Assembly (NCBI GenBank): GCA_963837055.1
Contig: CAWILU010000006.1
Location: forward strand, 513,455 to 577,454
Length of the DNA stretch: 64,000 nucleotides
Reading direction: 5' to 3'
Source of the DNA: an uncultured Acidobacteriota bacterium
GTDB lineage: Bacteria > Actinomycetota > Acidimicrobiia > Spongiisociales > ZC4RG35
Under the pieces are notes generated by a model, which was not told the DNA's origin, ran no database searches, and worked only from the letters and a program-made list of their open reading frames with translations. The position numbers and the translations under genes are program-made. Of this stretch, positions 1 to 64,000 are shown in pieces (position 1 is the first letter of the stretch; each line of letters begins with the position of its first letter).

Positions 1-57
1 CGGCGAGCAGCTTCTCCAGACGCTGGAGGACGTCGTCGCGTTCCAACAGTTGCATGG
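1..57 (-). CDS. 5' end (first 19 codons, MQLLERDDVLQRLEKLLA) of a gene running off the left edge of the window; product unknown
   Basis: The reverse complement of 1-57 begins with ATG and reads as an open frame to the window edge. It is divergent from the ABC gene at 93. No similarity call is possible from 19 aa. Confidence 0.2.
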
Positions 58-92
58 GGAGAAGATGGTAACGGGGGGCCGTTTTAGCTCCT

Positions 93-1010
93 ATGGGGAA
101 CCACCCCTATCCTCGGCGGGTGCTCGCCCTGAGAGACCTGCACAAGCGTTATGGCGACGTCGTCGCCCTCTCCGGCTGCACTTTCGAGGTCGATCGGGGC
201 CGGATGCTGGGCTTTCTCGGGCCGAACGGAGCCGGTAAGACCACTGCCATGCGCACCATCTTCGGTCTGGTCACCCCTGACTCCGGCGAAGTGACATGGG
301 AAGGCCGGCCAATCGGCATCGAGCAGAAAAGACGCTTCGGCTACATGCCCGAGCAGCGCGGCCTCTATCCCAAGATGAAGGCTCAGGACCAGCTCGCCTA
401 TCTGGGCCGGTTGCGGGGCATGGATGCAAAGGAAGCCCTTGCTTCCGCCGACCGCTGGTTGGAGCGACTCGGCCTGGCCGAGCGACGGGCTGACCGGGTC
501 GAAGTCCTCTCCCACGGCAATCAGCAGCGGGTGCAGCTGGCGGCGGCCCTGGTCCATGATCCCGACCTCTTGGTCATGGACGAGCCGTTCAGCGGGCTCG
601 ACCCGATCGCCACCGAGACCATGGCCGACATCCTCCGAGAGGAGGCGGAGCGGGGGAAGGCCGTCGTGTTCTCCTCACATCAGCTCGACCTGGTCGAGGA
701 CATCTGCGAGGAAGTGGCCATCATCAACGCCGGAGAGATCGTGGTCGAAGGCGACGTCCGTGAGTTGAAGGATGCCGCCCCGATCCGACATCTCGAAGTT
801 GAGCTCGACGGAGACATGGGGGATCTGTTCGACACCCTCGAAGGTGTCCGGGAGATCAGGTCCGTTGATCACGTGCACTCCGCCGTAATCGATGCCGGCA
901 CCGATGTCAGGAGCTTTCTGGCCCGCGCCGAGGGGATGGGACGGTTGCGCCATTTCGCGTACACGGCGCCGTCGCTCTCCGATCTCTTCCGTGAGGCGGT
1001 AAAGCGATGA
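93..1010 (+). CDS. ABC transporter ATP-binding protein (ABC-2 / daunorubicin-type exporter ATPase)
   Basis: Walker A GPNGAGKTT, ABC signature LSHGNQQRV and Walker B LLVMDEP are present. The stop overlaps the start of the downstream permease (ATGA). Confidence 0.9.
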   Translation: MGNHPYPRRVLALRDLHKRYGDVVALSGCTFEVDRGRMLGFLGPNGAGKTTAMRTIFGLVTPDSGEVTWEGRPIGIEQKRRFGYMPEQRGLYPKMKAQDQLAYLGRLRGMDAKEALASADRWLERLGLAERRADRVEVLSHGNQQRVQLAAALVHDPDLLVMDEPFSGLDPIATETMADILREEAERGKAVVFSSHQLDLVEDICEEVAIINAGEIVVEGDVRELKDAAPIRHLEVELDGDMGDLFDTLEGVREIRSVDHVHSAVIDAGTDVRSFLARAEGMGRLRHFAYTAPSLSDLFREAVKR

Positions 1011-2209
1011 GAACCGTGTGGCAGATCGCCATGCGTGAGATACGCGAGCACGGCCGGTCCAAGTCCTTCCTCATCACAACGCTGGTGACCCTCCTCTTGG
1101 TGGCAGCGCTGGTGATCGTTCCCGGCCTCATCGGTGGCGGCACATCCGAGTACACCGTCGGCGGTATCGGCGAGGGGAACGAGCCGATCGTCGCCGCGGC
1201 CGAACAGCTGGGCAACGCATCCGACGAGCCCGATGCCGAGCCGTCGGTGGCCATCGAGCTGGAGCCCTACGACGATCGAGCGGCGGCCGAGGCGGCCCTG
1301 GACGAGGGTGACCTGGACGCCGTCCTCATCGACGGGTCGGAAGTCATCGTGGAGAGTGTTGGCGGCTTCGGAGGCTCCGAACTAGTCACCCTCCTCCAGC
1401 AAGGGGCGGCTTCGGTCGAATTGGAGGCCATCGTCTCCGAAGGAGGCCAGGCGGCGGCCGACGTCATCGAGGTGATGACGTCCGATCCGCTGGAGACCAC
1501 CACCCTCTCCGGCCCCGACGAAGGCGACGACACGAGAGGCGCGGTGGCTTACGCCGGGCTCCTCCTCCTCTACATGGCGGTGCTGCTCTACGGGCAATGG
1601 ATGCTCAACGGAGTCACCGAGGAGAAATCGAACCGTGTCGTCGAGGTCCTTCTCTCCAGCGTCAAGCCGTGGCAGATCCTTGCAGGCAAGATCATCGGGA
1701 TCGGCTCCTTGGGGATCGCCCAGTTCGCCGGGACCATCCTCGTGGCGCTCCTCGCGGTGAACCTCACTGGTGCGCTCGAGCTGCCAAGCCTCGACCTGGT
1801 CACGGTGGCCAACCTCATCCTGTGGTTCATCCTCGGCTTCCTCCTGTTCGCGGTGATGTACGGCGCAGCCGGGTCCCTGGTCAGCCGTATGGAGGATGCT
1901 CAGAACGTGGCCTTCCCGATGTCGATGATCGCGGTCGCCGGGTTCTTCGTTTCGATCGCCGCGCTGGGAGATCCCGACGGCACAGTCGCCGTGATCGGCA
2001 CCTTCATCCCCTTCACCGCGCCGTTCGTGGTCCCGGTCAGGGCAGCTCTGGACGCCATCCCCGCCTGGCAGTACATCGCGGCCGTCGTGATCACCGTCGC
2101 CGCCATCGTCGTCCTGGTCCTGGTGGCCGGCCGCATCTATGCGGGCGGTCTGCTCCGATTCGGGAGCCGGGTCAAGCTCAGGGAGGCCTGGCGCTCGGCG
2201 GACGCCTGA
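1007..2209 (+). CDS. ABC-2 family transporter permease
   Basis: 400 aa. An N-terminal TM helix is followed by a long extracytoplasmic region and then about five C-terminal TM helices, the typical ABC-2 permease layout. It is translationally coupled to the upstream ATPase. Confidence 0.8.
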   Translation: MRTVWQIAMREIREHGRSKSFLITTLVTLLLVAALVIVPGLIGGGTSEYTVGGIGEGNEPIVAAAEQLGNASDEPDAEPSVAIELEPYDDRAAAEAALDEGDLDAVLIDGSEVIVESVGGFGGSELVTLLQQGAASVELEAIVSEGGQAAADVIEVMTSDPLETTTLSGPDEGDDTRGAVAYAGLLLLYMAVLLYGQWMLNGVTEEKSNRVVEVLLSSVKPWQILAGKIIGIGSLGIAQFAGTILVALLAVNLTGALELPSLDLVTVANLILWFILGFLLFAVMYGAAGSLVSRMEDAQNVAFPMSMIAVAGFFVSIAALGDPDGTVAVIGTFIPFTAPFVVPVRAALDAIPAWQYIAAVVITVAAIVVLVLVAGRIYAGGLLRFGSRVKLREAWRSADA

Positions 2210-2233
2210 GGCGCTCCGTAGAATCGGGCGCTC

Positions 2234-2629
2234 GTGGCATACGACGAGGCTCTAGCCGACCGGGTACGGGAGGTGCTCGGTGACAATCCTGAGATCACCG
2301 AACGGAAGATGTTCGGTGGCATCGCCTTCATGTTCGCGGGGAACATGGCGGTCGGGGTCAGCAAGCACGAACTCATGGTGCGGATCGACCCGGACGACCA
2401 GGATGAGGCAATCTCTCGACCGGGTGTCCGGGTCTTCGACATGAGCGGGCGGCCGATGAAAGGCTGGATCCTGGTCGCGCCCGAGGTCATCGAGGAGGGC
2501 CCGGGGCTTCGGGAATGGGTCGATGTGGGGCTCGACTTCGCCGGCTCTCTCCCCCCAAATAGGCTGGCCGGGTGGGCTACCAGCACATCGAGATCGAACG
2601 GGATGGCCATCTGGCCACGCTCTGGCTGA
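2234..2629 (+). CDS. TfoX N-terminal domain-containing protein
   Basis: MFGGIAFMFAGNM matches the TfoX_N motif; about 110-130 aa. The 3' end passes through a C6 homopolymer (2551-2556); a C5 count would give the ending ...SLPPK* at 2559-2561, clear of the downstream gene start, so the true stop is uncertain. Confidence 0.55.
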   Translation: MAYDEALADRVREVLGDNPEITERKMFGGIAFMFAGNMAVGVSKHELMVRIDPDDQDEAISRPGVRVFDMSGRPMKGWILVAPEVIEEGPGLREWVDVGLDFAGSLPPNRLAGWATSTSRSNGMAIWPRSG

Positions 2630-3382
2630 ATCGGCCGGACAAGCGCAATGCCATGTCCAGCGACATGTGGCAGGACATACCTGCGGCCATGGCCGAGATA
2701 GATGCAGACGATTCGGTGCGGGTCGTGGTCCTTGCCGCCCGCGGGCCGGCTTTCTCTGTCGGAATCGACATCGGCCTCCTCGCCTCACTTCAGCCGGGAG
2801 AGGGATCGAGAGCCGAGTCCAGCATGAAGCTGTACCGCACCATCAAGGAGATGCAACAGACCGCGAGCTGTTTTGCCTCCTCCCCCCGACCGGTTATCGC
2901 CGCCATCCAGGGCTATTGCCTCGGTGCGGGCATGGACCTGATCACTGCTTGTGACATCCGAATCGCCGCCCAGGACGCCATATTTCTCGATACGTGAGAC
3001 CCGGATGGGCCTGGTAGCCGACATCGGCACGCTGCAACGTCTGCCCGCCATCGTCGGTACCGGGCACGCCGCCGAGCTCGCCTACACCGGGAAAGACATC
3101 GACGCCGACCGGGCCAAAGCGATCGGCTTGGTCAACGATGTGGTGGCCTCGGCGGAGACCGCCCTCGACGCGGCAAGGGCGATCGCTACACAGATCGCCG
3201 AGAACTCCCCGCTCGTCGTTCAAGGCATCAAGACGGCACTCGCCGCCAACGAATCGCGGACAGTGGAACAGGCCCTCGACAACGCGGCGCAGTGGAATGC
3301 CGCCTTCCTCATCTCCAACGATCTGACTGAGGCGGTCACGGCCTTCGTCGAGAAACGCAGACCAAACTTCACCGGCACCTGA
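2572..3382 (+). pseudogene. enoyl-CoA hydratase/isomerase (crotonase family), reading frame broken by a single frameshift near 2985-2995
   Basis: The N-terminal ORF 2572-2997 (HIEIERDGHLATLWLNRPDKRNAM ... CDIRIAAQDAIF) and the C-terminal ORF 2951-3382 (FSIRETRMGLVADIGTLQRLP ... EKRRPNF) together form one complete crotonase, but in two frames. The start codon is GTG. Confidence 0.75.
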
Positions 3383-3435
3383 GTGGAACCACTGGCGATG
3401 ACCGGGCGTTCGTCTGGTTCTACGGAAGGAACGAT

Positions 3436-4227
3436 GTGAAGTCACGATTCGCCTTTGCCACGCTGACGGTGTCGCTTCTCGTGCTCGGCGCCTGCGGCGG
3501 TGAGGAGGCCCTCTCGACGACCACCTCCACCACCCCCCTCGTGACAACGACTTCCTTGGTCGCCACCACGACGACCTCCATCGCGGCTACGACCAGCACG
3601 AGCGCGGGGACGCCAACGACCACCCCGACGGCAACCACCGTCCCCGGCGAGCCGGGACTGCCTGGCGAGCCGATCGACTTCGGGCCTGCGAGCGGCGACA
3701 CCCTTGCCGTCGTCGGGGTCGCCCACGACGATGTCTTGAATCTGCGGGCCGCCCCCGGCGCCGACCAACAGATCCTCGCCGGGATCCCGCCGACTTTCGA
3801 CGACCTGACCGCCCTCGGTCAGACCCGCGAGCTGCCGGGCTCGTTCTGGATCGGGGTCGATTACCAGGGCACCGAAGGCTGGGTGAACCTCCGGTACATC
3901 GGGTATCTCGGCGACACCACCGACATCACCCATGCTGTCAACGAGCAATTAGGTGGACCTCCTGGCGCAGAGACGATGCTCGACCTGGGCATGATCGTGG
4001 CCCAGGGCATTGCCGGTGACACAACGGCCGACATCGTGATGAGCGTGGCTCCGACCGTGGGTGATCTCGGCGAAGTCACGTTCGACATCACCGGTTTGGA
4101 AGATGACTCCGTTCGCGGGGGCCGGGTCCACGTGTTCGGCCAGCCGATCGACGACGCCTTTCTGCTCCTTTCCGTCGAGCAAACCGTGATATGCGCCAGG
4201 GGCGTCGACGATGGCGCCTGCGTCTGA
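3436..4227 (+). CDS. secreted lipoprotein with a Thr-rich low-complexity linker and a C-terminal SH3-like/beta-rich domain
   Basis: Signal peptide with lipobox LLVLGAC|GG, followed by roughly 60 aa of T/S/P-rich linker. No enzyme motif is present. Confidence 0.55.
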   Translation: MKSRFAFATLTVSLLVLGACGGEEALSTTTSTTPLVTTTSLVATTTTSIAATTSTSAGTPTTTPTATTVPGEPGLPGEPIDFGPASGDTLAVVGVAHDDVLNLRAAPGADQQILAGIPPTFDDLTALGQTRELPGSFWIGVDYQGTEGWVNLRYIGYLGDTTDITHAVNEQLGGPPGAETMLDLGMIVAQGIAGDTTADIVMSVAPTVGDLGEVTFDITGLEDDSVRGGRVHVFGQPIDDAFLLLSVEQTVICARGVDDGACV

Positions 4228-4295
4228 TCGACCCGCCGGGAAAGGGCACACCTCATGGTGATTAGGTTGTCCAGACAGCCTTCGGAGGAGTTCTG

Positions 4296-5492
4296 ATGCA
4301 AGGTCACAAGGTCACGATGCTGGGCACCGGTCTCATCGGTGACTTCTACACGGCCACCCTCCACGGGCCCCGTACCCGCGATTCCGTGGGCGTCGTCTAC
4401 TCCCGCTCCGAGGAGCGGGGCAAGGCGTTCTCTGATCGCTGGGACATTCCCGCGCACACCACGTCGCTAGAGGACGCGATCAATCATCCCGAAACGGACG
4501 TGGTGGTGGTCGGCCTCCCCAATTTCCTCCACGAGGAAGCCATCACTCTCACCGCCGAAGCGGGCAAGGCAGTGCTGGTCACCAAGCCGCTGGCGAGGGA
4601 CGCTGCGGAGGCGAAGCGAATCCTGGAGCGAGTCGAGGCGTCGGGAGTGTTCGGGGGATATCTCGAAGACCTGGTGTACACGCCGAAATCGATGAAAGCA
4701 GTCGACTCGGTCGCCGCCGGGGCGATAGGTGACGTGACCTGGGTGCGGGCGCGGGAGACTCATCCCGGGCCGCACAGCGCCTGGTTCTGGGACAAGGAAA
4801 AGGCGGGTGGCGGCGCCATCGTCGATCTCGGGTGCCACTGCATCGAGATCATCCGCTGCTTCGTCGGGAAGAACAACCGACCCGTAGAGGTGATGGCTTG
4901 GGCTGACACCCTTGTCCATCCGATCCAGGCCGAGGACAACGCCGTCGTCCTGATCCGATTCGAGTCGGGCGCTCTAGGCCAGTTCGAGGTGAGCTGGACC
5001 TTCCGCGGTGGGATGGACCTCCGCGACGAGGTAGCGGGAACCGAGGGGACGATCTGGCTCAACCACTTCCTGCGCACCGGGTATGAGATGTACAGCTCGG
5101 GCGGGGGTGGTGGCTACGTGGCAGAGAAGCTGGAATCGAACGAGGGCTGGCTCTTTCCGGTAGGTGACGAGATCGGCGAACTGGGTTACTCAGCGATGTT
5201 CGCCGACATGTTCGACTCGCTCGACGCCGGGAAGGCACCGAGGGAGACGCTCTACGACGGATACGTGGTCAACGCGATCATGGACGCGGCCTACGCGTCA
5301 GCCGCCTCCCGAGAGTGGGAATCTGTGGACGTGGAGTGGAGAGGCGGGTCGACTTCGCGCATCGCCAAGACGGCGCAGACCCACGACGGGCACGCCATCG
5401 TCAAAGAGGAGACCCTTCCCGATGGGAGACGCAAGCTGATCCTGAGTGACAAGGACACCGGTTCGGTGTTCGATCTCGTCACATCAGGGTGA
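4296..5492 (+). CDS. Gfo/Idh/MocA family NAD(P)-dependent oxidoreductase
   Basis: N-terminal Rossmann fold ([13 protein letters not shown]), the EKP motif (LVTKPLA) and a C-terminal alpha/beta domain typical of the family. The stop overlaps the next gene start (ATGA). Confidence 0.85.
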
Positions 5493-6166
5493 GCCTCGGG
5501 CTAGAGGTATTCCCGGTCGAGGATTGGCCCCGCCGGGTCGCCGGCATGCTGGCCCGGGCGACGACGGGCACCATGGGTCTGCGCCTCTGCCTCGCCACCG
5601 GCAACACCACCCGACCCGTCTATCAACAGACCGCCCTCGAGAGCCAGCCAGAGATCTTCCTGCTCGACGAGTTCGGCGGGCTACCCCGTGATGACCCGGC
5701 GAGGTGTGCCGCCATGCTCCGGCGGGATCTGCCCGGACATCACTTTCACGCCCCTGACGTCGACGCGGCCGACCCGGTCGCGGCGGCCGGCGATTACGCC
5801 CGGATCATCGGCGATGGAAGCCTCGATCTGGCACTGGTGGGACTTGGCCGCAACGGCCATCTCGGGATGAACGAGCCGGGGTCCGCCAGGGACTCGATCA
5901 CGAGGGTGGTGAATCTGGCCGACTCGACCAGCGACGGCGCTTCAGCCTATGGGGCCTCGACCCGGCCCGAGTGGGGCATCACTGTTGGCATTGGCGAATT
6001 GATGGCCGCCGAGGAGCTGTGGCTGGTGGTCACGGGAGCCCACAAACGGCAGATCCTGGCCGCGGCCATGAGTGGACCGATCGGCCCCGACCTACCGGCC
6101 TCGTTCCTGAGGGAGCACCCCAACGCCGTGGTGCTGGCCGACCGCGCCGCCGTCGATAACCACTAG
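5489..6166 (+). CDS. nagB: glucosamine-6-phosphate deaminase / 6-phosphogluconolactonase family protein (NagB-like)
   Basis: [15 protein letters not shown] matches the NagB active-site region G-x-G-x-DGH-x-A-F-NEP; 225 aa. Confidence 0.6.
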
Positions 6167-7065
6167 GTAGCGAAGCTGAGCCAGCGGGCAGGGTTGTGCA
6201 CATAGATCAGATCCAGGGCCTCCTCATCCAGGCCATGCTCGATGAGTAGCGATCGAAATCCCGTGTTGATCCAGGCCAAACCGGGAGACCCTCCCAGCGT
6301 TGCCCACAGGGACCGGCGTGCGCCGTCGGTTCCGATCAGGAGTTGAGCGCCGAACCCATCTTTGCTCAGGCCGGCGAGGAGACGGGCTGTCCGTTCCGGC
6401 TGACGAAGACCCTGATCGAAACAGAGGGACACTCCAGTCTCCAAGAGACTCCGGTGGTAACCCGGGTCGTCGACCTTGTCCGTGTGTGACATGGCAACCC
6501 GGGTCAAGGGCATCCCGAATGCAGCCATGAGCTCGATTTGAGCCAGACCGCCCTCGCCCCCTTCGCAATGGGTGAGCACGGGCACCCCGGTCGCCTCGAC
6601 GGTGAGAACCGACGCCTCGACCAGCCGTTCCTCGAGCGCTGTTGGAGCCAGTCCGGAAGTGGCGATCTTGATCAGTCCGGCCGGCGAAACAGGGCTGTTG
6701 ACGACGGCAACGAACTCCGACGCGAGCTCGTCCGCCGCCGCGGTCAGATGCCAATCGTCCTGCTCGTAGTACTTGGCGGTGTGCATCCCGGTGGAGGCGA
6801 TCACGTTGATTCCGGTGCCGAGAGAGACATCGGAGAGTCGGGCCGGGTCGCCGCCCGAGCCGATCGGCATCGCGTCGACGAGTGTCCCCACCCCGGCACC
6901 GGCGAGCTCGAGGGATTCGGCGATGGCCTCACTCACCGAGGGCAGATGGATGTGGGGCCATTCCGCTTCGACTCTGGGACTGTCGATGATCAGGTGTTCG
7001 TGGGCCAGGGCCACACCGAGCTGTTCCGGCTCGATATCGCCGAGGACGGTGCGGGCCAATGGCAT
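6163..7065 (-). CDS. phosphotriesterase-related (PTE/Php family) metal-dependent hydrolase, probable lactonase
   Basis: The N-terminal LGVALAHEHL motif (first His pair of the binuclear metal site) sits in an amidohydrolase TIM barrel. The start ATG at 7063-7065 overlaps the stop of the upstream FAD oxidoreductase (ATGA). The longer track ORF (to 7200) is an in-frame 5' extension. Confidence 0.8.
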   Translation of the reverse strand: MPLARTVLGDIEPEQLGVALAHEHLIIDSPRVEAEWPHIHLPSVSEAIAESLELAGAGVGTLVDAMPIGSGGDPARLSDVSLGTGINVIASTGMHTAKYYEQDDWHLTAAADELASEFVAVVNSPVSPAGLIKIATSGLAPTALEERLVEASVLTVEATGVPVLTHCEGGEGGLAQIELMAAFGMPLTRVAMSHTDKVDDPGYHRSLLETGVSLCFDQGLRQPERTARLLAGLSKDGFGAQLLIGTDGARRSLWATLGGSPGLAWINTGFRSLLIEHGLDEEALDLIYVHNPARWLSFAT

Positions 7066-8423
7066 CAGGGCAGCTCGAGGATCGCCCCGGAGGCACGCAA
7101 CGAGTCGCGCAGGGTCGCGGTGTCGACTGCGCGCACTTCTCCGCCTGCCGCTACGGCCAGGGCTGCTGCAGTCCCGGCTGCCTGGCCCATTGCCATGCAT
7201 TGGGCCATCGATCTGATCGAGGCCTGGGCGTCATGCGTGGCCGAGAAGCACCTGCCCGCCACGAGGACATTGGCCGCATCCCGCACCACCAGGCTGGCGA
7301 GAGGGATCCCCACCGCGGTGCCCTCGGGGAGGTATTCCCATTTCGTCGTCTTGCCGGGGATGTGGTCTTCGATGGGCGCTCCACACAGCCCGATCTGATC
7401 ATCGAACTGACGGGCACCGAGCACGTCCTCCCGGGTCACCCGGTAATCCCCGAAGACTCGCCTCGTCTCCCTCATTCCGATCTGGCTGCTCAAAGCGGCC
7501 AGCGAAGCCTTCTCATAGCCGGGAACCCGGTCGATGAGGAAGCGTGCATATTCCAGGGCCTGTCGCCGGCCCTCCATCTCGGCTCGGGACAACACGTTCG
7601 GATCGGTGGCATTGATGACCCGCCCATCCGGATCCGTCGCCACGTGCTCGATCCTCGTCATCACCGTGGCGGTCACCCCGTCGACCGGGGTGATGTGATC
7701 ACTGCCCTCGCGGCGTGGCAGTTCGTAGTCCCCGGATTCGGCCGCCTCCTCCATCAACTCGTGAAGTCGAGACTTGTCCACCGTGCGACGGCGCTCATGG
7801 TCGACATTGACCATGCGAAACGTGGTGGTCAGCGTCTGCGCCGGGTCCGTCTCGCCGGCAAGCTCGTATCCGAATCCGGCGTGGTGACATACATCGGCGT
7901 CGCCCGAGGCGTCGACGATCACGGAGCCGGTGAAATCGGTGAGCCCCGCCTTGGTGGCCACGAGGAGCCGGTTGACCCGATCGTCATCCACAGTCGCGTC
8001 CTGGACGAAGGCGTGAAGCAGGACCGAAGCGCCTGCGGCCACGACGAGGCTCTCCCAGACCACCTTGAGATGTTCGGCCAGATAGGTGACGCCGGTGCCG
8101 GCGCCATAGGTATTGGGACGCTCCACCACTGGGCCGAGGCGGCGGAGGCCGGACACGACATCGTCGCCAATCCCGCCCACCACTTTGATGGACCGCTCTC
8201 CCGGTGTGTAGAAGCCGTAGAAGGTGTCGAGCACCGCCGTCGAGTTGCCCCCGAGGAAAGGGAGCTTCTCGATGAGGAGGGTCCTCGCCCCGGCCCGGGC
8301 GGAAGCGATCGCGGCCGACGACCCGGCCGCGCCCGACCCGACCACGATTACGTCATATTTGGGTCGTAAGTGGTGAGTCTTGAAGTGGTGGGTCCTGCAC
8401 TCGACAACCTCGACACTCACCAC
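7065..8423 (-). CDS. FAD-dependent oxidoreductase (FAD_oxidored / GIDA-like family)
   Basis: Dinucleotide-binding motif YDVIVVGSGAAGSSAA near the N-terminus; 452 aa; translationally coupled to the PTE gene. Confidence 0.8.
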   Translation of the reverse strand: MVSVEVVECRTHHFKTHHLRPKYDVIVVGSGAAGSSAAIASARAGARTLLIEKLPFLGGNSTAVLDTFYGFYTPGERSIKVVGGIGDDVVSGLRRLGPVVERPNTYGAGTGVTYLAEHLKVVWESLVVAAGASVLLHAFVQDATVDDDRVNRLLVATKAGLTDFTGSVIVDASGDADVCHHAGFGYELAGETDPAQTLTTTFRMVNVDHERRRTVDKSRLHELMEEAAESGDYELPRREGSDHITPVDGVTATVMTRIEHVATDPDGRVINATDPNVLSRAEMEGRRQALEYARFLIDRVPGYEKASLAALSSQIGMRETRRVFGDYRVTREDVLGARQFDDQIGLCGAPIEDHIPGKTTKWEYLPEGTAVGIPLASLVVRDAANVLVAGRCFSATHDAQASIRSMAQCMAMGQAAGTAAALAVAAGGEVRAVDTATLRDSLRASGAILELP

Positions 8424-8430
8424 CCGCCAC

Positions 8431-9345
8431 TTATTTCACATATGGGCTGAGCACGTCTCGGGCGAGGAGGAAGCCTCGCTTCACCAGCTCGTCCGTCTTC
8501 TCGAAGTCGCGGTCCTCGTGCTCGATGATGATCGGCCCGTCGTACCCGACCCGGTACAGCGCGGAGAACACCCGCCCCCACTCGACGTCCCCGAGCCCGG
8601 GAAGCCGGGGTACCTGCCATCCGATCCCGGAGGACAGGGTGCCGTTCTCGTAGAGCCCGGAATAGTCGATCATCACGTCCTTCGCCTGGAAGTGATAGAA
8701 ACGCTCACCGAACTCCGCGATGGCTCCCTCGATGTCGATCATCAGCCAGACGAGGTGGGAGGGATCGAAGTTGAGACCGATCGTCTCCCCGAACTCCTCG
8801 AACATCCGCCGCCAGATCCTCGGGTTGTAGGCGAGGTTGTGACCCGAGGGCCACTCATCCTTCGAGAAGATCATCGGGCAGTTCTCGATCGCGATTCTGA
8901 TGCCATGCTCCTCGGCCCAGGAGATGATCTCGGGCCAAACCTTGGTGGCGTCTTCCCAGTTCTCGTCCTGGGTTTTGCCGCGGTCCGCGCCCATGAAGGT
9001 GTTGACCACCGGGACTTCCATCTTCGAGGCCGCAGTGATCACTTTCTTGAGGTGGTCGATCACGGTCCGGCGGTGCTCGGCGTCGGGATGGAGCGGATTC
9101 GGGTAGTAGCCGAGACCCGAGATCTCGAGGCCACGCTGGGTCATGGCGCCGGCGATATCGGCGGCCTGGCCGTCCGAGATGCCGTCGACGTCGATGTGGC
9201 TGGTACCGGCATACCTTCGGGTGTCAGCACCCGATGCGGGCCAGGCGGCGATCTCGATCGTGGTGAAGCCGTTGTCGGCCGTCCAGTCGGCCACCTCGTC
9301 CAGTGGGGTGTCGGGGAAAGGGGCGGTCAACAGGCCGAGTTTCAT
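8431..9345 (-). CDS. sugar phosphate isomerase/epimerase (xylose isomerase-like TIM barrel)
   Basis: 304 aa with the AP-endonuclease-2 / xylose isomerase-like fold: IAIENCP, FDPSHL and HEDRDFE metal-ligand style motifs. Confidence 0.85.
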   Translation of the reverse strand: MKLGLLTAPFPDTPLDEVADWTADNGFTTIEIAAWPASGADTRRYAGTSHIDVDGISDGQAADIAGAMTQRGLEISGLGYYPNPLHPDAEHRRTVIDHLKKVITAASKMEVPVVNTFMGADRGKTQDENWEDATKVWPEIISWAEEHGIRIAIENCPMIFSKDEWPSGHNLAYNPRIWRRMFEEFGETIGLNFDPSHLVWLMIDIEGAIAEFGERFYHFQAKDVMIDYSGLYENGTLSSGIGWQVPRLPGLGDVEWGRVFSALYRVGYDGPIIIEHEDRDFEKTDELVKRGFLLARDVLSPYVK

Positions 9346-9355
9346 GGGATCCTCC

Positions 9356-10510
9356 TCATCGCTGGAGCGTCACCCAGCGCTGCTCGTCATTGCTGTCGGC
9401 CACCGCGTCGGTCACCAGGACCGCGTCGTGGCCATCGGAGAAGGTGGGATAGGCGGGCTTCGGCGACGGCCTGCCCGTCATGACGTCCTGGTACACCTGG
9501 CTGAACAGCGCCCGGAAGGTGTCCGGGAAGCCCTCGATGTGCCCGCCGGGATAGGCGATGAGGGCGGCTGCTTCCGGCGCGGCCAGCGCCGGGTCCCGGT
9601 GAAGGATCTCATTGGGGCGGCCCCGATGCCCGATCCAGAGGTCGTCGGGCCGCTCCGAGGACCATGACAGAGCAGATTCGCTTCCCGAAATCTCATACTG
9701 AACCGCGTTTCGACGCCCGGCAGACACCTGGGAAATGGTCACCGCCCCCCGTCCACCACCCTCGTAGCGAAGGAGGATCCCTGCCGCGTCGTCGCTCGTC
9801 ATCACCTCCTCGACCAGGTCCTGGTCTTCCCCAGCCACGGCGAAGGTCTCGACAGGGCCGGACGGATGACGACGCACCGGGACCAGCGTGTGCAGGTCGG
9901 CCATCACCGCCTCGACTCGCTTCCCGCTGATGAAGCGGGTCAGGTCGAGCCAGTGTGACCCGATGTCGGCGACGGCCCTCAACTCGCCCGCCTCTTCGGG
10001 TTGGAGCCGCCAATTCCAGTCGGTGTCCCGCAACAGCCAATCCTGGTGATAGGACCCGGTGATCAGGCGAACATCGCCGATGTCCCCGGCGGCGACCATC
10101 GACATGGCCTGGTGGTTGAGCGGGTAGAAGCGGATGTTGAAGCACACCGCGTTGACCAGACCGGTCTCCGCCGCCAACGCAACCAGATCGGCGGTGTCCT
10201 TGGCACCGAGCGCCAGCGGCTTCTCACACACCACGTGCTTGCCGGCCGCCAGGCAGATCCGGACCTGGTCGGCGTGGGCGTGATTGGGGCTGGTGATGTG
10301 AATGACGTCGATCGACGGATCGGCGGCCATGGCCTCGACCGACTCGTAGACACCTGGCAGGCCGGTCGCCTCGGCCTTGGCCCGCGCCCGCTCCGGGGTG
10401 GATCCGACGACGCCTGCCACCTCCACTCCGAGGCGGCGCAGGGCCTCGACATGGGCCACGCCGATGAACCCGATCCCGACCACTCCTGCCTTGATCTCGC
10501 GGTAACCCAT
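9356..10510 (-). CDS. Gfo/Idh/MocA family oxidoreductase
   Basis: Rossmann fold GVVGIGFIGVAHVEA plus EKPLAL; 384 aa. Confidence 0.85.
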   Translation of the reverse strand: MGYREIKAGVVGIGFIGVAHVEALRRLGVEVAGVVGSTPERARAKAEATGLPGVYESVEAMAADPSIDVIHITSPNHAHADQVRICLAAGKHVVCEKPLALGAKDTADLVALAAETGLVNAVCFNIRFYPLNHQAMSMVAAGDIGDVRLITGSYHQDWLLRDTDWNWRLQPEEAGELRAVADIGSHWLDLTRFISGKRVEAVMADLHTLVPVRRHPSGPVETFAVAGEDQDLVEEVMTSDDAAGILLRYEGGGRGAVTISQVSAGRRNAVQYEISGSESALSWSSERPDDLWIGHRGRPNEILHRDPALAAPEAAALIAYPGGHIEGFPDTFRALFSQVYQDVMTGRPSPKPAYPTFSDGHDAVLVTDAVADSNDEQRWVTLQR

Positions 10511-10516
10511 CTGGTG

Positions 10517-11512
10517 TTATCCCGTCCCGGTGACCCGTGAATAGAGCCAGGCCAGCCCGAGGACAATCGAGCCGTAGACGATCTGCTGAATGGCCTGGCC
10601 GGCGTCGAGGAAGGTGAGCATCGTGGCCAGCACACCGAGGATGAGGGCGCCCAGGATGGTGCCGCTATAGGAGCCGATCCCGCCGAAGATCGACGTTCCC
10701 CCGATCACCGCAGCGGCTACCGAAGGGAGCACGAAGGTCACCGCCAGCTGCAGGTCCACCGCCCCGGTGCGGCCGGCAAGGAGGATCCCGGCGAGGGCCG
10801 CGAGCAGCCCGGCCAGGATGTAGGCCGCGATCTGAACCTGCCAGATCCTGACCCCGGCGAGCCGGACCGCGATCGGGTTGTCGCCCACTGCGTAGATGAG
10901 GCGCCCCAACCCGGTTCGTCGCAGCCCGTAGATGATCACGACCGAGACCACGCCCCAGACCAGCGCGTTGTAAGGGATGCGATTCCCGAGGAACGAGCCC
11001 CCGCCAAGGGTCTCGATGAATTCCCCGACCGTGGTCGAGCCTTGGAGGACGGTGAAGGAGAGAGCGGTGAACAGCCCGAGGAGGATGGCCGACATGGCCA
11101 GGGTCATGATCAGCGGGTTGACCCGGAACACACCGACCCCGACTCCATTGATGGCCCCGGCCACCAGCCCCACCCCCAGACCGAGGGCGATGGCGATGCC
11201 CGCGCCACGGGGCGACTGATTGGCAGCGACGTAGGCAGCGGCGGTCGCCACCATCCCCACTGAGAGGTCGATGCCGCCGGTGAGCATGAGAATCGTCTGG
11301 GCCCCGGCGATGATTCCCAGGGGGGCGGCCAGAAGGACGGTGTTGCGGAGACCGCTCAGGCCGAAGTAGCGGGGCTCGATGATGGAGGTGGCCACCACCA
11401 GGGCGACGAGGACAATGGCCAGGACGAGTATCGGGTGATCGCGGAGAGCTGATCGCCACTTCGAATCCGGCGGGATATCGACGTCGAGCACGGGCACATT
11501 GGTCCCGGTCAT
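10517..11512 (-). CDS. sugar ABC transporter permease (RbsC/AraH-type, CUT2 family)
   Basis: Polytopic membrane protein with the CUT2 permease pattern. The real start MTGTNVP is at 11512 and overlaps the upstream stop (ATGA); the track ORF is a 5' extension. Confidence 0.8.
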   Translation of the reverse strand: MTGTNVPVLDVDIPPDSKWRSALRDHPILVLAIVLVALVVATSIIEPRYFGLSGLRNTVLLAAPLGIIAGAQTILMLTGGIDLSVGMVATAAAYVAANQSPRGAGIAIALGLGVGLVAGAINGVGVGVFRVNPLIMTLAMSAILLGLFTALSFTVLQGSTTVGEFIETLGGGSFLGNRIPYNALVWGVVSVVIIYGLRRTGLGRLIYAVGDNPIAVRLAGVRIWQVQIAAYILAGLLAALAGILLAGRTGAVDLQLAVTFVLPSVAAAVIGGTSIFGGIGSYSGTILGALILGVLATMLTFLDAGQAIQQIVYGSIVLGLAWLYSRVTGTG

Positions 11513-12517
11513 GAGGCCCTCTGCCTTCTCAACTCGACCACTCCCGCCACCATCATGACCACGACGATCAGGACGCCTTGCACCACCTGGGCGGTGTTCG
11601 GGTCGATTCCCATGGCGCTCAAGATCGGAGAGAGAGTGAAAAGGATGATCCCCGCCGCGGCGGCGCCCACCACCGATCCGATCCCGCCAGTGAGAGCGAC
11701 CCCACCCAAGACGATGGCGGCGACCGAGCGAAGGGTGAAGATCGAACCGGTGGCAGCACGTGACTCCCCGGATCCGGTGATGGCAAGGGCCGACAGCCCG
11801 GCCAACGCCGAGAATCCGCCGCCGACCGCATACGACACGATCTTCGCCCTTCCGGTCCGGACCCCGGAGAGGTAGGCGGCCCCGAGACTCGAACCCGTTG
11901 CATAGAGGGAGAGCCCGGTCCGGGTGCCTTTCATCCACCACGCGGCCAACGCCATCGGGATGGCGATTGCGACGAGGGATGGCCAGAAGTTGGAGCCACT
12001 TCCGCTGCCCGAACCGGTGAACATCGCCCGGAATCCCTCACTGGTCCCCCCGCCAGGCGAAGGAAGAACGAGTAGGGCCACGCCGGAGAGGATGAAGCTG
12101 GTGGCCAAGGTGACGACGATGTCGGGCACCCGGGACACCGTGATCACCCAGCCCACAACAGCGTTGATCCCGGCCCCAACGAGGATGACCAGAACCGCGA
12201 TCAGCAGGGTCACCCCAAAGCGGCTGGTCCAACATCAACTGGGCGGCGATGGAGTTGGTGAGGATCAACATTGCGCCGACAGAGAGGTCGATCCCCCCCG
12301 CAATGACAATGATCGCTTGCCCGATCGCCAGATAGACGAGGGGCAGGCTGTTCTTGGAGATGGAGGCGATCTGGAATCCGCCGAACTTGGGGATGAGAGT
12401 GGCGTACCAACCAACCATGATGACCAGCAAGACCCATACCCCCACGGTCCAACCGCGGCGACGCAGCCAGGTCGACCAGTCGACACCCCGGATGCGGCCT
12501 ACGGTTTCGGTGGTCAT
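11509..12517 (-). pseudogene. sugar ABC transporter permease (CUT2 family), frameshifted near 12213-12220
   Basis: The N-terminal ORF 12038-12517 matches a permease N-terminus up to ...SIAAQLMLDQ. The C-terminal ORF 11509-12213 (MTLLIAVLVILVG...) continues the same protein in another frame. Confidence 0.7.
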
Positions 12518-13980
12518 GCCACCTCCTCCGCGCTGATGCCGTGCGCCGCGGTGAGCAACGACTCTTCGGTGGCGGTCTCGGCCGGTTGCTCATCGACGAT
12601 CGCCCCCCGGTAGAGGACCTGGACTCGATCACATACGAGGGGGATCTCGGCGAGCTCGCTCGTGTAGAGCAGGACGGCAGCGCCATCGGCGGCGAGCTCT
12701 CGAAGGAGGTCATAGATCTGGGCCTTGGTCTTGACATCGATCCCGCGGGTCGGGTCGAAACAGAGCAAGACCCGGAATCCAGCGGCGAGCCAACGCCCGA
12801 CCACGACCTTTTGTTGATTGCCGCCGGACAGGCGGCCCGCCTGGCGCGCCGCCCTGGTGTCGATCGAGAGCCGGTCGATGGCATCGGTCACCCGCTCCTT
12901 CTCGTCCCCCGCCAGCGAGAACCAGCTCTTCATCCGGTTGTAGAGAGGTAACCCGAGATTCTCCCGCACCGGTCGTTTGGGCAGGAGAGCGAGAAGACGA
13001 TCCGGTGGCACCAGGACCACCCCGCGCGACACTGCGTCAAAAGGCGATCTGGCCCGCAGCGGCTCGCCATTGACGATGATCTCTCCACCGTCGGGCCGCC
13101 GATCACCGGCGAGTACCTCGAACAATCGATCCTGGCCCTGACCCTCGAGAGCGGCCAGACCCAGCACCTCACCGGCATGGAGCTGGAACGACACCCCGTT
13201 CACCTTGTCGCCCGAGGTGACCTCGACCGCCTCGAGCGCGACATGGCCGCGTTCGCTCCGAGTCCTCGCCGCGGCGGCCGGCTCGGCGCGGGCGACTTCA
13301 CCGAGCATCGCTTCCACCAGACCCGACTCCCCTACCTGCTGGGGCACGACCGAGGCCACGGTGCGACCGTCCCTCAGGACCGTCGCCCGGTCACACATCC
13401 GCATCACCTCGCCGAGCCGGTGGGTTATGAAGAGGACTGATCGGCCCCGCTGCCTCCAGTCCTCCATGACCGCGAACACGTGCTCCGCCTGATCGGCCGG
13501 CAAGGCGGCGGTGATCTCGTCGAGCAGCAGGAGGGATGGCTCGAGAGCCAGGGCTCGGGCGAGATCGAGCAGCCGCAGCACGGGGAGAGGCAGCTCGCGG
13601 ATCAGGGCGTCGAAATCGAGGTTGGCCACCTGCATTCGCTGCAACCACTCCCGAACATCGGTTTCATCGATGTCGGTGAGCCGCAGATTCTGGGCGACGG
13701 TCAAATCCGGGATCAGGGCCGGATCCTGAAACACAGTGGCCAGTCCGGCGTGCACCGCGGCGGTCGGTGAAGTCAGGTGGACCGGCTCACCCGCGACCTC
13801 GATTTCGCCGGTGTCTGCCTGGTGTACCCCGGACAGGATCTTGACGAAGGTCGACTTGCCCGCGCCATTGGCGCCAAGCAACGCGTGGACCTCGCCCGGC
13901 GCGACTTCCAAATCGACCGAGCGCAAGGCGATGACGTTGCCAAAGCTCTTGGCAACGGCGCGCGTCGATAACAGCGTCAT
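12514..13980 (-). CDS. sugar ABC transporter ATP-binding protein (two fused ABC domains, RbsA/MglA-like)
   Basis: 488 aa. First cassette: GANGAGKST, Q-loop and D-loop. The second cassette is degenerate, as is typical for CUT2 ATPases. Coupled by ATGA to the permease. Confidence 0.9.
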   Translation of the reverse strand: MTLLSTRAVAKSFGNVIALRSVDLEVAPGEVHALLGANGAGKSTFVKILSGVHQADTGEIEVAGEPVHLTSPTAAVHAGLATVFQDPALIPDLTVAQNLRLTDIDETDVREWLQRMQVANLDFDALIRELPLPVLRLLDLARALALEPSLLLLDEITAALPADQAEHVFAVMEDWRQRGRSVLFITHRLGEVMRMCDRATVLRDGRTVASVVPQQVGESGLVEAMLGEVARAEPAAAARTRSERGHVALEAVEVTSGDKVNGVSFQLHAGEVLGLAALEGQGQDRLFEVLAGDRRPDGGEIIVNGEPLRARSPFDAVSRGVVLVPPDRLLALLPKRPVRENLGLPLYNRMKSWFSLAGDEKERVTDAIDRLSIDTRAARQAGRLSGGNQQKVVVGRWLAAGFRVLLCFDPTRGIDVKTKAQIYDLLRELAADGAAVLLYTSELAEIPLVCDRVQVLYRGAIVDEQPAETATEESLLTAAHGISAEEVA

Positions 13981-14053
13981 CGCTGTCTCATCCTCTCAGG
14001 GTCGACCGGGACCGGGGCGCGGTCGCGCCCCGGTCCCATTGGCCGTTTATGGG

Positions 14054-15091
14054 CTATTCCTCGCCCGGGCCCACGCAGGCTGATACCTGCTCGGGGGTGT
14101 AGCTCGTCCAGGGGTCGATCTCGACGTAGGTGCTCCAGCCAACCTGCTGCTCGGGATCGAAGAGCTCTTCGAGAGCAGCCGAGTCGTCGGAGGGGAAGAC
14201 CTCCGGCGTGAGAGTCACCACCTGATCCGGCTCTTCTCCCTGCAGGGCCTGGATGGCGATTGCCGCACCGACACCACCGATTGCCGGTGGGTTGGTGACT
14301 GCGGCGCCTTCCAGCCCTTCCACATTGAGAAGCTGGTCGACGAACCCGTTGTTGTCGGCGCCGACGATCGGCACGAACGGAGCACCGGCGTTCTGGAATT
14401 GCTCGACCACCGTGTAGTCGATCCCAGACGTCCAGATCCCGTCCACGTCACCGGCGCTGATGATGTCCAGCGCCTGTTGGGCACCCGTGGTCGGGTCCCA
14501 ACCGGTGAAGGTTTCCTGGGTGACTGTGATCCCCGGGTAGTCCTCCAAGGCGGCCGTGAAGCCGGTGTGGCGGTCGGTGTCGGCCGGGACGCCGTCGATG
14601 CCACGCATCTCTACGACGTTGCCCTCGCCGCCGAGCTGATCGAAGAGCCAACGGGCTCCCAGCTCGCCATACGCGACTTGGTCATTGGTGGCCACGTAGG
14701 CACCCTCGGCAGTCACCGCCTGGTCGACGGCTACCACCACGATGCCCTGCTCGATGGCCTCCTCGATGACCGAGTTGAGCCCCTCACGCTCGGTGGGGTT
14801 GATGATGATCGCATCGACTCCCTGAGAGATGAGGGCCTCGATCTGGCCGATCTGCCCTGTGGTGTCGGTGTTCTCGTTCTGGAGCACCACCTCGTCCACA
14901 ACGCCACTGGCCAGGGCCTGGGCCTTGATCGCGCAAATCATCTGCTCACGCCAGCCGTTGCCGGCCAACGTGTTGCTGACACCGATCGTGTAGGTCTCGT
15001 CCTCGGCGCTCTCGCCGCCGCCACATGCGGCTGCGATCAGGGCCAGGACGCCGATCAGGGCCGCGGCACGCAGTCCTGTCCTCTTCTTCAT
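14054..15091 (-). CDS. sugar ABC transporter substrate-binding lipoprotein (periplasmic binding protein type I, CUT2)
   Basis: Start [23 protein letters not shown]|GG (lipobox) preceded by GGAAGAGGAGGAAGG; PBP fold. The track ORF is extended 5'. Confidence 0.85.
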
Positions 15092-15168
15092 CCTTCCTCC
15101 TCTTCCTTTGTTCTGCCGCTCTCGCGGCGTTTTCTCATTCATCCCGCGAGCGGGAGAAGACTCTCATG

Positions 15169-16446
15169 TCAACCGGCCCCGGCCAGGGCCTCGTCGACGG
15201 CCCTGGGGGTCATGATGTGGTCGATGGCCATGGCGGCGGCGCCGATGACTCCGGATCGGTCCCCGAGCGACGACACGGTGATGCTCAAGTCGGTGGTGCT
15301 CAGCGTGGTCGATCGTTGGTAGACGATTTCTCTGATGCCGGCCAGGAGTTGCTGTTCGGCCCGGGCCAGGTCTCCCCCGATCATGATCATCGATGGGTTG
15401 AGGAGGTTGACCGTCGAGGCGAGGACCTGGCCGATGAGTCGACCCGCATCCCGCACCGAACGGGTGGCCACTTCGTTGCCCTGCTCCACGAGCCTGACCA
15501 CATCGCGGCTGCCGGCCGCCTCCAAGCCCGATTCGCTCAAACGCCCCGCGATGGCGGCTCCCCCGGCAAGGGCTTCGAGACAACCGTTGTTGCCACAGCG
15601 GCACACCACTTCATCCGAGGTTGCCCGGACATGGCCGATGTCCCCGGCCGCTCCGTTCGCCCCGCGATGGAGAACACCTCCGAGGATCAAGCCCGACCCG
15701 ATGCCCGTCCCCACCTTGACGAACACGAAGTCATCGATCTTGGGCTCCATCACCCAGTACTCGCCAAGGGCCATGATGTTGACGTCGTTGTCGACCAGGA
15801 CCGGCACCCCGTACCGCGCCGAGAACCGGTCTCTGATCGGGTACATATGCCAGCCGGCCATGATCGGTGGGTTGACCGCAACCCCCTGGGCATAGTCCAC
15901 CGGGCCTGGCACCCCGATCCCGATGCCGCGCACTTCTCGCGCCGATCTCCTGATGTCGGCGAGCAGCCCATCGAAGGTTTCCTCGAGCCACGTGAGCACC
16001 ACGTCTGGGCCGCTGTTGATGTCGATCTCGGCGGTGGTCTCGGCAAGAGACTCGGCGAGGAGATTGCATACGGCGATCCGAGAATGGGTCGCGCCGAGGT
16101 CCGCGGCGAGGATGAGCCCGGCATCGGCGTTGAAGCCGAGGAGGGACGGGGGGCGGCCACCGGTGGAGGGAGCGCCACCCACCTCGACCACGAGCCCGGC
16201 GTCGATGAGGGTATCGATTCGCTGGGCGACCGTGGAACGAGCGAGACCGGTCACCTCGCCCAACTCCCCCCGGGTGCGGGCCCGCCCGGTGCGGATCAGA
16301 TTGAGCAGGTCGCCGGGTCGGTCCGGCTCCGGTGTCTGCACCTTTTCGGGGTTGCTCACCAAATTCTCGACGCCTCCAGTTTCTCCACCATGCCAGACAC
16401 TTATGCGCGTGTCAACCGCATAAGTGGAGGACTTGTGCACAGGCAT
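15169..16446 (-). CDS. ROK family transcriptional regulator
   Basis: N-terminal wHTH (LARSTVAQRIDTLIDAGLV) plus a ROK sugar-kinase-like domain with the zinc motif CRCGNNGCLE. The exact start is uncertain. Confidence 0.8.
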   Translation of the reverse strand: MPVHKSSTYAVDTRISVWHGGETGGVENLVSNPEKVQTPEPDRPGDLLNLIRTGRARTRGELGEVTGLARSTVAQRIDTLIDAGLVVEVGGAPSTGGRPPSLLGFNADAGLILAADLGATHSRIAVCNLLAESLAETTAEIDINSGPDVVLTWLEETFDGLLADIRRSAREVRGIGIGVPGPVDYAQGVAVNPPIMAGWHMYPIRDRFSARYGVPVLVDNDVNIMALGEYWVMEPKIDDFVFVKVGTGIGSGLILGGVLHRGANGAAGDIGHVRATSDEVVCRCGNNGCLEALAGGAAIAGRLSESGLEAAGSRDVVRLVEQGNEVATRSVRDAGRLIGQVLASTVNLLNPSMIMIGGDLARAEQQLLAGIREIVYQRSTTLSTTDLSITVSSLGDRSGVIGAAAMAIDHIMTPRAVDEALAGAG

Positions 16447-17241
16447 TCACCGTTCCGGCCCGGTGCGGAGGATCCGGGCCAAACGCTCCGCATAGTCGGC
16501 GTAGGCATGATCGAAGAGACGAGCCGATTCCTCGGCCCCAACCAGCGAGGCGCTGGTCAGGACGACCGGGGTGATCCCGCGCTCGACGAGCAGCTCGGCC
16601 ACTCGCACCTTCAACTCGTTCACGACCGCGGCGTTGGCCAGAGTCGAGCCGGGTCCGACGGGTGTGGCGAGACCGGCGACACGGACCAGGGCGTCACCGG
16701 GCGGAGTGCCGATGTCGATCACAAGATCGGCGTGATCGAGGAGACGGGTTGCGGAGGAATGAGTGGGCTCTGCTGCCATCGACTCGCTCACCGAGGTCAC
16801 CGCAGCCACCTTGAGGCCACGTTGTTGCGCTCCCATTGCCATCTCGATAGGGACGGCTGACCGTCCACTGGCACTGAAAACGACCATCACGTCGCTTCGG
16901 CCGAACACGAAATTCGAGAGGATCACCTCGGCCAGACCCTCGACCCGCTCGATGAACATTGCCTGTCGCTGCCCGTTGCTCCCCACCACCTCGGTGTGGA
17001 AGGTCATCGAGAGCTCGGCGATGGGATGGAAACCGGAGAACGAGCCGTATCGAGGAAACATCTCCTCGATTGCGATCCGGGAATGCCCGGAGCCGAAAAG
17101 GTGGACCAGGCCGCCATCGGCGATCGCCTCGACACACCACCCGGCCAGCTCGTCGATCGCCGCGATCTGTGACGTCTCGATGTGGTCGAGAATCGCCCGC
17201 GCCGCATCGAGCCAGGTCGTATCTGGGTAATCCGAGTTCAT
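16447..17241 (-). CDS. SIS (sugar isomerase) domain-containing protein
   Basis: SIS phosphosugar-binding signature (VFSASGRS ... GLKVAAVTS). The likely start is MNSDYP at 17241; the upstream M at 17298 would overlap the divergent ROK kinase gene. Confidence 0.6.
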   Translation of the reverse strand: MNSDYPDTTWLDAARAILDHIETSQIAAIDELAGWCVEAIADGGLVHLFGSGHSRIAIEEMFPRYGSFSGFHPIAELSMTFHTEVVGSNGQRQAMFIERVEGLAEVILSNFVFGRSDVMVVFSASGRSAVPIEMAMGAQQRGLKVAAVTSVSESMAAEPTHSSATRLLDHADLVIDIGTPPGDALVRVAGLATPVGPGSTLANAAVVNELKVRVAELLVERGITPVVLTSASLVGAEESARLFDHAYADYAERLARILRTGPER

Positions 17242-17267
17242 GCCTCGCGTCACTCCGTTGGAAGGAG

Positions 17268-18212
17268 ATGTATACAGACGTCGTGATCGACCCACCACAG
17301 CAAACAGGGATCAGGGCTCCGCTTCTTGGAATCGATCTCGGCGGGACCAATATCAAAGTGACGCTCATCGAGCCCGATGGCGACTCGTTCCGACCCGTCC
17401 GGGCCAGGGAGTATCCAACTGAAGCTGCGGGCGGCCCTGAGCACGTGACCACCAATCTGATCCGGGCGGCGCGGGCTCATCTGAGCGAGTCGACGGACAT
17501 CCAGTCGATCGGGCTTGGTGTCCCCGGGTTGTTCCGGGAGGACACTGGGACCATCGAGCTCTTCCCCAATCTCCCCGGTGACTGGGACGGTTTCCCGCTG
17601 CGTGCCGCCCTGGAGGAAGCGATCGGGACCGAGATCACAATGATCAACGACGCACGTGCCTTCACCCTGGCCGAGGGTACGATCGGCGCCGGGGCCGGCT
17701 TCCGGATCGTGGCCTGTCTGACACTCGGGACGGGGATCGGCGGTGGGATCATGATCGACGGACGGCTCCATCTCGGAGCATTTGGGGTGGCAGGCGAGAT
17801 CGGGCACCAAACCATCGATCCTGACGGGCCGATCTGCGGATGCGGGAACCGAGGCTGCATGGAAGCCATGGCCAAGGCCGATGTCCTCACCAATCTCGCC
17901 GGAAAGAGGACAGCCGAGGAGGTCTACCTCGCAGCGGCCGAGGGCGATGAGCGGTGCCTTGCTGCAGTCGAACAGGTGGCGCGGGTCGTGGGGCTTGGAC
18001 TGGCCAATGTGGTGACGCTGATCGGGCCAGACCGGATCGTGATCGGCGGCGGGATCATCGAGGGAGGTGAGACGGTCCTCGGGCCGATTCGACAGGCGAT
18101 CCGAGATCGGGTGACCCTGGTCCCAACGGAGAGGATCGAAGTCGTCCCCGCCCGGTTGGGCAGATGGGCCGGAGCCCATGGCGCCGCCCTGGCCGGCTAC
18201 CTCAGGCCGTAA
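17268..18212 (+). CDS. ROK family sugar kinase (glucokinase-like)
   Basis: LLGIDLGGTNIKV ATP-binding motif and CGCGNRGCME zinc motif, with no HTH. GGAAGGAG RBS 2 nt upstream of the ATG at 17268. Confidence 0.8.
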   Translation: MYTDVVIDPPQQTGIRAPLLGIDLGGTNIKVTLIEPDGDSFRPVRAREYPTEAAGGPEHVTTNLIRAARAHLSESTDIQSIGLGVPGLFREDTGTIELFPNLPGDWDGFPLRAALEEAIGTEITMINDARAFTLAEGTIGAGAGFRIVACLTLGTGIGGGIMIDGRLHLGAFGVAGEIGHQTIDPDGPICGCGNRGCMEAMAKADVLTNLAGKRTAEEVYLAAAEGDERCLAAVEQVARVVGLGLANVVTLIGPDRIVIGGGIIEGGETVLGPIRQAIRDRVTLVPTERIEVVPARLGRWAGAHGAALAGYLRP

Positions 18213-18906
18213 CCCTCGCCCGATAGTCATCGAGCATCGTCGCCGTTGCGGTTGCCCCACATCGGTCGGCGCCCGCCTCGATGACGGCGAGGAGAGCGTC
18301 GAGGGTGCGGACGCCGTGGGCGGCCTTGACCTTCACCCCCGGCCCGACACTCGCCCGCATCAGGCGCAGGTCCTCGATCGTTGCCCCGGTAGGGGCGTAA
18401 CCGGTGGATGTCTTCACGTAGTCGGCGCCTGCGCCCTCGACGAGATGACAAGCGGTCACCTTCTGCTCGTCGGTCAGATAAGCGTTCTCCAGGATCACCT
18501 TGACGATGGCGGCGTCCCCGGCGGCCTCGACGACCGCCTCGATGTCCTCCTGAACCCGGTCGTTCTCCCCGGAGAGGAGCAACCCGATGTTGAGCACCAT
18601 GTCGAGCTCCACGGCGCCGTCGTCCATCGCTCTGACCGATTCGAACACTTTCGTGGCGGTGACACTGTCCCCGTGAGGAAAGGCAACGACGGTGCCTACG
18701 GCAACCCCGGTTCCCGCGAGCTCGGAGGCGGCGAGGGCAACGTCGGAAGGTCGGACACACACCGAAACCACCTCGTAGCGAGCGGCCAGGGCACAGCCCT
18801 CGATCACTTCCTCGATGGTGAGCTGGGGTTTGAGTAATGAGTGATCGATGGTCCCGGCCAGCTTCTCGTAGCTGACGTCATCGACCGTTAGGGAGCTGGG
18901 GAGCAT
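18202..18906 (-). CDS. deoC: deoxyribose-phosphate aldolase
   Basis: IDHSLLKP signature and DYVKTSTG containing the Schiff-base lysine. Confidence 0.9.
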   Translation of the reverse strand: MLPSSLTVDDVSYEKLAGTIDHSLLKPQLTIEEVIEGCALAARYEVVSVCVRPSDVALAASELAGTGVAVGTVVAFPHGDSVTATKVFESVRAMDDGAVELDMVLNIGLLLSGENDRVQEDIEAVVEAAGDAAIVKVILENAYLTDEQKVTACHLVEGAGADYVKTSTGYAPTGATIEDLRLMRASVGPGVKVKAAHGVRTLDALLAVIEAGADRCGATATATMLDDYRARVTA

Positions 18907-18939
18907 GGCCGGAGTGTCGTCGGCGGCCTATGCGCTTGT

Positions 18940-19552
18940 CTAGACGGCCACGGCGGCCACGAGCCGGCCGGCGCGCTCGGTGATCACCGCCGGGTCGGAG
19001 TGTGACGTGAGCCAGCCGCCAACACCGACCGCGGTGGCGCCGGCCTCGAGGTACGCCCTCGCATTGTCTGCATCGACACCGCCCGGTAGGGATGAGATCG
19101 ATGTCGGGGAAGGGAGCCTTGACCGCCCGGATGAGATCAGGTCCTCCAACAGACGCCGGGAACACCTTGACCGCAGCCACCGACGAATCCCACGCCGCGT
19201 GGATTTCGGTCGGTGTCAATGCCCCGGCGATGAACGGGACGCCCCGATTCGCAGCCCAAGCGGACAGTGATGGATCGTGGTGAGGCGACACGAGAAAGGA
19301 AGCTCCGGCGTCGATGGCGGCCGCTGCCTGACCGATGGCGGTGACGGTGCCGGCTCCGATCAGCAGATCTGATCCTTTGAGGCGGGCAAGGGCTCCCATC
19401 CCGGCTTCCTCCTCGACCGTGATCTCGAGGATTCCGATCCCCCCGTCCATCAGGGCTTCGGCGAGGACGGCGGCTGTATCGCCAGTGACACCGCGGGCAA
19501 CAGCGATCAACCGCTGTTCCCTGATCACAGCCGGCAGCTCGCCGCTGCTCAC
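18940..19552 (-). pseudogene. eda: 2-dehydro-3-deoxyphosphogluconate / 4-hydroxy-2-oxoglutarate aldolase (Eda), frameshifted near 19085-19092
   Basis: The main ORF matches KDPG aldolase through ...DIDLIPTG. The conserved C-terminus GGVDADNARAYLEAGATAVGVGGWL lies in ORF 18940-19149 in another frame. Removing one base in CCGGGCGG restores PTGGVDADN. Confidence 0.75.
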
Positions 19553-20316
19553 ACCCTGCCCTCGGTTACCCCCCAGCCGCCATCGACTTCGAGGACCTGC
19601 CCGGTTATCCGAGAGGATTCATCGGAGAGAAGGAAGAGGGCGGCGGCGGCGACTTCGGACGCTTCGAGGGGCCCTCCAGCCAGCGGTTGCTTCTCTCTGA
19701 CGTAGGCGGATGTGGCCGGGTCGGTGACGGCACGCTGCGACATCGGGGTGTCGACCAGCCCGGGAGCGATCAGGTTCACCCTGATGCCGTCCGGCGCGTA
19801 GTGCGACGCCAAGGAACGGGTCAAGGAAATGACCGAGCCCTTGGCCGCGGCGTAGGCATGGGTGACGAAGTACGCCGAGGGGTGCATGGCGGAGACGCTG
19901 CCGACGAGGACCACCGACCCGCCGCGACCTTTCATCGCCCTTATCGCCTCCCGGGCAGCAAGGAACGGCGGAAAGGTGTTCACCTCCATCGTGTGACGCC
20001 ACCCGTCGAGCGGGATCTGATCCAGCGGGCCATCGCCGTGACCCCGCCCGCTCGCCCCTACCACCGCGAAGAGACCGTCGATCCGGCCGAAGCGGTCAAT
20101 ACAGGCCTTGAAGGCTGCCACGGTTTCGGCTTCGTCGGTCAGATCCGCGGCGGCCCATGACTCGGGCGAGCCGATGTCCGAGGCGAGCTCCTCGCACTGC
20201 TCCTCATCGACGGAGACGACGAATACCGATGCGCCCTCGGCGGCGAATCGACGAGCACCGGCGGCGGCGATCCCCGAGGCACCGGTAACCACCACCACCC
20301 GGTCGGCGAGTCGCAT
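19549..20316 (-). CDS. SDR family NAD(P)-dependent oxidoreductase
   Basis: TGASGIAAAG cofactor motif and YAAAKGSV catalytic Y-x3-K. Coupled by ATGA to eda. Confidence 0.9.
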   Translation of the reverse strand: MRLADRVVVVTGASGIAAAGARRFAAEGASVFVVSVDEEQCEELASDIGSPESWAAADLTDEAETVAAFKACIDRFGRIDGLFAVVGASGRGHGDGPLDQIPLDGWRHTMEVNTFPPFLAAREAIRAMKGRGGSVVLVGSVSAMHPSAYFVTHAYAAAKGSVISLTRSLASHYAPDGIRVNLIAPGLVDTPMSQRAVTDPATSAYVREKQPLAGGPLEASEVAAAALFLLSDESSRITGQVLEVDGGWGVTEGRV

Positions 20317-20464
20317 CCCGGCGTTTGTAGCAGGGACACCATCGGTCCCGGGTGCCGAATGACATCAGACCTGGTCCTTTGGGACTTAAGACCCTCGTGC
20401 ATTCCTTCACAAGGACCGACCATGCAAGTTATAGGCAGTTGGTTCTATGCGAAGGAGGCAACAG

Positions 20465-21004
20465 ATGACTGCCATCAACAGGGACAAGCTGGTCGCTACG
20501 GAAGAGATCAGCCCTACGCACAAGCCTTTCGTCCTTCTCACCGCCGCCATCCTGTCGATCGCCGTCGGGCTCGGCTCGTTGGCCGGTGGCATCTTCGGGG
20601 CCTGGTACACGTGGGACCAGGCAGTGGCACAGGACGTGACGACACCCGATGACGCGGTGATCCCGGAGACACCGGTGAGAGGGCCATTCACGATGTGGGC
20701 ACAGGCCGACATCATCACCCATCATCAACTCGACAACACCGAGGGTCTGTACTACGCACAGATGCCACGGGAAGTGCCGATGGTGGACGAGAACGGCGCG
20801 GCCGTTCTCGATGAGAACGGCGAGCAGGTCATGGGCCCGAACGAAGCCAGGGCATCCTGGATCCCCGCCACGACGCTGACCACCACTCTCGGGCTGGGAA
20901 TCGTCTCCTATGCACTGTCCGCCTTTGCGGTGGTGATTGGGTTGACGCTGATGTTCACCGGCTACGTGTTCCTCTACATCCGCAAGAGAGCAGTCCTTCT
21001 GTAG
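20465..21004 (+). CDS. hypothetical membrane protein (2 TM helices)
   Basis: The ATG at 20465 follows AAGGAGG. There is one TM helix near the N-terminus and one near the C-terminus. No recognisable domain. Confidence 0.45.
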   Translation: MTAINRDKLVATEEISPTHKPFVLLTAAILSIAVGLGSLAGGIFGAWYTWDQAVAQDVTTPDDAVIPETPVRGPFTMWAQADIITHHQLDNTEGLYYAQMPREVPMVDENGAAVLDENGEQVMGPNEARASWIPATTLTTTLGLGIVSYALSAFAVVIGLTLMFTGYVFLYIRKRAVLL

Positions 21005-21029
21005 GAACCAACGCCTCGCGGATGAGGAT

Positions 21030-21053
21030 CAGGCCCCCGGCGACGGGGGCCTG
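21030..21053. terminator. bidirectional intrinsic terminator-like hairpin between convergent genes
   Basis: CAGGCCCCCG-GCGA-CGGGGGCCTG: perfect 10-bp GC stem with a 4-nt loop. Confidence 0.5.
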
Positions 21054-21073
21054 ATTCGCGTGTCAGTGCCCTG

Positions 21074-21793
21074 TCATCGATCCTGACGAAGCAAGGTGCG
21101 CAGCGCCGAGTTCTTGTAGATGTTGGAGAACTGATTCCACTGCCTCTTCTTGTCGATGAGCTGCACGCCGGTCTCCACTACCGGGGTCACGACCCCGAAA
21201 TGCGCCGCCACCTGGGTGAGGGTGTGGTTCCAGATCTTGTCTTCCATCCGGGAGGTGTAGAGCTTGAAGCTGACCTCGTACAGCGGGTCGTTGGCCCGGA
21301 CCAAGAGATGGATCCGGGCCACGGTCACCTCGTCTTCGCCCTCGTGAGCGCTGAAAGTGATGATGGCGGCCCAGGGATGCCCTTCCGGGGTCATGTATGA
21401 CCAGGAGCGATCGTCGGCATAGATCACCCGAACGCCGGTGGTGAGCTTGGCCGGGCCCTTGCCCCCGCCGATCACAGCCACCTCGCCCGGGGCGATGCCG
21501 CCGGCTGGGGCGTAGAACTTGTTGTCGGACGGCCAGAACTCCCCGAAGTTCGCCTTCCAGGTGGCAATCACTTGCTCCGGGGTCGGGCCGGGGACACGGA
21601 CCTCGTAGGTCTTCTGCCAGAGCTGGCCAAAGCCCTGCAACGGTCCGGTTGGCTTGCGGCCCTCGACGTTGCCCTTGCGGGCACCCTCTGCGACCTCTCC
21701 GACGTGGAAGGCGTCGACCGGCTGTGCCCAACTGTCTGAATTCCTCGGCTCTGTCACCTCGGTCCTTTCTCTGATGGCTCCAATAGACCACAT
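21074..21793 (-). CDS. hypothetical protein (conserved, no motif recognised)
   Basis: 239-aa ORF with coding-like composition and codon usage matching neighbouring genes. No diagnostic motif. Confidence 0.45.
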   Translation of the reverse strand: MWSIGAIRERTEVTEPRNSDSWAQPVDAFHVGEVAEGARKGNVEGRKPTGPLQGFGQLWQKTYEVRVPGPTPEQVIATWKANFGEFWPSDNKFYAPAGGIAPGEVAVIGGGKGPAKLTTGVRVIYADDRSWSYMTPEGHPWAAIITFSAHEGEDEVTVARIHLLVRANDPLYEVSFKLYTSRMEDKIWNHTLTQVAAHFGVVTPVVETGVQLIDKKRQWNQFSNIYKNSALRTLLRQDR

Positions 21794-21884
21794 GTCCGTT
21801 CCGCCATCGTTACGGGCCGCCAGTATCGCCTAAGAAGGCGCGGTGACTTTCTCGTAACGGCACTCGGGCACAATCAGGGGGTAC

Positions 21885-23279
21885 ATGGGTGAATACGACG
21901 CAGTTGTGGTCGGCTCGGGCCCCAACGGGCTCTCCGCCGCCGCAGAGCTGTCGCGGCGCGGGCGCAGGGTGCTGGTGATCGAACAGGCCGAGGAGATCGG
22001 TGGTGGGACCCGGACCGAGGAGCTCACGCTCCCCGGTTTCGCCCACGACGTCTGCTCGGCGATCCATCCCCTCGGAGTCGCCTCGCCCTTCTTTCGTGAC
22101 CTCCAGCTGGAGATGGAATGGGTCCATCCCACCATCCCACTGGCCCATCCCCTGGGCAGCGGCCGGGCCGGTGTCATCTCCAGAGACGTCGACGCCACCG
22201 CGGACCGATTCGGCGCCGACGCGCGTCACTACAAGCGGATCCTCGGACCACTGGTCCAGGCTGCCGACGCGGTGATGGAGGATTTCCTGGGGCCGATGAC
22301 CCTGGTGCCAGATAATCCAGGGAGCTTCGTCAAGCTCGCCACCAGGGGGGCGCTCCCGGCTTCGATCATTGCCTCCGGCTTTTCCTCGGACGAGGCCCGG
22401 GGCGTATTTGCCGGTCTCGCCGCTCACGCCATCGCCCCATTCAGCTCACCTTTGACCGGTGGGGTGGCACTCCTCTTCGGTGTGACGGCTCATGCCTATG
22501 GATGGCCGATGGCAAAGGGCGGCTCACAGCGCATCGCCGAGGCCCTGGCCAAGGTCATCGTGGATGGTGGCGGCAGCATCGAGACCGGGCGGATGATCGG
22601 TTCTCTCGACGAGCTTCCCCGCGCTCCGGCAGTGATCCTCGATGTGATGCCCCGTGCCGCGGTCCGCATTGGCGGAGCCCGCGTCAGCCCTCGGGACCGG
22701 CGCCGGCTGACGGCTTGGAAGGGTGGGCCGGCCGTGTTCAAAGTCGACTGGGCTCTCGATGGGCCGATCCCGTGGGCCGATGAATGGAGCCCGCAGGCGG
22801 GGACGGTCCACGTCGGTGGGACCTGGGAGGAGGTTGCCGCGGCCGAGGATCAGGTTCACGCCGGGCAACACCCGGAGCGACCCTTCGTTCTCGTCGCCCA
22901 GCAGTCCCGCTTCGACCCTTCCCGCGCTCCCGAGGGGAAACACACCGCCTGGGGGTATTGCCATGTGCCGTCCGGCTCTGACGTGGACATGACTTCAGCG
23001 ATCGAGGCCCAGTTGGAGCGATTCGCGCCGGGGTTCAAGGATCTCATCCTCGAAAGGCACACCATGAATGCCGGCCAGTTCGAGGCCCACAACCCCAACT
23101 ACATCAGGGGTGACATCGCAGGTGGCGGTTTCGGGGTGAAGAAGGTGTTCCAGCTGGGCTCGACCGCCCCGTATCGGCTAGGCGACGGTCTCTATCTCTG
23201 CTCCTCCGCGACCCCACCAGGGGCGGGTGTGCACGGCATGTGCGGCTACTACGCCGCCCGAGCTGCCCTCAAGGGCTGA
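21885..23279 (+). CDS. phytoene desaturase family / NAD(P)/FAD-dependent oxidoreductase (CrtI-like)
   Basis: YDAVVVGSGPNGLSAAAELSRRGRRVLVIEQ dinucleotide-binding motif; 464 aa amine-oxidase-like fold. Confidence 0.8.
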   Translation: MGEYDAVVVGSGPNGLSAAAELSRRGRRVLVIEQAEEIGGGTRTEELTLPGFAHDVCSAIHPLGVASPFFRDLQLEMEWVHPTIPLAHPLGSGRAGVISRDVDATADRFGADARHYKRILGPLVQAADAVMEDFLGPMTLVPDNPGSFVKLATRGALPASIIASGFSSDEARGVFAGLAAHAIAPFSSPLTGGVALLFGVTAHAYGWPMAKGGSQRIAEALAKVIVDGGGSIETGRMIGSLDELPRAPAVILDVMPRAAVRIGGARVSPRDRRRLTAWKGGPAVFKVDWALDGPIPWADEWSPQAGTVHVGGTWEEVAAAEDQVHAGQHPERPFVLVAQQSRFDPSRAPEGKHTAWGYCHVPSGSDVDMTSAIEAQLERFAPGFKDLILERHTMNAGQFEAHNPNYIRGDIAGGGFGVKKVFQLGSTAPYRLGDGLYLCSSATPPGAGVHGMCGYYAARAALKG

Positions 23280-24540
23280 CGGCGGCGGGAGGCGCGTCGG
23301 CCCCACGGACCCAAATGCCGATGCCTTCGGGTTGCATGGTCGAGGAGACCACGGCAACCCAGCCGGTCATCACCTCCTCGGGGTCGACCCGGTCCCGGAG
23401 TGACGTAGCAAAGCCATCCATCACCCGTTGGGCGTCGAAGCGTTCCCGGTTGAAACGGCGGTCCACCCAACCCTGGACCCGCTTTCGCAAGGGATTGAAC
23501 AGGGCGGCTACCACCAGCGTCGACCCGGCCACGGCCAGATCTGATGACTCCTCGGGCAGCAGGGAGGACATCAATGCAACGACACCGAGGAACGAGCCTG
23601 CCAACAATCCGACCACCAGGGCATAGGAGACCGTCCGGGACACGATCCGGTCGATCTCGTAGAGGCGGTAGCGGAGAACGGCCACACCGAAAGAGAGAGG
23701 GAACAGGACCATCATCACGTATGCCGGGCCCCAAGCATCGTCACCGGGATCGCCGGCACCGATACCGATCGAGATGAAGACGTAGAGAAACGTAAGCAGC
23801 ACAGCGGTGGTCAACAGCACGAAGGCAAACACCACCCAGGTGAGCTGGGCACGCTCCGCCCCGACCGCCCGACGTCTCTTGATCACCAGTGACACCGCGC
23901 CACCGAGCAGGATGGCGACGATGCCGAACAGTGCCGCGTAGCCCAGCCATTCGGGTAGGAAGCCGATTGGATTGACAGTCTGGGTCGAGGATTCCGCACC
24001 CCCCAACGTCGCGGTCAGGGCAGTGGCAGCGAGAAGAATCGGCAGGACCCAGACAGCGACACGTCCTGCCCTGGCCCATAGACCGGTGCCCGCCGGCAGA
24101 TGCCCGGAAGGGAAGGTCAGAGTCAGGGCCGCGAACAGGCAAAACACCAGAGCCCAACCCCAGCTGGATACCCAGGCGGCGAACAACGGGGACACATCCG
24201 GCAGACCGATTAGCCCGTCGGCCCACAACACCGCCAAACCGATCCAGAGCAGCAACCAGCCAGTCAGGTGACCGTTGCGACGTATGACAATCAGGCCGCC
24301 GATCGAGGCATAGATCAGAAAGCCGAAGGCGGCGAGGGTGGCGTCCGCAAACGGGCGATCGCTCAGTATCAGCTGGAGGAACGAGATCCCGAGCCCGGCC
24401 AGGACGAGGAGGCCAAGCAGGGCCCAGCGGGCCCACCGACTCAGTTGGGACTGCTCTGTGAACTCAATTGTCCCGGTCGGGCTCAATTCCGTTCGCGGAA
24501 TCGTCTCACACGGCCGCGAGCGCCGCGGACTCGTCGTCAA
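23269..24540 (-). CDS. polytopic membrane protein, paralog A of the 7-member family with a conserved C-terminal cytoplasmic module
   Basis: 423 aa; about 8 TM helices. The C-terminus RYRLYEIDRIVSRTVSY ... NPLRKRVQGWVDRRFNRERFDAQRVMDGF ... WVRG is shared with the array at 26811-33618. Confidence 0.7.
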   Translation of the reverse strand: MTTSPRRSRPCETIPRTELSPTGTIEFTEQSQLSRWARWALLGLLVLAGLGISFLQLILSDRPFADATLAAFGFLIYASIGGLIVIRRNGHLTGWLLLWIGLAVLWADGLIGLPDVSPLFAAWVSSWGWALVFCLFAALTLTFPSGHLPAGTGLWARAGRVAVWVLPILLAATALTATLGGAESSTQTVNPIGFLPEWLGYAALFGIVAILLGGAVSLVIKRRRAVGAERAQLTWVVFAFVLLTTAVLLTFLYVFISIGIGAGDPGDDAWGPAYVMMVLFPLSFGVAVLRYRLYEIDRIVSRTVSYALVVGLLAGSFLGVVALMSSLLPEESSDLAVAGSTLVVAALFNPLRKRVQGWVDRRFNRERFDAQRVMDGFATSLRDRVDPEEVMTGWVAVVSSTMQPEGIGIWVRGADAPPAAVSP

Positions 24541-24856
24541 AGATCTCGATGGCCTCGTCGAGACGGGTGAGCGAGAAGATCTGGCAGTAATGATCGGTCA
24601 GGCCATAGGCCATGAGTCGGTGCCCACTGCGCTGGGCGCGGATCAGCGTGGTGACCAGGAGGCCTATGCCCCCACTGTTCATGTACTCGAGACCCTCGAA
24701 ATTGAGCACGACGGCGGCCACCCCGCCCTGCGAGGCCTCGTCGTGTGCGGCTGAGATCTCCTTCTCGGAGAACCCGGTGATCTCACCGGTGATGTCGATG
24801 ACCCTGACCGTCGGAGTCGCCTCCCTCACGGTCATCGTCACATTGGCTGTTGGCAT
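24506..24856 (-). CDS. STAS domain anti-sigma-factor antagonist (SpoIIAA/RsbV-like)
   Basis: STAS fold with the conserved phospho-acceptor context (NFEGLEYMNSGGIGLL). The start is probably MPTANV at 24856. Confidence 0.7.
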   Translation of the reverse strand: MPTANVTMTVREATPTVRVIDITGEITGFSEKEISAAHDEASQGGVAAVVLNFEGLEYMNSGGIGLLVTTLIRAQRSGHRLMAYGLTDHYCQIFSLTRLDEAIEIFDDESAALAAV

Positions 24857-24869
24857 ATCCTCCCTCTCC

Positions 24870-25211
24870 TCACCCGGCCGCGACTGCGGCCGTCTCATCG
24901 TCATAGATAGTCATGAAGTCGGACAGACGGGTGATGCTGAACACCTCCCGATAGTGCTCCGTCAAACCGAATGCCCCGACCTCACGGTCCTCCGCTCTGG
25001 CCATCGCCAGCACCCCGACGATGACGGCGATACCCGTGGAGTTGATGTAGTCCACGCCCCGGAAGTCCATCAGGACTCGCCCTGGCTGCTCGGCGGCTTC
25101 CTCATAGGCCGCCTCCAGAGCCTGCTTGGCTGCCCGGTTCACGGTCCCGCTCATGACCACCAGGGACCCGTCTTCGGTCCTGGCCACCGTTGCCTCGAAC
25201 ACGCTCTCCAT
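24870..25211 (-). CDS. STAS domain anti-sigma-factor antagonist (SpoIIAA/RsbV-like)
   Basis: 113 aa; DFRGVDYINSTGIAVIVG has the conserved Ser/Thr. Its start overlaps the PP2C-HATPase stop by one base (TGATG). Confidence 0.8.
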   Translation of the reverse strand: MESVFEATVARTEDGSLVVMSGTVNRAAKQALEAAYEEAAEQPGRVLMDFRGVDYINSTGIAVIVGVLAMARAEDREVGAFGLTEHYREVFSITRLSDFMTIYDDETAAVAAG

Positions 25212-26800
25212 CAGGAAACTCCTTCCCGGTTCATCACGAGCTCAATCGTGTGGGTTGCACCGTCACTGGTCGATCGCACCTCGTCGACCATCTGTTCGAT
25301 CAGGAACAGGCCCCATCCACGAGGGGTCTGCTCCCCGGCGAGCTTGGCCTCCAGGTCCGGCAACGCCGCCTCCGGGATCACCCGATGACCGCCCTGATCG
25401 CTGACCAGAACACTCACGCTGTCCTCATTGGCGCATACCTGGACGTCGACGTCGAGATCGGCGCGATTGTCGTTGCCATGCTCGATGGCGTTCATCACGG
25501 TCTCGCCCACCGCTGTCTTGAGCCGCTCGAGTCGCGCCGGCTCGAGACCCATGTCCTCGATCGCAGCTGTCACCTTGGCGATGGCGACGCGCTCGTTGCC
25601 TTCCTCGCTGGGGACCGCGAACTTGGCCAACACCTGGCGCCGCTCTTCGAATGTCTCCGCCGAGGCCTGGGCGGAAGCGGTCCGCTTCACTACGACGAGG
25701 GTTATGTCGTCTTCCTGCTCCGCATCCTCGCCGGTGAATGCCTCCAGATCGGACACGACGGCATTGAGGACGTCGTCGTTGATGGGTCTCCGGGCAACGC
25801 GGGCCATGAGCCGGGCGAAGCCGTACATCTCGCCTTCGGCGCTGTGGGCCTCGGTGATCCCGTCGCTGGTGAGGACCATGACCTCGCCCGGCGACATCTC
25901 GTACTTGGCCTCGTCATAGGGCATTCCCGGCATGAGGCCGAGAGGCATGCCGGTGGCCCGCAATTCGATGACTTCGTCTCCGCTGCGCACATAGGGCAAA
26001 TTGTGCCCGGCATTGGCGAAGACGATGTGTCCTGCCTCGGTGTCGATGATCGCGTAGAGACAGGTCACGAACATCGCCGGCGGGATCTCCGGAACCAGGC
26101 CATCATTGACGTCGGCCAGCACGGCGGATGGGGAGTTGTGACGCTGGGCGGCCGCTCGCAACATCGAACGGCAGGTGGCCATCACGAGTGCGGCCGGGAC
26201 TCCTTTGTCGGTCACGTCGCCGATCACGACGCCGAGCCGCCCGTCCTCGAGGGCGATGAAGTCGTAGAAGTCTCCGCCGACCGCCCGGGCGGGTCGGTAG
26301 AAGGCGTCGACATGCCAGCCCGGGATGGCAGGCAATTCCTTGGGAAGCAGGGTCTGCTGGATGAGGGCCGCGACCTGTAGCTCCTGGTGAATCCGCTCTC
26401 TCTCCTTGGCCTCTGCCTGCTGCTCACGCACCAGTTGGGCGACCTTCATCGCCGGAGCCACCTGAGAGGCGAGACTGCCGAGCAGCCGTCGATCATCGGT
26501 CGAATAGGGCTGATCGGAGAGACGTGGGCCGAGATAGAGGGCACCGAGCAGCTCACCCTGGCCGATCAAGGGCACGATGAGCTCGACTCCGACGGCCCGA
26601 AGACTGTCGAGAGTCTCCGATTCGAGCTCTAGGTCCCCAAGCACCAGTGGGCCCCCGGACGACAACAGCAGGGTCTCCAACGGGTCCCCGACCGGAATCG
26701 GGATGGCTTCGATGAGCCGGGTCTTCGACTCCGGGATCTGTGTCTCGTCCGCAATCGGTGTTTCTTCGTCGGCTCTGCGCCGTCTCATCAGCTGAACCAT
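25211..26800 (-). CDS. partner-switching regulator: degenerate GAF - PP2C (SpoIIE-type) phosphatase - HATPase_c (RsbW-like kinase) fusion protein
   Basis: PP2C motifs GGDFYDF and GDVTDKGVPAALVMA ... DGITEA; C-terminal HATPase_c ETVMNAIEHGN ... DQGGH. The start at 26800 lies 10 nt downstream of the paralog B stop. The alternative start at 26905 would overlap paralog B. Confidence 0.85.
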   Translation of the reverse strand: MVQLMRRRRADEETPIADETQIPESKTRLIEAIPIPVGDPLETLLLSSGGPLVLGDLELESETLDSLRAVGVELIVPLIGQGELLGALYLGPRLSDQPYSTDDRRLLGSLASQVAPAMKVAQLVREQQAEAKERERIHQELQVAALIQQTLLPKELPAIPGWHVDAFYRPARAVGGDFYDFIALEDGRLGVVIGDVTDKGVPAALVMATCRSMLRAAAQRHNSPSAVLADVNDGLVPEIPPAMFVTCLYAIIDTEAGHIVFANAGHNLPYVRSGDEVIELRATGMPLGLMPGMPYDEAKYEMSPGEVMVLTSDGITEAHSAEGEMYGFARLMARVARRPINDDVLNAVVSDLEAFTGEDAEQEDDITLVVVKRTASAQASAETFEERRQVLAKFAVPSEEGNERVAIAKVTAAIEDMGLEPARLERLKTAVGETVMNAIEHGNDNRADLDVDVQVCANEDSVSVLVSDQGGHRVIPEAALPDLEAKLAGEQTPRGWGLFLIEQMVDEVRSTSDGATHTIELVMNREGVS

Positions 26801-26810
26801 GGCCCCATTT

Positions 26811-27959
26811 CTATCTCTCGACCGTCCCGAAATCGTTACGAACCCATACCGAAATCGATGTCGGGTGCATCGTCTCGGACACCACTCCCACCCAGCCCTC
26901 GACAACAGTGTCCGGGTCGAGGTCCTGCCGCAGGGAACCCGAGAATTGGTCCATCACCTGCTCTGCGTCGTAGCGCGACCGGTTGAAACGTCTCTCCACC
27001 CCTGCCTGGACCCTTCTCCGCAACGGTGTGAAGAGGGCAGCGGCGGCCAGGGTAGAGCCCGCCACGGCCAACGGGGACTCGGCGTCGAGGACTGCGGTGA
27101 GGGCGGTCAATCCCAGTGCATAGACCGCACCGAGCAGGGCGATCACGATGACATACGAGACCGTGCGCGACAGGATCCGGTCGATCTCGTAGAGCCGATA
27201 ACGCAACACGGCAAAAAGGATCGAGATCGGTATCGCGGCCACCCCGAGTGAGACAATCCACCAGATGGCTTGGTTGGAATCGTCTGACGTCGCTCCCACC
27301 AGATAGGCGATGGCAAGAAGACTGGTGGCGGCGAGCAGCCACTTGATCTGCTGACGCTCGACCGACTCCGCCCTCCGATAGCGGGCCACCACGGACAACG
27401 TCGCCGGGATGACGGAGACGAATCCGAAGATGAAGCCGGCGTCGACGAGTGGGTACCACCGCGTCGGGCTGAGCAGCTCTGAGTCCACGAGTATCTCCAG
27501 AGGCTGCCCCCAGAGAAGACCCGCCCCGATCACGGTCGACACGGCACCGATCAATGGTCCGAGACCGATGACACGCCACCAGCCAACCGGCTTTCCGGTC
27601 GGGAAACACAGAATCACGAGCGAGACCCCAATGAGAAATAGGGCACCGGTCCAAGCCCCGAGCCAACCAAAGAAATATGCCAAGGGCAGGGAGTTCCCCG
27701 ATTCGAGGGAGAGTGTCGCGTATCCCCTCCCGAACAGATAGAGCACCCAGGCCGAACCGGCAGCCAGAGAGAGGGCGCCGATCGCGTTCGACGGCACCTT
27801 GATGGTCAGGATCGCCCCGACGACCACAGAGCACACCGAGGCGAAGAGGATCCCGACCATCGAGTCGATATCCATCGGGAAAGTCAGCCAGGCGATTGCC
27901 GCGCCGATCATGAGGAGGACCCAAAGCGCGATGGCGGCCCGAAGAGGTTTGGAAGTCAT
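26811..27959 (-). CDS. polytopic membrane protein, paralog B (conserved C-terminal module family)
   Basis: The real start MTSKPLRAAIALW is at 27959. The 708-aa track ORF is an artefactual extension through paralog C in another frame. C-terminus RYRLYEIDRILSRTVSY ... RRFNRSRYDAEQVMDQF ... VWVR. Confidence 0.75.
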   Translation of the reverse strand: MTSKPLRAAIALWVLLMIGAAIAWLTFPMDIDSMVGILFASVCSVVVGAILTIKVPSNAIGALSLAAGSAWVLYLFGRGYATLSLESGNSLPLAYFFGWLGAWTGALFLIGVSLVILCFPTGKPVGWWRVIGLGPLIGAVSTVIGAGLLWGQPLEILVDSELLSPTRWYPLVDAGFIFGFVSVIPATLSVVARYRRAESVERQQIKWLLAATSLLAIAYLVGATSDDSNQAIWWIVSLGVAAIPISILFAVLRYRLYEIDRILSRTVSYVIVIALLGAVYALGLTALTAVLDAESPLAVAGSTLAAAALFTPLRRRVQAGVERRFNRSRYDAEQVMDQFSGSLRQDLDPDTVVEGWVGVVSETMHPTSISVWVRNDFGTVER

Positions 27960-28996
27960 CCGTCTCGCACCCATACGCCGGCGGCAGCCGGCTCCATGGT
28001 GGCAAACACGACCCCGATCCAGCCGTCGATGACCCCATCCGGGTCGACCTGGTTCTGCAGGGAACCGGAGAAGATGTCCATCACCTTCTGGGCGTCGTAG
28101 CGGGCCCGGTTGAACCTGCGGTCGACCCAGCTCTGAACCCGTTTGCGGACCGGGTTGAACAGCGCGGCCACCGCCAGAGTCGAGGCGGCGACGACGAGGT
28201 CGCTGGACGTGTCGAGCAGCGTGCTGGTGGCGGTGACCAAACCGAAGAACACTGCGGCCAACAGTCCGACGACCAACAAGTAACTGACCGTCCTGGACAC
28301 GATTCGATCGATCTCGTAGAGGCGGTAGCGGGTGATTGCAATCGCGACCGAGATGGGGACCCCGATGGTGATGATCATGCTTATCGCCGTGATGAGGGTC
28401 TGGGCCTCGGCCGAGGCGCCGAGAACGACACTCACGAGGACCAGCGAGACAACACCCACGAGCAGGACCAGGATCGGTCCTGCGACCTGACGGCGGATCA
28501 ATGGGGATCCCTTGATCAGCCGGTAGAGAAGCGGCAGTAAGCCGAGGATGACGACGACCGCGATGAAGCTGCCCGCCACCATGCTCAGGATGGCGATGGC
28601 GGCGGCATGCACCCAAGGCCACCACGGTCGCCGGTAGCGCCCGTCGGGAAAAAGTGTCAGTGACGAAAAGAGTGTCAACAGACCGGCATCGAAGACGATC
28701 TGTCCCGGCGTGACCAGGGCCGGGGTATTGAGAGTCTCCGCCATCTCCTGGAGGGCAACCCCTGCGCCGACGAGAAGCGGTCCGACGATGAACAGCCATC
28801 CAACTGCATTCGCCGGGATCCGCCGGGCCAGCACAACCCCAACGATCGGAAAGGCGAAGAAGGAGAGAGCCCACAATTTGTCCAGTAGGCCGATCACCTC
28901 CTCGGATCCGGGATCGAACCAGAGCGCGGCAGCCCACACCATCACGAGAAGTCCGAAGAGCGCCCAGGGCAGAATGCCGACCAATCGACGTCTCAC
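27956..28996 (-). CDS. polytopic membrane protein, paralog C (conserved C-terminal module family)
   Basis: 346 aa. The start ATG at 28994-28996 overlaps the paralog D stop (ATGA). The conserved C-terminal module is present. Confidence 0.8.
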   Translation of the reverse strand: MRRRLVGILPWALFGLLVMVWAAALWFDPGSEEVIGLLDKLWALSFFAFPIVGVVLARRIPANAVGWLFIVGPLLVGAGVALQEMAETLNTPALVTPGQIVFDAGLLTLFSSLTLFPDGRYRRPWWPWVHAAAIAILSMVAGSFIAVVVILGLLPLLYRLIKGSPLIRRQVAGPILVLLVGVVSLVLVSVVLGASAEAQTLITAISMIITIGVPISVAIAITRYRLYEIDRIVSRTVSYLLVVGLLAAVFFGLVTATSTLLDTSSDLVVAASTLAVAALFNPVRKRVQSWVDRRFNRARYDAQKVMDIFSGSLQNQVDPDGVIDGWIGVVFATMEPAAAGVWVRDG

Positions 28997-30096
28997 GCCG
29001 GCCCCCTCACCCAGACCGCGGCCGTGGCCGGCTGCATCTTCTCGGTCACCACACCGATCCAGCCTTCGACCACCTCCTCGCTGTCGACCCGGTCACGCAA
29101 CGATCCGGCAAAGCGGTCCATGACCCGCTGGTGGTCGTAGCGCGACCGGTTGAATCTATGGTCGACCGATGCCTGGACCCGCCTCCGCACCGGGTTGAAC
29201 AGGGCAGCCGCCGCCAGGGTCGATCCGGCTACGGCGAGCGGCGAGTTGTCGGGGAGGAACAAGGTCATCGCCGTCAGACCGATGAAATAGGCAGCGCCGA
29301 GCAGGACAACCACGATCACGTAGGCCACGGTTCGGGAGAGAATTCGATCGATCTCGTAGAGCCGATATCGGGTGACCGCGATCCCGATCGTTACCGGGAT
29401 GAGGATGAATCCGGCGGGCAGGAACACATTCGCCACGAGCGAGTACTGAAACCCACCGAACTCGGCGATGACGCCGATCAGGAAGACGATGAAGGCGAGG
29501 ACCAGCCACTTCATCTGCAGCCTCTCCACGCCCCTGGACCGAATCCAACGGACGACTAGTGAGATGATCGCGGCCACGATCCCGACGAGGATCAGGACCA
29601 ACCCGAGGATGTTGGCGCAAGAGCCGATCGAAACACATGCATCGACGTCAGCGGAGCCCGCCCCCTCCAGAGCCAACATTGCCCATCCGCCGATGATCCC
29701 GATCACGCCAACCGTCGCCACGACCGAGACCCAGCGCCAGCGCGGGGTCAGGGCCCGGCCGGTGGGGAACCAAAGGGGCACGAAGACGCCGAGACCAGGA
29801 AGCACGAGGGCGAAGAGGGCGATGCCACCGGCGATTTCGAGGAGGCTGCCAGGCTCGGACCCATCGGCGGCGTTCATGACGCCATCGCCCAAGGCGACCA
29901 GGAGCATGACCCATGACAGCCGGTTCTCGGGCACCTTCAATACCAGCAGTGCGCCCGTGGCGAGAAGGGAGAGAGTGCCGAGAGCGAACACCACGCCCTC
30001 GCCGGTCAAGCCCCCGCGAATCGCACCGGCCACCATGCCGCCGAGCACCATGACGGTGACCAAGGCGACGGTCAGGATTCGCCAGCCTCTGCTCAT
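28993..30096 (-). CDS. polytopic membrane protein, paralog D (conserved C-terminal module family)
   Basis: 367 aa; ATGA overlap with paralog E. Mid-protein FPTGR-x-RWRW loop motif and the conserved C-terminal module. Confidence 0.8.
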   Translation of the reverse strand: MSRGWRILTVALVTVMVLGGMVAGAIRGGLTGEGVVFALGTLSLLATGALLVLKVPENRLSWVMLLVALGDGVMNAADGSEPGSLLEIAGGIALFALVLPGLGVFVPLWFPTGRALTPRWRWVSVVATVGVIGIIGGWAMLALEGAGSADVDACVSIGSCANILGLVLILVGIVAAIISLVVRWIRSRGVERLQMKWLVLAFIVFLIGVIAEFGGFQYSLVANVFLPAGFILIPVTIGIAVTRYRLYEIDRILSRTVAYVIVVVLLGAAYFIGLTAMTLFLPDNSPLAVAGSTLAAAALFNPVRRRVQASVDHRFNRSRYDHQRVMDRFAGSLRDRVDSEEVVEGWIGVVTEKMQPATAAVWVRGPA

Positions 30097-31298
30097 TCAG
30101 CGCCATCCCTGACCCAGACACCCGCTGATGCCGGATGCATCGTCTTGGAAACCACTTCGATCCAGCCCGACACCACCTCCGGCCCATCCACTTGGTTGCG
30201 CAACGACCCGGAGAACTCGTCCATCACCAATTCGGCGTCATAGCGAGATCGATTGAAACGCCGATCGACCCGGCCGAGCACCAAGCGTCTGATCGGGTTG
30301 AACAGGGCGGCGGCGGCCAATGTGGAGGCGGCCACTGCAAGCTGCGACTGCTCGGGGAGGAGGGTGGTCAGCCAGGTGAGCGCACCCAGATAGCCGGCCC
30401 CCAACACGACGACCACCAAGACGTAGCCCACGGTGCGGGAGATCACTCGATTGATCTCGTAGAGACCGTGGCGGGTGATGGCGATGCCAATCGCGGCTGC
30501 AGTCCCATTCCCCCACAGGGCGAATGCGACCACCACGGGATCGAAGCCCTGGATCCCGACAACGAGCTCTTCCAGGACGCCTGTGGCAAGGAACATCACC
30601 GGGAAGGCTGCGACAGCTAGGACGAACCACCGGAACTGCAGCCGCTCAACACCCGAGGAGCGCCGGAACCGAATGACCAAATCAACCACTGCGACTAGGG
30701 CAATCACGGCCAGTGCGGTGCCCAGCCATTCTGTGGCCGGGTCGAGCAGATCTCGGGCCCCAGGTATGCCGAGCGGGTTGTCCGGAGGGGTGTCACCCAC
30801 CACGGGGCCCGGGCGAAGTGCAAAGACCAGAGCGTCCACCAAGGTGACGAGGAGGAAGGCTCGGAGGATCCACCGGCCAAACCGACTCGGATCACCTGAT
30901 GGATACAAGACGACGAGGGTCATCACCAAAGCCACCACGGGGAGGAATCCCCAGGTCGCCACCCAGGCGGCCGGACCGCCGAACGGCCAGGCACCGGACT
31001 CGGTGACCAGGGCGAACCTCGCATATTCAGATGCGAGAAGATCGATCCCGACGCCGAATGTGATGCCGCACATGAGCCAGCCGATGCGATTGGCGGGGCG
31101 ACTCGAAACCACCAGGGCGCCGACCAGACCGAATCCGACCCACGTCGAGAGCCAGATCGCTCCTTCGAGTGCGGACTCTTGAGCCTGGGTGGTCGAGATC
31201 GGCGGGTTCATCTCGGTCAAGACCGCCGCCAAGACGATCATCGCCACACCCGTCAGCCACATCACCCACGCAATCCATCGGCTAGTGCGAGACCTCAT
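30093..31298 (-). CDS. polytopic membrane protein, paralog E (conserved C-terminal module family)
   Basis: The real start MRSRTSRWIAW is at 31298 and overlaps the paralog F stop (ATGA). The track ORF is extended 5'. This is the most divergent copy (RHGLYEINRV). Confidence 0.75.
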   Translation of the reverse strand: MRSRTSRWIAWVMWLTGVAMIVLAAVLTEMNPPISTTQAQESALEGAIWLSTWVGFGLVGALVVSSRPANRIGWLMCGITFGVGIDLLASEYARFALVTESGAWPFGGPAAWVATWGFLPVVALVMTLVVLYPSGDPSRFGRWILRAFLLVTLVDALVFALRPGPVVGDTPPDNPLGIPGARDLLDPATEWLGTALAVIALVAVVDLVIRFRRSSGVERLQFRWFVLAVAAFPVMFLATGVLEELVVGIQGFDPVVVAFALWGNGTAAAIGIAITRHGLYEINRVISRTVGYVLVVVVLGAGYLGALTWLTTLLPEQSQLAVAASTLAAAALFNPIRRLVLGRVDRRFNRSRYDAELVMDEFSGSLRNQVDGPEVVSGWIEVVSKTMHPASAGVWVRDGAE

Positions 31299-32431
31299 GA
31301 CCCGTCTCTCACCCAAACCCCCGCCAACGCGGGCTCCATCGTCTCGGAGACGACTCCGACCCATCCATCCACCAGATCGCCTTCGTCGACGCGGTCCTGT
31401 AGAGACCCGGCGAACCGATCCATGACACGTTCGGCGTCGTATTTCGAACGGTTGAAACGACGGTCCACCCAACCCTGGAGCCGCTTGCGCAGCGGGTTGA
31501 AGAGTGCGGCGACAGCGAGAGTGGATCCGGCGACCGCCAGCTGGCTCTCGGCTGGCGACACCCAGGTGAGGACAGTCACGGCTCCGACGAACACGAGCCC
31601 GAGGACCCCCACCACGAGGATGTACCCGACGGTCCGGGAGATGAGCCGGTCGATTTCGAAGAGGCGGTATCTGACCACCGCAACACCAATGCAGATCGGG
31701 ATGGCGGATCCTCCTACCAGCCAGAACAGCTCGAATACCGAATCTTCAGGCAAGACCTGGCCGGCGGCGGAGATGACCACGAACAGACATGCACCCAGGA
31801 GCAGCCACCGGTACTGCTGGCGTTCGATGCCCGTACTCCTTCGGCTTCGGCGGATGAGGCTGACAATCGCCGCTGCAGAGAGGCCGACCACGAAGAAGAA
31901 CCCCGTATCGCCGATGATGAAATTCAATACCGAGCTCAGCTCTACACCGAGTGGGTTTTTCAATCCGGTGTCCGTGAGTGGGAGCGGGCTCAGCACGAAA
32001 CCGATCACCGCCAAAGATCCGATCGCGATCACCGCCCGCCCCACGAATCTCTCCAGACGACCGGGGTATTCACCGGTAGGGAAGGTCGTGAGGAGCCAGA
32101 CAACGATCAGCCAGGGGACAACGCCCAACGTCGTATAAACGAGCTCGATCCACGCGGCCGCTTCGAGCGGCACGCGGAGCACGATGGACTGGAGCCCGAA
32201 CGAAACTCCCCAGACCAACCCGATGGCGAGACAGGCCATCCCGATCTTGTTCCCCGGCCGTCGCATCAGGATGATCCAACCCACGACCGGCCACGCCGCC
32301 CAGGACGCCGGCCACAGTTGATCACTGGTGTCGGCCAGGGGCCCGAAGAACATTCCCAGAAAAATGCCGCCCACGGCCAGCAAGAGAAGAGCGGTGAGGA
32401 GGATCTTCCTCAAGGTCCCTCCCTCAGCCAC
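31295..32431 (-). CDS. polytopic membrane protein, paralog F (conserved C-terminal module family)
   Basis: 378 aa; conserved C-terminal module (RYRLFEIDRLISRTVGY ... RRFNRSKYDAERVMDRF). The 5' end overlaps the paralog G 3' end by 22 nt. Confidence 0.75.
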   Translation of the reverse strand: MAEGGTLRKILLTALLLLAVGGIFLGMFFGPLADTSDQLWPASWAAWPVVGWIILMRRPGNKIGMACLAIGLVWGVSFGLQSIVLRVPLEAAAWIELVYTTLGVVPWLIVVWLLTTFPTGEYPGRLERFVGRAVIAIGSLAVIGFVLSPLPLTDTGLKNPLGVELSSVLNFIIGDTGFFFVVGLSAAAIVSLIRRSRRSTGIERQQYRWLLLGACLFVVISAAGQVLPEDSVFELFWLVGGSAIPICIGVAVVRYRLFEIDRLISRTVGYILVVGVLGLVFVGAVTVLTWVSPAESQLAVAGSTLAVAALFNPLRKRLQGWVDRRFNRSKYDAERVMDRFAGSLQDRVDEGDLVDGWVGVVSETMEPALAGVWVRDGS

Positions 32432-33618
32432 ACCCCAGCCGCTGCCGGATGCATGGTCTCGCTCACGACCGAGACCCAGCCATCGACCACAACACCTGGG
32501 TCGACCTCGTCACGCAGGGCGCCGGTGAAACCGATCATCACCCGTTCGGCGTCGTACCGGGTCCGATTGAAACGGTGATCGACGAAGGACTGGACACGTT
32601 TTCGAACCGGGTTGAACAAGGCGGCGGCGGCCAAAGTCGACGCGGCTACGGCAAGCGAGGACTCGGTGTCGAGCACGGACGTCAAGCCGGCCAGACCAAG
32701 GGCGTAGACCGTCCCGAGCAAGGCGATGACGATCACATAGGAGACGGTGCGGGAGATGATCCGATCGATCTCATAGAGCCGATAGCGGAGGATGGCGAGG
32801 GTGGCGGCGATGGGGATACCCAGGATCGAGAGATCGATCCAGATCTCCACAACCAGCGGCGGCTCAACGATGCCAAACAGCTCGAGGATCATCTCCGAGG
32901 TGAGGGCGAGCACGAACGAGAAACAGGCGAGAAGGAACCATTTCAACTGGAGCCGCTCGATCGACTCCGCCCTTCGGAAACGCAAGAACAGCGAGACCAC
33001 CGCTGCTCCCATGAAGAAGGGGTAAAGGGCGAAGAGGGGGCCGCCCAGCCAGCCGTACTCAGGGTTGGGCATGCCAGGGATCCCGATCGGATTGTCCGCC
33101 CACGCGGCGCAACCGAGCGGACCGCCCTCATCGATACAGATCTGGTCGGTGAAGATGTAGGTGATGAAGGTAAGGGCGACCAGAGCGAAGCCGAGCCACT
33201 GCAGCCAGAGCCAGCGTCGACTGGGGACATGCCCGGTGGGGAACCAGAGAACCAGGGTTCCGATGCCGACGATCCAACCCAGCCAGAAAGCGCCGCCGAT
33301 GGCCTGAAAGACGAGCAGCCCCCGCTCGGCCAGCCCCCCGGCCAACCCGGCGGAGAGGATCGAAAGGCCGATGGCCGAGAAGACCCATCCGACCCGGTTT
33401 CCGTCTGCCTTCCACAGAATCAGCGGCCCGAGCGCCAGAAAGGCGACCATCGTCGCGATGTTGCCGAACGTCTCGGCATCCACTGCCGGAGGCCACCATC
33501 CCAGAATCCCACCCAGTATCAACGTCGTTAGCAGCAGCAAGCTGATCACTGCCACAACGAGCGCGGCTGTTTTGCTGGCGTTGGGGGTTATCGCCTCTCC
33601 ATCCCTCATCGAGACCAC
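32410..33618 (-). CDS. polytopic membrane protein, paralog G (first gene of the array; conserved C-terminal module family)
   Basis: 402 aa. GTG start at 33618, or ATG at 33609. Conserved C-terminal module and FPTGHVPSRRWLW loop. Confidence 0.75.
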   Translation of the reverse strand: MVSMRDGEAITPNASKTAALVVAVISLLLLTTLILGGILGWWPPAVDAETFGNIATMVAFLALGPLILWKADGNRVGWVFSAIGLSILSAGLAGGLAERGLLVFQAIGGAFWLGWIVGIGTLVLWFPTGHVPSRRWLWLQWLGFALVALTFITYIFTDQICIDEGGPLGCAAWADNPIGIPGMPNPEYGWLGGPLFALYPFFMGAAVVSLFLRFRRAESIERLQLKWFLLACFSFVLALTSEMILELFGIVEPPLVVEIWIDLSILGIPIAATLAILRYRLYEIDRIISRTVSYVIVIALLGTVYALGLAGLTSVLDTESSLAVAASTLAAAALFNPVRKRVQSFVDHRFNRTRYDAERVMIGFTGALRDEVDPGVVVDGWVSVVSETMHPAAAGVWLREGP

Positions 33619-33633
33619 AGATTGGTAGTGAAC

Positions 33634-33715
33634 CGTTACGTAAGTGAAACGGACCTTTCACACGGAACATTCGGCTCGCGTTCCGGCTTCATCCGGTTTC
33701 ACATAGCCGTAACGC
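33634..33715. promoter_or_regulatory. repeat-rich divergent promoter region between the membrane-protein array and the AfsR-like regulator
   Basis: Four GTGAAAC-type half sites (33627 GTGAACC, 33644 GTGAAAC, 33655 TTTCACA, 33697 GTTTCAC). These include the palindrome GTGAAA-CGGACC-TTTCAC (33644-33661) and a flanking inverted pair CGTTACG (33634-33640) / CGTAACG (33709-33715). Confidence 0.4.
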
Positions 33716-33733
33716 TGGGACTAGCTTCGTCGC

Positions 33734-36475
33734 TTGCTCGACATCAAACTTCTGGGCCAACCCGACGTTTCGATCTCCGGACGTCCCGTGATCGTCGACA
33801 CCCGCAAGGCGATCGCTCTTCTCGCCTATCTCGTGGTAGAGAAGTCGGCGAGCAGGGACACATTGTCCGGCTTGTTCTGGGCCGATTCCTCGCAGGAAAG
33901 GGCCAGGGCGACCCTGCGCCGGACACTGTCCGCGCTGAAGGGCGCAACCGGAACCGATCTCATCGACGCAGACCGCAACCTCGTCTCGCTCGTAGGTGAG
34001 GTCAGCTCGGACCTTGACATCCTCGAGTGGGAGTTGGCGGCAACCGGGGACCATGGTCACGACCCACGCGATGTCTGCGACCGTTGCATCCCCCACCTTC
34101 GCCGGGCCACCGAGCTCTACCGGGGCGAGTTCCTCGAAGGTTTCTCCGTCAAGGCATCCCCCGAATTCGACGACTGGGTGCGAAACGTGGCCGAGTCGAC
34201 CAGAGTTCGAATCGGGGACGCCTTCAATCGACTCGGTACCGCCCTCGCCGCGAACGGTGAATACCCGCCCGCCATCGTCGCCGTCCTGCAGTGGATCGAG
34301 CTCGATCCACTCCATGAGCCGGCGCATCGATTCCTGATGCTGCTCCACGCGTGGGCCGGGGACCGCCCTGGCGCGATCGAGGCGTACCGCAGCTGTGTGA
34401 CGATCTTGGACCAGGAGCTCGGGGTGGCCCCGTTGGACGAAACCACCGAGCTCTACGAGGCGATCCTCGACGAGGACCTCCCGCCCGCCCCGGGCGCTCG
34501 CCGACGGGTGAAGGCCGAGGCCAGGCCGAGCCGACAGCCGCCGCCGGATCTGATCGATCGCGATGTCGAGCTCAATGCGCTTCAAGACGCGCTCCGTGAG
34601 AGTGCCACCGGCAAGGGCGTGCTGGTTGCAGTCACCGGTGCACCGTGGATGGGGAAGACACGGCTCCTCGAGGAGCTGGCCAACGAGGCGGAGGGAGAGC
34701 GTGATGTCCTGATTGGGCGGGCCTTTCGCATGGAGCAGACCCTGCCCTACGGCGTCGCCACCCAGGTGCTCGGCAACGCGCAGAACCGGATCGAATCTCG
34801 GCGGGCTGAGATCCCGCCCTGGGCCATGGCGGAGCTCGGAAGACTGCTGCCGGGCATGTCTCCTCCGTCCACCGATTCGGTCCCCGACCGCTTCGGCGAG
34901 CTGAGACTGCTCGAAGGGATCAACACCGTATTCACCGTGCTGGCGACAGAGCGCCCATTGCTTGTGATCCTCGACGACGCGCAATGGATGGACGCGTCCT
35001 CGGCGTCCATATTCTCCTACCTCGCCCGCCGCATCTCGCACATCCCGGTGCTAATGGTGTTGGCCGCCCGAGCCGACGACGACCTCCTCCCCGCGGTTGC
35101 CGAGGCGATGGGTGCAGCTGATATCGCGGTACCCATCTCCCCGCTGACTGCCGACGAACTGCTCCCTTTGGTTGGGGGTGAGACGGCGACAGCCGTGTCC
35201 CTCATCGAGCGAACCGGAGGGGTTCCACTGTTGGTCAACGAAGCGCTCACCGCAGGGTCTGACGCTGCGCCGGCCACGCGTGGAGTGGCCCGCTACATGG
35301 AGGCCCGACTCCTGGAGATCGACGATCTCGGCCACCAGATCCTCAGCGCCGCCGCCGCGCTCCATGGCGTCTGTGATGCGACCCTCCTCAGAGAGACGAG
35401 TGGACGCAGCGAGGAAGAAGTGGTGCATGCGGTCGAGCGGCTGGTGGCCGCCGGACTCCTCCGCGAGATACCCGAATCCGACGGGCTCACTTTCACTCTC
35501 GATGCCATGGAGCGAGTCACCTACGACAGCATCTCGATGGTGCGACGTCGGCTGCTCCATCGTCGGACAGCGCGGGCCCTGGCCGAGCGGGGTCACGCCC
35601 GGACCGACGCACGGTTGGCCGGGGCCATTGCCGGCCAGTTTCAGGCGGCCGGCGACCCTGAGGCGGCAGAGTGGTTCCATCTCGCCGGTGGCCTGGCCCG
35701 TGCGGCGTTCGCCAACGACTCTGCCCGGCAGTTCTACCGGGCCGCGCTGGCGATGGGTCACCCCGAGGTGGCCCCGATCCATCTCGCCCTGGGAGAGCTG
35801 GCCATGGCCTCCGGCGAGTACGAACAGGCTCGCCAGGAACTGACCCTGGCCGCCGGTCATGCCGACTCGGGGCTGATCGGACTGATCGAGCACAGGATGG
35901 GAGAAGTCGAGCGTCTTCTTGGCCATTTCAACGCCGCCGAGGAGCATTTCGCCCAATCGATCGAGACCCACCCCGCCCCGGCGGCCCTGCTCGCGGACTG
36001 GGCCCTCTTGGCCCATCGAACCGGCGATTCGGCCAACGCCACCGACCTGGCGGAAAAGGCATGGGCGGCCGCCGATCTGGAGGGCGACCCGGAATTGCTT
36101 TCTCGGGTCAGCAACATCCTCGCCGTCGTGACGGTCGACAGCGAGGCCGCCCTCGCCCACGCCGAGGACGCCATTCGTCTCGCCGGTGAAGACGATCTGC
36201 TGCGAATGGCCGCCCTGAACAACAAAGCCATCCTCCTCTCCGAGAACGGCGACCGGGAACGCTCGATCGATCTGGTTCGAGAGGCGATCGACATCGCTGC
36301 CCGCACCGGGCACCACCATCAGGAGGCGGCGTTGTGGAACCATCTCGCCGACCTCCACCATCGCCAGGGGCGCGGTGACGAAGCGAAGGATTCATTGACC
36401 AAGGCGGTCGCTCTCTTCGCCGACATCGACACCGGCGAGCCCGAGCCCGAGTTGTGGCTCCTCTCCCGTTGGTGA
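33734..36475 (+). CDS. AfsR/SARP-family transcriptional regulator (SARP wHTH + BTAD + P-loop NTPase (NB-ARC-like) + C-terminal TPR repeats)
   Basis: TTG start. N-terminus LLGQPDVSISGRPVIVDTRKAIALLAYLVV (SARP DNA-binding domain); BTAD ELYRGEFLEGF ... LDPLHEPAHRFLMLLHAWAGDRPGAIEAYR; Walker A GAPWMGKTRLLEEL; TPR-like C-terminus. Confidence 0.85.
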   Translation: MLDIKLLGQPDVSISGRPVIVDTRKAIALLAYLVVEKSASRDTLSGLFWADSSQERARATLRRTLSALKGATGTDLIDADRNLVSLVGEVSSDLDILEWELAATGDHGHDPRDVCDRCIPHLRRATELYRGEFLEGFSVKASPEFDDWVRNVAESTRVRIGDAFNRLGTALAANGEYPPAIVAVLQWIELDPLHEPAHRFLMLLHAWAGDRPGAIEAYRSCVTILDQELGVAPLDETTELYEAILDEDLPPAPGARRRVKAEARPSRQPPPDLIDRDVELNALQDALRESATGKGVLVAVTGAPWMGKTRLLEELANEAEGERDVLIGRAFRMEQTLPYGVATQVLGNAQNRIESRRAEIPPWAMAELGRLLPGMSPPSTDSVPDRFGELRLLEGINTVFTVLATERPLLVILDDAQWMDASSASIFSYLARRISHIPVLMVLAARADDDLLPAVAEAMGAADIAVPISPLTADELLPLVGGETATAVSLIERTGGVPLLVNEALTAGSDAAPATRGVARYMEARLLEIDDLGHQILSAAAALHGVCDATLLRETSGRSEEEVVHAVERLVAAGLLREIPESDGLTFTLDAMERVTYDSISMVRRRLLHRRTARALAERGHARTDARLAGAIAGQFQAAGDPEAAEWFHLAGGLARAAFANDSARQFYRAALAMGHPEVAPIHLALGELAMASGEYEQARQELTLAAGHADSGLIGLIEHRMGEVERLLGHFNAAEEHFAQSIETHPAPAALLADWALLAHRTGDSANATDLAEKAWAAADLEGDPELLSRVSNILAVVTVDSEAALAHAEDAIRLAGEDDLLRMAALNNKAILLSENGDRERSIDLVREAIDIAARTGHHHQEAALWNHLADLHHRQGRGDEAKDSLTKAVALFADIDTGEPEPELWLLSRW

Positions 36476-36559
36476 GCCCGCCAAGCATCCGCATTTGGTT
36501 CGCTGGTCCCACTCCCCTGACTCAAGGAAACTGATGAATTTGCCGACATTCTCGGCACG

Positions 36560-36832
36560 ATGACAGTTTCCACCATCACCTCCCTCGACGAGTGGGCCGC
36601 TCACCCTCTGGGCAAGGCGGCTCGGATCGCAGTGGCAGTCCTCGGTCTGGCCTCGGCCATTCTCGTGCTCTTGGTGGCCACCATGAACAGCCAGGCCGCC
36701 TGGCTCCTCGTGCTTCTCGGTGTGGCACTGGCCGCCACGTCGGTACGGGCCGCGAGCAACCCGACCGTGATCCGTCTCACCACCCTCGCTGCGGTGATGA
36801 TCGCCATCCCCTACGTGGCGCAAACCCTTTAA
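36560..36832 (+). CDS. small hypothetical membrane protein (2 TM helices)
   Basis: 90-aa hydrophobic ORF followed by a strong hairpin. Confidence 0.35.
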   Translation: MTVSTITSLDEWAAHPLGKAARIAVAVLGLASAILVLLVATMNSQAAWLLVLLGVALAATSVRAASNPTVIRLTTLAAVMIAIPYVAQTL

Positions 36833-36872
36833 TCCTTAGCGAAGGGCCACAACGGCCCCGGCGCCCTGCGCA

Positions 36873-36908
36873 CACGGCCACCGGCTAACGGTGGCCGTGT
36901 TGTCTTGG
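36873..36908 (+). terminator. intrinsic terminator-like hairpin
   Basis: CACGGCCACCG-GCTAA-CGGTGGCCGTG (11-bp perfect stem) followed by TTGTCTTGG. Confidence 0.5.
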
Positions 36909-37142
36909 GGGCCCACACACCCTTGATGGGGGTGGGGGTAATCCCCTATTGGATTGTCCACAGGAATCTGGATGATTGGGGAGCGGGGAGACTTCAGGGC
37001 ATCACTCCGTCCCTGGAAGCGACAATGGGGACCATCGGGGGACCGCGGTAGCGGTCCCCCTTTGACTGCGAGAAAAGCCATCCAAACCTCCACACCAACC
37101 GTCAAGAGCCGCAAAATCCCCGGCCCGCTAGCTTCCGAGTCG

Positions 37143-38258
37143 ATGAGCAGCTTCACCAAACGGGGCAGCGCAGATCTGGAATCCACCCTGCGCCGGATGG
37201 TGGTCGTCTTCCGCTTCCTCGGCTTGATCTGGATGCTGATCCTGGTCGCGGTCACGATCCGTTCGGACCCACCACCGGAGATCTGGATCGTCTGGGCGTC
37301 GGTGGGCCTCGCCATCTTCTGGACCCTGCTCACCTGGCTCGTGGCCAAGACTCAGCCCAAGTTCATGGCAGGATGGGTCTGGTTCGCCCTCGACTCCATG
37401 GCCATGCTCGCCATCGGAGCCGCATCGGTTGCATCGGGGGCGACCGAGCTGTTCCACGGCGGTCTCCCTCTGTCTCTGGTGTTCACCGGTGCCTTGCTGG
37501 GTGGTCTCCCCGGGTCCCTGATCGCAGCGGTCCTCCTCGGCGTCGAGCAGTTCTTGGTCCATGTGATCGCCGACCTGGGGGCGGTCCGTGCCGCCGGGAG
37601 TGTGATCTTCTTTGTGGTCGGAGCAATCGTCGGCTGGACCTTCGACAAGCTGCGCGACTACGACCTCGCACGTCAAGAGGCACAGGACGAGCTCGCCGCC
37701 GAGCAGGCGGCCGTGGTGCTACACGAGGAGCGCGCAATCCTGGCCGATCGTCTCCACGACTCGGTTCTGCAGACCCTCCATGCCATCCGCATGGGCGCCG
37801 ATGATCCCGGCCAGTCGAGGTATCTGGCCCGGCGCCAGGAGAGGGAGCTGAGACGGAACATCGAGGAGTGGCGGTCGGAATACCGGGACAGCTTTCGGGC
37901 CAATCTGCTCGCGGTCAGGGACGAGGTGGAGGACACCCATCGAGTCGAGATCGAAGCCGTCATCCGGGACGACGCCCAGCTCAACCCCAATCTCGCCGCC
38001 GCCATCGAGGCCGCCCGCGAGGCGATGGCCAACGCCGCCAAGCACTCCGGCTCTCGCAACATCTCCCTCTACTCCGAGTTCGCCAACGGTGAGGCCCACA
38101 TTCATGTTCGGGACGGTGGCACCGGATTCGCCAGCGACGCCCTCCGCAACCGGGTGCATGAGCGACTCGCCAAACGGGTGGAGAACGTGGGAGGCCTGGT
38201 GGAGATAGACACCGCCCCAGAGTCCGGGACAGAGATCAAGATCACAGTGGGGAAATGA
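37143..38258 (+). CDS. sensor histidine kinase (HisKA_3 / NarL-partner type) with an N-terminal 4-TM membrane domain
   Basis: H-box EERAILADRLHDSVLQTL, then HATPase_c (AKHSG ... VRDGGTGF ... GTEIKI). Starts at the ATG at 37143 (MSSFTKRG); the track ORF is extended 5'. The stop overlaps the RR start (ATGA). Confidence 0.8.
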   Translation: MSSFTKRGSADLESTLRRMVVVFRFLGLIWMLILVAVTIRSDPPPEIWIVWASVGLAIFWTLLTWLVAKTQPKFMAGWVWFALDSMAMLAIGAASVASGATELFHGGLPLSLVFTGALLGGLPGSLIAAVLLGVEQFLVHVIADLGAVRAAGSVIFFVVGAIVGWTFDKLRDYDLARQEAQDELAAEQAAVVLHEERAILADRLHDSVLQTLHAIRMGADDPGQSRYLARRQERELRRNIEEWRSEYRDSFRANLLAVRDEVEDTHRVEIEAVIRDDAQLNPNLAAAIEAAREAMANAAKHSGSRNISLYSEFANGEAHIHVRDGGTGFASDALRNRVHERLAKRVENVGGLVEIDTAPESGTEIKITVGK

Positions 38259-38911
38259 CCGACAGGCTCCGTCTCATCATCGTTGACGACCACGACGTGG
38301 TCAGGGCCGGAATGAGAGCAATCCTCGACCCGTCCTTCGACATCGTCGGCGAAGCGGACAACGTGGACAGCGCGATCGAGCTCATCAAGGAGCGGCTCCC
38401 CGACCTCGTGGTGCTCGACGTCAAGTTGCCGGGTGGTGGTGGCGCCGCAGTCATACCCGCCGTGCGTCGTGACTTCCCGGACATCAGGTTCATGGCACTC
38501 ACCGTCTCCACCTCGAAGGAAGACGTCGCCCGGCTCCTCGACGCAGGAGTCGACGGGTACATCACCAAGACCACACTCGGCGCCGATCTTCCCGACCTGG
38601 TCAGACAGACGTATGTCGGTGCTCGACCGGTCTCCCCCGATGTGGCGGCTTACCTCCTGGACATCGACGAGGGCATCACCGGCGAAACACCGATCTCGCG
38701 TCTCACGCCGAGAGAGCGGGAGGTGGTGAATCTCATCGCCCGCGGCTACACCTACCGGGAGAGCGCCGAGCGTCTCGGCATCACGGTGAAGACGTTGGAA
38801 AACCACATGGCGCACATCTTCGACAAGCTCAGTGTCGCCAGCCGTCATGAGCTCACCGCCCTCGCCTACGAGGAGGGCTACGTCCGCCCCGACGACGAAC
38901 GGAACAAATAG
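38255..38911 (+). CDS. NarL/FixJ (LuxR-type) family response regulator
   Basis: REC domain (LIIVDDHDVVRAG ... D54 context LVVLDVKLPGG) plus a LuxR HTH (TPREREVVNLIARGYTYRESAERLGITVKTLENHMAHIFDKL). Confidence 0.9.
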   Translation: MTDRLRLIIVDDHDVVRAGMRAILDPSFDIVGEADNVDSAIELIKERLPDLVVLDVKLPGGGGAAVIPAVRRDFPDIRFMALTVSTSKEDVARLLDAGVDGYITKTTLGADLPDLVRQTYVGARPVSPDVAAYLLDIDEGITGETPISRLTPREREVVNLIARGYTYRESAERLGITVKTLENHMAHIFDKLSVASRHELTALAYEEGYVRPDDERNK

Positions 38912-39177
38912 GGACTCATACGGACTGGTCAGTACGCGGCGGCAGCCCGGGCCGACCGGCGTCTGTTTGGCCGAGACGGCGATCTGCGTTGATCCTCCTC
39001 GTCGGCTCGCTGAGGGTTGGTTCCGGCCAAAGCGGGCCCGCAAGATATGGGGGAACTTCCCTATACACACCTTAAGGAATCAGATGTATTCATAACGGTG
39101 GGTGGGCAAGAGGACCTTCCTCCCGGAGCCACATCCCGGAGGGGGGAGGAGACAACCGAGGCTTCTCTGAAGCCAGC

Positions 39178-39206
39178 AAGCCCCCGTCGCAAGACGGGGG
39201 CTTTTG
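39178..39206. terminator. bidirectional intrinsic terminator between convergent RR and fabH genes
   Basis: GCCCCCGTC-GCAA-GACGGGGGC followed by TTTT on the plus strand. It lies 3 nt beyond the fabH stop on the minus strand. Confidence 0.55.
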
Positions 39207-39208
39207 CG

Positions 39209-40186
39209 TCAGAACTGGAGGGCGGCGGCGGCCCAGTGAAAGCCCGCCCCGAATGCGGTGAGCACGACCAGGTCACCTTCTCCGATACGTCCCTGCTCCA
39301 CGCACTCCCACATTGCGAAAGGAACCGTGGCCGAACCGGTGTTGCCGTATTCGTGGACATTGACGAAGACCTTCTCCTCATCGACGCGCAGCTTCTTGCG
39401 AACGGCATCGATTATCCGCAGATTCGCCTGGTGTGGGATCACCAGCGCCACCTCGTCGACCGTCTTGCCGATCCGATCGAGTACCTCGGTCACGGCCTCG
39501 CTCATCCGTGCCACGGCCTCGGTGAAGACCCGACGACCGTCCATCACCAGCCTGTTGTACTCGCCCGATTCGAGGGTTTGCCTGTTGAACGGGTTGCGGG
39601 TGCCACCTGCGGCGAGGGTCAGGATGCCTGCTGCCGAGCCATCCGTTCCTGACACGACCTCGAGGATCTCGGCGCGTCCCTGATAAGGGCCGAGGACGAC
39701 CGCCCCGGCAGCATCGCCGAAGAGAACGGCTGTGGAGCGATCGGTCCAGTCGAGCATGCGGGTGATCAACTCCACCCCAACCACCAGAATCGTCCTGGGG
39801 CGAAAGGCGATCCTCGCCCGGGCCACGTCGAGGGCTTGGACAAAGCCCGCGCAACCCGATCCACCGAGGTCGTAGGTCGGGACATTGCGACACCCGAGCA
39901 AGTCCTGGAGAAGCGCGGCCGTGTCGGGTGTGTACATCTCCGGTGTGTCGGTGGCGACGATGATCTCGTCGATGTCGTCAGGGGTCAGACCGGCGTCCTT
40001 GACGGCGAGACCCGCCGCATTGCCGGCCAGGGTGAGGGTCGACTCCTCGGGGGCAGCGACCCGCCGCCGCTCGATCCCGGTGCGCTGTTTGATCCACTCA
40101 TCGGTGGTGTCGACCAGCGCCGCCCAGTCGTCATTGGTCATTATGCGCTCCGGCACGTACCCGCCGAACCCCAGGATGTGAGTCAC
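39209..40186 (-). CDS. fabH: beta-ketoacyl-ACP synthase III
   Basis: 325 aa. Catalytic Cys context DLGGSGCAGF; His/Asn HQANLRI and NTGSATVPF. Typical KAS III. Confidence 0.9.
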   Translation of the reverse strand: MTHILGFGGYVPERIMTNDDWAALVDTTDEWIKQRTGIERRRVAAPEESTLTLAGNAAGLAVKDAGLTPDDIDEIIVATDTPEMYTPDTAALLQDLLGCRNVPTYDLGGSGCAGFVQALDVARARIAFRPRTILVVGVELITRMLDWTDRSTAVLFGDAAGAVVLGPYQGRAEILEVVSGTDGSAAGILTLAAGGTRNPFNRQTLESGEYNRLVMDGRRVFTEAVARMSEAVTEVLDRIGKTVDEVALVIPHQANLRIIDAVRKKLRVDEEKVFVNVHEYGNTGSATVPFAMWECVEQGRIGEGDLVVLTAFGAGFHWAAAALQF

Positions 40187-40208
40187 GGGCGAAGCCTAAG
40201 AAGTGTCT

Positions 40209-41339
40209 TCACGGTCGAGGCCGGTATCGGTCCATGACTTCGACCAGAAGGTCGAGAGGAAGAGCGTGGGCGGTGTGGCCGGCCCGTCCGGTCATGGTCT
40301 CGGCGCCGCACAGGGCGTTGACGATGGCTTCCTCCGTGGCGTCGGCGGCGGCGTGGAACAACGAATCCATCGAGTCCAACGGAAGCGTCTTCACGTCGTA
40401 TGGGGCATCGAATTTCCCACCGAGATGATTGGCCGTCGAGAAGGCGATGAAGATGTCGCCACTCGACTCGTGTCCGTAGCCACCGACCCGGGCCAGCCCG
40501 ACAGTCGCCCGCTGTGCCAGCCGCCGGCTTTGCCCAGGGAGCAACGGTGCGTCGGTGGCGATGACCACGATGATCGACCCGCCTTGCGGAGGCTCCTCCC
40601 ACGCCGAAGGGACTTTGTCGATGCCGATCTCGCGGCCGACCGGCACTCCGTCCACCCGCAGATCCTCTCTCGACCCGTAATTGGCCTGGACCAACACACC
40701 GACGGTGTAGGGCTCGCCGGCGGCCGTCCCGACCCGGGACGAGGTCCCGATGCCGCTCTTGAAATCGTGACAGATCATGCCGGTACCACCGCCCACGCAC
40801 CCCTCGGCGACGGGACCCGGCGCAGCAGCGCCGAGAGCCTCAGCGGCGTGTTCGGCCGTGAGCGGAAACGACCCAGGTGTGCTCAGCCAGCCGTCCCAGG
40901 TCTCACCCACCACGGGGAGATGGAAGCCACCAACGACGCCGAGACGGTGAGTCTCGGCAACCAGGAAATCGCGGACCAGCCCGACCTGGGCGGTGCTCGT
41001 GATCCCGATGGGCGAGCCGAGCATCCCCGATTCCTCGACCCAGATCAGACCTGTCATCTCCCCGTCGCCGTTGAGCACGTGGCTTCCGGCGTAGACGTAA
41101 TCCGTCCACACGTCGACGCGTGGGATAACCATGGTGATCCCGGTCCGGACCACGTCGGGATCGTCCCGGATCAAGGTGGAATGGCCGACCAGGACCCCAG
41201 TAACGTCGGTGATCGCATTGTCCGGCCCGGTCTCCATGGTCCCGATCGCGAGGCCGAGCTGGCGCAGCCTGGACCGAGCCGAGGTGGGATCTGACACGGG
41301 CGGGACGCTAACCGGCGGCGTAACGTGCCGCGCTCCCAT
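40209..41339 (-). CDS. DmpA/S58 (P1) family peptidase: L-aminopeptidase / D-esterase, beta-aminopeptidase-like
   Basis: RLRQLGLAIGTMETGPDNAITDVTGVLVGHSTL ... TGITMVIP N-terminal signature. The start is ambiguous: the ATG at 41337-41339 overlaps the divergent aminotransferase ATG (CATG); an in-frame GTG at 41297 is the alternative. The track ORF (to 41474) is an extension. Confidence 0.7.
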   Translation of the reverse strand: MGARHVTPPVSVPPVSDPTSARSRLRQLGLAIGTMETGPDNAITDVTGVLVGHSTLIRDDPDVVRTGITMVIPRVDVWTDYVYAGSHVLNGDGEMTGLIWVEESGMLGSPIGITSTAQVGLVRDFLVAETHRLGVVGGFHLPVVGETWDGWLSTPGSFPLTAEHAAEALGAAAPGPVAEGCVGGGTGMICHDFKSGIGTSSRVGTAAGEPYTVGVLVQANYGSREDLRVDGVPVGREIGIDKVPSAWEEPPQGGSIIVVIATDAPLLPGQSRRLAQRATVGLARVGGYGHESSGDIFIAFSTANHLGGKFDAPYDVKTLPLDSMDSLFHAAADATEEAIVNALCGAETMTGRAGHTAHALPLDLLVEVMDRYRPRP

Positions 41340-42659
41340 GAGCGGCGAGTCATCGGTCTTCACCAGGAGCGACAAGGCCCTCCCCACCGCGGTGTCGGCA
41401 GGTGGGGCCTGGGTGACCGACGCCGATGGCAAGCAGTATCTGGACGCAGCCGGAGGTGCCATCGCCTCAGTCATCGGCCATGGCGATGGCGCGGTGGTTG
41501 CGGCGATGCTGGATCAGGCCTCGACCCTCGACTGGGTGCACGCCTCCGCCTTCACCTCGCAACCGGTGGAGAGGTACGCCCAAGCCGTGGCCGGCCTCGT
41601 CCCGATGGACCGCGCCCGGGTTTTCCCGGTCTCAGGCGGATCAGAGGCGATGGAGAGCGCCCTGAAGATGGCCCGGGCGTACCACCTCGCCCGGGGTGAG
41701 CACGATCGCACCGTTGTCATCGCTCGTAGCTGGTCCTACCACGGCAACACCCGGGGTGCCCTCGACGTCTCCGGTCGAGAGTCGTTGCGTCGTCCCTATG
41801 AGCCGTGGCTCGGGCAAACGGTGCGTGTGCCCGGGGTCAACGAGTACCGATGTCCCAACCCCGGCCATCCGGCTGGATGCGCCGTGTTCCATGCCGAGCA
41901 ACTGGAGGAAGCCATCCTCCGAACCGGCCCGGAACGGGTGGCCGTGTTCGTCGCCGAGCCGATCGGTGGCGCGGCCAGCGGGGCGGCCGTCCCCCCCGAG
42001 GGGTACTGGGAGGCGATCACAGACGTGTGTCGCCGGCATGGGGTCCTGGTGCTGGCCGACGAGGTGATGACCGGGTTCGGCAGGACCGGTGAGTGGTTCG
42101 CCTCCGATCATTTCGGGCTCCGTCCCGACCTGCTGATAGCGGCCAAAGGGGCGTCCTCCGGCTACTGGCCCCTCGGGCTGGCCATCGCGACGGGCGAGAT
42201 CCATGACGTCATCGCCGAGGCGGGAGGCTTCGTCCACGGCTTCACCTGGTCTCATCACCCGGTCGGGGCCAGCGTTGGTCTCGCCGTCCTCGACCGGATC
42301 GAGAAGCTGCGCCTCATCGATCGGGCCCGCGCCAGAGGAGAGGAGCTGCTGAGCAGGCTCACCGACTGCCCTCGGCGGCATCCCCATGGTCGGGAGACGT
42401 GCGAGGGACGGGCCTGCTGATCTGTGTCGACCTGGTAGAGGATCGCGAAACCAGAGCACCGTTCCCTCGTGCAGCGCGGATGACGGAGAACGTGATGGAC
42501 CGGGCCATGGAGCTCGGGCTACTCCTCTACCCGTCGACTGGCAACGTCGATGGGACGAATGGTGACTTCCTGCTCATCGGTCCCCCTCTGACCATCCTCG
42601 ACGACGAAATCGATCTGATCGTCGACCGGGTTGCTCGGGCGCTCACGGTGGCCGGATGA
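41338..42659 (+). pseudogene. class III (omega) aminotransferase, frameshifted near 42372-42378
   Basis: N-terminal YLDAAGG, then PLP-lysine region LLIAAKGASSGYWPLG. The conserved C-terminus DVRGTGLLICVDL ... PPLTILDDEID lies in ORF 42399-42659 in another frame. Confidence 0.75.
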
Positions 42660-43712
42660 GCCTGGTGGCAGTCTGGACGGACGGGTATCTCGCCCACGAT
42701 GCCGAATGGCTGGTGTGGGCGGGGATGCGCTTCGATGGCGACGAGGAGGCGGTTCGAGCGGAGCTCCTCAAAGCCGAGTTGGACCGGGCCGGAGTCCAGA
42801 TGGTCCCGGCCGAGGAGCACGGCCGCACCCCGATCGAGGCGGTGCACCTCCCGGACATGGTCGACTACCTCGAGACCGCGTATCAAGGCTGGGTCGAGGC
42901 CGGCTATCCGGCCGAGCATGGTTCCGACCGGGTGGTGCCATATGCCTTTCCTCATCCCGATGCGTTCGGGGCGTATCCGACCCGTCGGCCTCAGAGCAGG
43001 GCTGCGATGGCAGGCGTCTATTGCATGGACACCACTACCACGATCGGGCCGGGGACTTATCGGGGGGCGAGGGCGGCGGTGGATGGGGCACTCACCGCCG
43101 CTCGGACTGGTCCGCGACGGGGCACCGGCGGTCTATGCGCCGGTTCGGCCACCGGGGCACCATGCCGGCACCTCCTATTTCGGTGGCTCGTGCTATCTGA
43201 ACAACGTGGCGGTGGCGGCGAACTGGCTCGCAGATGAAGGAGACGCCCGGGTGGCAATCATCGACATCGATGCTCATCACGGCAACGGAACCCAGCAGAT
43301 CTTCTACGAGCGGAGCGATGTCCATTACCACTCGATCCACGTCGACCCGGGACAGGGCTGGTTTCCCCATTGGTGTGGCTTCGCCGAAGAGACCGGGGCT
43401 GGAGCGGGTGTCGGGGCGAATTGGAACATCCCACTGGCTCCCGGGGCCGGGGACGCCGAGTTTCTCGCCGCGCTCGATGGCGTGTGCAGGAGAGTCGCCG
43501 AGATCGAGCCCCACTTCCTGGTCGTGTCCCTCGGGGTCGACTCCGGAGCATCTGACCCGGAGAGCCCGCTCCGAGTGAGCAACGACGGATTCGTAGCAGT
43601 AGGGCAACGGCTCGTCTCCCTCGGTCTCCCCACGGTGCTGGTCCAGGAGGGCGGATACGACCTGTCTGCGCTGGGCCCGGATGTGATGGCCGTGCTAGAC
43701 GCTTTCCGTTGA
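42656..43712 (+). pseudogene. histone deacetylase family protein (acetoin utilisation AcuC / acetylpolyamine amidohydrolase-like), frameshifted near 43085-43100
   Basis: The N-terminus is in ORF 42656-43237. HDAC motifs RPPGHHA, GSCYLNNVAVAA and IDIDAHHGNGTQ are in ORF 42699-43712. ATGA coupling to the aminotransferase. Confidence 0.7.
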
Positions 43713-43718
43713 ACCTCG

Positions 43719-45575
43719 GTGACAGGGCTATCTTCTCACCACCTGTCGACGGAGGTGGCCTCGGTGAGCAAGCCCTATTGGCTTGGCAAAGACGTGGTCG
43801 GCGGCATTCCCAGCCAGCAGCGCCCTGATGTCAAGTCACCCGCGCATTGGCGTCTCGACGCAGTCTTCGCCACCGCTCGGCCCCACGACCCCGCCCTCAG
43901 CCCCGATGCCACACGTATCGCCTTCGTCCTCGACATCGAGGGGACCACAGACCTCTGGATGATCACTCTCGACAGCGGTGCCCTCACCAGGCTGACAACC
44001 GACCGCGGGCTGGTGGCCTTCTGGGAGGATGCGGCGCCGGTGTGGTCACCCGACGGGACCCGGATCGCCTACAACAGCGATGGCTATGCGTGGGTCGTGC
44101 CTGCCGATGGCGGGCCTTCTCGACGTCTTGTCTCAGGGTCGGCGGGCGCCTGGGTCGACGACCAGCATCTGACGCTGATCGTGGAGCGGGATGCCTTCTC
44201 CCGTCTCGCGGTGGTGGACGTCGATGAGCCCTGGCCCACCCCGATCGGGCCCGGCGACGGTGATGTCGGCCGCCCCCGTGTCACCAGCAACGGTCGAATC
44301 CTGATCTCCTACTGGCCCAAGGACGACTTCAGTCGGAGTGACATCGTCGTGGTCGATCCCGATGGGTCTTGGAGCACCCTGGTTGGGCATCCCGATCGGC
44401 GGGCGGCGAATCATGCCGTCGACTCCGACAACCGGGTGGCGTACACCCTCGAGGACGGAGACCGAGCCGGGGTCTTCCTCACGGATCTCGACGATGGCAA
44501 ACACACCAAGCTGGTCGGCGGTGAGCAGGATTTCTCCGATCTCGCCTGGCATGACGGCGGGCGGAGCCTGATCGCAACGGCGACAGCGAGGGGAAGGAGC
44601 GATCTGGTCCGGATCGGGCTGGACGGGACGGTCGACGTACTGGCCGAGGGCGGCATCTGGGACTGGCCCATCTCGACTGCTCAGGGTGTGGTGGCCGTGC
44701 ATGAGGCGTTCGACTCGCCTTCGTCGATCGTACTCATCGATCCGGACGACAATCGTTCGACGCTCTACGACGGAGCTCCGGCCTCGATTCGCTCGGCGCC
44801 CCATTCCAAGATGGAACGGGTGACCTTCAAATCATCGGATGGGATGGAGATCGAGGGGTTTCTCCTCCGACCGGCCGACACCTCCAGCCCGGTCCCGGCA
44901 GTCGTTTACCCACACGGGGGGCCAACCGAGCATTCCGGCGACGAGTGGGACGGTCATGCTCAATACTTCGTCGACAAGGGCTATGCCTGGTTGGCGATCA
45001 ATTTCCGCGGGTCTACTTCATACGGTCTCGCCTTCGAGCGAGCCAACCACGGAGACTGGGGCCAGGGTGATGTCGAAGACTGTGTCGCCGCCGCCGGGTT
45101 CTTGGGCGGGCTGGGCTGGGTGGATCCGAACCGCGTCGCCATATTCGGGACCAGCTACGGGTCCTATCTGACCTTCTCGTCGCTGGTTCACCCCGAGAAC
45201 CCATTTGCCTGCGGAGCATCGAAATACGGCGGAGACAGCGACATCCTCACCTCATGGGCCCAGGGAGACCGTGGCGGGCGCGAGGACCTGGAGCGAATGA
45301 TGGGGCATCCGAGCCAGAACCGGCGTGCCTATCACGCCGGGTCGCCGATCCATCAGATCGACCAGATCGCCCGGCCCCTTCTTTTCGCCCATGGGGAGAC
45401 TGATGCCCGGGTCCACCTCAAACAGTCGGAGGAACTGCTCGAGGCGCTCGATCGGGTGGGGGCCACATACGAATACATCACCTACCCGACCGAGGGCCAC
45501 GGATTGCTTCATCGAGAGCCCCACCTCCACTTCTACCGACGACTCGAGCGATTCCTCGACTGGTACCTGATGTAG
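43719..45575 (+). CDS. S9 family peptidase (prolyl oligopeptidase / acylaminoacyl-peptidase type) with an N-terminal beta-propeller
   Basis: The propeller has repeated WSPDG-like blades. The C-terminal alpha/beta hydrolase carries the nucleophile GTSYGS and the Asp/His residues HGETDARV ... EGHG. Confidence 0.85.
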   Translation: MTGLSSHHLSTEVASVSKPYWLGKDVVGGIPSQQRPDVKSPAHWRLDAVFATARPHDPALSPDATRIAFVLDIEGTTDLWMITLDSGALTRLTTDRGLVAFWEDAAPVWSPDGTRIAYNSDGYAWVVPADGGPSRRLVSGSAGAWVDDQHLTLIVERDAFSRLAVVDVDEPWPTPIGPGDGDVGRPRVTSNGRILISYWPKDDFSRSDIVVVDPDGSWSTLVGHPDRRAANHAVDSDNRVAYTLEDGDRAGVFLTDLDDGKHTKLVGGEQDFSDLAWHDGGRSLIATATARGRSDLVRIGLDGTVDVLAEGGIWDWPISTAQGVVAVHEAFDSPSSIVLIDPDDNRSTLYDGAPASIRSAPHSKMERVTFKSSDGMEIEGFLLRPADTSSPVPAVVYPHGGPTEHSGDEWDGHAQYFVDKGYAWLAINFRGSTSYGLAFERANHGDWGQGDVEDCVAAAGFLGGLGWVDPNRVAIFGTSYGSYLTFSSLVHPENPFACGASKYGGDSDILTSWAQGDRGGREDLERMMGHPSQNRRAYHAGSPIHQIDQIARPLLFAHGETDARVHLKQSEELLEALDRVGATYEYITYPTEGHGLLHREPHLHFYRRLERFLDWYLM

Positions 45576-45605
45576 GCCGGCGACCGCCGGTTACCTCAAG
45601 AAATT

Positions 45606-45630
45606 TCGGGAAAATGCCGATTTTTCCCGA
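45606..45630. promoter_or_regulatory. AT-rich perfect palindrome immediately upstream of the histidine kinase start
   Basis: TCGGGAAAA-TGCCGAT-TTTTCCCGA (9-bp arms) ending 1 nt before the GTG start at 45631. Candidate operator or weak terminator for the upstream peptidase. Confidence 0.3.
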
Positions 45631-47091
45631 GTGACACGGGTGAATCCCGATCTGACCCGTCAGCCATCGAGCTGGTGGGTCGTCCTGAGCTGGATCTGTG
45701 CCGGTCTCACTGCTGCCGCCGTGTTCGGCGCTATCGCCCTACAGCGTGAGTCTTCCAAGCCAATCGGCGAAGGGGAGGTGTTCGTCGCCGACACGGCCGA
45801 AGCCGACCGTCTCATCGCTTCTACCCCCGATCCGGATACAGGTGTGAGCAAGGCGCGCAACACCCTGGGGATCGAAGCCGTCTCGATCCTCGACGCCGAG
45901 GGGGTCATAGTCGCCTCCACGTCTGCCCCCTGGGTGGGCACGCCCGTCCAGAGCCCCCTTCTCGCATTCGGCGCGGCCGATGGCAGGCTCATGGCGCTGG
46001 CGTCGGCAATCGAGGAGGACCTGTGGCTCGACGACGTCGTGCAATGGCCCGCCGGGACCGTCCTGTATCAGGTCGTCGCCCCGCGAGCTACTGGCGGGTC
46101 GGTCGTGCTCCACTACGACGTGGCGGGTCTCCTCGGCCGGCGCACCCGCCCATGGGGTCTCCAGCCGATGTCGCTCCAGCTACTCGGGCTCGCCGTGATC
46201 TTCGGCGTTCTCACCGGCTCGGTGCTCATCGGGCACGCAAGAGCGGCCAGGCGCTATCGGACGGTGGAGCAGGAGTCGGAAACCCACCGGAGCAACTCGG
46301 AGGAGCTGACCCGGGCCAATGCCAGCCTCGAGCAGGCCCGGCACCAGGCCGAGGAGGCGCTTGCCCTCGCCGAGGAGAAGATCAGGATCCGGTCGGAGTT
46401 CGTGCTGATGATCAATCACGAGCTGCGGACCCCGTTGACCAGCGTCGTCACCGGGGCGGAGCTGCTGCGGTCCCGGGATCTCTCGGACGCCGATAGGACA
46501 GCCCTGCTCGACGCGATGGTTGCGGATGGGTCGAGATTGCAGGAGATCATCGACCAGATCCTGGCCGTGGCCCGGATCGAGAACCGGGGCCTGTCCTACG
46601 AGCTGGTCGAAGTGCCATTCGAGGATGTAGCCCGGGCGCTGGCGCTGGCCCACCCCGCTGCGCAGTCCGACATCGACCCTGACCCCGGCTCGGGGATCCT
46701 GGTCAACACCGATGTCGGAGCGCTTTGCCTGGTGGTGGCATCTCTGGTCGACAACGCGTTCACCCACGGCGCTCACGCCGTATCCGTCGGCTGCGACTCC
46801 CGACCCAGGGTGGTCCCTCAGATCGAGGTCGGCCACCGTCCAGAGAAAGCGATATTCATCACCGTGACCGATGACGGGCCTGGTATCGAGCAGGAGTTCC
46901 TCCCCCGGATCTTCGAGAAATTCGAAAAATCGAGCTTCTCGTCGGGAACCGGTCTCGGCCTCTATATGGCGCGCATGATCGTCGAGGCACTGGAGGGCTC
47001 TCTATCGGTCCAGTCATCGGCGGCGGGCACCACGTTCCAGATCTCGGTGCCGTCGTCCTCCGTGCGGGCACGGGTCGAGGTGATGACATGA
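45631..47091 (+). CDS. sensor histidine kinase (HisKA/HATPase_c) with a periplasmic sensor domain between two TM helices; orphan (no adjacent response regulator)
   Basis: GTG start. H-box LMINHELRTPLTSV; N/G-box VDNAFTHGA ... DDGPGIE ... GTGLGLYMAR. Confidence 0.85.
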   Translation: MTRVNPDLTRQPSSWWVVLSWICAGLTAAAVFGAIALQRESSKPIGEGEVFVADTAEADRLIASTPDPDTGVSKARNTLGIEAVSILDAEGVIVASTSAPWVGTPVQSPLLAFGAADGRLMALASAIEEDLWLDDVVQWPAGTVLYQVVAPRATGGSVVLHYDVAGLLGRRTRPWGLQPMSLQLLGLAVIFGVLTGSVLIGHARAARRYRTVEQESETHRSNSEELTRANASLEQARHQAEEALALAEEKIRIRSEFVLMINHELRTPLTSVVTGAELLRSRDLSDADRTALLDAMVADGSRLQEIIDQILAVARIENRGLSYELVEVPFEDVARALALAHPAAQSDIDPDPGSGILVNTDVGALCLVVASLVDNAFTHGAHAVSVGCDSRPRVVPQIEVGHRPEKAIFITVTDDGPGIEQEFLPRIFEKFEKSSFSSGTGLGLYMARMIVEALEGSLSVQSSAAGTTFQISVPSSSVRARVEVMT

Positions 47092-47456
47092 GACGCCGAC
47101 TCACCGTCCTGCTTCTCCTCGTCGTCGCCTGCAGCACGGTCTCCTCGTCCGACGACAACGGGTTCGCACTGAGCGAATGGGCGGTCGACGGTCCCGATCG
47201 TCTCCAAGCCGGAGCCGCCACCATCCCCGTCGAGAACAGGGGCGAGTGGTCGCACACGCTGTTGGTGACCTCCGACTCGGGCGACGTCGTGGCTTCGGCG
47301 GGACTTATCGAGTCGGGGGCGAGTGCCAGCTTCGCGGTCGATCTCGCCCCGGGGGTCTACGTCTTCAGTTGCCGCATCGTCGCCGAGGACGATGAAGGGG
47401 GAGTCAGCGACCACTACCAGCAGGGGATGGGTCGGACCGTGACCGTCACGGCCTGA
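47088..47456 (+). CDS. small secreted lipoprotein, possibly cupredoxin-like
   Basis: Signal peptide with lipobox LLLVVAC|ST. Its Cys/His/Met spacing (WSHTLLV ... FSCRIVAEDDEGGVSDHYQQGM) loosely resembles a type-1 copper site. Coupled to the HK by ATGA. Confidence 0.45.
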   Translation: MRRRLTVLLLLVVACSTVSSSDDNGFALSEWAVDGPDRLQAGAATIPVENRGEWSHTLLVTSDSGDVVASAGLIESGASASFAVDLAPGVYVFSCRIVAEDDEGGVSDHYQQGMGRTVTVTA

Positions 47457-47540
47457 TCCGACTGTTCCAGGGCGGCCACCGGTCGCCCCCCCTCTAGCTA
47501 CGGTTCGACCGTCGCCACTGTCTCCACCCCCCCGCGGTCA

Positions 47541-48257
47541 CTCCTCGATTACGAGGCCTTCAGCTTCGACTGCTACGGGACTCTGATCGACTGGGAATCG
47601 GGGATATGGGCCGCTCTCCAGCCGATGCTGCTGGCCAACGGGGCCGAGGTGACCAGATCAGATGCCCTCGCAGAATTCGGTCGAATCGAGTCGGCCCAGC
47701 AGCAAGCCACGCCGAGCCTCCTCTACTCCGACGTTCTCACCGTCGTCCACCGTGACTTCGCCTCGAGCCTGAGTCTTGACACAACCGATGAGCTCGACGC
47801 TGCCTTTGGGTCGTCGGTGCCCGACTGGCCGGCGTTCGCCGATTCGGCCGGCGCCCTTGCCGTGCTCGGTGAGAGGTACCGATTGGTCGTGCTGTCCAAT
47901 GTCGACCGTGCCAGCTTCGCCGGGTCGAATCTCAGGCTCGAAGTCGCCTTCGATGCCATCTACACCGCCGAGGACATCGGGTCGTACAAGCCCGACCCGG
48001 CCAACTTCGACTACCTACTACGTCGATTGGCGGAGGACTTCGAGATCGGGCCCGACTCAGTTCTCCACGTTGCGCAGAGCCTCTATCACGACCACGCGCC
48101 GGCCAAGGCCGCTGGTCTGGAGACGGTGTGGGTCGACCGGCAGCGCCTCTCCGCCGGCGGCGACTGGGGGGCGACCACGCCGGTCGAGGACCCGCCCGAG
48201 CCCGACTACGTCTTCTTCTCCATGGCGGACCTGGCCCGGGCGATCGAAGAGCCCTGA
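47541..48257 (+). CDS. HAD-IA family hydrolase (haloacid dehalogenase-like); start codon not identifiable
   Basis: HAD motif I FDCYGTLIDWE at 47565-47597 lies upstream of the first ATG (47625). Motifs II/III (VVLSN ... SYKPD) and IV (WVDRQ) are present. The frame is open back to the lipoprotein TGA (47454-47456), with no ATG/GTG/TTG in any frame across 47457-47600. Confidence 0.65.
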   Translation, partial: LLDYEAFSFDCYGTLIDWESGIWAALQPMLLANGAEVTRSDALAEFGRIESAQQQATPSLLYSDVLTVVHRDFASSLSLDTTDELDAAFGSSVPDWPAFADSAGALAVLGERYRLVVLSNVDRASFAGSNLRLEVAFDAIYTAEDIGSYKPDPANFDYLLRRLAEDFEIGPDSVLHVAQSLYHDHAPAKAAGLETVWVDRQRLSAGGDWGATTPVEDPPEPDYVFFSMADLARAIEEP

Positions 48258-48271
48258 GCGGCCGTCGTACG

Positions 48272-49045
48272 ATGCCGTCGATGACGGACCGAACTGCGCT
48301 GCTTCGGCCTGTCCCTGACAGTTTCCACCAGGCACAGGTGCGCGAGGGCAAGCCCGAGATCGATGTGACCCTGGCTCGCGCCCAGCACGACGAGTACCGG
48401 CGCCAGCTCGAGAAAGCCGGTCACTTCATCGAAGTGGTTTCCACCGACGAGGACCACCCCGACTGTGTCTTCATCGAAGATGCTGCCGCGATCGTTGGCG
48501 GTGTCGCGGTCATCGCCCGATCCGGAGCAACGACACGCCGGGGTGAGACCGGTCCGGTGGCTCACGCTCTCTCCGATCGCTACCCGACGACCGAGATCAC
48601 CGATCCAGGCACCCTCGACGGTGGTGACGTGTTCACGCTCGGTGATGTCGTCTACGTCGGCCGATCCTCTCGAACCAATTCAGAGGGGATAAGTCAGCTA
48701 CGGGCCGTTGCCCACCGCCAGGGTTTCGGGGTAGTCACGGTCGATGTCCACGACGTGCTCCACCTCAAGTCGGCGGTCCTACCGATCGACGAGGAGACGG
48801 TGGTGGTCACACCGGGATCGGTCGACGAGGACCGACTCGACGGAATCCGTGTCATTTATGAGAAGGACGCGGAGCGTCACCGGTTCAGTGCTCTGCCCCT
48901 CGGCGATGGGAGGGTGATGGTCACCGCCAATGCGCCCGCGACCGCGGAGTCGGTTTCGGCTTTGGGCTACGAAATGGTGATGATCGACGTGTCGCAGATC
49001 CAGGCAGCGGACGGCGGGCTGACCTGCATGTCGATCTTCCTCTGA
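48272..49045 (+). CDS. dimethylarginine dimethylaminohydrolase (DDAH) / amidinotransferase-superfamily hydrolase
   Basis: 257 aa. C-terminal catalytic Cys in GGLTCMSIF plus the His/Asp context of the DDAH/ADI fold. Starts at MPSMTDR; the track ORF is extended 5'. Confidence 0.7.
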   Translation: MPSMTDRTALLRPVPDSFHQAQVREGKPEIDVTLARAQHDEYRRQLEKAGHFIEVVSTDEDHPDCVFIEDAAAIVGGVAVIARSGATTRRGETGPVAHALSDRYPTTEITDPGTLDGGDVFTLGDVVYVGRSSRTNSEGISQLRAVAHRQGFGVVTVDVHDVLHLKSAVLPIDEETVVVTPGSVDEDRLDGIRVIYEKDAERHRFSALPLGDGRVMVTANAPATAESVSALGYEMVMIDVSQIQAADGGLTCMSIFL

Positions 49046-49047
49046 AC

Positions 49048-50223
49048 ATGGGTGCCGGAAGGGACGTCGTCATCGTCGGTGGCGGGGCGATGGGATCGTC
49101 GACCGCATACCATTTGATGAAGTATGAGCCATCGCTGACTGTGACGGTGGTCGAGAGGGATGACAGCTACGCCCGTGCTTCCACCGTTCTCTCCGATGGC
49201 AACGTTCGGATTCAGTTCCACCTCGAAGAGAACGTCCGGATCTCCCAGTACGCCCTGGAGGTGCTGAGCACCTTCGATGACGACATGGCCACGGCCCGGT
49301 TTCGGCCAGAAGTCGGAGCCAGACACCAGGGCAATCTGTTCCTGGCCGACGACGCCGGGCGCGGAGACGCCTTGAGCGGTGTGGCCACCCAGCAAGCTCT
49401 GGGCTGCGAGGTGGATTGGCTGGAAAGTGGGGAGATCCCGGTCAGGTTCCCGGGACTCCGGACCGAGGGGATCGCTGGTGGCACCTTCGCCCAGGTCGAC
49501 GGGTCGGTAGATCCGACCGCGGTTCTCCGTGGTTACCGGAACAAGGCCATAGAACAGGGCGCCGAGTACATCGAGAGCGAGGTAGTGGCCCTCAATGCGA
49601 CTGGAGGGCACATGACCGGTGCACGGCTCCGGTCGGGTGAGGATCTGATGAGCCCCATGGTGGTCAATGCCGCAGGAGCGTGGTCGACCGACCTGGCCCG
49701 ACCTCTCGGAGTCGAACTGCCAGTGGTGGCAGTGATGAGGACGGTCTACGTCGTTGCGACGACGGTGCCGACCGCGGGGATGCCCAGCGTCTTCCTTCCC
49801 TCAGGTGTCTACGCGATCCCGGAGAGCGATCACACCTGGATCATGGCTTGGTCCCGCCCAGAGGATCCGGTCGGTTACGACTTCACCCCGGCAGGCCGGC
49901 AGAGGTTCACCGATCTCATCTGGCCCGAGTTACATTCTCATCTACCCGTTTTCGACCGCCTCGATGTCGCTTCTGCTTGGGCGGGCCTCTATGACGTCAA
50001 CATCTTCGACGGCAACGCGATTCTCGGGGAATGGCCAACGATCGCTGGCTTGTTCCTGGCGACCGGTTTCTCGGGCCACGGCTTCCAACAGTCCCCGGCG
50101 GTGGGGCGCTATCTCGCCGAGCAGATCCTGGGGAGGTCGCCGACATTGGACCTGTCCCGTCTCGGTGGCGAGAGAGTTCTCGACAACGAGCCGCTCTACG
50201 AGCACGCCGGGCGGCTCATCTGA
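49048..50223 (+). CDS. FAD-dependent oxidoreductase (DAO family; sarcosine-oxidase-beta / glycine-oxidase-like)
   Basis: DVVIVGGGAMGSSTAYHL dinucleotide motif; 391 aa; C-terminal GFSGHGF. Confidence 0.85.
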   Translation: MGAGRDVVIVGGGAMGSSTAYHLMKYEPSLTVTVVERDDSYARASTVLSDGNVRIQFHLEENVRISQYALEVLSTFDDDMATARFRPEVGARHQGNLFLADDAGRGDALSGVATQQALGCEVDWLESGEIPVRFPGLRTEGIAGGTFAQVDGSVDPTAVLRGYRNKAIEQGAEYIESEVVALNATGGHMTGARLRSGEDLMSPMVVNAAGAWSTDLARPLGVELPVVAVMRTVYVVATTVPTAGMPSVFLPSGVYAIPESDHTWIMAWSRPEDPVGYDFTPAGRQRFTDLIWPELHSHLPVFDRLDVASAWAGLYDVNIFDGNAILGEWPTIAGLFLATGFSGHGFQQSPAVGRYLAEQILGRSPTLDLSRLGGERVLDNEPLYEHAGRLI

Positions 50224-50497
50224 AGTCGCTCGTGACAGATGCGATGGCAAGGTGTATGTTCGAAGCAGTTCGGTCGGACACGTAGGCCGGGAACGGCTGG
50301 ATCACGAGACCGGCTGAGCGCCTCACTTCGTGAGGTGGCTCCCGGGAAGCCCCGCGGGCGGAAACGTCGACGGGGCTTCTCTCATGTCCAGGCTGTCGTA
50401 ACCACTGGAACAGAACCGCCGGTCAGATCCACACGTAATGCGATCTTGACAGGTGCGCTATGGAGCGCGACGGTGACATGGTCTGACGAGGTGTGTT

Positions 50498-50905
50498 GTG
50501 ACACGTCTTCTCGCGGTGGCGCATCAGACGGCTGAGACCGAAGAGTTTCTCGAGGCGGTCCGCTCTGCGGCGCAGGACGACCATGCTGACGTGGTGGTCC
50601 TCGTCCCGGCTACCCCGGTCAAACACCTCACCAGTTGGACGCAGGGTGAGTCCCGCGCCATCGCCCGGGACCGAGCCGAAGCGGCCCGACGCCTACTCGA
50701 GGAGAGCGGGGTGAAGGTGGTCGAGGCCAGAATCGGCGACCCCGATCCCTTCGACGCGATCATCGACGCGTTGAATCTCGAGGACTTCGACCGGGTCGTG
50801 ATCTCGACCTTCCCGCCAGGAATCTCGCGGTGGCTGGGGGCGGATCTCATCAACCGACTCGGACGTTCGACATCTGTGCCGCTCACCCACGTGATCGCCC
50901 ACTGA
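50498..50905 (+). CDS. hypothetical protein (alpha/beta, USP-like?)
   Basis: GTG start; 135 aa; coding-like. No diagnostic motif. Confidence 0.35.
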   Translation: MTRLLAVAHQTAETEEFLEAVRSAAQDDHADVVVLVPATPVKHLTSWTQGESRAIARDRAEAARRLLEESGVKVVEARIGDPDPFDAIIDALNLEDFDRVVISTFPPGISRWLGADLINRLGRSTSVPLTHVIAH

Positions 50906-50964
50906 CTGGATTGCCGGTCGCAAGGGGTCACGGAAGTGTCCCACCCGACCCTTACGATCCAGTC

Positions 50965-51450
50965 ATGAGCGAGATGCCAGTCGATGTCGTCCGCAGCAAG
51001 CGACGCAAGCGGACTGCCCAGGCCTATTTCAAAGACGGGCGCCTCAGAGTCCTGGTCCCGTTCGGGCTCGACCCAAACGAGGAAGCGCGAATCATTGACG
51101 ACCTGGTCGCCCGGGTCGGCCGAAAGACCTCAGCGGGTCGGGTCGACCTCGATCGGCGCGCCCGGGCACTGGCCAAGCGATACGGGTTGGCCATGCCCCG
51201 GAGCATCGAATGGTCCGATCGCCAGATGAGGAGATGGGGCTCGTGCACACCGGGCGACCGAAGCATCAGGATCTCCAATCGGCTCGCCTCCATGCCGGGA
51301 TGGGTGCTCGATTGGGTCCTGGTCCATGAGTTGGCCCACCTCGAAGAGCCGAATCACGGCGCTCGTTTCAAGGAGCTCGTCGAGCGCTACGAGCTGGCAG
51401 AGCGGGCGAAGGGATACCTCATGGCGATGGGCGAGAGACACCAGTCGTAA
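50965..51450 (+). CDS. YgjP-like (DUF45/M48-related) metal-dependent hydrolase
   Basis: HEXXH in WVLVHELAHLEEPNHGARF. Starts at MSEMPVD; the track ORF is extended 5'. Confidence 0.65.
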   Translation: MSEMPVDVVRSKRRKRTAQAYFKDGRLRVLVPFGLDPNEEARIIDDLVARVGRKTSAGRVDLDRRARALAKRYGLAMPRSIEWSDRQMRRWGSCTPGDRSIRISNRLASMPGWVLDWVLVHELAHLEEPNHGARFKELVERYELAERAKGYLMAMGERHQS

Positions 51451-51544
51451 TGGCCGAATGGTTGTTGCCGTCCCCCCGGCGCGTCATCTCCTTCGAGCAA
51501 AAAGACCTGGCCAATGCCCGCCATGCCGAGACGCTGCCTCGTTG

Positions 51545-51572
51545 AAACGCCCCGGGCAGCCGGGGCGTTTTC
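51545..51572. terminator. intrinsic terminator between convergent genes
   Basis: ACGCCCCGG-GCAG-CCGGGGCGT followed by TTTT. Confidence 0.5.
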
Positions 51573-51864
51573 AATTCAGGCGCTCGATGAGGTGGACCGT
51601 GATCTCGTCGCCGACGCGCTTGCCGATTTCTTTCTGGATGGCTGCCTTGACTGGGAGCTTGTGGGTGCCGTCGCCCATTGCCATGAACGAGCTCTCGAAA
51701 TCGACCTCTTCCATCGTCCCCCGGACCTTGACCAGCCCCCGAGTGCCGAAATACTCGACGGAGTCGGGCATCACGACATAGGTCCAGCCGCCTTGGGACG
51801 GGCTCTTCTCCAGGACGGCGGTGAACGTCCTGTCGAGGGTGCCCTTTCCGGCGCTCACTGCCAT
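51571..51864 (-). CDS. DUF1905 domain-containing protein
   Basis: About 97 aa from [14 protein letters not shown] ... TVHLIERLN. The track ORF is extended 5'. Small conserved beta-barrel family. Confidence 0.55.
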
Positions 51865-52244
51865 ACCCCGACGATTATCGCGATGATGATCAGCTTCAGC
51901 AGCCAGTCGCCGGCATGGATGAGGGCGAGTCTCGACGGGACCTTCTCGTGGTACACCGAGCCGGCGAGGAGAACCACCGGGAACCCGATCCACAGGACGA
52001 GGCCGAGAAGAGCCGATTCGGCCCAGCCATCGACTCCGATCAAGTCAGACAGCGCGGCGATCACAGTGGCGAGCACCAGATTGCGTGCCATTTCGACGAT
52101 GAAATCCGGGGCAGAAGGTGCTCCCGGGTCGGCGTAGGCCGGGTGTAGCTCGGCGAGCTGGCGTCCGAAGACCGTGTACCAGATCCCGCTGGCGATGAAC
52201 ACAACCACCGCGGCCACGATGATTGCCCAATAGTTGAGGTCCAT
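51855..52244 (-). CDS. DUF1761-like small membrane protein
   Basis: About 130 aa; 4 TM helices. Its stop overlaps the downstream gene start. Confidence 0.45.
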
Positions 52245-52432
52245 TCGCATTCTCCTCGAGTGCGGTCAATCGGATAGACACCTAGGAGAAGCGGAATTCA
52301 TCGGCCGGCCGACAATTAGTGAAGCCCCAACAAGTCAGAACCGAAGTTCTGCCCCGTCGGGGCTTCGGGAGTATTTATACCTGACGATCGGACGACTTCC
52401 AAAAGAACGCGAAAAGAAACGCTAGCTCAGTC

Positions 52433-52509
52433 TGGCGCGCCCGGGGCGACTCGAACACCCAACCTCCTGATCCGTAGTCAGACGCTCTATCCAATTGAGC
52501 TACGGGCGC
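52433..52509 (-). tRNA. tRNA-Arg (anticodon ACG)
   Basis: The reverse complement folds as a cloverleaf: acceptor GCGCCCG/CGGGCGC; D-arm GCTC-AATTGGATA-GAGC; anticodon stem TCTGA/TCAGG with loop CTACGGA (anticodon ACG); T-arm GGGTG-TTCGAGT-CGCCC; encoded CCA. Confidence 0.9.
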
Positions 52510-52522
52510 GGGAACCATCAAA

Positions 52523-53122
52523 TTATCGCAGGGCTGTTCGGCTAGGGCTAGCCGACGCGTCGATGGCCCGGCGGCCGGCGGAGCGTCGCAAGTAGATACC
52601 TGTGAGCCTGCCGAGCCCGTACTCGTAGATAGCCGCGCCGAGATTGGTCCCGGCGAGGAAGATGAGGGCATCCCTCGATGTGAGCGTGTCACTTGCAAGC
52701 GCGACTCCGAATGCCACGGCGTAATACGGCACCTCTTTGGCGATCTCGGTGCCGACATAGGCGGCGCCCACCGCGATTCTTCGGGCGCGCTCGGACCTGA
52801 CTCGCTGTGTCACCAGCTCGTAGGCAGCTTTGGATAACGCGTTGCTGCTGGTTCCCTGCGTCTCGAGAAGCTCGAAGTTCGCCTTCAGATTGATTCGAAG
52901 CCCTGCACCCCAGGCCACGTAGGTGAAGGCGAGCACCAGCAACAACAGAGTCTGTCCAACCCCTGCCAACGCCCCGGAGGCAACCAGGGCCACTCCGCCC
53001 ACAGTGGCGACCCCGTCGAGTGCATAGGTTGACATGACGGTGGCAAAGATCGTGATCAGCCAGCTCTTGACCTTGCTCCCGGATCGAAGAGCGAGTGCAT
53101 TGGTGACAGACAATGTCGACAC
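52523..53122 (-). CDS. hypothetical membrane protein (about 5 TM helices)
   Basis: 199-aa hydrophobic ORF; no motif. Confidence 0.45.
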   Translation of the reverse strand: MSTLSVTNALALRSGSKVKSWLITIFATVMSTYALDGVATVGGVALVASGALAGVGQTLLLLVLAFTYVAWGAGLRINLKANFELLETQGTSSNALSKAAYELVTQRVRSERARRIAVGAAYVGTEIAKEVPYYAVAFGVALASDTLTSRDALIFLAGTNLGAAIYEYGLGRLTGIYLRRSAGRRAIDASASPSRTALR

Positions 53123-53270
53123 TTCGGCTGAGCCTCGCTTCCATACATACCGTATGTACGCTCATACGTACTGTACGTATGGAGTGGGGAAAGTCAAGTA
53201 GTCTCCAACATTCACGAACCAGGAGGAAAGCGTCATCACCACCTCGAAACCCCGGCCCAGTCGCTCGAGG

Positions 53271-53966
53271 TTGTCTCAGCAGGAGGCCCGGCAGCGCTAC
53301 GTCGAGATCGGCGAGCTGGTTGCTCTGGAACAGATCAAGAGAGACTCCGAGACGCTAGATCTCACCTCGATCGCGGTCGGACCATTCGCCCGACTCGATG
53401 CCAACGAGGTAGCCGCCCGTGACGGCAAGACCCGCGGGGTAATCAGCAATCTGTTCGGTAGCCAGGCGGCATTCCAAGCCGCGACCATGTCGCTGGCATT
53501 GCACTCGCGTGATTGGATCGCACAGATCCAATACCCGGAGCCTGCTGAGTACGACACGGCCGGCTCATGGCTCGATGCCTTCTTCGCCAGCGAGTCGAAG
53601 CGTGGCCCGTCGCGAGGTGGTCGGCCGAAAACCAACTACGGATCCGTGTGGGCCCTCTGGCTCAGTGCTGTGCCATATGGGATGTGGAGCGAACAGATTC
53701 GCCGACCGAGCATGGAGGAGCATGTGCAATGGCTCGAGAAGCTCGAACAGGTGCTCGAGTCGGCGCTAGACCGATTCGGGGCTTCCCTTCGAGAGGGGGT
53801 GACGGTCAATGACCTCGCCTGCGCCTTTGCCAGCCTGATCGAAGGGGTCTGGCTCAACCAATGTATGACAACCCGTCATCCCTCGGACCCCTCAGAGCCG
53901 ATCGCTACGTCGTTGCGTCGTTCTGGGAGATTGCTCTGGGCCGGCGCTACCGAAGCAAACGAATAG
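53271..53966 (+). CDS. putative TetR/AcrR-like transcriptional regulator
   Basis: TTG start. ANEVAARDGKTRGVISNLFGSQAAF resembles the TetR HTH; an all-alpha C-terminal region follows. Confidence 0.4.
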   Translation: MSQQEARQRYVEIGELVALEQIKRDSETLDLTSIAVGPFARLDANEVAARDGKTRGVISNLFGSQAAFQAATMSLALHSRDWIAQIQYPEPAEYDTAGSWLDAFFASESKRGPSRGGRPKTNYGSVWALWLSAVPYGMWSEQIRRPSMEEHVQWLEKLEQVLESALDRFGASLREGVTVNDLACAFASLIEGVWLNQCMTTRHPSDPSEPIATSLRRSGRLLWAGATEANE

Positions 53967-53984
53967 CTGCGACGGCTCGTGAAA

Positions 53985-54620
53985 TCAGGTTCTAGCCCAA
54001 TAGTCCTCGGCCGATTTGCTCCGAGTCAGGGCGTCGGTGTTCTCAAATCCGGGTGCCATCGCCGCCTCGGTGTTGGCCAAGACCTCGTGGTGCTCGATGT
54101 TGAGGAGTCGGAGCCAACTCTGTTGTCCCATGGTGAGGCCGATGAAGCAGCCGAGCTCCACCAGTTCCGGCTCGGTGAAGTGCCGATACATTCGCTCCCA
54201 GAACCCGTCGTCGGTATCGAGGTGCCAGGCGATGGCCTCGGCATAGGCGAGCGCGGCCTTCTGCGGGTCGTCGTAGATCGATGAGCTCTCGAAATTCAGC
54301 AGCTCGTCGTACTGGCCCTCGACCAGACCCAGAGCCCTTCCCTTCTCCGAGCGCTGATTCCCGCAGTACTCGCATTTCACCGATCGGGAGATGTAGACCC
54401 TGCACAGCTCCTTGATCTCGTGGTCGACGATTCCCTCGCGGAACAAGCTTCGCCAGCTATCGGCGAAGAACCAGAAGGCAGCCGGCACATGGGCCCGTAT
54501 CGCCGAGCTCTCGGGACGCGGTGTTCCCTCCCGGGCGCAACGCTCCATCTCGGCCCGCATCTCCGGAGTCATGTCCTCCAACGGCAGATAACTGATCCGT
54601 TGTTTCTCACCCATCGGCAT
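53985..54620 (-). CDS. carboxymuconolactone decarboxylase / AhpD-like family protein
   Basis: CEYCGNQRSEKGRALG matches the CMD-family C-x-x-C core. The likely start MPMGEKQ is at 54620. Confidence 0.65.
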   Translation of the reverse strand: MPMGEKQRISYLPLEDMTPEMRAEMERCAREGTPRPESSAIRAHVPAAFWFFADSWRSLFREGIVDHEIKELCRVYISRSVKCEYCGNQRSEKGRALGLVEGQYDELLNFESSSIYDDPQKAALAYAEAIAWHLDTDDGFWERMYRHFTEPELVELGCFIGLTMGQQSWLRLLNIEHHEVLANTEAAMAPGFENTDALTRSKSAEDYWART

Positions 54621-54646
54621 CGTCTCCAGTTCGATCAGCTGCGAGG

Positions 54647-55702
54647 CTACTCCCGCTCCACTCCGATCTCGGTGGCCTTGATCGCCACCCATATCGACTG
54701 AGCCTCTGCCAGCCGCAAGGCTGCTGTGGCCTCCGAGGTCACCTCCACCGTGAGCGGCAAGGGCCCGCCGGTCCGGAGCCGTGTGCGTTCTCCCAGGTCC
54801 TCGATGACATCAATCGTGGTCTCCCAGGTGTTGCGGGGGCTTCCCTCAGGAGGCCCAAGATGCACCGAGACCGCGGACGGTCGGATGGTGAGGAGGACCT
54901 CGCCCAGAACCTCGTGCTCCGCCAGATGCACTCTGTGTCCACCCACATCGACCTGCCCACCCGACGCATGGCCAAAAAGGAGGTTCGATCCGGCCAGGTC
55001 GGCTGCGTAGCGCGTCCGAGGCCGAAGCCTGATGTCGTCCGGAGACCCGGACTGAGTGATGGCGCCGTTCTCGATGATGTGGACCTCGTCGGCGAGGAGG
55101 AACGCCTCGGTGGGGTCGTGTGTGATCACGAGGCGTGGCCCGGCAAAGTCGTCGAGATGGCGGTCCAATACGCGGCGAAGCTCGACACGGGTGGTGACGT
55201 CGAGAGCCGACAGCGGCTCATCCAATAGCAACAGGTCGGGCTCGATCACAAGCGCCCGCGCCAGGGCCACCCGCTGCGCCTGACCACCGGAGAGCTCGGA
55301 TGGTTTCCTCAGGCCTAGACCATCGAGCTCCAGCCGCTCGAGCCAAGCCTGCGCCCTTGTTCCCGCCTCGGCCCGACCCACTCCCCTGCTTCTCAACCCG
55401 AATGCGACGTTCTCCCGCACCGTGAGGTGCGGGAAGAGCAGATAGTCCTGAAAAACCACTCCAACCCGGCGTGACTCGGGTGGCACGTAGAGCCCGGTGG
55501 CCGGCTCGTCGAGTATGACCCCGGCCAGGGTGATCCGACCACTGTCGATTGGAAGCAGGCCGGCAATGGCACCTAGCGCGGTCGATTTGCCTGCGCCGTT
55601 CGGCCCGAGCAAGGCGACGGTCTCCCCAGCCGGGATCGACAAGTCGACGTCGACCCGGAACGCCTCACTTCTGCTCAAGCGGAATCGGGCCTCGAGGCCC
55701 AT
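54647..55702 (-). CDS. modC: molybdate ABC transporter ATP-binding protein with a C-terminal TOBE domain
   Basis: GPNGAGKST, LSGGQAQRVALARAL and LLLDEP. C-terminal TOBE-like beta domain. Starts at MGLEARF (55702); the track ORF is extended 5'. Confidence 0.8.
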   Translation of the reverse strand: MGLEARFRLSRSEAFRVDVDLSIPAGETVALLGPNGAGKSTALGAIAGLLPIDSGRITLAGVILDEPATGLYVPPESRRVGVVFQDYLLFPHLTVRENVAFGLRSRGVGRAEAGTRAQAWLERLELDGLGLRKPSELSGGQAQRVALARALVIEPDLLLLDEPLSALDVTTRVELRRVLDRHLDDFAGPRLVITHDPTEAFLLADEVHIIENGAITQSGSPDDIRLRPRTRYAADLAGSNLLFGHASGGQVDVGGHRVHLAEHEVLGEVLLTIRPSAVSVHLGPPEGSPRNTWETTIDVIEDLGERTRLRTGGPLPLTVEVTSEATAALRLAEAQSIWVAIKATEIGVERE

Positions 55703-55704
55703 GT

Positions 55705-56508
55705 CTAGACCGCTCTCCACCAACGATCCCGCAATCCGATCAACACCGCGAGAGAGACGATCACCATGACCAGGCTGAGGGCCACCGCTGTGTCCCGATC
55801 GCTTTCCAACGCGACGAACACTGCGAGCGGCAGCGTTTGGGTCCGGCCCTGGAGGTTGCCGGCGAAGGTGATCGTGGCCCCGAACTCCCCGAAGGCGCGG
55901 GCCCAAGTGAGAACCACCCCGGCCACCAGCGATGGGGCGATCATGGGCAGCGTCACCCGTCGCAACACGGTCCACCGGCTTGCTCCCAAGCTTGCGGCCG
56001 CCCCCTCGAACCGCTCGTCGAGATTTCGCAACCCCCCTTCCACGGTGATCACAAGGAATGGCATCGCCACGAAGGTATTGGCCACCACCACACCCCAAGT
56101 GGAGAAGGGAAGCAAGAGACCGGTCGCCTGGTTGAGTGGCTCGCCCACCAATCCACGACGACCGAGAGCAAAGAGGAGGGCTGCACCCCCAACAACCGGG
56201 GGCAGCACCAACGGCAGCGTGACCAGCCCACGTATCAAGGATCGTCCGGGGAAATCGAGACGGGCCATGATCCAGGCCAGAGGAATCCCGACCACGATCG
56301 CGATCATCGTGGCCGCGACCGAGGTCACCAGTGAGAGTCTCAGAGCATCGGTGACCACGTCGTCGGCGAGGAGCTCGGGTAGGTCGCTCCAGGGCACCCG
56401 GGCCAGTAGGCCGACGAAGGGCACCACGAACATGCCCAGCCCAATGCCACCCAGGATCATGAGCAAGGCCGGGGGACGTGGGGTGCGGCGCAGGCGCTCA
56501 GTGGTCAC
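55705..56508 (-). CDS. modB: molybdate ABC transporter permease
   Basis: EAA-loop AASLGASRWTVLRRVTLP in a 6-TM MetI-like fold. ATGA coupling with modA. Confidence 0.85.
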   Translation of the reverse strand: MTTERLRRTPRPPALLMILGGIGLGMFVVPFVGLLARVPWSDLPELLADDVVTDALRLSLVTSVAATMIAIVVGIPLAWIMARLDFPGRSLIRGLVTLPLVLPPVVGGAALLFALGRRGLVGEPLNQATGLLLPFSTWGVVVANTFVAMPFLVITVEGGLRNLDERFEGAAASLGASRWTVLRRVTLPMIAPSLVAGVVLTWARAFGEFGATITFAGNLQGRTQTLPLAVFVALESDRDTAVALSLVMVIVSLAVLIGLRDRWWRAV

Positions 56509-57302
56509 GGCGAGGTGAATCCATAGCTGGTCAGGATGGCCTGTCCCTCTTCGGAAAGCACGAATTCGATCCAGGCGGCCGCAGCCTCAGGGTTGGGGGC
56601 GTTGGCCAACGAGGCGATCGGATACTCGGCAACAACGTTGACCTCGGCGGGAATGTCGATTCCCTCGACCTCTCCCGGCGGGCTGGAGAGAACATCGGTC
56701 ACGTAGACGATCCCCGCATCCAGCTCATCGTTTTCGATCTTGGTGAGAAGGGCGCGCACGTCAGGCTCGTTGGTGTCGATCGCCGGGGTGACTCCGGCGT
56801 TCTCCAGAGCCTGCCGGCCAAAGTCCCCGCACGGGACGTCCTCGGCGCAGAGACCGATGAGGAGCTCTTCACTGGCGAAGTCCTCGAGCCCGGCCACCTC
56901 GCCTGGATTGCCGGCCGGGACAGCGATCTGGAGCACGTTGGTGACAAATATCTCGGGTTCACCGCTCGCCTCGACGACCTCCACCACTTGGTCCATGTTC
57001 GAGGTGTTGGCCGAAGCGAACACATCCGCCGGCGCTCCCTCCAGAATGGCCTCACGAAGACCGGAGCTCGGCCCGAGATTGAGCAGGACATCAACATCTG
57101 GATTCGCTGCCTCGAAGGCGGCTTCCACTTCAGCGAAAGCATCGGTCAAGGACGCAGCGGCCGAGACGAGCAACTCCCCTTCGAGGGCACTGGCCGCCGT
57201 GGTCGTGGCAGTGGCGGCGGTGATGGTTTCGTCGGCCGAGCCGGCGCACGACGAGACGACCAGCAAGAGGGCAACCAACCCGACCATGCGAGTCGTGCGC
57301 AT
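56505..57302 (-). CDS. modA: molybdate ABC transporter substrate-binding lipoprotein
   Basis: MRTTRMVGLVALLLVVSSC|AG lipobox; ModA fold (SAAASLTDAF ... YVTDV). AAGGAG RBS 5 nt upstream of the ATG at 57302. Confidence 0.85.
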   Translation of the reverse strand: MRTTRMVGLVALLLVVSSCAGSADETITAATATTTAASALEGELLVSAAASLTDAFAEVEAAFEAANPDVDVLLNLGPSSGLREAILEGAPADVFASANTSNMDQVVEVVEASGEPEIFVTNVLQIAVPAGNPGEVAGLEDFASEELLIGLCAEDVPCGDFGRQALENAGVTPAIDTNEPDVRALLTKIENDELDAGIVYVTDVLSSPPGEVEGIDIPAEVNVVAEYPIASLANAPNPEAAAAWIEFVLSEEGQAILTSYGFTSP

Positions 57303-57325
57303 CGTTACTCCTTTAATCTCAATGT

Positions 57326-57340
57326 GACTACCTGGTAGTC
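57326..57340. promoter_or_regulatory. perfect 15-bp palindrome (candidate operator) in the modA-padR divergent intergenic region
   Basis: GACTACC-T-GGTAGTC, 24 nt upstream of the modA start and 59 nt upstream of the padR start. Confidence 0.45.
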
Positions 57341-57398
57341 GCATGGAGAGTACTCGGTGTGCCTCGGGCATGACCCGCGTCCCTACGCTGGTATCGGG

Positions 57399-57953
57399 AT
57401 GGATCAGTTCCGGCCCTCGCCCACCGAGTACGCCGTGCTCGGCGTTCTAGCCGACGGCCCGACCCATGGCTTTGCGATATCCAAGACACTCCAACCGGAG
57501 ACCGAGCTGGGGAGGGTGCTCACAGTCAGAAGGCCGTTGGTATACCGCGCACTAGACCGACTCGTGGATGCCGGGCTCGCCGAGGCGGTGCACACCGAGC
57601 CGGGGACCGGAGGCCCTAATCGAGTGATCCATCGGATCACCAGGTCAGGGAGGCGTCGTCTCGATATCTGGCTAAAGAGCCCAGTCGGCCACGTCAGAGA
57701 AATGCGCATCGAGTTCCAGCTGAAGTTGGCGGTGCTCCAGCGCCTGGGACGCTCGCCACTGCAACTGGTCGTGCTTCAGCGCCGCGCCCTCGAACCGACG
57801 CTGACCGCCCTCGACGTGTCGCCCTCCGGGCCACTGGACCATGTGGAGTTGTGGCGCCAGCACAACGCGGTGGCGGCGGCCTCGTATCTCGACAGCCTTG
57901 AACGGCATTACACCCGGAATTCGGTCCCGGGAAACGAAGACCCGCAGCGATAA
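57399..57953 (+). CDS. PadR family transcriptional regulator
   Basis: YAVLGVLADGPTHGFAISKTL ... LVYRALDRLVDAGLAE winged-helix PadR signature. The track ORF is extended 5'. Confidence 0.8.
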   Translation: MDQFRPSPTEYAVLGVLADGPTHGFAISKTLQPETELGRVLTVRRPLVYRALDRLVDAGLAEAVHTEPGTGGPNRVIHRITRSGRRRLDIWLKSPVGHVREMRIEFQLKLAVLQRLGRSPLQLVVLQRRALEPTLTALDVSPSGPLDHVELWRQHNAVAAASYLDSLERHYTRNSVPGNEDPQR

Positions 57954-57962
57954 AATTGGAAG

Positions 57963-58160
57963 GTGAAACCGGGTCTACGAATGGCGGTCGAAATGGTGGA
58001 GCTGGGGGCACAACTTCGTGCCCAGCGTCATCGCCGTGAGCAGCCCGACGCGACCGAGGACGAGGTATTGGATGTCGTCCTCGCCTGGCTATCCGAGCGG
58101 CCAATGGCTCCCGACGGTGATGCGGTCGGGAGGGTTACGACGTGGCCGAGGACGGCCTGA
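57963..58160 (+). CDS. small hypothetical protein overlapping the downstream nucleotidyltransferase gene (possible antitoxin-like partner)
   Basis: 65-aa ORF; 19-nt overlap with the next gene. No motif. Confidence 0.25.
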   Translation: MKPGLRMAVEMVELGAQLRAQRHRREQPDATEDEVLDVVLAWLSERPMAPDGDAVGRVTTWPRTA

Positions 58161-58753
58161 TCGATCTCGAGGCCAGTCTTCGGCGAAGGGTCGCCGACCT
58201 GGAAGATCTGAGAGTCGGATTCGCACTCGTCGGCGGGCTGGCAGTGTCGGTCCGAGCCGAGCCACGTCTGACCCGTGACGCAGACTTCGCCCTATCTGTG
58301 GCCAATGACGCCGAGGCCGAAGCCGCCGTGCGCCGTCTCGTCGCCGCCGGATATGCCCCCGGGCCTATGGTCGAGCAAGAGGCGACGGGCCGGCTCGCCG
58401 CCATCAGACTCACTCACCAGGATTATCCCGGGGTACTCACCGACCTCTTGTTCGCCTCATCGGGGATCGAGCAGGAGATCGTTGCGGCGGCGGAGCGCAT
58501 CGAGGTGCTACCGGGTCTGACCGTGCCGGTGGCCACGATCGGGCACCTCCTGGCGATGAAGCTATTGGCCCGCGACGACCGGAACCGTCCGGCCGACGCC
58601 GACGACTTACGCGCCCTGCGCCGGATCGCCGATGACCAGGCCTGGTCTACCGCCCACTCCGCGATCAGAGCGATCGTCGAACGCGGATACGACCGGGGTA
58701 GAGATCTCGAAGCGGCGCTCAAGGAGCTCCGTCACCAGGAGCCTTTCGGCTGA
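58142..58753 (+). CDS. nucleotidyltransferase (Pol-beta superfamily) family protein
   Basis: GGLAVSVRAEPRLTRDADFAL fits the hG[GS]x9-13[DE]h[DE]h NTase motif; about 200 aa. Confidence 0.5.
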   Translation: MAEDGLIDLEASLRRRVADLEDLRVGFALVGGLAVSVRAEPRLTRDADFALSVANDAEAEAAVRRLVAAGYAPGPMVEQEATGRLAAIRLTHQDYPGVLTDLLFASSGIEQEIVAAAERIEVLPGLTVPVATIGHLLAMKLLARDDRNRPADADDLRALRRIADDQAWSTAHSAIRAIVERGYDRGRDLEAALKELRHQEPFG

Positions 58754-58777
58754 TCGGACGGAGACCGCCTCGAGAGG

Positions 58778-59341
58778 TCAGGTCTGGAGACCGGCCTCGA
58801 TGTCGAACTCGACCCTGAATTTCTCGGAGACGAGCATCCCGCCTCCTTCGAGAGGCACGTTCCAGGTGAGACCCCATTCCTTCCGCTCGATCTCACCCAC
58901 CGCGGTGAAACCGGCCTTGGTGTTGCCATAGGGATCGGTCGTAGCGCCCTCGAAAGTCAGATCGAAAGTGACCGGATTGGTGACGCCCCGGATCGAGAGG
59001 TCACCTGTCAGCTTCCATTTCTTGCCCTTGGGCTCGAGACCTGTGGACTTGAAGGTGATCAGCGGATGCTGCTCCGCGTCGAGGAAATCCGCTGAGCGGA
59101 GATGTATATCCCGGTCCCGGGTGCCCGTGGTCACCGAAGATGCCTTCGCCTCGACCTCGACTCTGGACTCGAGCGGGTCCTCGCCGACGACGATCGTCCC
59201 ATCGAATTCTTCGAACGTGGCTCTCACTTTGGCCACCATCAGGTGACGGGCGATGATCCGGAGATCGGTGTGTGCGTGGTCGATCTCCCAGGTACCGGCT
59301 GCCGGTACCTCTCTTCCGTCAACACGCCGTGTGGCTGACAT
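58778..59341 (-). CDS. YceI family (polyisoprenoid-binding) protein
   Basis: WEIDHAHTDL ... FRSADFLDAEQHP ... GDLSIRGVT typical YceI beta-barrel. The start MSATRR is at 59341. Confidence 0.8.
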   Translation of the reverse strand: MSATRRVDGREVPAAGTWEIDHAHTDLRIIARHLMVAKVRATFEEFDGTIVVGEDPLESRVEVEAKASSVTTGTRDRDIHLRSADFLDAEQHPLITFKSTGLEPKGKKWKLTGDLSIRGVTNPVTFDLTFEGATTDPYGNTKAGFTAVGEIERKEWGLTWNVPLEGGGMLVSEKFRVEFDIEAGLQT

Positions 59342-59446
59342 GACTTGCTCCTTTTTTTTTGAAGGTACTTGAACTATCAACTATTGACAGTTCACGCATA
59401 TTCCCTCCAGAGCGATCGGCTTCCTCGGAAATGGGGTGTTCACCCG

Positions 59447-60407
59447 ATGGCGGTGGCTTTCGCGATCAGGCATGGTCGCATCATGGAGACTGCATTGCGG
59501 CCCACCCGGGGTCATGCGCTCTTTGCGATGGCGGTGACCATCGGAGGGATGAATTTCCTGGCGGTTCGTGTGAGCAACCGTGAGCTCGAGCCCTTTTGGG
59601 GGGCGGGCCTTCGTTTCAGTCTGGCCGCGGCCCTTTTCGTCACCTACACCCTTGTCCGGCGTCTGCCCTGGCCACGGGGCCGCCAACTTCTATTGACCGT
59701 TGTCTACGGGCTCGTCGGCATCTCGGGGTTCTATGCCCTCATGTACTGGGCCCTGGTGCGCGTCACAGCCGGAGCGGCCACGGTGGTCCTCGCCCTCGTC
59801 CCGCTGGTCACGCTGATCCTCGCCGGCGCCTTGGGATTGGAACGGCTCAGACGCAGAGCTGTCTTGGGGGCAGTGCTGGCACTGGCCGGGATCGCATGGA
59901 TGGTTCTCGGTCCGGGACAGATCGAGCTTCCCCCAACCGCACTGTTGGCGATGCTGGGAGCCACCTTCTGCACCGGCCTGAGCGTCATCGTGGGCAAGAT
60001 CCTCTCGGGCAATCACCCGGGAGTCACCAACGCAATTGCTCTCACTGTGGGCGCGGTTTCCCTACTCGTGATGTCGGCAGTGACCGGCGAACGCTGGGCT
60101 CTCCCACGAGCAGCCCGCGGTCAGGTGGTCGCTCGCCTACCTTGTGATCCTCGGGTCGGTTGGGCTGTTCGTCCTGCTCCTTCTGGTGGTTCGGCTGTGG
60201 ACGGCGTCGGCCACCGCCTATGCCTTCGTGTTGTTCCCGGTCGTCACGATGCTGCTCGGAGACTGGCTCCTGGACGAGCCGGTCACGTTCCACGGCGCGA
60301 CAGGCGCGACGTTGGTGATGGCGGGAGCATGGTTCGGCGCCTTGTCGCGGCCGAATCCCCGATCCGCGGCGGTCAATCCTGTCGAAGTGGCTGTCGAGCA
60401 CGGCTGA
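59447..60407 (+). pseudogene. DMT superfamily (EamA) transporter, frameshifted near 60105-60125
   Basis: The first EamA half is in ORF 59369-60427 (through ...VTGERWALP). The second half, WSLAYLVILGSVGLFVLL ... LLGDWLLDEPVTF, is in ORF 60144-60407 in another frame. Confidence 0.65.
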
Positions 60408-60436
60408 GCCCGATCCACCGTGGGTAGGGTCGAAGC

Positions 60437-61960
60437 ATGGCCTTCGCCGATGCGAAGCTCCGGGTTACGGAGCTGCTGGCATCGCTCTCGCTCGCCACTG
60501 ATCTCGGCACCGGTCAGCCTCTGGGTCACGGTCTACGGACCAGCCTGATCGCGGTCGCTACCGCCCGAGAATTGGGTTGCCCCCCGGAACAGGTCCGACA
60601 TGTCCAGCAGGTGTCCCTGATCCGTTTTCTTGGCTGCACCTCGGATTCGGACGACACCGCCCGCATGGCCGGGGGTGACGACCTGGCGTTCATGACAGCG
60701 TTTGCTCCGGCCCACCTCGGGAGTAAACGTGAGGCTCTTCGCGCGATCACACGATCAGTCGGAGCCGGTCAGCCCCTTGCCCGTCGAGCCCGACTGATCG
60801 CGATCGCAATCGCCAAACCTCCATCTGCTGCCGGTGGGCTCGCCGCTCATTGCGAGGTCGGCGCAATGCTGGCGAGACGGCTCGGTCTCGAGGACGAAGT
60901 CATCACAGCCCTCGAGCATGCCTACGAGCGCTGGGACGGGACGGGCGACCCCACCGGCCTGAAGGGCGACGAGATACCTCTCGAGACTCGCATCGCAGTC
61001 GTTGCCCGCGACGCAGACCTCTTCGCTCGAAGTGGTGAGGACGTGGGCGAGGTGTTCCGGTCACGCCAGGGTCACGCCTATGACCCCCGGGTAGTGGAGG
61101 CCGTCATCGGCCTTGACCCACTCCAGGGGGAAGCCGAATGGGATGAGGTGCTGAAGGCGGAGCCGGAACCGATTGGCGACCTCGACGACGTCGATCAGGC
61201 GCTGACGGCGATCGCCGACTACGTGGACCTGAAATCACCATGGACCCGGGGGCACTCGCGCACCGTCGCCGATCTGGCGGAGGAGGCGGGCCGCATCTCA
61301 GGTCTGGCCGATGCCCAGCACCAGCTGAGACGGGTGGCCCTGGTCCACGACCTGGGGCGGGTCGGGGTAGAGAACGGGATCTGGGACATGGAGGGGCCGC
61401 TGACAACCCCGGCGTCGGAAAAGGTCAGGCTCCACCCATATTGGACAGAGCGGGTCCTCTCCCGATGCGTTGCCCTGGCCGGGTTGGGGGAGATCGCCTC
61501 CAGTCACCACGAGCGGCTCGACGGCTCCGGCTACCACCGCCGGATGACCGGGGAACAGCTCTCCGATCGGGCGCGCATCCTGGCCGCCGCCGACATGATG
61601 GCGGCCCTGACCGCGGACCGGCCGCACCGCGCTCGTTTCGCCACCGAAGACGCGGCTCGAATGCTCGAAGCCGAAGTGGTAGCGGGCCGGCTCGATCTCG
61701 ACGCAGTCGCCGCAGTGATCGATGCGGCCGGCGGGCAGACGAAGCCGGTCAGGACGGCCAATCCCGGTGGCCTCACCGACCGGGAGGTGGAGGTGCTCAG
61801 TCTCCTCGGCCGGGGTCGTACCAACCGCCAGATCGGCGAGGAGCTCTTCATCTCGCCAAAGACCGTTGGGCGGCACATCGAGAACATCTACGGCAAGATC
61901 GCGGTATCGACCCGGGCGGGCGCAACGGTGTTCGCGATGGAGCATCGCCTCCTCGGATGA
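60437..61960 (+). CDS. LuxR-family transcriptional regulator with tandem HD / HD-GYP domains
   Basis: Second domain HHERLDGSGYHRRM (HD-GYP signature HHExxDGxGYP); first domain degenerate (HAYERWDGTGDP). C-terminal LuxR HTH LTDREVEVLSLLGRGRTNRQIGEELFISPKTVGRHIENIYGKI. Confidence 0.8.
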   Translation: MAFADAKLRVTELLASLSLATDLGTGQPLGHGLRTSLIAVATARELGCPPEQVRHVQQVSLIRFLGCTSDSDDTARMAGGDDLAFMTAFAPAHLGSKREALRAITRSVGAGQPLARRARLIAIAIAKPPSAAGGLAAHCEVGAMLARRLGLEDEVITALEHAYERWDGTGDPTGLKGDEIPLETRIAVVARDADLFARSGEDVGEVFRSRQGHAYDPRVVEAVIGLDPLQGEAEWDEVLKAEPEPIGDLDDVDQALTAIADYVDLKSPWTRGHSRTVADLAEEAGRISGLADAQHQLRRVALVHDLGRVGVENGIWDMEGPLTTPASEKVRLHPYWTERVLSRCVALAGLGEIASSHHERLDGSGYHRRMTGEQLSDRARILAAADMMAALTADRPHRARFATEDAARMLEAEVVAGRLDLDAVAAVIDAAGGQTKPVRTANPGGLTDREVEVLSLLGRGRTNRQIGEELFISPKTVGRHIENIYGKIAVSTRAGATVFAMEHRLLG

Positions 61961-62160
61961 GGCCTTGCAAGGAAGGTAGGATTTCGCCATGGGCGGCTTG
62001 TCCCGCCCGACCTTCGTATCGGCGCCCGCGCCGCCGACCCGGAAGGCAAAGGGGACCTCGAGTGCTCGGCAAGGTTGGGTTCGAACTGTGCGTGTCCACG
62101 CAATCGACGGTGAGCGCGGGTCACTGGTCTTTGCGGTCGAGACACGAGAAAGCAGTTGAG

Positions 62161-62811
62161 ATGACCCGACAAGAGACCTTCAAGCGCCGAATCCGAGAGC
62201 GGATGGAGAAGACCGGCGAGCGTTATGGTGCCGCCCGGCGCAACCTCATCGAACGAACCGCCGATGGAGGCCGGCAATGGGTGGCGGAGCCGGACATGGC
62301 CGACGAGACGCTGCGCGATGCCACCGGGCGAGGATGGGATGAGTGGTGTGACATCATCGACGCCTGGCCCGGCAAGGATGACGGCCACACCGCCATCGCC
62401 ACCTACGTACATGATGAGCTAGGAGTGGCGGGGTGGTGGGCCCAGACCGTGACCGTTGGGTATGAGCGGATATCGGGCCTGCGTCTTCCCTATCAACAGC
62501 CCGACGGGACCTTCAGCGCGAACAAGTCACGCACGGTCACGGCAGATGCCGATCTGATCAGACAGATGCTCTTGGAAGATGGCGACCGCGCCGATCTCTT
62601 CCCCGGGCTCGAGACCGAGCTTCGGTCTCGACCGACCTCCAAGACACTCCGGATCGGGATCGGGCCGGGAACTGCCCAGATCGCACTCGAACCGCAGGAC
62701 GACGACAGGGTGAAGGTGAGCATTGCCCACGACAAGCTCCCCAGCGCGGCGGCTGTCGAAGAATGGAAGGATTACTGGTCTGACTGGCTCCAGGCGATCG
62801 ACGATTCGTGA
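62161..62811 (+). CDS. hypothetical protein
   Basis: 216-aa ORF starting MTRQETF. The longer track ORF (61240-62811) overlaps the upstream gene in another frame and is an artefact. Confidence 0.45.
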   Translation: MTRQETFKRRIRERMEKTGERYGAARRNLIERTADGGRQWVAEPDMADETLRDATGRGWDEWCDIIDAWPGKDDGHTAIATYVHDELGVAGWWAQTVTVGYERISGLRLPYQQPDGTFSANKSRTVTADADLIRQMLLEDGDRADLFPGLETELRSRPTSKTLRIGIGPGTAQIALEPQDDDRVKVSIAHDKLPSAAAVEEWKDYWSDWLQAIDDS

Positions 62812-62852
62812 CCGCTAAGGCTCCCGGGGTCGCATGCCGATCATCTCCCGGG

Positions 62853-64000
62853 ATGACGATGCGGCGTGCCCTGATCGTGCTGACTGTGTTGGTGCTCGCC
62901 GCCCCGCCGGTTTCCGCTGACGACACGGTGGGGCTGGTCGATCCGGATGGCGGGCTTTGGTACCTACGCGACCGAAACGGGACGGTGACCAGCTTCTTCT
63001 ATGGGAATCCTGGTGACTTTCCAATGGCGGGCGACTGGGATTGTGACGGGATCGACACTCCAGGGTTGTATCGCCAGTCGGACGGGTTTGTCTATCTGCG
63101 TAACTCCAACAGTCAGGGGATCGCCAACGTCAGGTTCTTCTTCGGCAACCCAGGGGACATCCCATTGGCCGGAGACTTCGACGGTGACGGTTGTGACACG
63201 GTTTCCATCTACCGCGCCGCCGAGGCACGGATCTATGTGATCAACGAGTTGGGCGCCAACGATGGAGGACTGGGAGCAGCCGACTTCAATTACATCTTCG
63301 GCAATCCCGGGGACAAGCCCTTCGTCGGCGACTTCGACGGCAACGGGATCGACACCGTCGGCTTGCACCGGGAATCGACCGGATTCGTCTATTTCCGGAA
63401 CACCCACAGCCAGGGCAACGCCAACGCCCAGTTCTTCTTCGGGGACCCCGGAGACCGGTTGGTATCAGGTGACTGGGGAGTGATCGACGGAGTCGATACG
63501 CCAGCCGTGTTCCGTCCGACCAACACGACCTTCTACTTCCGCCACACCAACACCCAGGGCAACGCAGACAGCCAATTCGATTGGGGGTCTCCCACCTGGC
63601 TCCCGGTCGCCGGCTCCTACGGAGCCCTCCCCGGAACCGGGCCAGGCTCGGGCTGCTCGATCTTCCCCGCAGACAACATCTGGAACGCGCGGGTCGACTC
63701 CCTGCCAGTGCACGCGAGGTCCTCCCAATACGTCTCCCGGATCGGCGCTGCCGCCAACGTACACGCAGATCTCGGGAGTGGGGTGTGGCCGCCCGGGTCG
63801 ACCAGCCCGATCGGGATCCCCTACGTCACGGTTGGCGCCGGCCAGCCCGACGTCGCGGTCCAGTTCACCTCCTGGCCGGGAGAGAGTGACCCCGGGCCGT
63901 ACCCGATCCCGGCCAATGCCCCGATCGAAGGTGGTCCCTCCTCGTCGGGAGATCGGCATGTGATCGTCGTCGACAGCGCCGCCTGCACCCTGTTCGAGCT
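62853..64000 (+). CDS. secreted FG-GAP repeat (beta-propeller) protein, 5' partial (continues beyond the window end)
   Basis: Hand-translated; absent from the ORF track because there is no stop inside the window. Signal peptide MTMRRALIVLTVLVLAAPPVSA, then four repeats of about 50 aa: F(F/Y)GNPGD-x-P-x-GD(F/W)DGDG-x-DT-x5-R-x5-(Y/F)-x-R. Confidence 0.7.
   Translation, partial: MTMRRALIVLTVLVLAAPPVSADDTVGLVDPDGGLWYLRDRNGTVTSFFYGNPGDFPMAGDWDCDGIDTPGLYRQSDGFVYLRNSNSQGIANVRFFFGNPGDIPLAGDFDGDGCDTVSIYRAAEARIYVINELGANDGGLGAADFNYIFGNPGDKPFVGDFDGNGIDTVGLHRESTGFVYFRNTHSQGNANAQFFFGDPGDRLVSGDWGVIDGVDTPAVFRPTNTTFYFRHTNTQGNADSQFDWGSPTWLPVAGSYGALPGTGPGSGCSIFPADNIWNARVDSLPVHARSSQYVSRIGAAANVHADLGSGVWPPGSTSPIGIPYVTVGAGQPDVAVQFTSWPGESDPGPYPIPANAPIEGGPSSSGDRHVIVVDSAACTLFE

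Follow-up and report, generated by a model that had tools for sequence, protein, structure and literature searches.

A gene for a 507-aa protein that joins a degenerate HD-GYP-like domain, a second HD-GYP domain and a LuxR-type helix-turn-helix (HTH) was found in the 64-kb window (the whole stretch of DNA analysed, 64,000 nucleotides), together with a 20-bp palindrome that accompanies this protein family. The best overall reading, to which we give a probability of about 0.5, is that the protein is an HD-GYP "trigger phosphodiesterase" activating the transcription of its neighbour. The open reading frame starts with ATG, its coordinates include the stop codon, and the encoded protein is divided as follows.

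60437..61960, + strand: gene for the pseudo-HD-GYP / HD-GYP / LuxR-HTH protein (open reading frame; Pfam HD_5 and GerE; full-length orthologues)
60464..61165, + strand: N-terminal degenerate HD-GYP-like domain, ~aa 10-243 (alignment to the V-cGAP3 N-terminal domain; HD_5; conservation)
61190..61726, + strand: C-terminal HD-GYP domain, ~aa 252-430, motif HHERLDGSGYH (alignments to 5z7c, 4mcw, 9rbz and 4r8z; fold search)
61766..61951, + strand: LuxR/GerE-type HTH, ~aa 444-505 (PF00196; PDB matches; conservation)

The domain order given in the initial annotation, a degenerate HD-type domain followed by an HD-GYP domain and a LuxR HTH, was recovered with HD_5 and GerE matches above their thresholds. 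The HD-GYP model HD_5 (PF13487) matched the whole protein with 116.9 bits (gathering score 27.2) in two stretches, the best of which covers residues 259-420, and the GerE/LuxR HTH model (PF00196) matched residues 446-500 with 57.5 bits (gathering score 23.5, E=1e-15). Neither a REC nor an EAL domain was detected in the protein by the Pfam search, the catalytic domain being HD-GYP. Full-length orthologues share 56-94% identity with it. The AF2 model (pLDDT 88.6, pTM 0.80) had its best Foldseek match in 5z7c, the structure of V-cGAP3 (E=9e-16 over 445 columns), followed by other HD-GYP structures and then by LuxR-type DNA-binding domains. Both the HD_5 score and this structural relative place the domain in HD-GYP rather than in generic HD, and not in an HD subfamily devoid of a nucleotide link. 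The protein falls outside the NCBIfam NosR family NF053512, against which it scored 105 bits (cut-off 400) with the HD-GYP part alone. A simple internal duplication was not demonstrable, as direct BLASTP of the N-terminal half against the C-terminal half was not significant (E=0.064); the reading of two HD domains is based on the HD_5 profile and the V-cGAP3 comparisons instead of an internal repeat.

V-cGAP3 (VCA0931 of Vibrio cholerae, PDB 5z7c) is a tandem HD-GYP phosphodiesterase of 3'3'-cGAMP and c-di-GMP. Its two domains are collinear with those of the 507-aa protein (phmmer E=3.8e-52, query 10-427 against chain 22-451), and in both proteins a degenerate N-terminal domain precedes a catalytic C-terminal one. 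The arrangement had been presented as unlike known ones, which was overstated, since the tandem layout is that of V-cGAP3. The differences lie in the output and in two motifs: V-cGAP3 stands alone without a DNA-binding domain and carries GYP and HDIGK, whereas the 507-aa protein ends in the GerE/LuxR HTH and carries GYH and HDLGR. Identity between the two is only ~27-35%, a level at which substrate preference is not transferable.

Alignment of the C-terminal domain indicates that it keeps a complete two-metal active site. The seven HD-GYP metal ligands (H273, H304, D305, H333, H357, H358 and D386) are all present, with VHDLGR encoded from nt 61346 and HHERLDGSGYHRRM (aa 357-370) from nt 61505, and they align with those of PmGH, V-cGAP3 and PA4781. 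No variation was seen among 85 orthologues at these seven residues or at E359 and Y366, and across 144 clusters at 50% identity the active-site residues are 74-99% conserved. The idea that metal ligands might be missing from both domains, leaving a pure scaffold, does not apply to this protein. The second signature had been called canonical, which holds for the seven ligands but not for the last motif, which reads G-Y-H instead of G-Y-P; its Gly and Tyr are invariant, and of the 144 representative clusters 68% have His and 21% Pro at the third position. The Lys of HDxGK is replaced by Arg in the C-terminal domain throughout the family. The position of the eighth-ligand Glu (the Glu of KDPETQNH in PmGH, 4mcw) is occupied by W269, and by Tyr, Phe or Trp across the family; V-cGAP3 also lacks this Glu and has Tyr there. 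Trp in place of Glu points to the dinuclear, one-step type rather than to the trinuclear, two-step subtype, a distinction described for these enzymes (PMC8177086).

A receptor of the DvhD/PA2572 type, which would bind a cyclic dinucleotide with no appreciable turnover and so toggle the HTH, would be compatible with the behaviour of the wider family, in which one ligand is lost in ~10-25% of the 144 clusters (H357 is replaced by Ala in 13%), so that the fusion scaffold tolerates loss of catalysis. DvhD of Desulfovibrio vulgaris (PDB 9rbz), which has the HD-GYP fold (TM 0.8 on target), is itself a degenerate HD-GYP protein of a kind that can be a high-affinity c-di-GMP receptor, and its isolated HD-GYP domain dimerises on c-di-GMP (PMC13090378). 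It offers a model of the HD-GYP domain as a nucleotide-driven conformational or dimerisation switch. However, DvhD is inactive, with HD and HH both lost, whereas the C-terminal domain studied here keeps the two motifs; the DvhD signal crosses a membrane, whereas the predicted output here is DNA. The invariance of the seven ligands in the 507-aa protein and its 85 closest relatives would be hard to explain without catalysis or metal binding, and we regard a pure receptor as improbable.

The N-terminal domain is, from its sequence, a catalytically dead HD-GYP-like domain. On its own it scored 39.9 bits with HD_5 over residues 137-193, above the threshold, and matched the N-terminal domain of V-cGAP3 with E=1.6e-23. 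The HD motif is replaced by RF (R63-F64) and HH by AY (A162-Y163), the latter within EHAYERWDGTGDP (aa 160-172), and an ERWDGxGxP motif is present; the initial annotation was right to call this copy degenerate. Despite the loss of these ligands the domain is very strongly conserved, a combination that fits the regulatory or sensor role suggested for it. Two cysteines are nearly invariant across the 144 clusters, C67 (99%), which occupies the Lys position of HDxGK in this domain, and C139 (97%), and both are also found in V-cGAP3.

These cysteines bear on a rival explanation in which the regulator and its operator stand as described here and the signal is something other than a cyclic dinucleotide, for example another phosphodiester or a small molecule tied to the substrate of the partner gene's product. 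Several HD-GYP enzymes are active only when reduced, in the diferrous state, a further point in favour of this rival. The replacement of Pro by His in GYP and of Lys by Arg in HDxGK throughout the family also favours a different signal, as GYP has been described as a substrate-specificity element, but single alanine substitutions of its residues reportedly hardly affect phosphodiesterase activity, so that GYH need not alter the substrate (PMC8177086). No GG[DE]EF motif was found in any frame of the 64-kb window, which speaks against a neighbouring cyclase and is in line with another signal, although a window of this size is uninformative about the cyclase content of the genome. Against this explanation, the nearest relatives that have been characterised are without exception proteins that bind c-di-GMP or cGAMP or act on them, and the full catalytic ligand set is kept, as expected of a hydrolase. 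The small-molecule functions of the partner genes described below speak for it; on balance we consider it rather unlikely, and the trigger phosphodiesterase remains our preferred reading.

The HTH matched the DNA-binding domains of LiaR, VraR, DegU, DosR, NarL and GerE in the PDB, with TM values of 0.8-0.88 against LiaR, VraR, DegU, GerE and DosR. Its recognition helix, KTVGRHIENIY, is almost invariant within the clade. In the surroundings of the gene, the following features were identified.

59430..59449, + strand: candidate operator, a 20-bp imperfect palindrome AATG-GGGTGTTCACCC-GATG with its core at 59434-59445 (comparative co-occurrence)
59471..59476, + strand: -10-like hexamer CATGGT, 25 nt past the palindrome core, with the eamA ATG another 6 nt on
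59483..60407, + strand: partner gene eamA, a DMT/EamA transporter (Pfam EamA on both halves; intact orthologue in locus L001)

The eamA gene ends 29 nt before the ATG of the regulator gene on the same strand, and the two probably form one operon. This adjacency is conserved in ~45 loci. In the window, eamA is broken by a 1-nt insertion near 60106 that causes a frameshift relative to the L001 orthologue. Three types of partner were found in the family, namely EamA, Abhydrolase_6 and Polyketide_cyc2 (SRPBCC); they are of a small-molecule handling type and are not classic c-di-GMP outputs.

The palindrome is a new element of this analysis. In the family it takes the form aATG-GGGTGTTCACCC-GATG (consensus aATG-GGGyGwwCrCCC-GATG), with GGGTG half-sites spaced by 2 bp. 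A single copy is present in the 64-kb window, where taken alone it is not significant (1 match, where 0.55 would be expected for the 12-mer when 1 mismatch is allowed), and for this reason the case for it rests on comparative data. It was found with the regulator in 44 of the 46 loci that have adequate flanks, and 95 family loci (611 kb) contained 75 copies under strict and 81 under relaxed matching, compared with no matches in 49 unrelated control loci (615 kb). The palindrome lies on the strand of the regulator in all loci except one, and is always directed toward the partner gene, directly 5' of it, whether that partner is EamA (~45 loci), an alpha/beta-hydrolase (21) or an SRPBCC protein (2-4). 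The partner precedes the regulator in 27 loci, and there the palindrome is upstream of the partner. Where the regulator comes first, the palindrome is mostly 8-30 nt past its stop codon, and up to ~130 nt in three loci, again directly 5' of the partner; it then occupies a short intergenic gap, and read-through from the regulator gene is possible. From this co-occurrence it is strongly inferred that a dimer of the protein binds the 20-bp palindrome.

Variation in the HTH and in the site goes together: recognition helices of the KTVGHHVEH variant pair with GGGCG core variants in seven of seven cases, all from one clade and not phylogenetically independent. Comparison across loci, through the conserved operator and the promoter geometry described below, supports the view that the HTH works as a DNA-binding output and acts locally.

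The spacing downstream of the palindrome is rigid. An xAnnnT hexamer is located at an offset of 24-25 in 61 of 66 unique sites, other offsets occurring 1-4 times each, and the start codon follows 6-7 nt after the hexamer in 32 of 63 sites. This geometry implies, as a prediction from sequence, that the eamA transcript is leaderless and starts at 59483, with the centre of the palindrome at about -42.5. The palindrome very probably covers the -35 region of the partner gene promoter. Within 59250-62300 neither a consensus sigma-70 promoter nor an intrinsic terminator was detected. The palindrome was also considered as an RNA element; it lies upstream of the inferred start, its 2-nt loop rules out a hairpin, and Rfam gave no match in 59200-60600 at E<=1.

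That the protein is mainly a phosphodiesterase, with the palindrome serving as the site of another factor or as a promoter element and the HTH not controlling the neighbour, was also weighed, given that the operator was assigned by co-occurrence and that PadR or IclR genes lie near some family loci. Those genes are present in a minority of loci, whereas the palindrome tracks the regulator across three types of partner; in addition, the recognition helix is as strongly conserved as the site, and the site has the dyad symmetry expected for a LuxR-type dimer. These observations make such a division of roles very improbable. PadR as the binder was rejected specifically, since padR is adjacent in a minority of loci only; in this window two inserted genes separate padR from eamA.

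Under the trigger phosphodiesterase reading, the protein would be a one-component transcription factor with a V-cGAP3-like phosphodiesterase as its chassis, whose dimer, from comparative genomics, would sit on the palindrome across the -35 region of the partner promoter. It is probably a class-II-type activator, because the predicted start puts the centre of the site at about -42.5 and a -35 consensus is lacking. As the start itself is a prediction from sequence, the effect may also be repression. The target in this window would be the eamA transporter gene, and, because its gene follows eamA closely on the same strand, the regulator is probably autoactivating as well. By homology, the input would be a cyclic dinucleotide, c-di-GMP and/or 3'3'-cGAMP, bound and linearised at the HD-GYP site, and its occupancy or turnover may alter the dimer geometry and with it the DNA-binding or activating state. 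The N-terminal pseudo-enzyme domain could then act as an allosteric or dimerisation module. Such a protein would resemble PdeL, with HD-GYP replacing EAL.

PdeL (YahA) of E. coli also combines a phosphodiesterase domain and a LuxR-type HTH in one polypeptide; it recognises a palindrome in the DNA and, depending on c-di-GMP, switches on its own transcription, a case of positive autoregulation (PMC5052742). As a precedent with an EAL domain, it shows that the direct coupling of a c-di-GMP enzyme to an HTH is less unusual than had been proposed (PMC5052742). The candidate operator described here is likewise 5' of the operon that holds the regulator. In contrast, the EAL catalytic domain of PdeL has a fold unrelated to HD-GYP, its HTH is N-terminal instead of C-terminal, and it has no pseudo-enzyme domain, so that the likeness is a functional analogy with no homology beyond the HTH. 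The features that mark a trigger phosphodiesterase, a competent phosphodiesterase domain together with a DNA-binding domain, are both recognisable in the 507-aa protein at the level of sequence.

The HTH fold and the 20-bp dyad operator are also shared with LuxR and the lux box and with NarL/FixJ-type dimers (DosR, NarL, GerE and LiaR). The predicted centre of the palindrome near -42.5, overlapping the -35 region, is also the position of the lux box. The input domain found here differs from theirs in being neither acyl-homoserine-lactone-binding nor a receiver, and the GGGTG half-site with 2-bp spacing is specific to the HD-GYP-LuxR family.

The fusion to a LuxR HTH had also been regarded as unusual, a view that overstated its rarity. 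Clustered at 50% identity, the HD+LuxR family has at least 150 full-length clusters; it is found in Acidimicrobiia, Nocardioides and Burkholderia, and is named by annotation pipelines, including automatic annotation by IMG. It was catalogued as "HDc+LuxR" for cultured Actinobacteria in a 2012 LuxR census, where the architecture was monophyletic in Mycobacterium, Rhodococcus and Nocardioides (PMC3466318). The census proteins are catalogued only, with function, ligand and operator undescribed, and our literature search found no characterised HD-GYP-LuxR/GerE fusion and no biochemistry of family members. The results correct the idea of a rare architecture, and turn what was loosely annotated as "HD domain-containing phosphohydrolase / LuxR regulator" into a candidate gene switch that can be tested concretely. 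The family is abundant in soil Actinomycetota and combines a 20-bp candidate operator with a rigid promoter layout and one adjacent target gene.

The trigger phosphodiesterases shown to date (PdeR, PdeL and TpdA) are all EAL proteins. HD-GYP equivalents were anticipated by Hengge in 2016 as an open possibility (PMC5052742), and the fusion family is a natural candidate for them on sequence grounds. A broader and more speculative version, which we consider unlikely, is that the family represents the first HD-GYP-based transcription factors with a portable operator module, spread over Actinomycetota, Dormibacterota, Chloroflexota and probably Proteobacteria, in which the GYH/HDxGR site would read a messenger other than c-di-GMP, or would couple hydrolysis to a redox or metal signal through the invariant Cys pair. 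If this were true, the family would be switching on genes for export or hydrolysis.

Cultured entry points to the family are available in Nocardioides sp. JS614 and in the Burkholderia homologues, as well as in the Mycobacterium and Rhodococcus proteins of the census. The JS614 locus had no clear copy of the palindrome, its closest match having 5 mismatches. Its protein, the plasmid-encoded NOCA_RS01080, belongs to the HDc+LuxR type and shares 47% identity with the 507-aa protein over residues 6-506.

The regulator gene is an ATG-initiated ORF on the + strand (60437..61960 in the window) with a 507-aa product. Pfam comparison of the whole protein gave 116.9 bits for HD_5 (PF13487, the HD-GYP model), matched in two segments with residues 259-420 as the better one, and a GerE/LuxR HTH at residues 446-500 (57.5 bits), both far over their gathering scores, confirming the ORF and the arrangement of two HD-type domains and a LuxR HTH proposed in the initial annotation, whose quoted motifs were also found in place. 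No receiver or other input domain was detected with Pfam, and because a REC domain is lacking this is not an RpfG-type response regulator. The top NCBIfam match, the NosR-type c-di-GMP phosphodiesterase family, scored 105 bits, short of its cut-off of 400, and covered the HD-GYP part only.

With E<=1e-5 as threshold, a word-index search with the regulator retrieved 6,170 proteins. The 120 top-ranking ones all carry HD_5, HD and GerE, are nearly all 500-530 aa long (a few are truncated or longer), come mostly from Acidimicrobiia MAGs and bear the IMG name 'HD-GYP domain-containing protein (c-di-GMP phosphodiesterase class II)/DNA-binding CsgD family'. An exhaustive search of 50%-identity representatives gave 1,298 at E<=1e-30, and nearly all of the best 150 of them are collinear over residues 7-506. 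Scans of genomes, metagenomes and plasmids added relatives in Gaiellaceae, Dormibacterota, Chloroflexota and Kofleriaceae, full-length relatives at 30-35% identity in Burkholderia, Paraburkholderia, Variovorax and Cupriavidus, and one at 47% identity in Nocardioides sp. JS614. 'HDc+LuxR' proteins of Mycobacterium, Rhodococcus and Nocardioides had already been listed as a monophyletic group in 2012, in a survey of LuxR proteins from Actinobacteria (PMC3466318). Given these relatives, the IMG naming and this survey, the HD-GYP/LuxR architecture is common and catalogued, and the rarity that had been argued for it does not hold. The regulator is real, of ordinary abundance and functionally uncharacterised; no published characterisation of any family member was found in the literature searched.

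Direct BLASTP between the N-half and the C-half was not significant (E=0.064). Residues 10-427 are collinear with V-cGAP3, the homologous Vibrio cholerae tandem HD-GYP phosphodiesterase (PDB 5z7c; E=3.8e-52), and the N-half by itself matches the V-cGAP3 N-domain (E=1.6e-23) and is also over the HD_5 threshold (residues 137-193). Foldseek with an AlphaFold2 model built from 85 orthologues (pLDDT 88.6, pTM 0.80) ranked 5z7c first (445 columns), followed by the HD-GYP structures DvhD, PA4781, PmGH and Bd1817, and then by LuxR-type DNA-binding domains such as those of LiaR, VraR, DegU, GerE, DosR and NarL.

The C-domain active site is complete, with H273, H304-D305, H333, H357-H358 and D386 aligned to the metal-binding residues of HD-GYP enzymes with known structures. 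The signature described earlier as canonical is present but reads HHERLDGSGYH, with GYH instead of GYP. Trp269 stands where the trinuclear PmGH has its eighth-ligand Glu, a residue that bears on metal count and hydrolysis step number in HD-GYP enzymes (PMC8177086), and this replacement predicts a dinuclear site doing a single hydrolysis step. The first HD copy is degenerate, as had been noted, and, judged from its residues, cannot hold a metal centre, because R63-F64 stands in place of HD and A162-Y163 in place of HH. By homology, the dinuclear site would bind c-di-GMP and/or 3'3'-cGAMP as the input and linearise it; ligand occupancy would change dimer geometry, as c-di-GMP does in the DvhD HD-GYP domain, and the N-domain would be an allosteric or dimerisation module.

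Conservation was examined in 85 orthologues (57-94% identity) and 144 representative clusters. Neither the seven C-domain ligands nor E359, G365 and Y366 vary in the 85 orthologues; in the clusters they are kept at 74-99%, and GYH accounts for 68% and GYP for 21%. N-domain residues D22, G66, C67, C139, W166, G168, P172 and R185 are kept in 92-99% of the clusters (C67 99%, C139 97%), and constraint on this domain is at least as strong as on the C-domain. C67 sits at the Lys position of HDxGK, and both cysteines are also found in V-cGAP3; one reasonable guess is that they form a metal or redox site in what was once the active-site pocket. The main rival explanation keeps the DNA-binding part and makes the input a redox, metal or other small-molecule signal instead, in line with this invariant Cys pair and with the family-wide GYH/HDxGR substitutions.

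The regulator gene is preceded, at 29 nt, by a co-oriented EamA/DMT transporter gene and lies among these features:

within the 54650-56497 ORF, -, ABC ATPase with TOBE domain
56505-57371, -, ModA-like binding protein
57357-57953, padR
58142-58753, +, AbiEii-like nucleotidyltransferase gene
58778-59380, -, YceI-like gene
59430-59449, palindrome (candidate operator) between yceI and eamA, sole copy in 64 kb
59483-60407, +, eamA, the partner gene, with a 1-nt insertion at ~60106
62140-62811, +, gene of a 216-aa protein, downstream of the regulator
62784-63998, +, gene of a >405-aa protein, downstream of the regulator and running off the window

EamA-regulator adjacency was found in ~45 loci, always co-directional and usually with a gap of 4-90 bp; which of the two genes comes first differs among the loci. 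Members of a more distant clade (49-55% identity; 21 loci) have an alpha/beta-hydrolase gene immediately downstream as partner instead, and a few loci have one for an SRPBCC (Polyketide_cyc2) protein. The small-molecule character of these partners also motivates the rival input. No GGDEF motif was found in the whole 64-kb window. Relative to L001, a 94%-identical orthologous locus, the eamA insertion (CTCCCACGAGC vs CTCCC-CCAGC) results in two frames and is either a sequencing/assembly indel or a recent pseudogene; the downstream regulator gene is intact despite the split.

The element aATG-GGG(T/C)G(T/A)(T/A)C(A/G)CCC-GATGcgg, an imperfect 20-bp palindrome whose arms read xATsGGGyG, was found by k-mer enrichment of upstream regions. 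In 95 family loci (611 kb) it was matched 75 times under strict and 81 times under relaxed criteria, and in 49 unrelated control loci (615 kb) never. Where enough flank was available on both sides it was present in 44/46 loci, the exceptions being family locus L106 and a 38%-identity Kofleriaceae locus. The palindrome is on the regulator strand in all loci but one and always directly ahead of the partner gene, whichever the partner: upstream of eamA in eamA-first loci and, in regulator-first loci, 8-30 nt past the regulator stop codon in most and up to ~130 nt in three. Recognition helix KTVGHHVEH (vs KTVGRHVEN) pairs with GGGCG (vs GGGTG) half-sites in 7/7 cases, all of one clade, a suggestive covariation. 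No Rfam RNA family was found in the palindrome region. We strongly infer that the protein works as a DNA-binding regulator, acts locally and has this palindrome as its operator.

Loci L137 (~435) and L141 (~3006) have two palindrome copies, ~780 nt upstream and just downstream of the regulator gene. Each copy precedes an alpha/beta-hydrolase-like ORF; certain members of the family may thus have two targets. On Nocardioides sp. JS614 plasmid pNOCA01 (L145), the best match, ATG-GGTAGGTCTGCC-GATGcgg (7269-7287, -), has 5 mismatches with the flanks kept. It precedes, by ~60 nt, an alpha/beta-hydrolase gene that converges on the 47%-identity homologue, and could be either an operator that has diverged or a coincidental match.

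An xAnnnT hexamer (CATGGT, CATTGT, CATACT) follows the core at 24-25 nt in 61/66 unique contexts, compared with 1-4 contexts at any other offset, and no -35 consensus is present in the promoter region. ATG or GTG occurs 6-7 nt past the hexamer in 32/63 contexts, a spacing that implies leaderless transcripts. Counted from the start site inferred from the hexamer, the dyad is centred near -42.5, as are the sites of class-II activators and the lux box. With this geometry the regulator would activate the partner promoter and, given the gene order of the window, also boost its own production, giving positive feedback as in PdeL, the E. coli LuxR-HTH and EAL protein (PMC5052742).

The enzyme chassis is like that of V-cGAP3, which is a stand-alone enzyme, whereas the regulator carries an HTH; the regulatory logic is like that of PdeL, but the regulator has no EAL domain. 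All trigger phosphodiesterases (enzymes doubling as gene switches) found in the literature searched are EAL proteins, and the regulator is plausibly the first trigger enzyme and transcription factor based on HD-GYP. The architecture was known before; what is new is the conserved operator and promoter, which make the regulator directly testable.

Upstream of padR, 54650-57371 (-) is a modABC-like molybdate ABC transporter operon, syntenic in L001, L002, L003, L007 and L009. The AbiEii-like and YceI-like genes between padR and eamA occur in the window and L001 only, padR directly adjoining eamA in the other four; no space for an AbiEi antitoxin exists upstream of the AbiEii-like gene. The 62140-62811 and 62784-63998 products have no Pfam match at E<=0.001; the 216-aa gene is conserved and syntenic in L001, L003, L007 and L009, and the longer one in L001 and L003. 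L001, L003, L007 and L009, the syntenic MAG contigs nearest to the window, carry the label 'uncultured Acidobacteriota', while the equally syntenic L002, L004 and L006 and most protein matches are labelled Acidimicrobiia (Actinomycetota), and the taxonomic label of the source is therefore uncertain. At ~26000-34000, AT skew is strongly positive (0.15-0.27) across 8 kb and the long ORFs are nearly all on the - strand.
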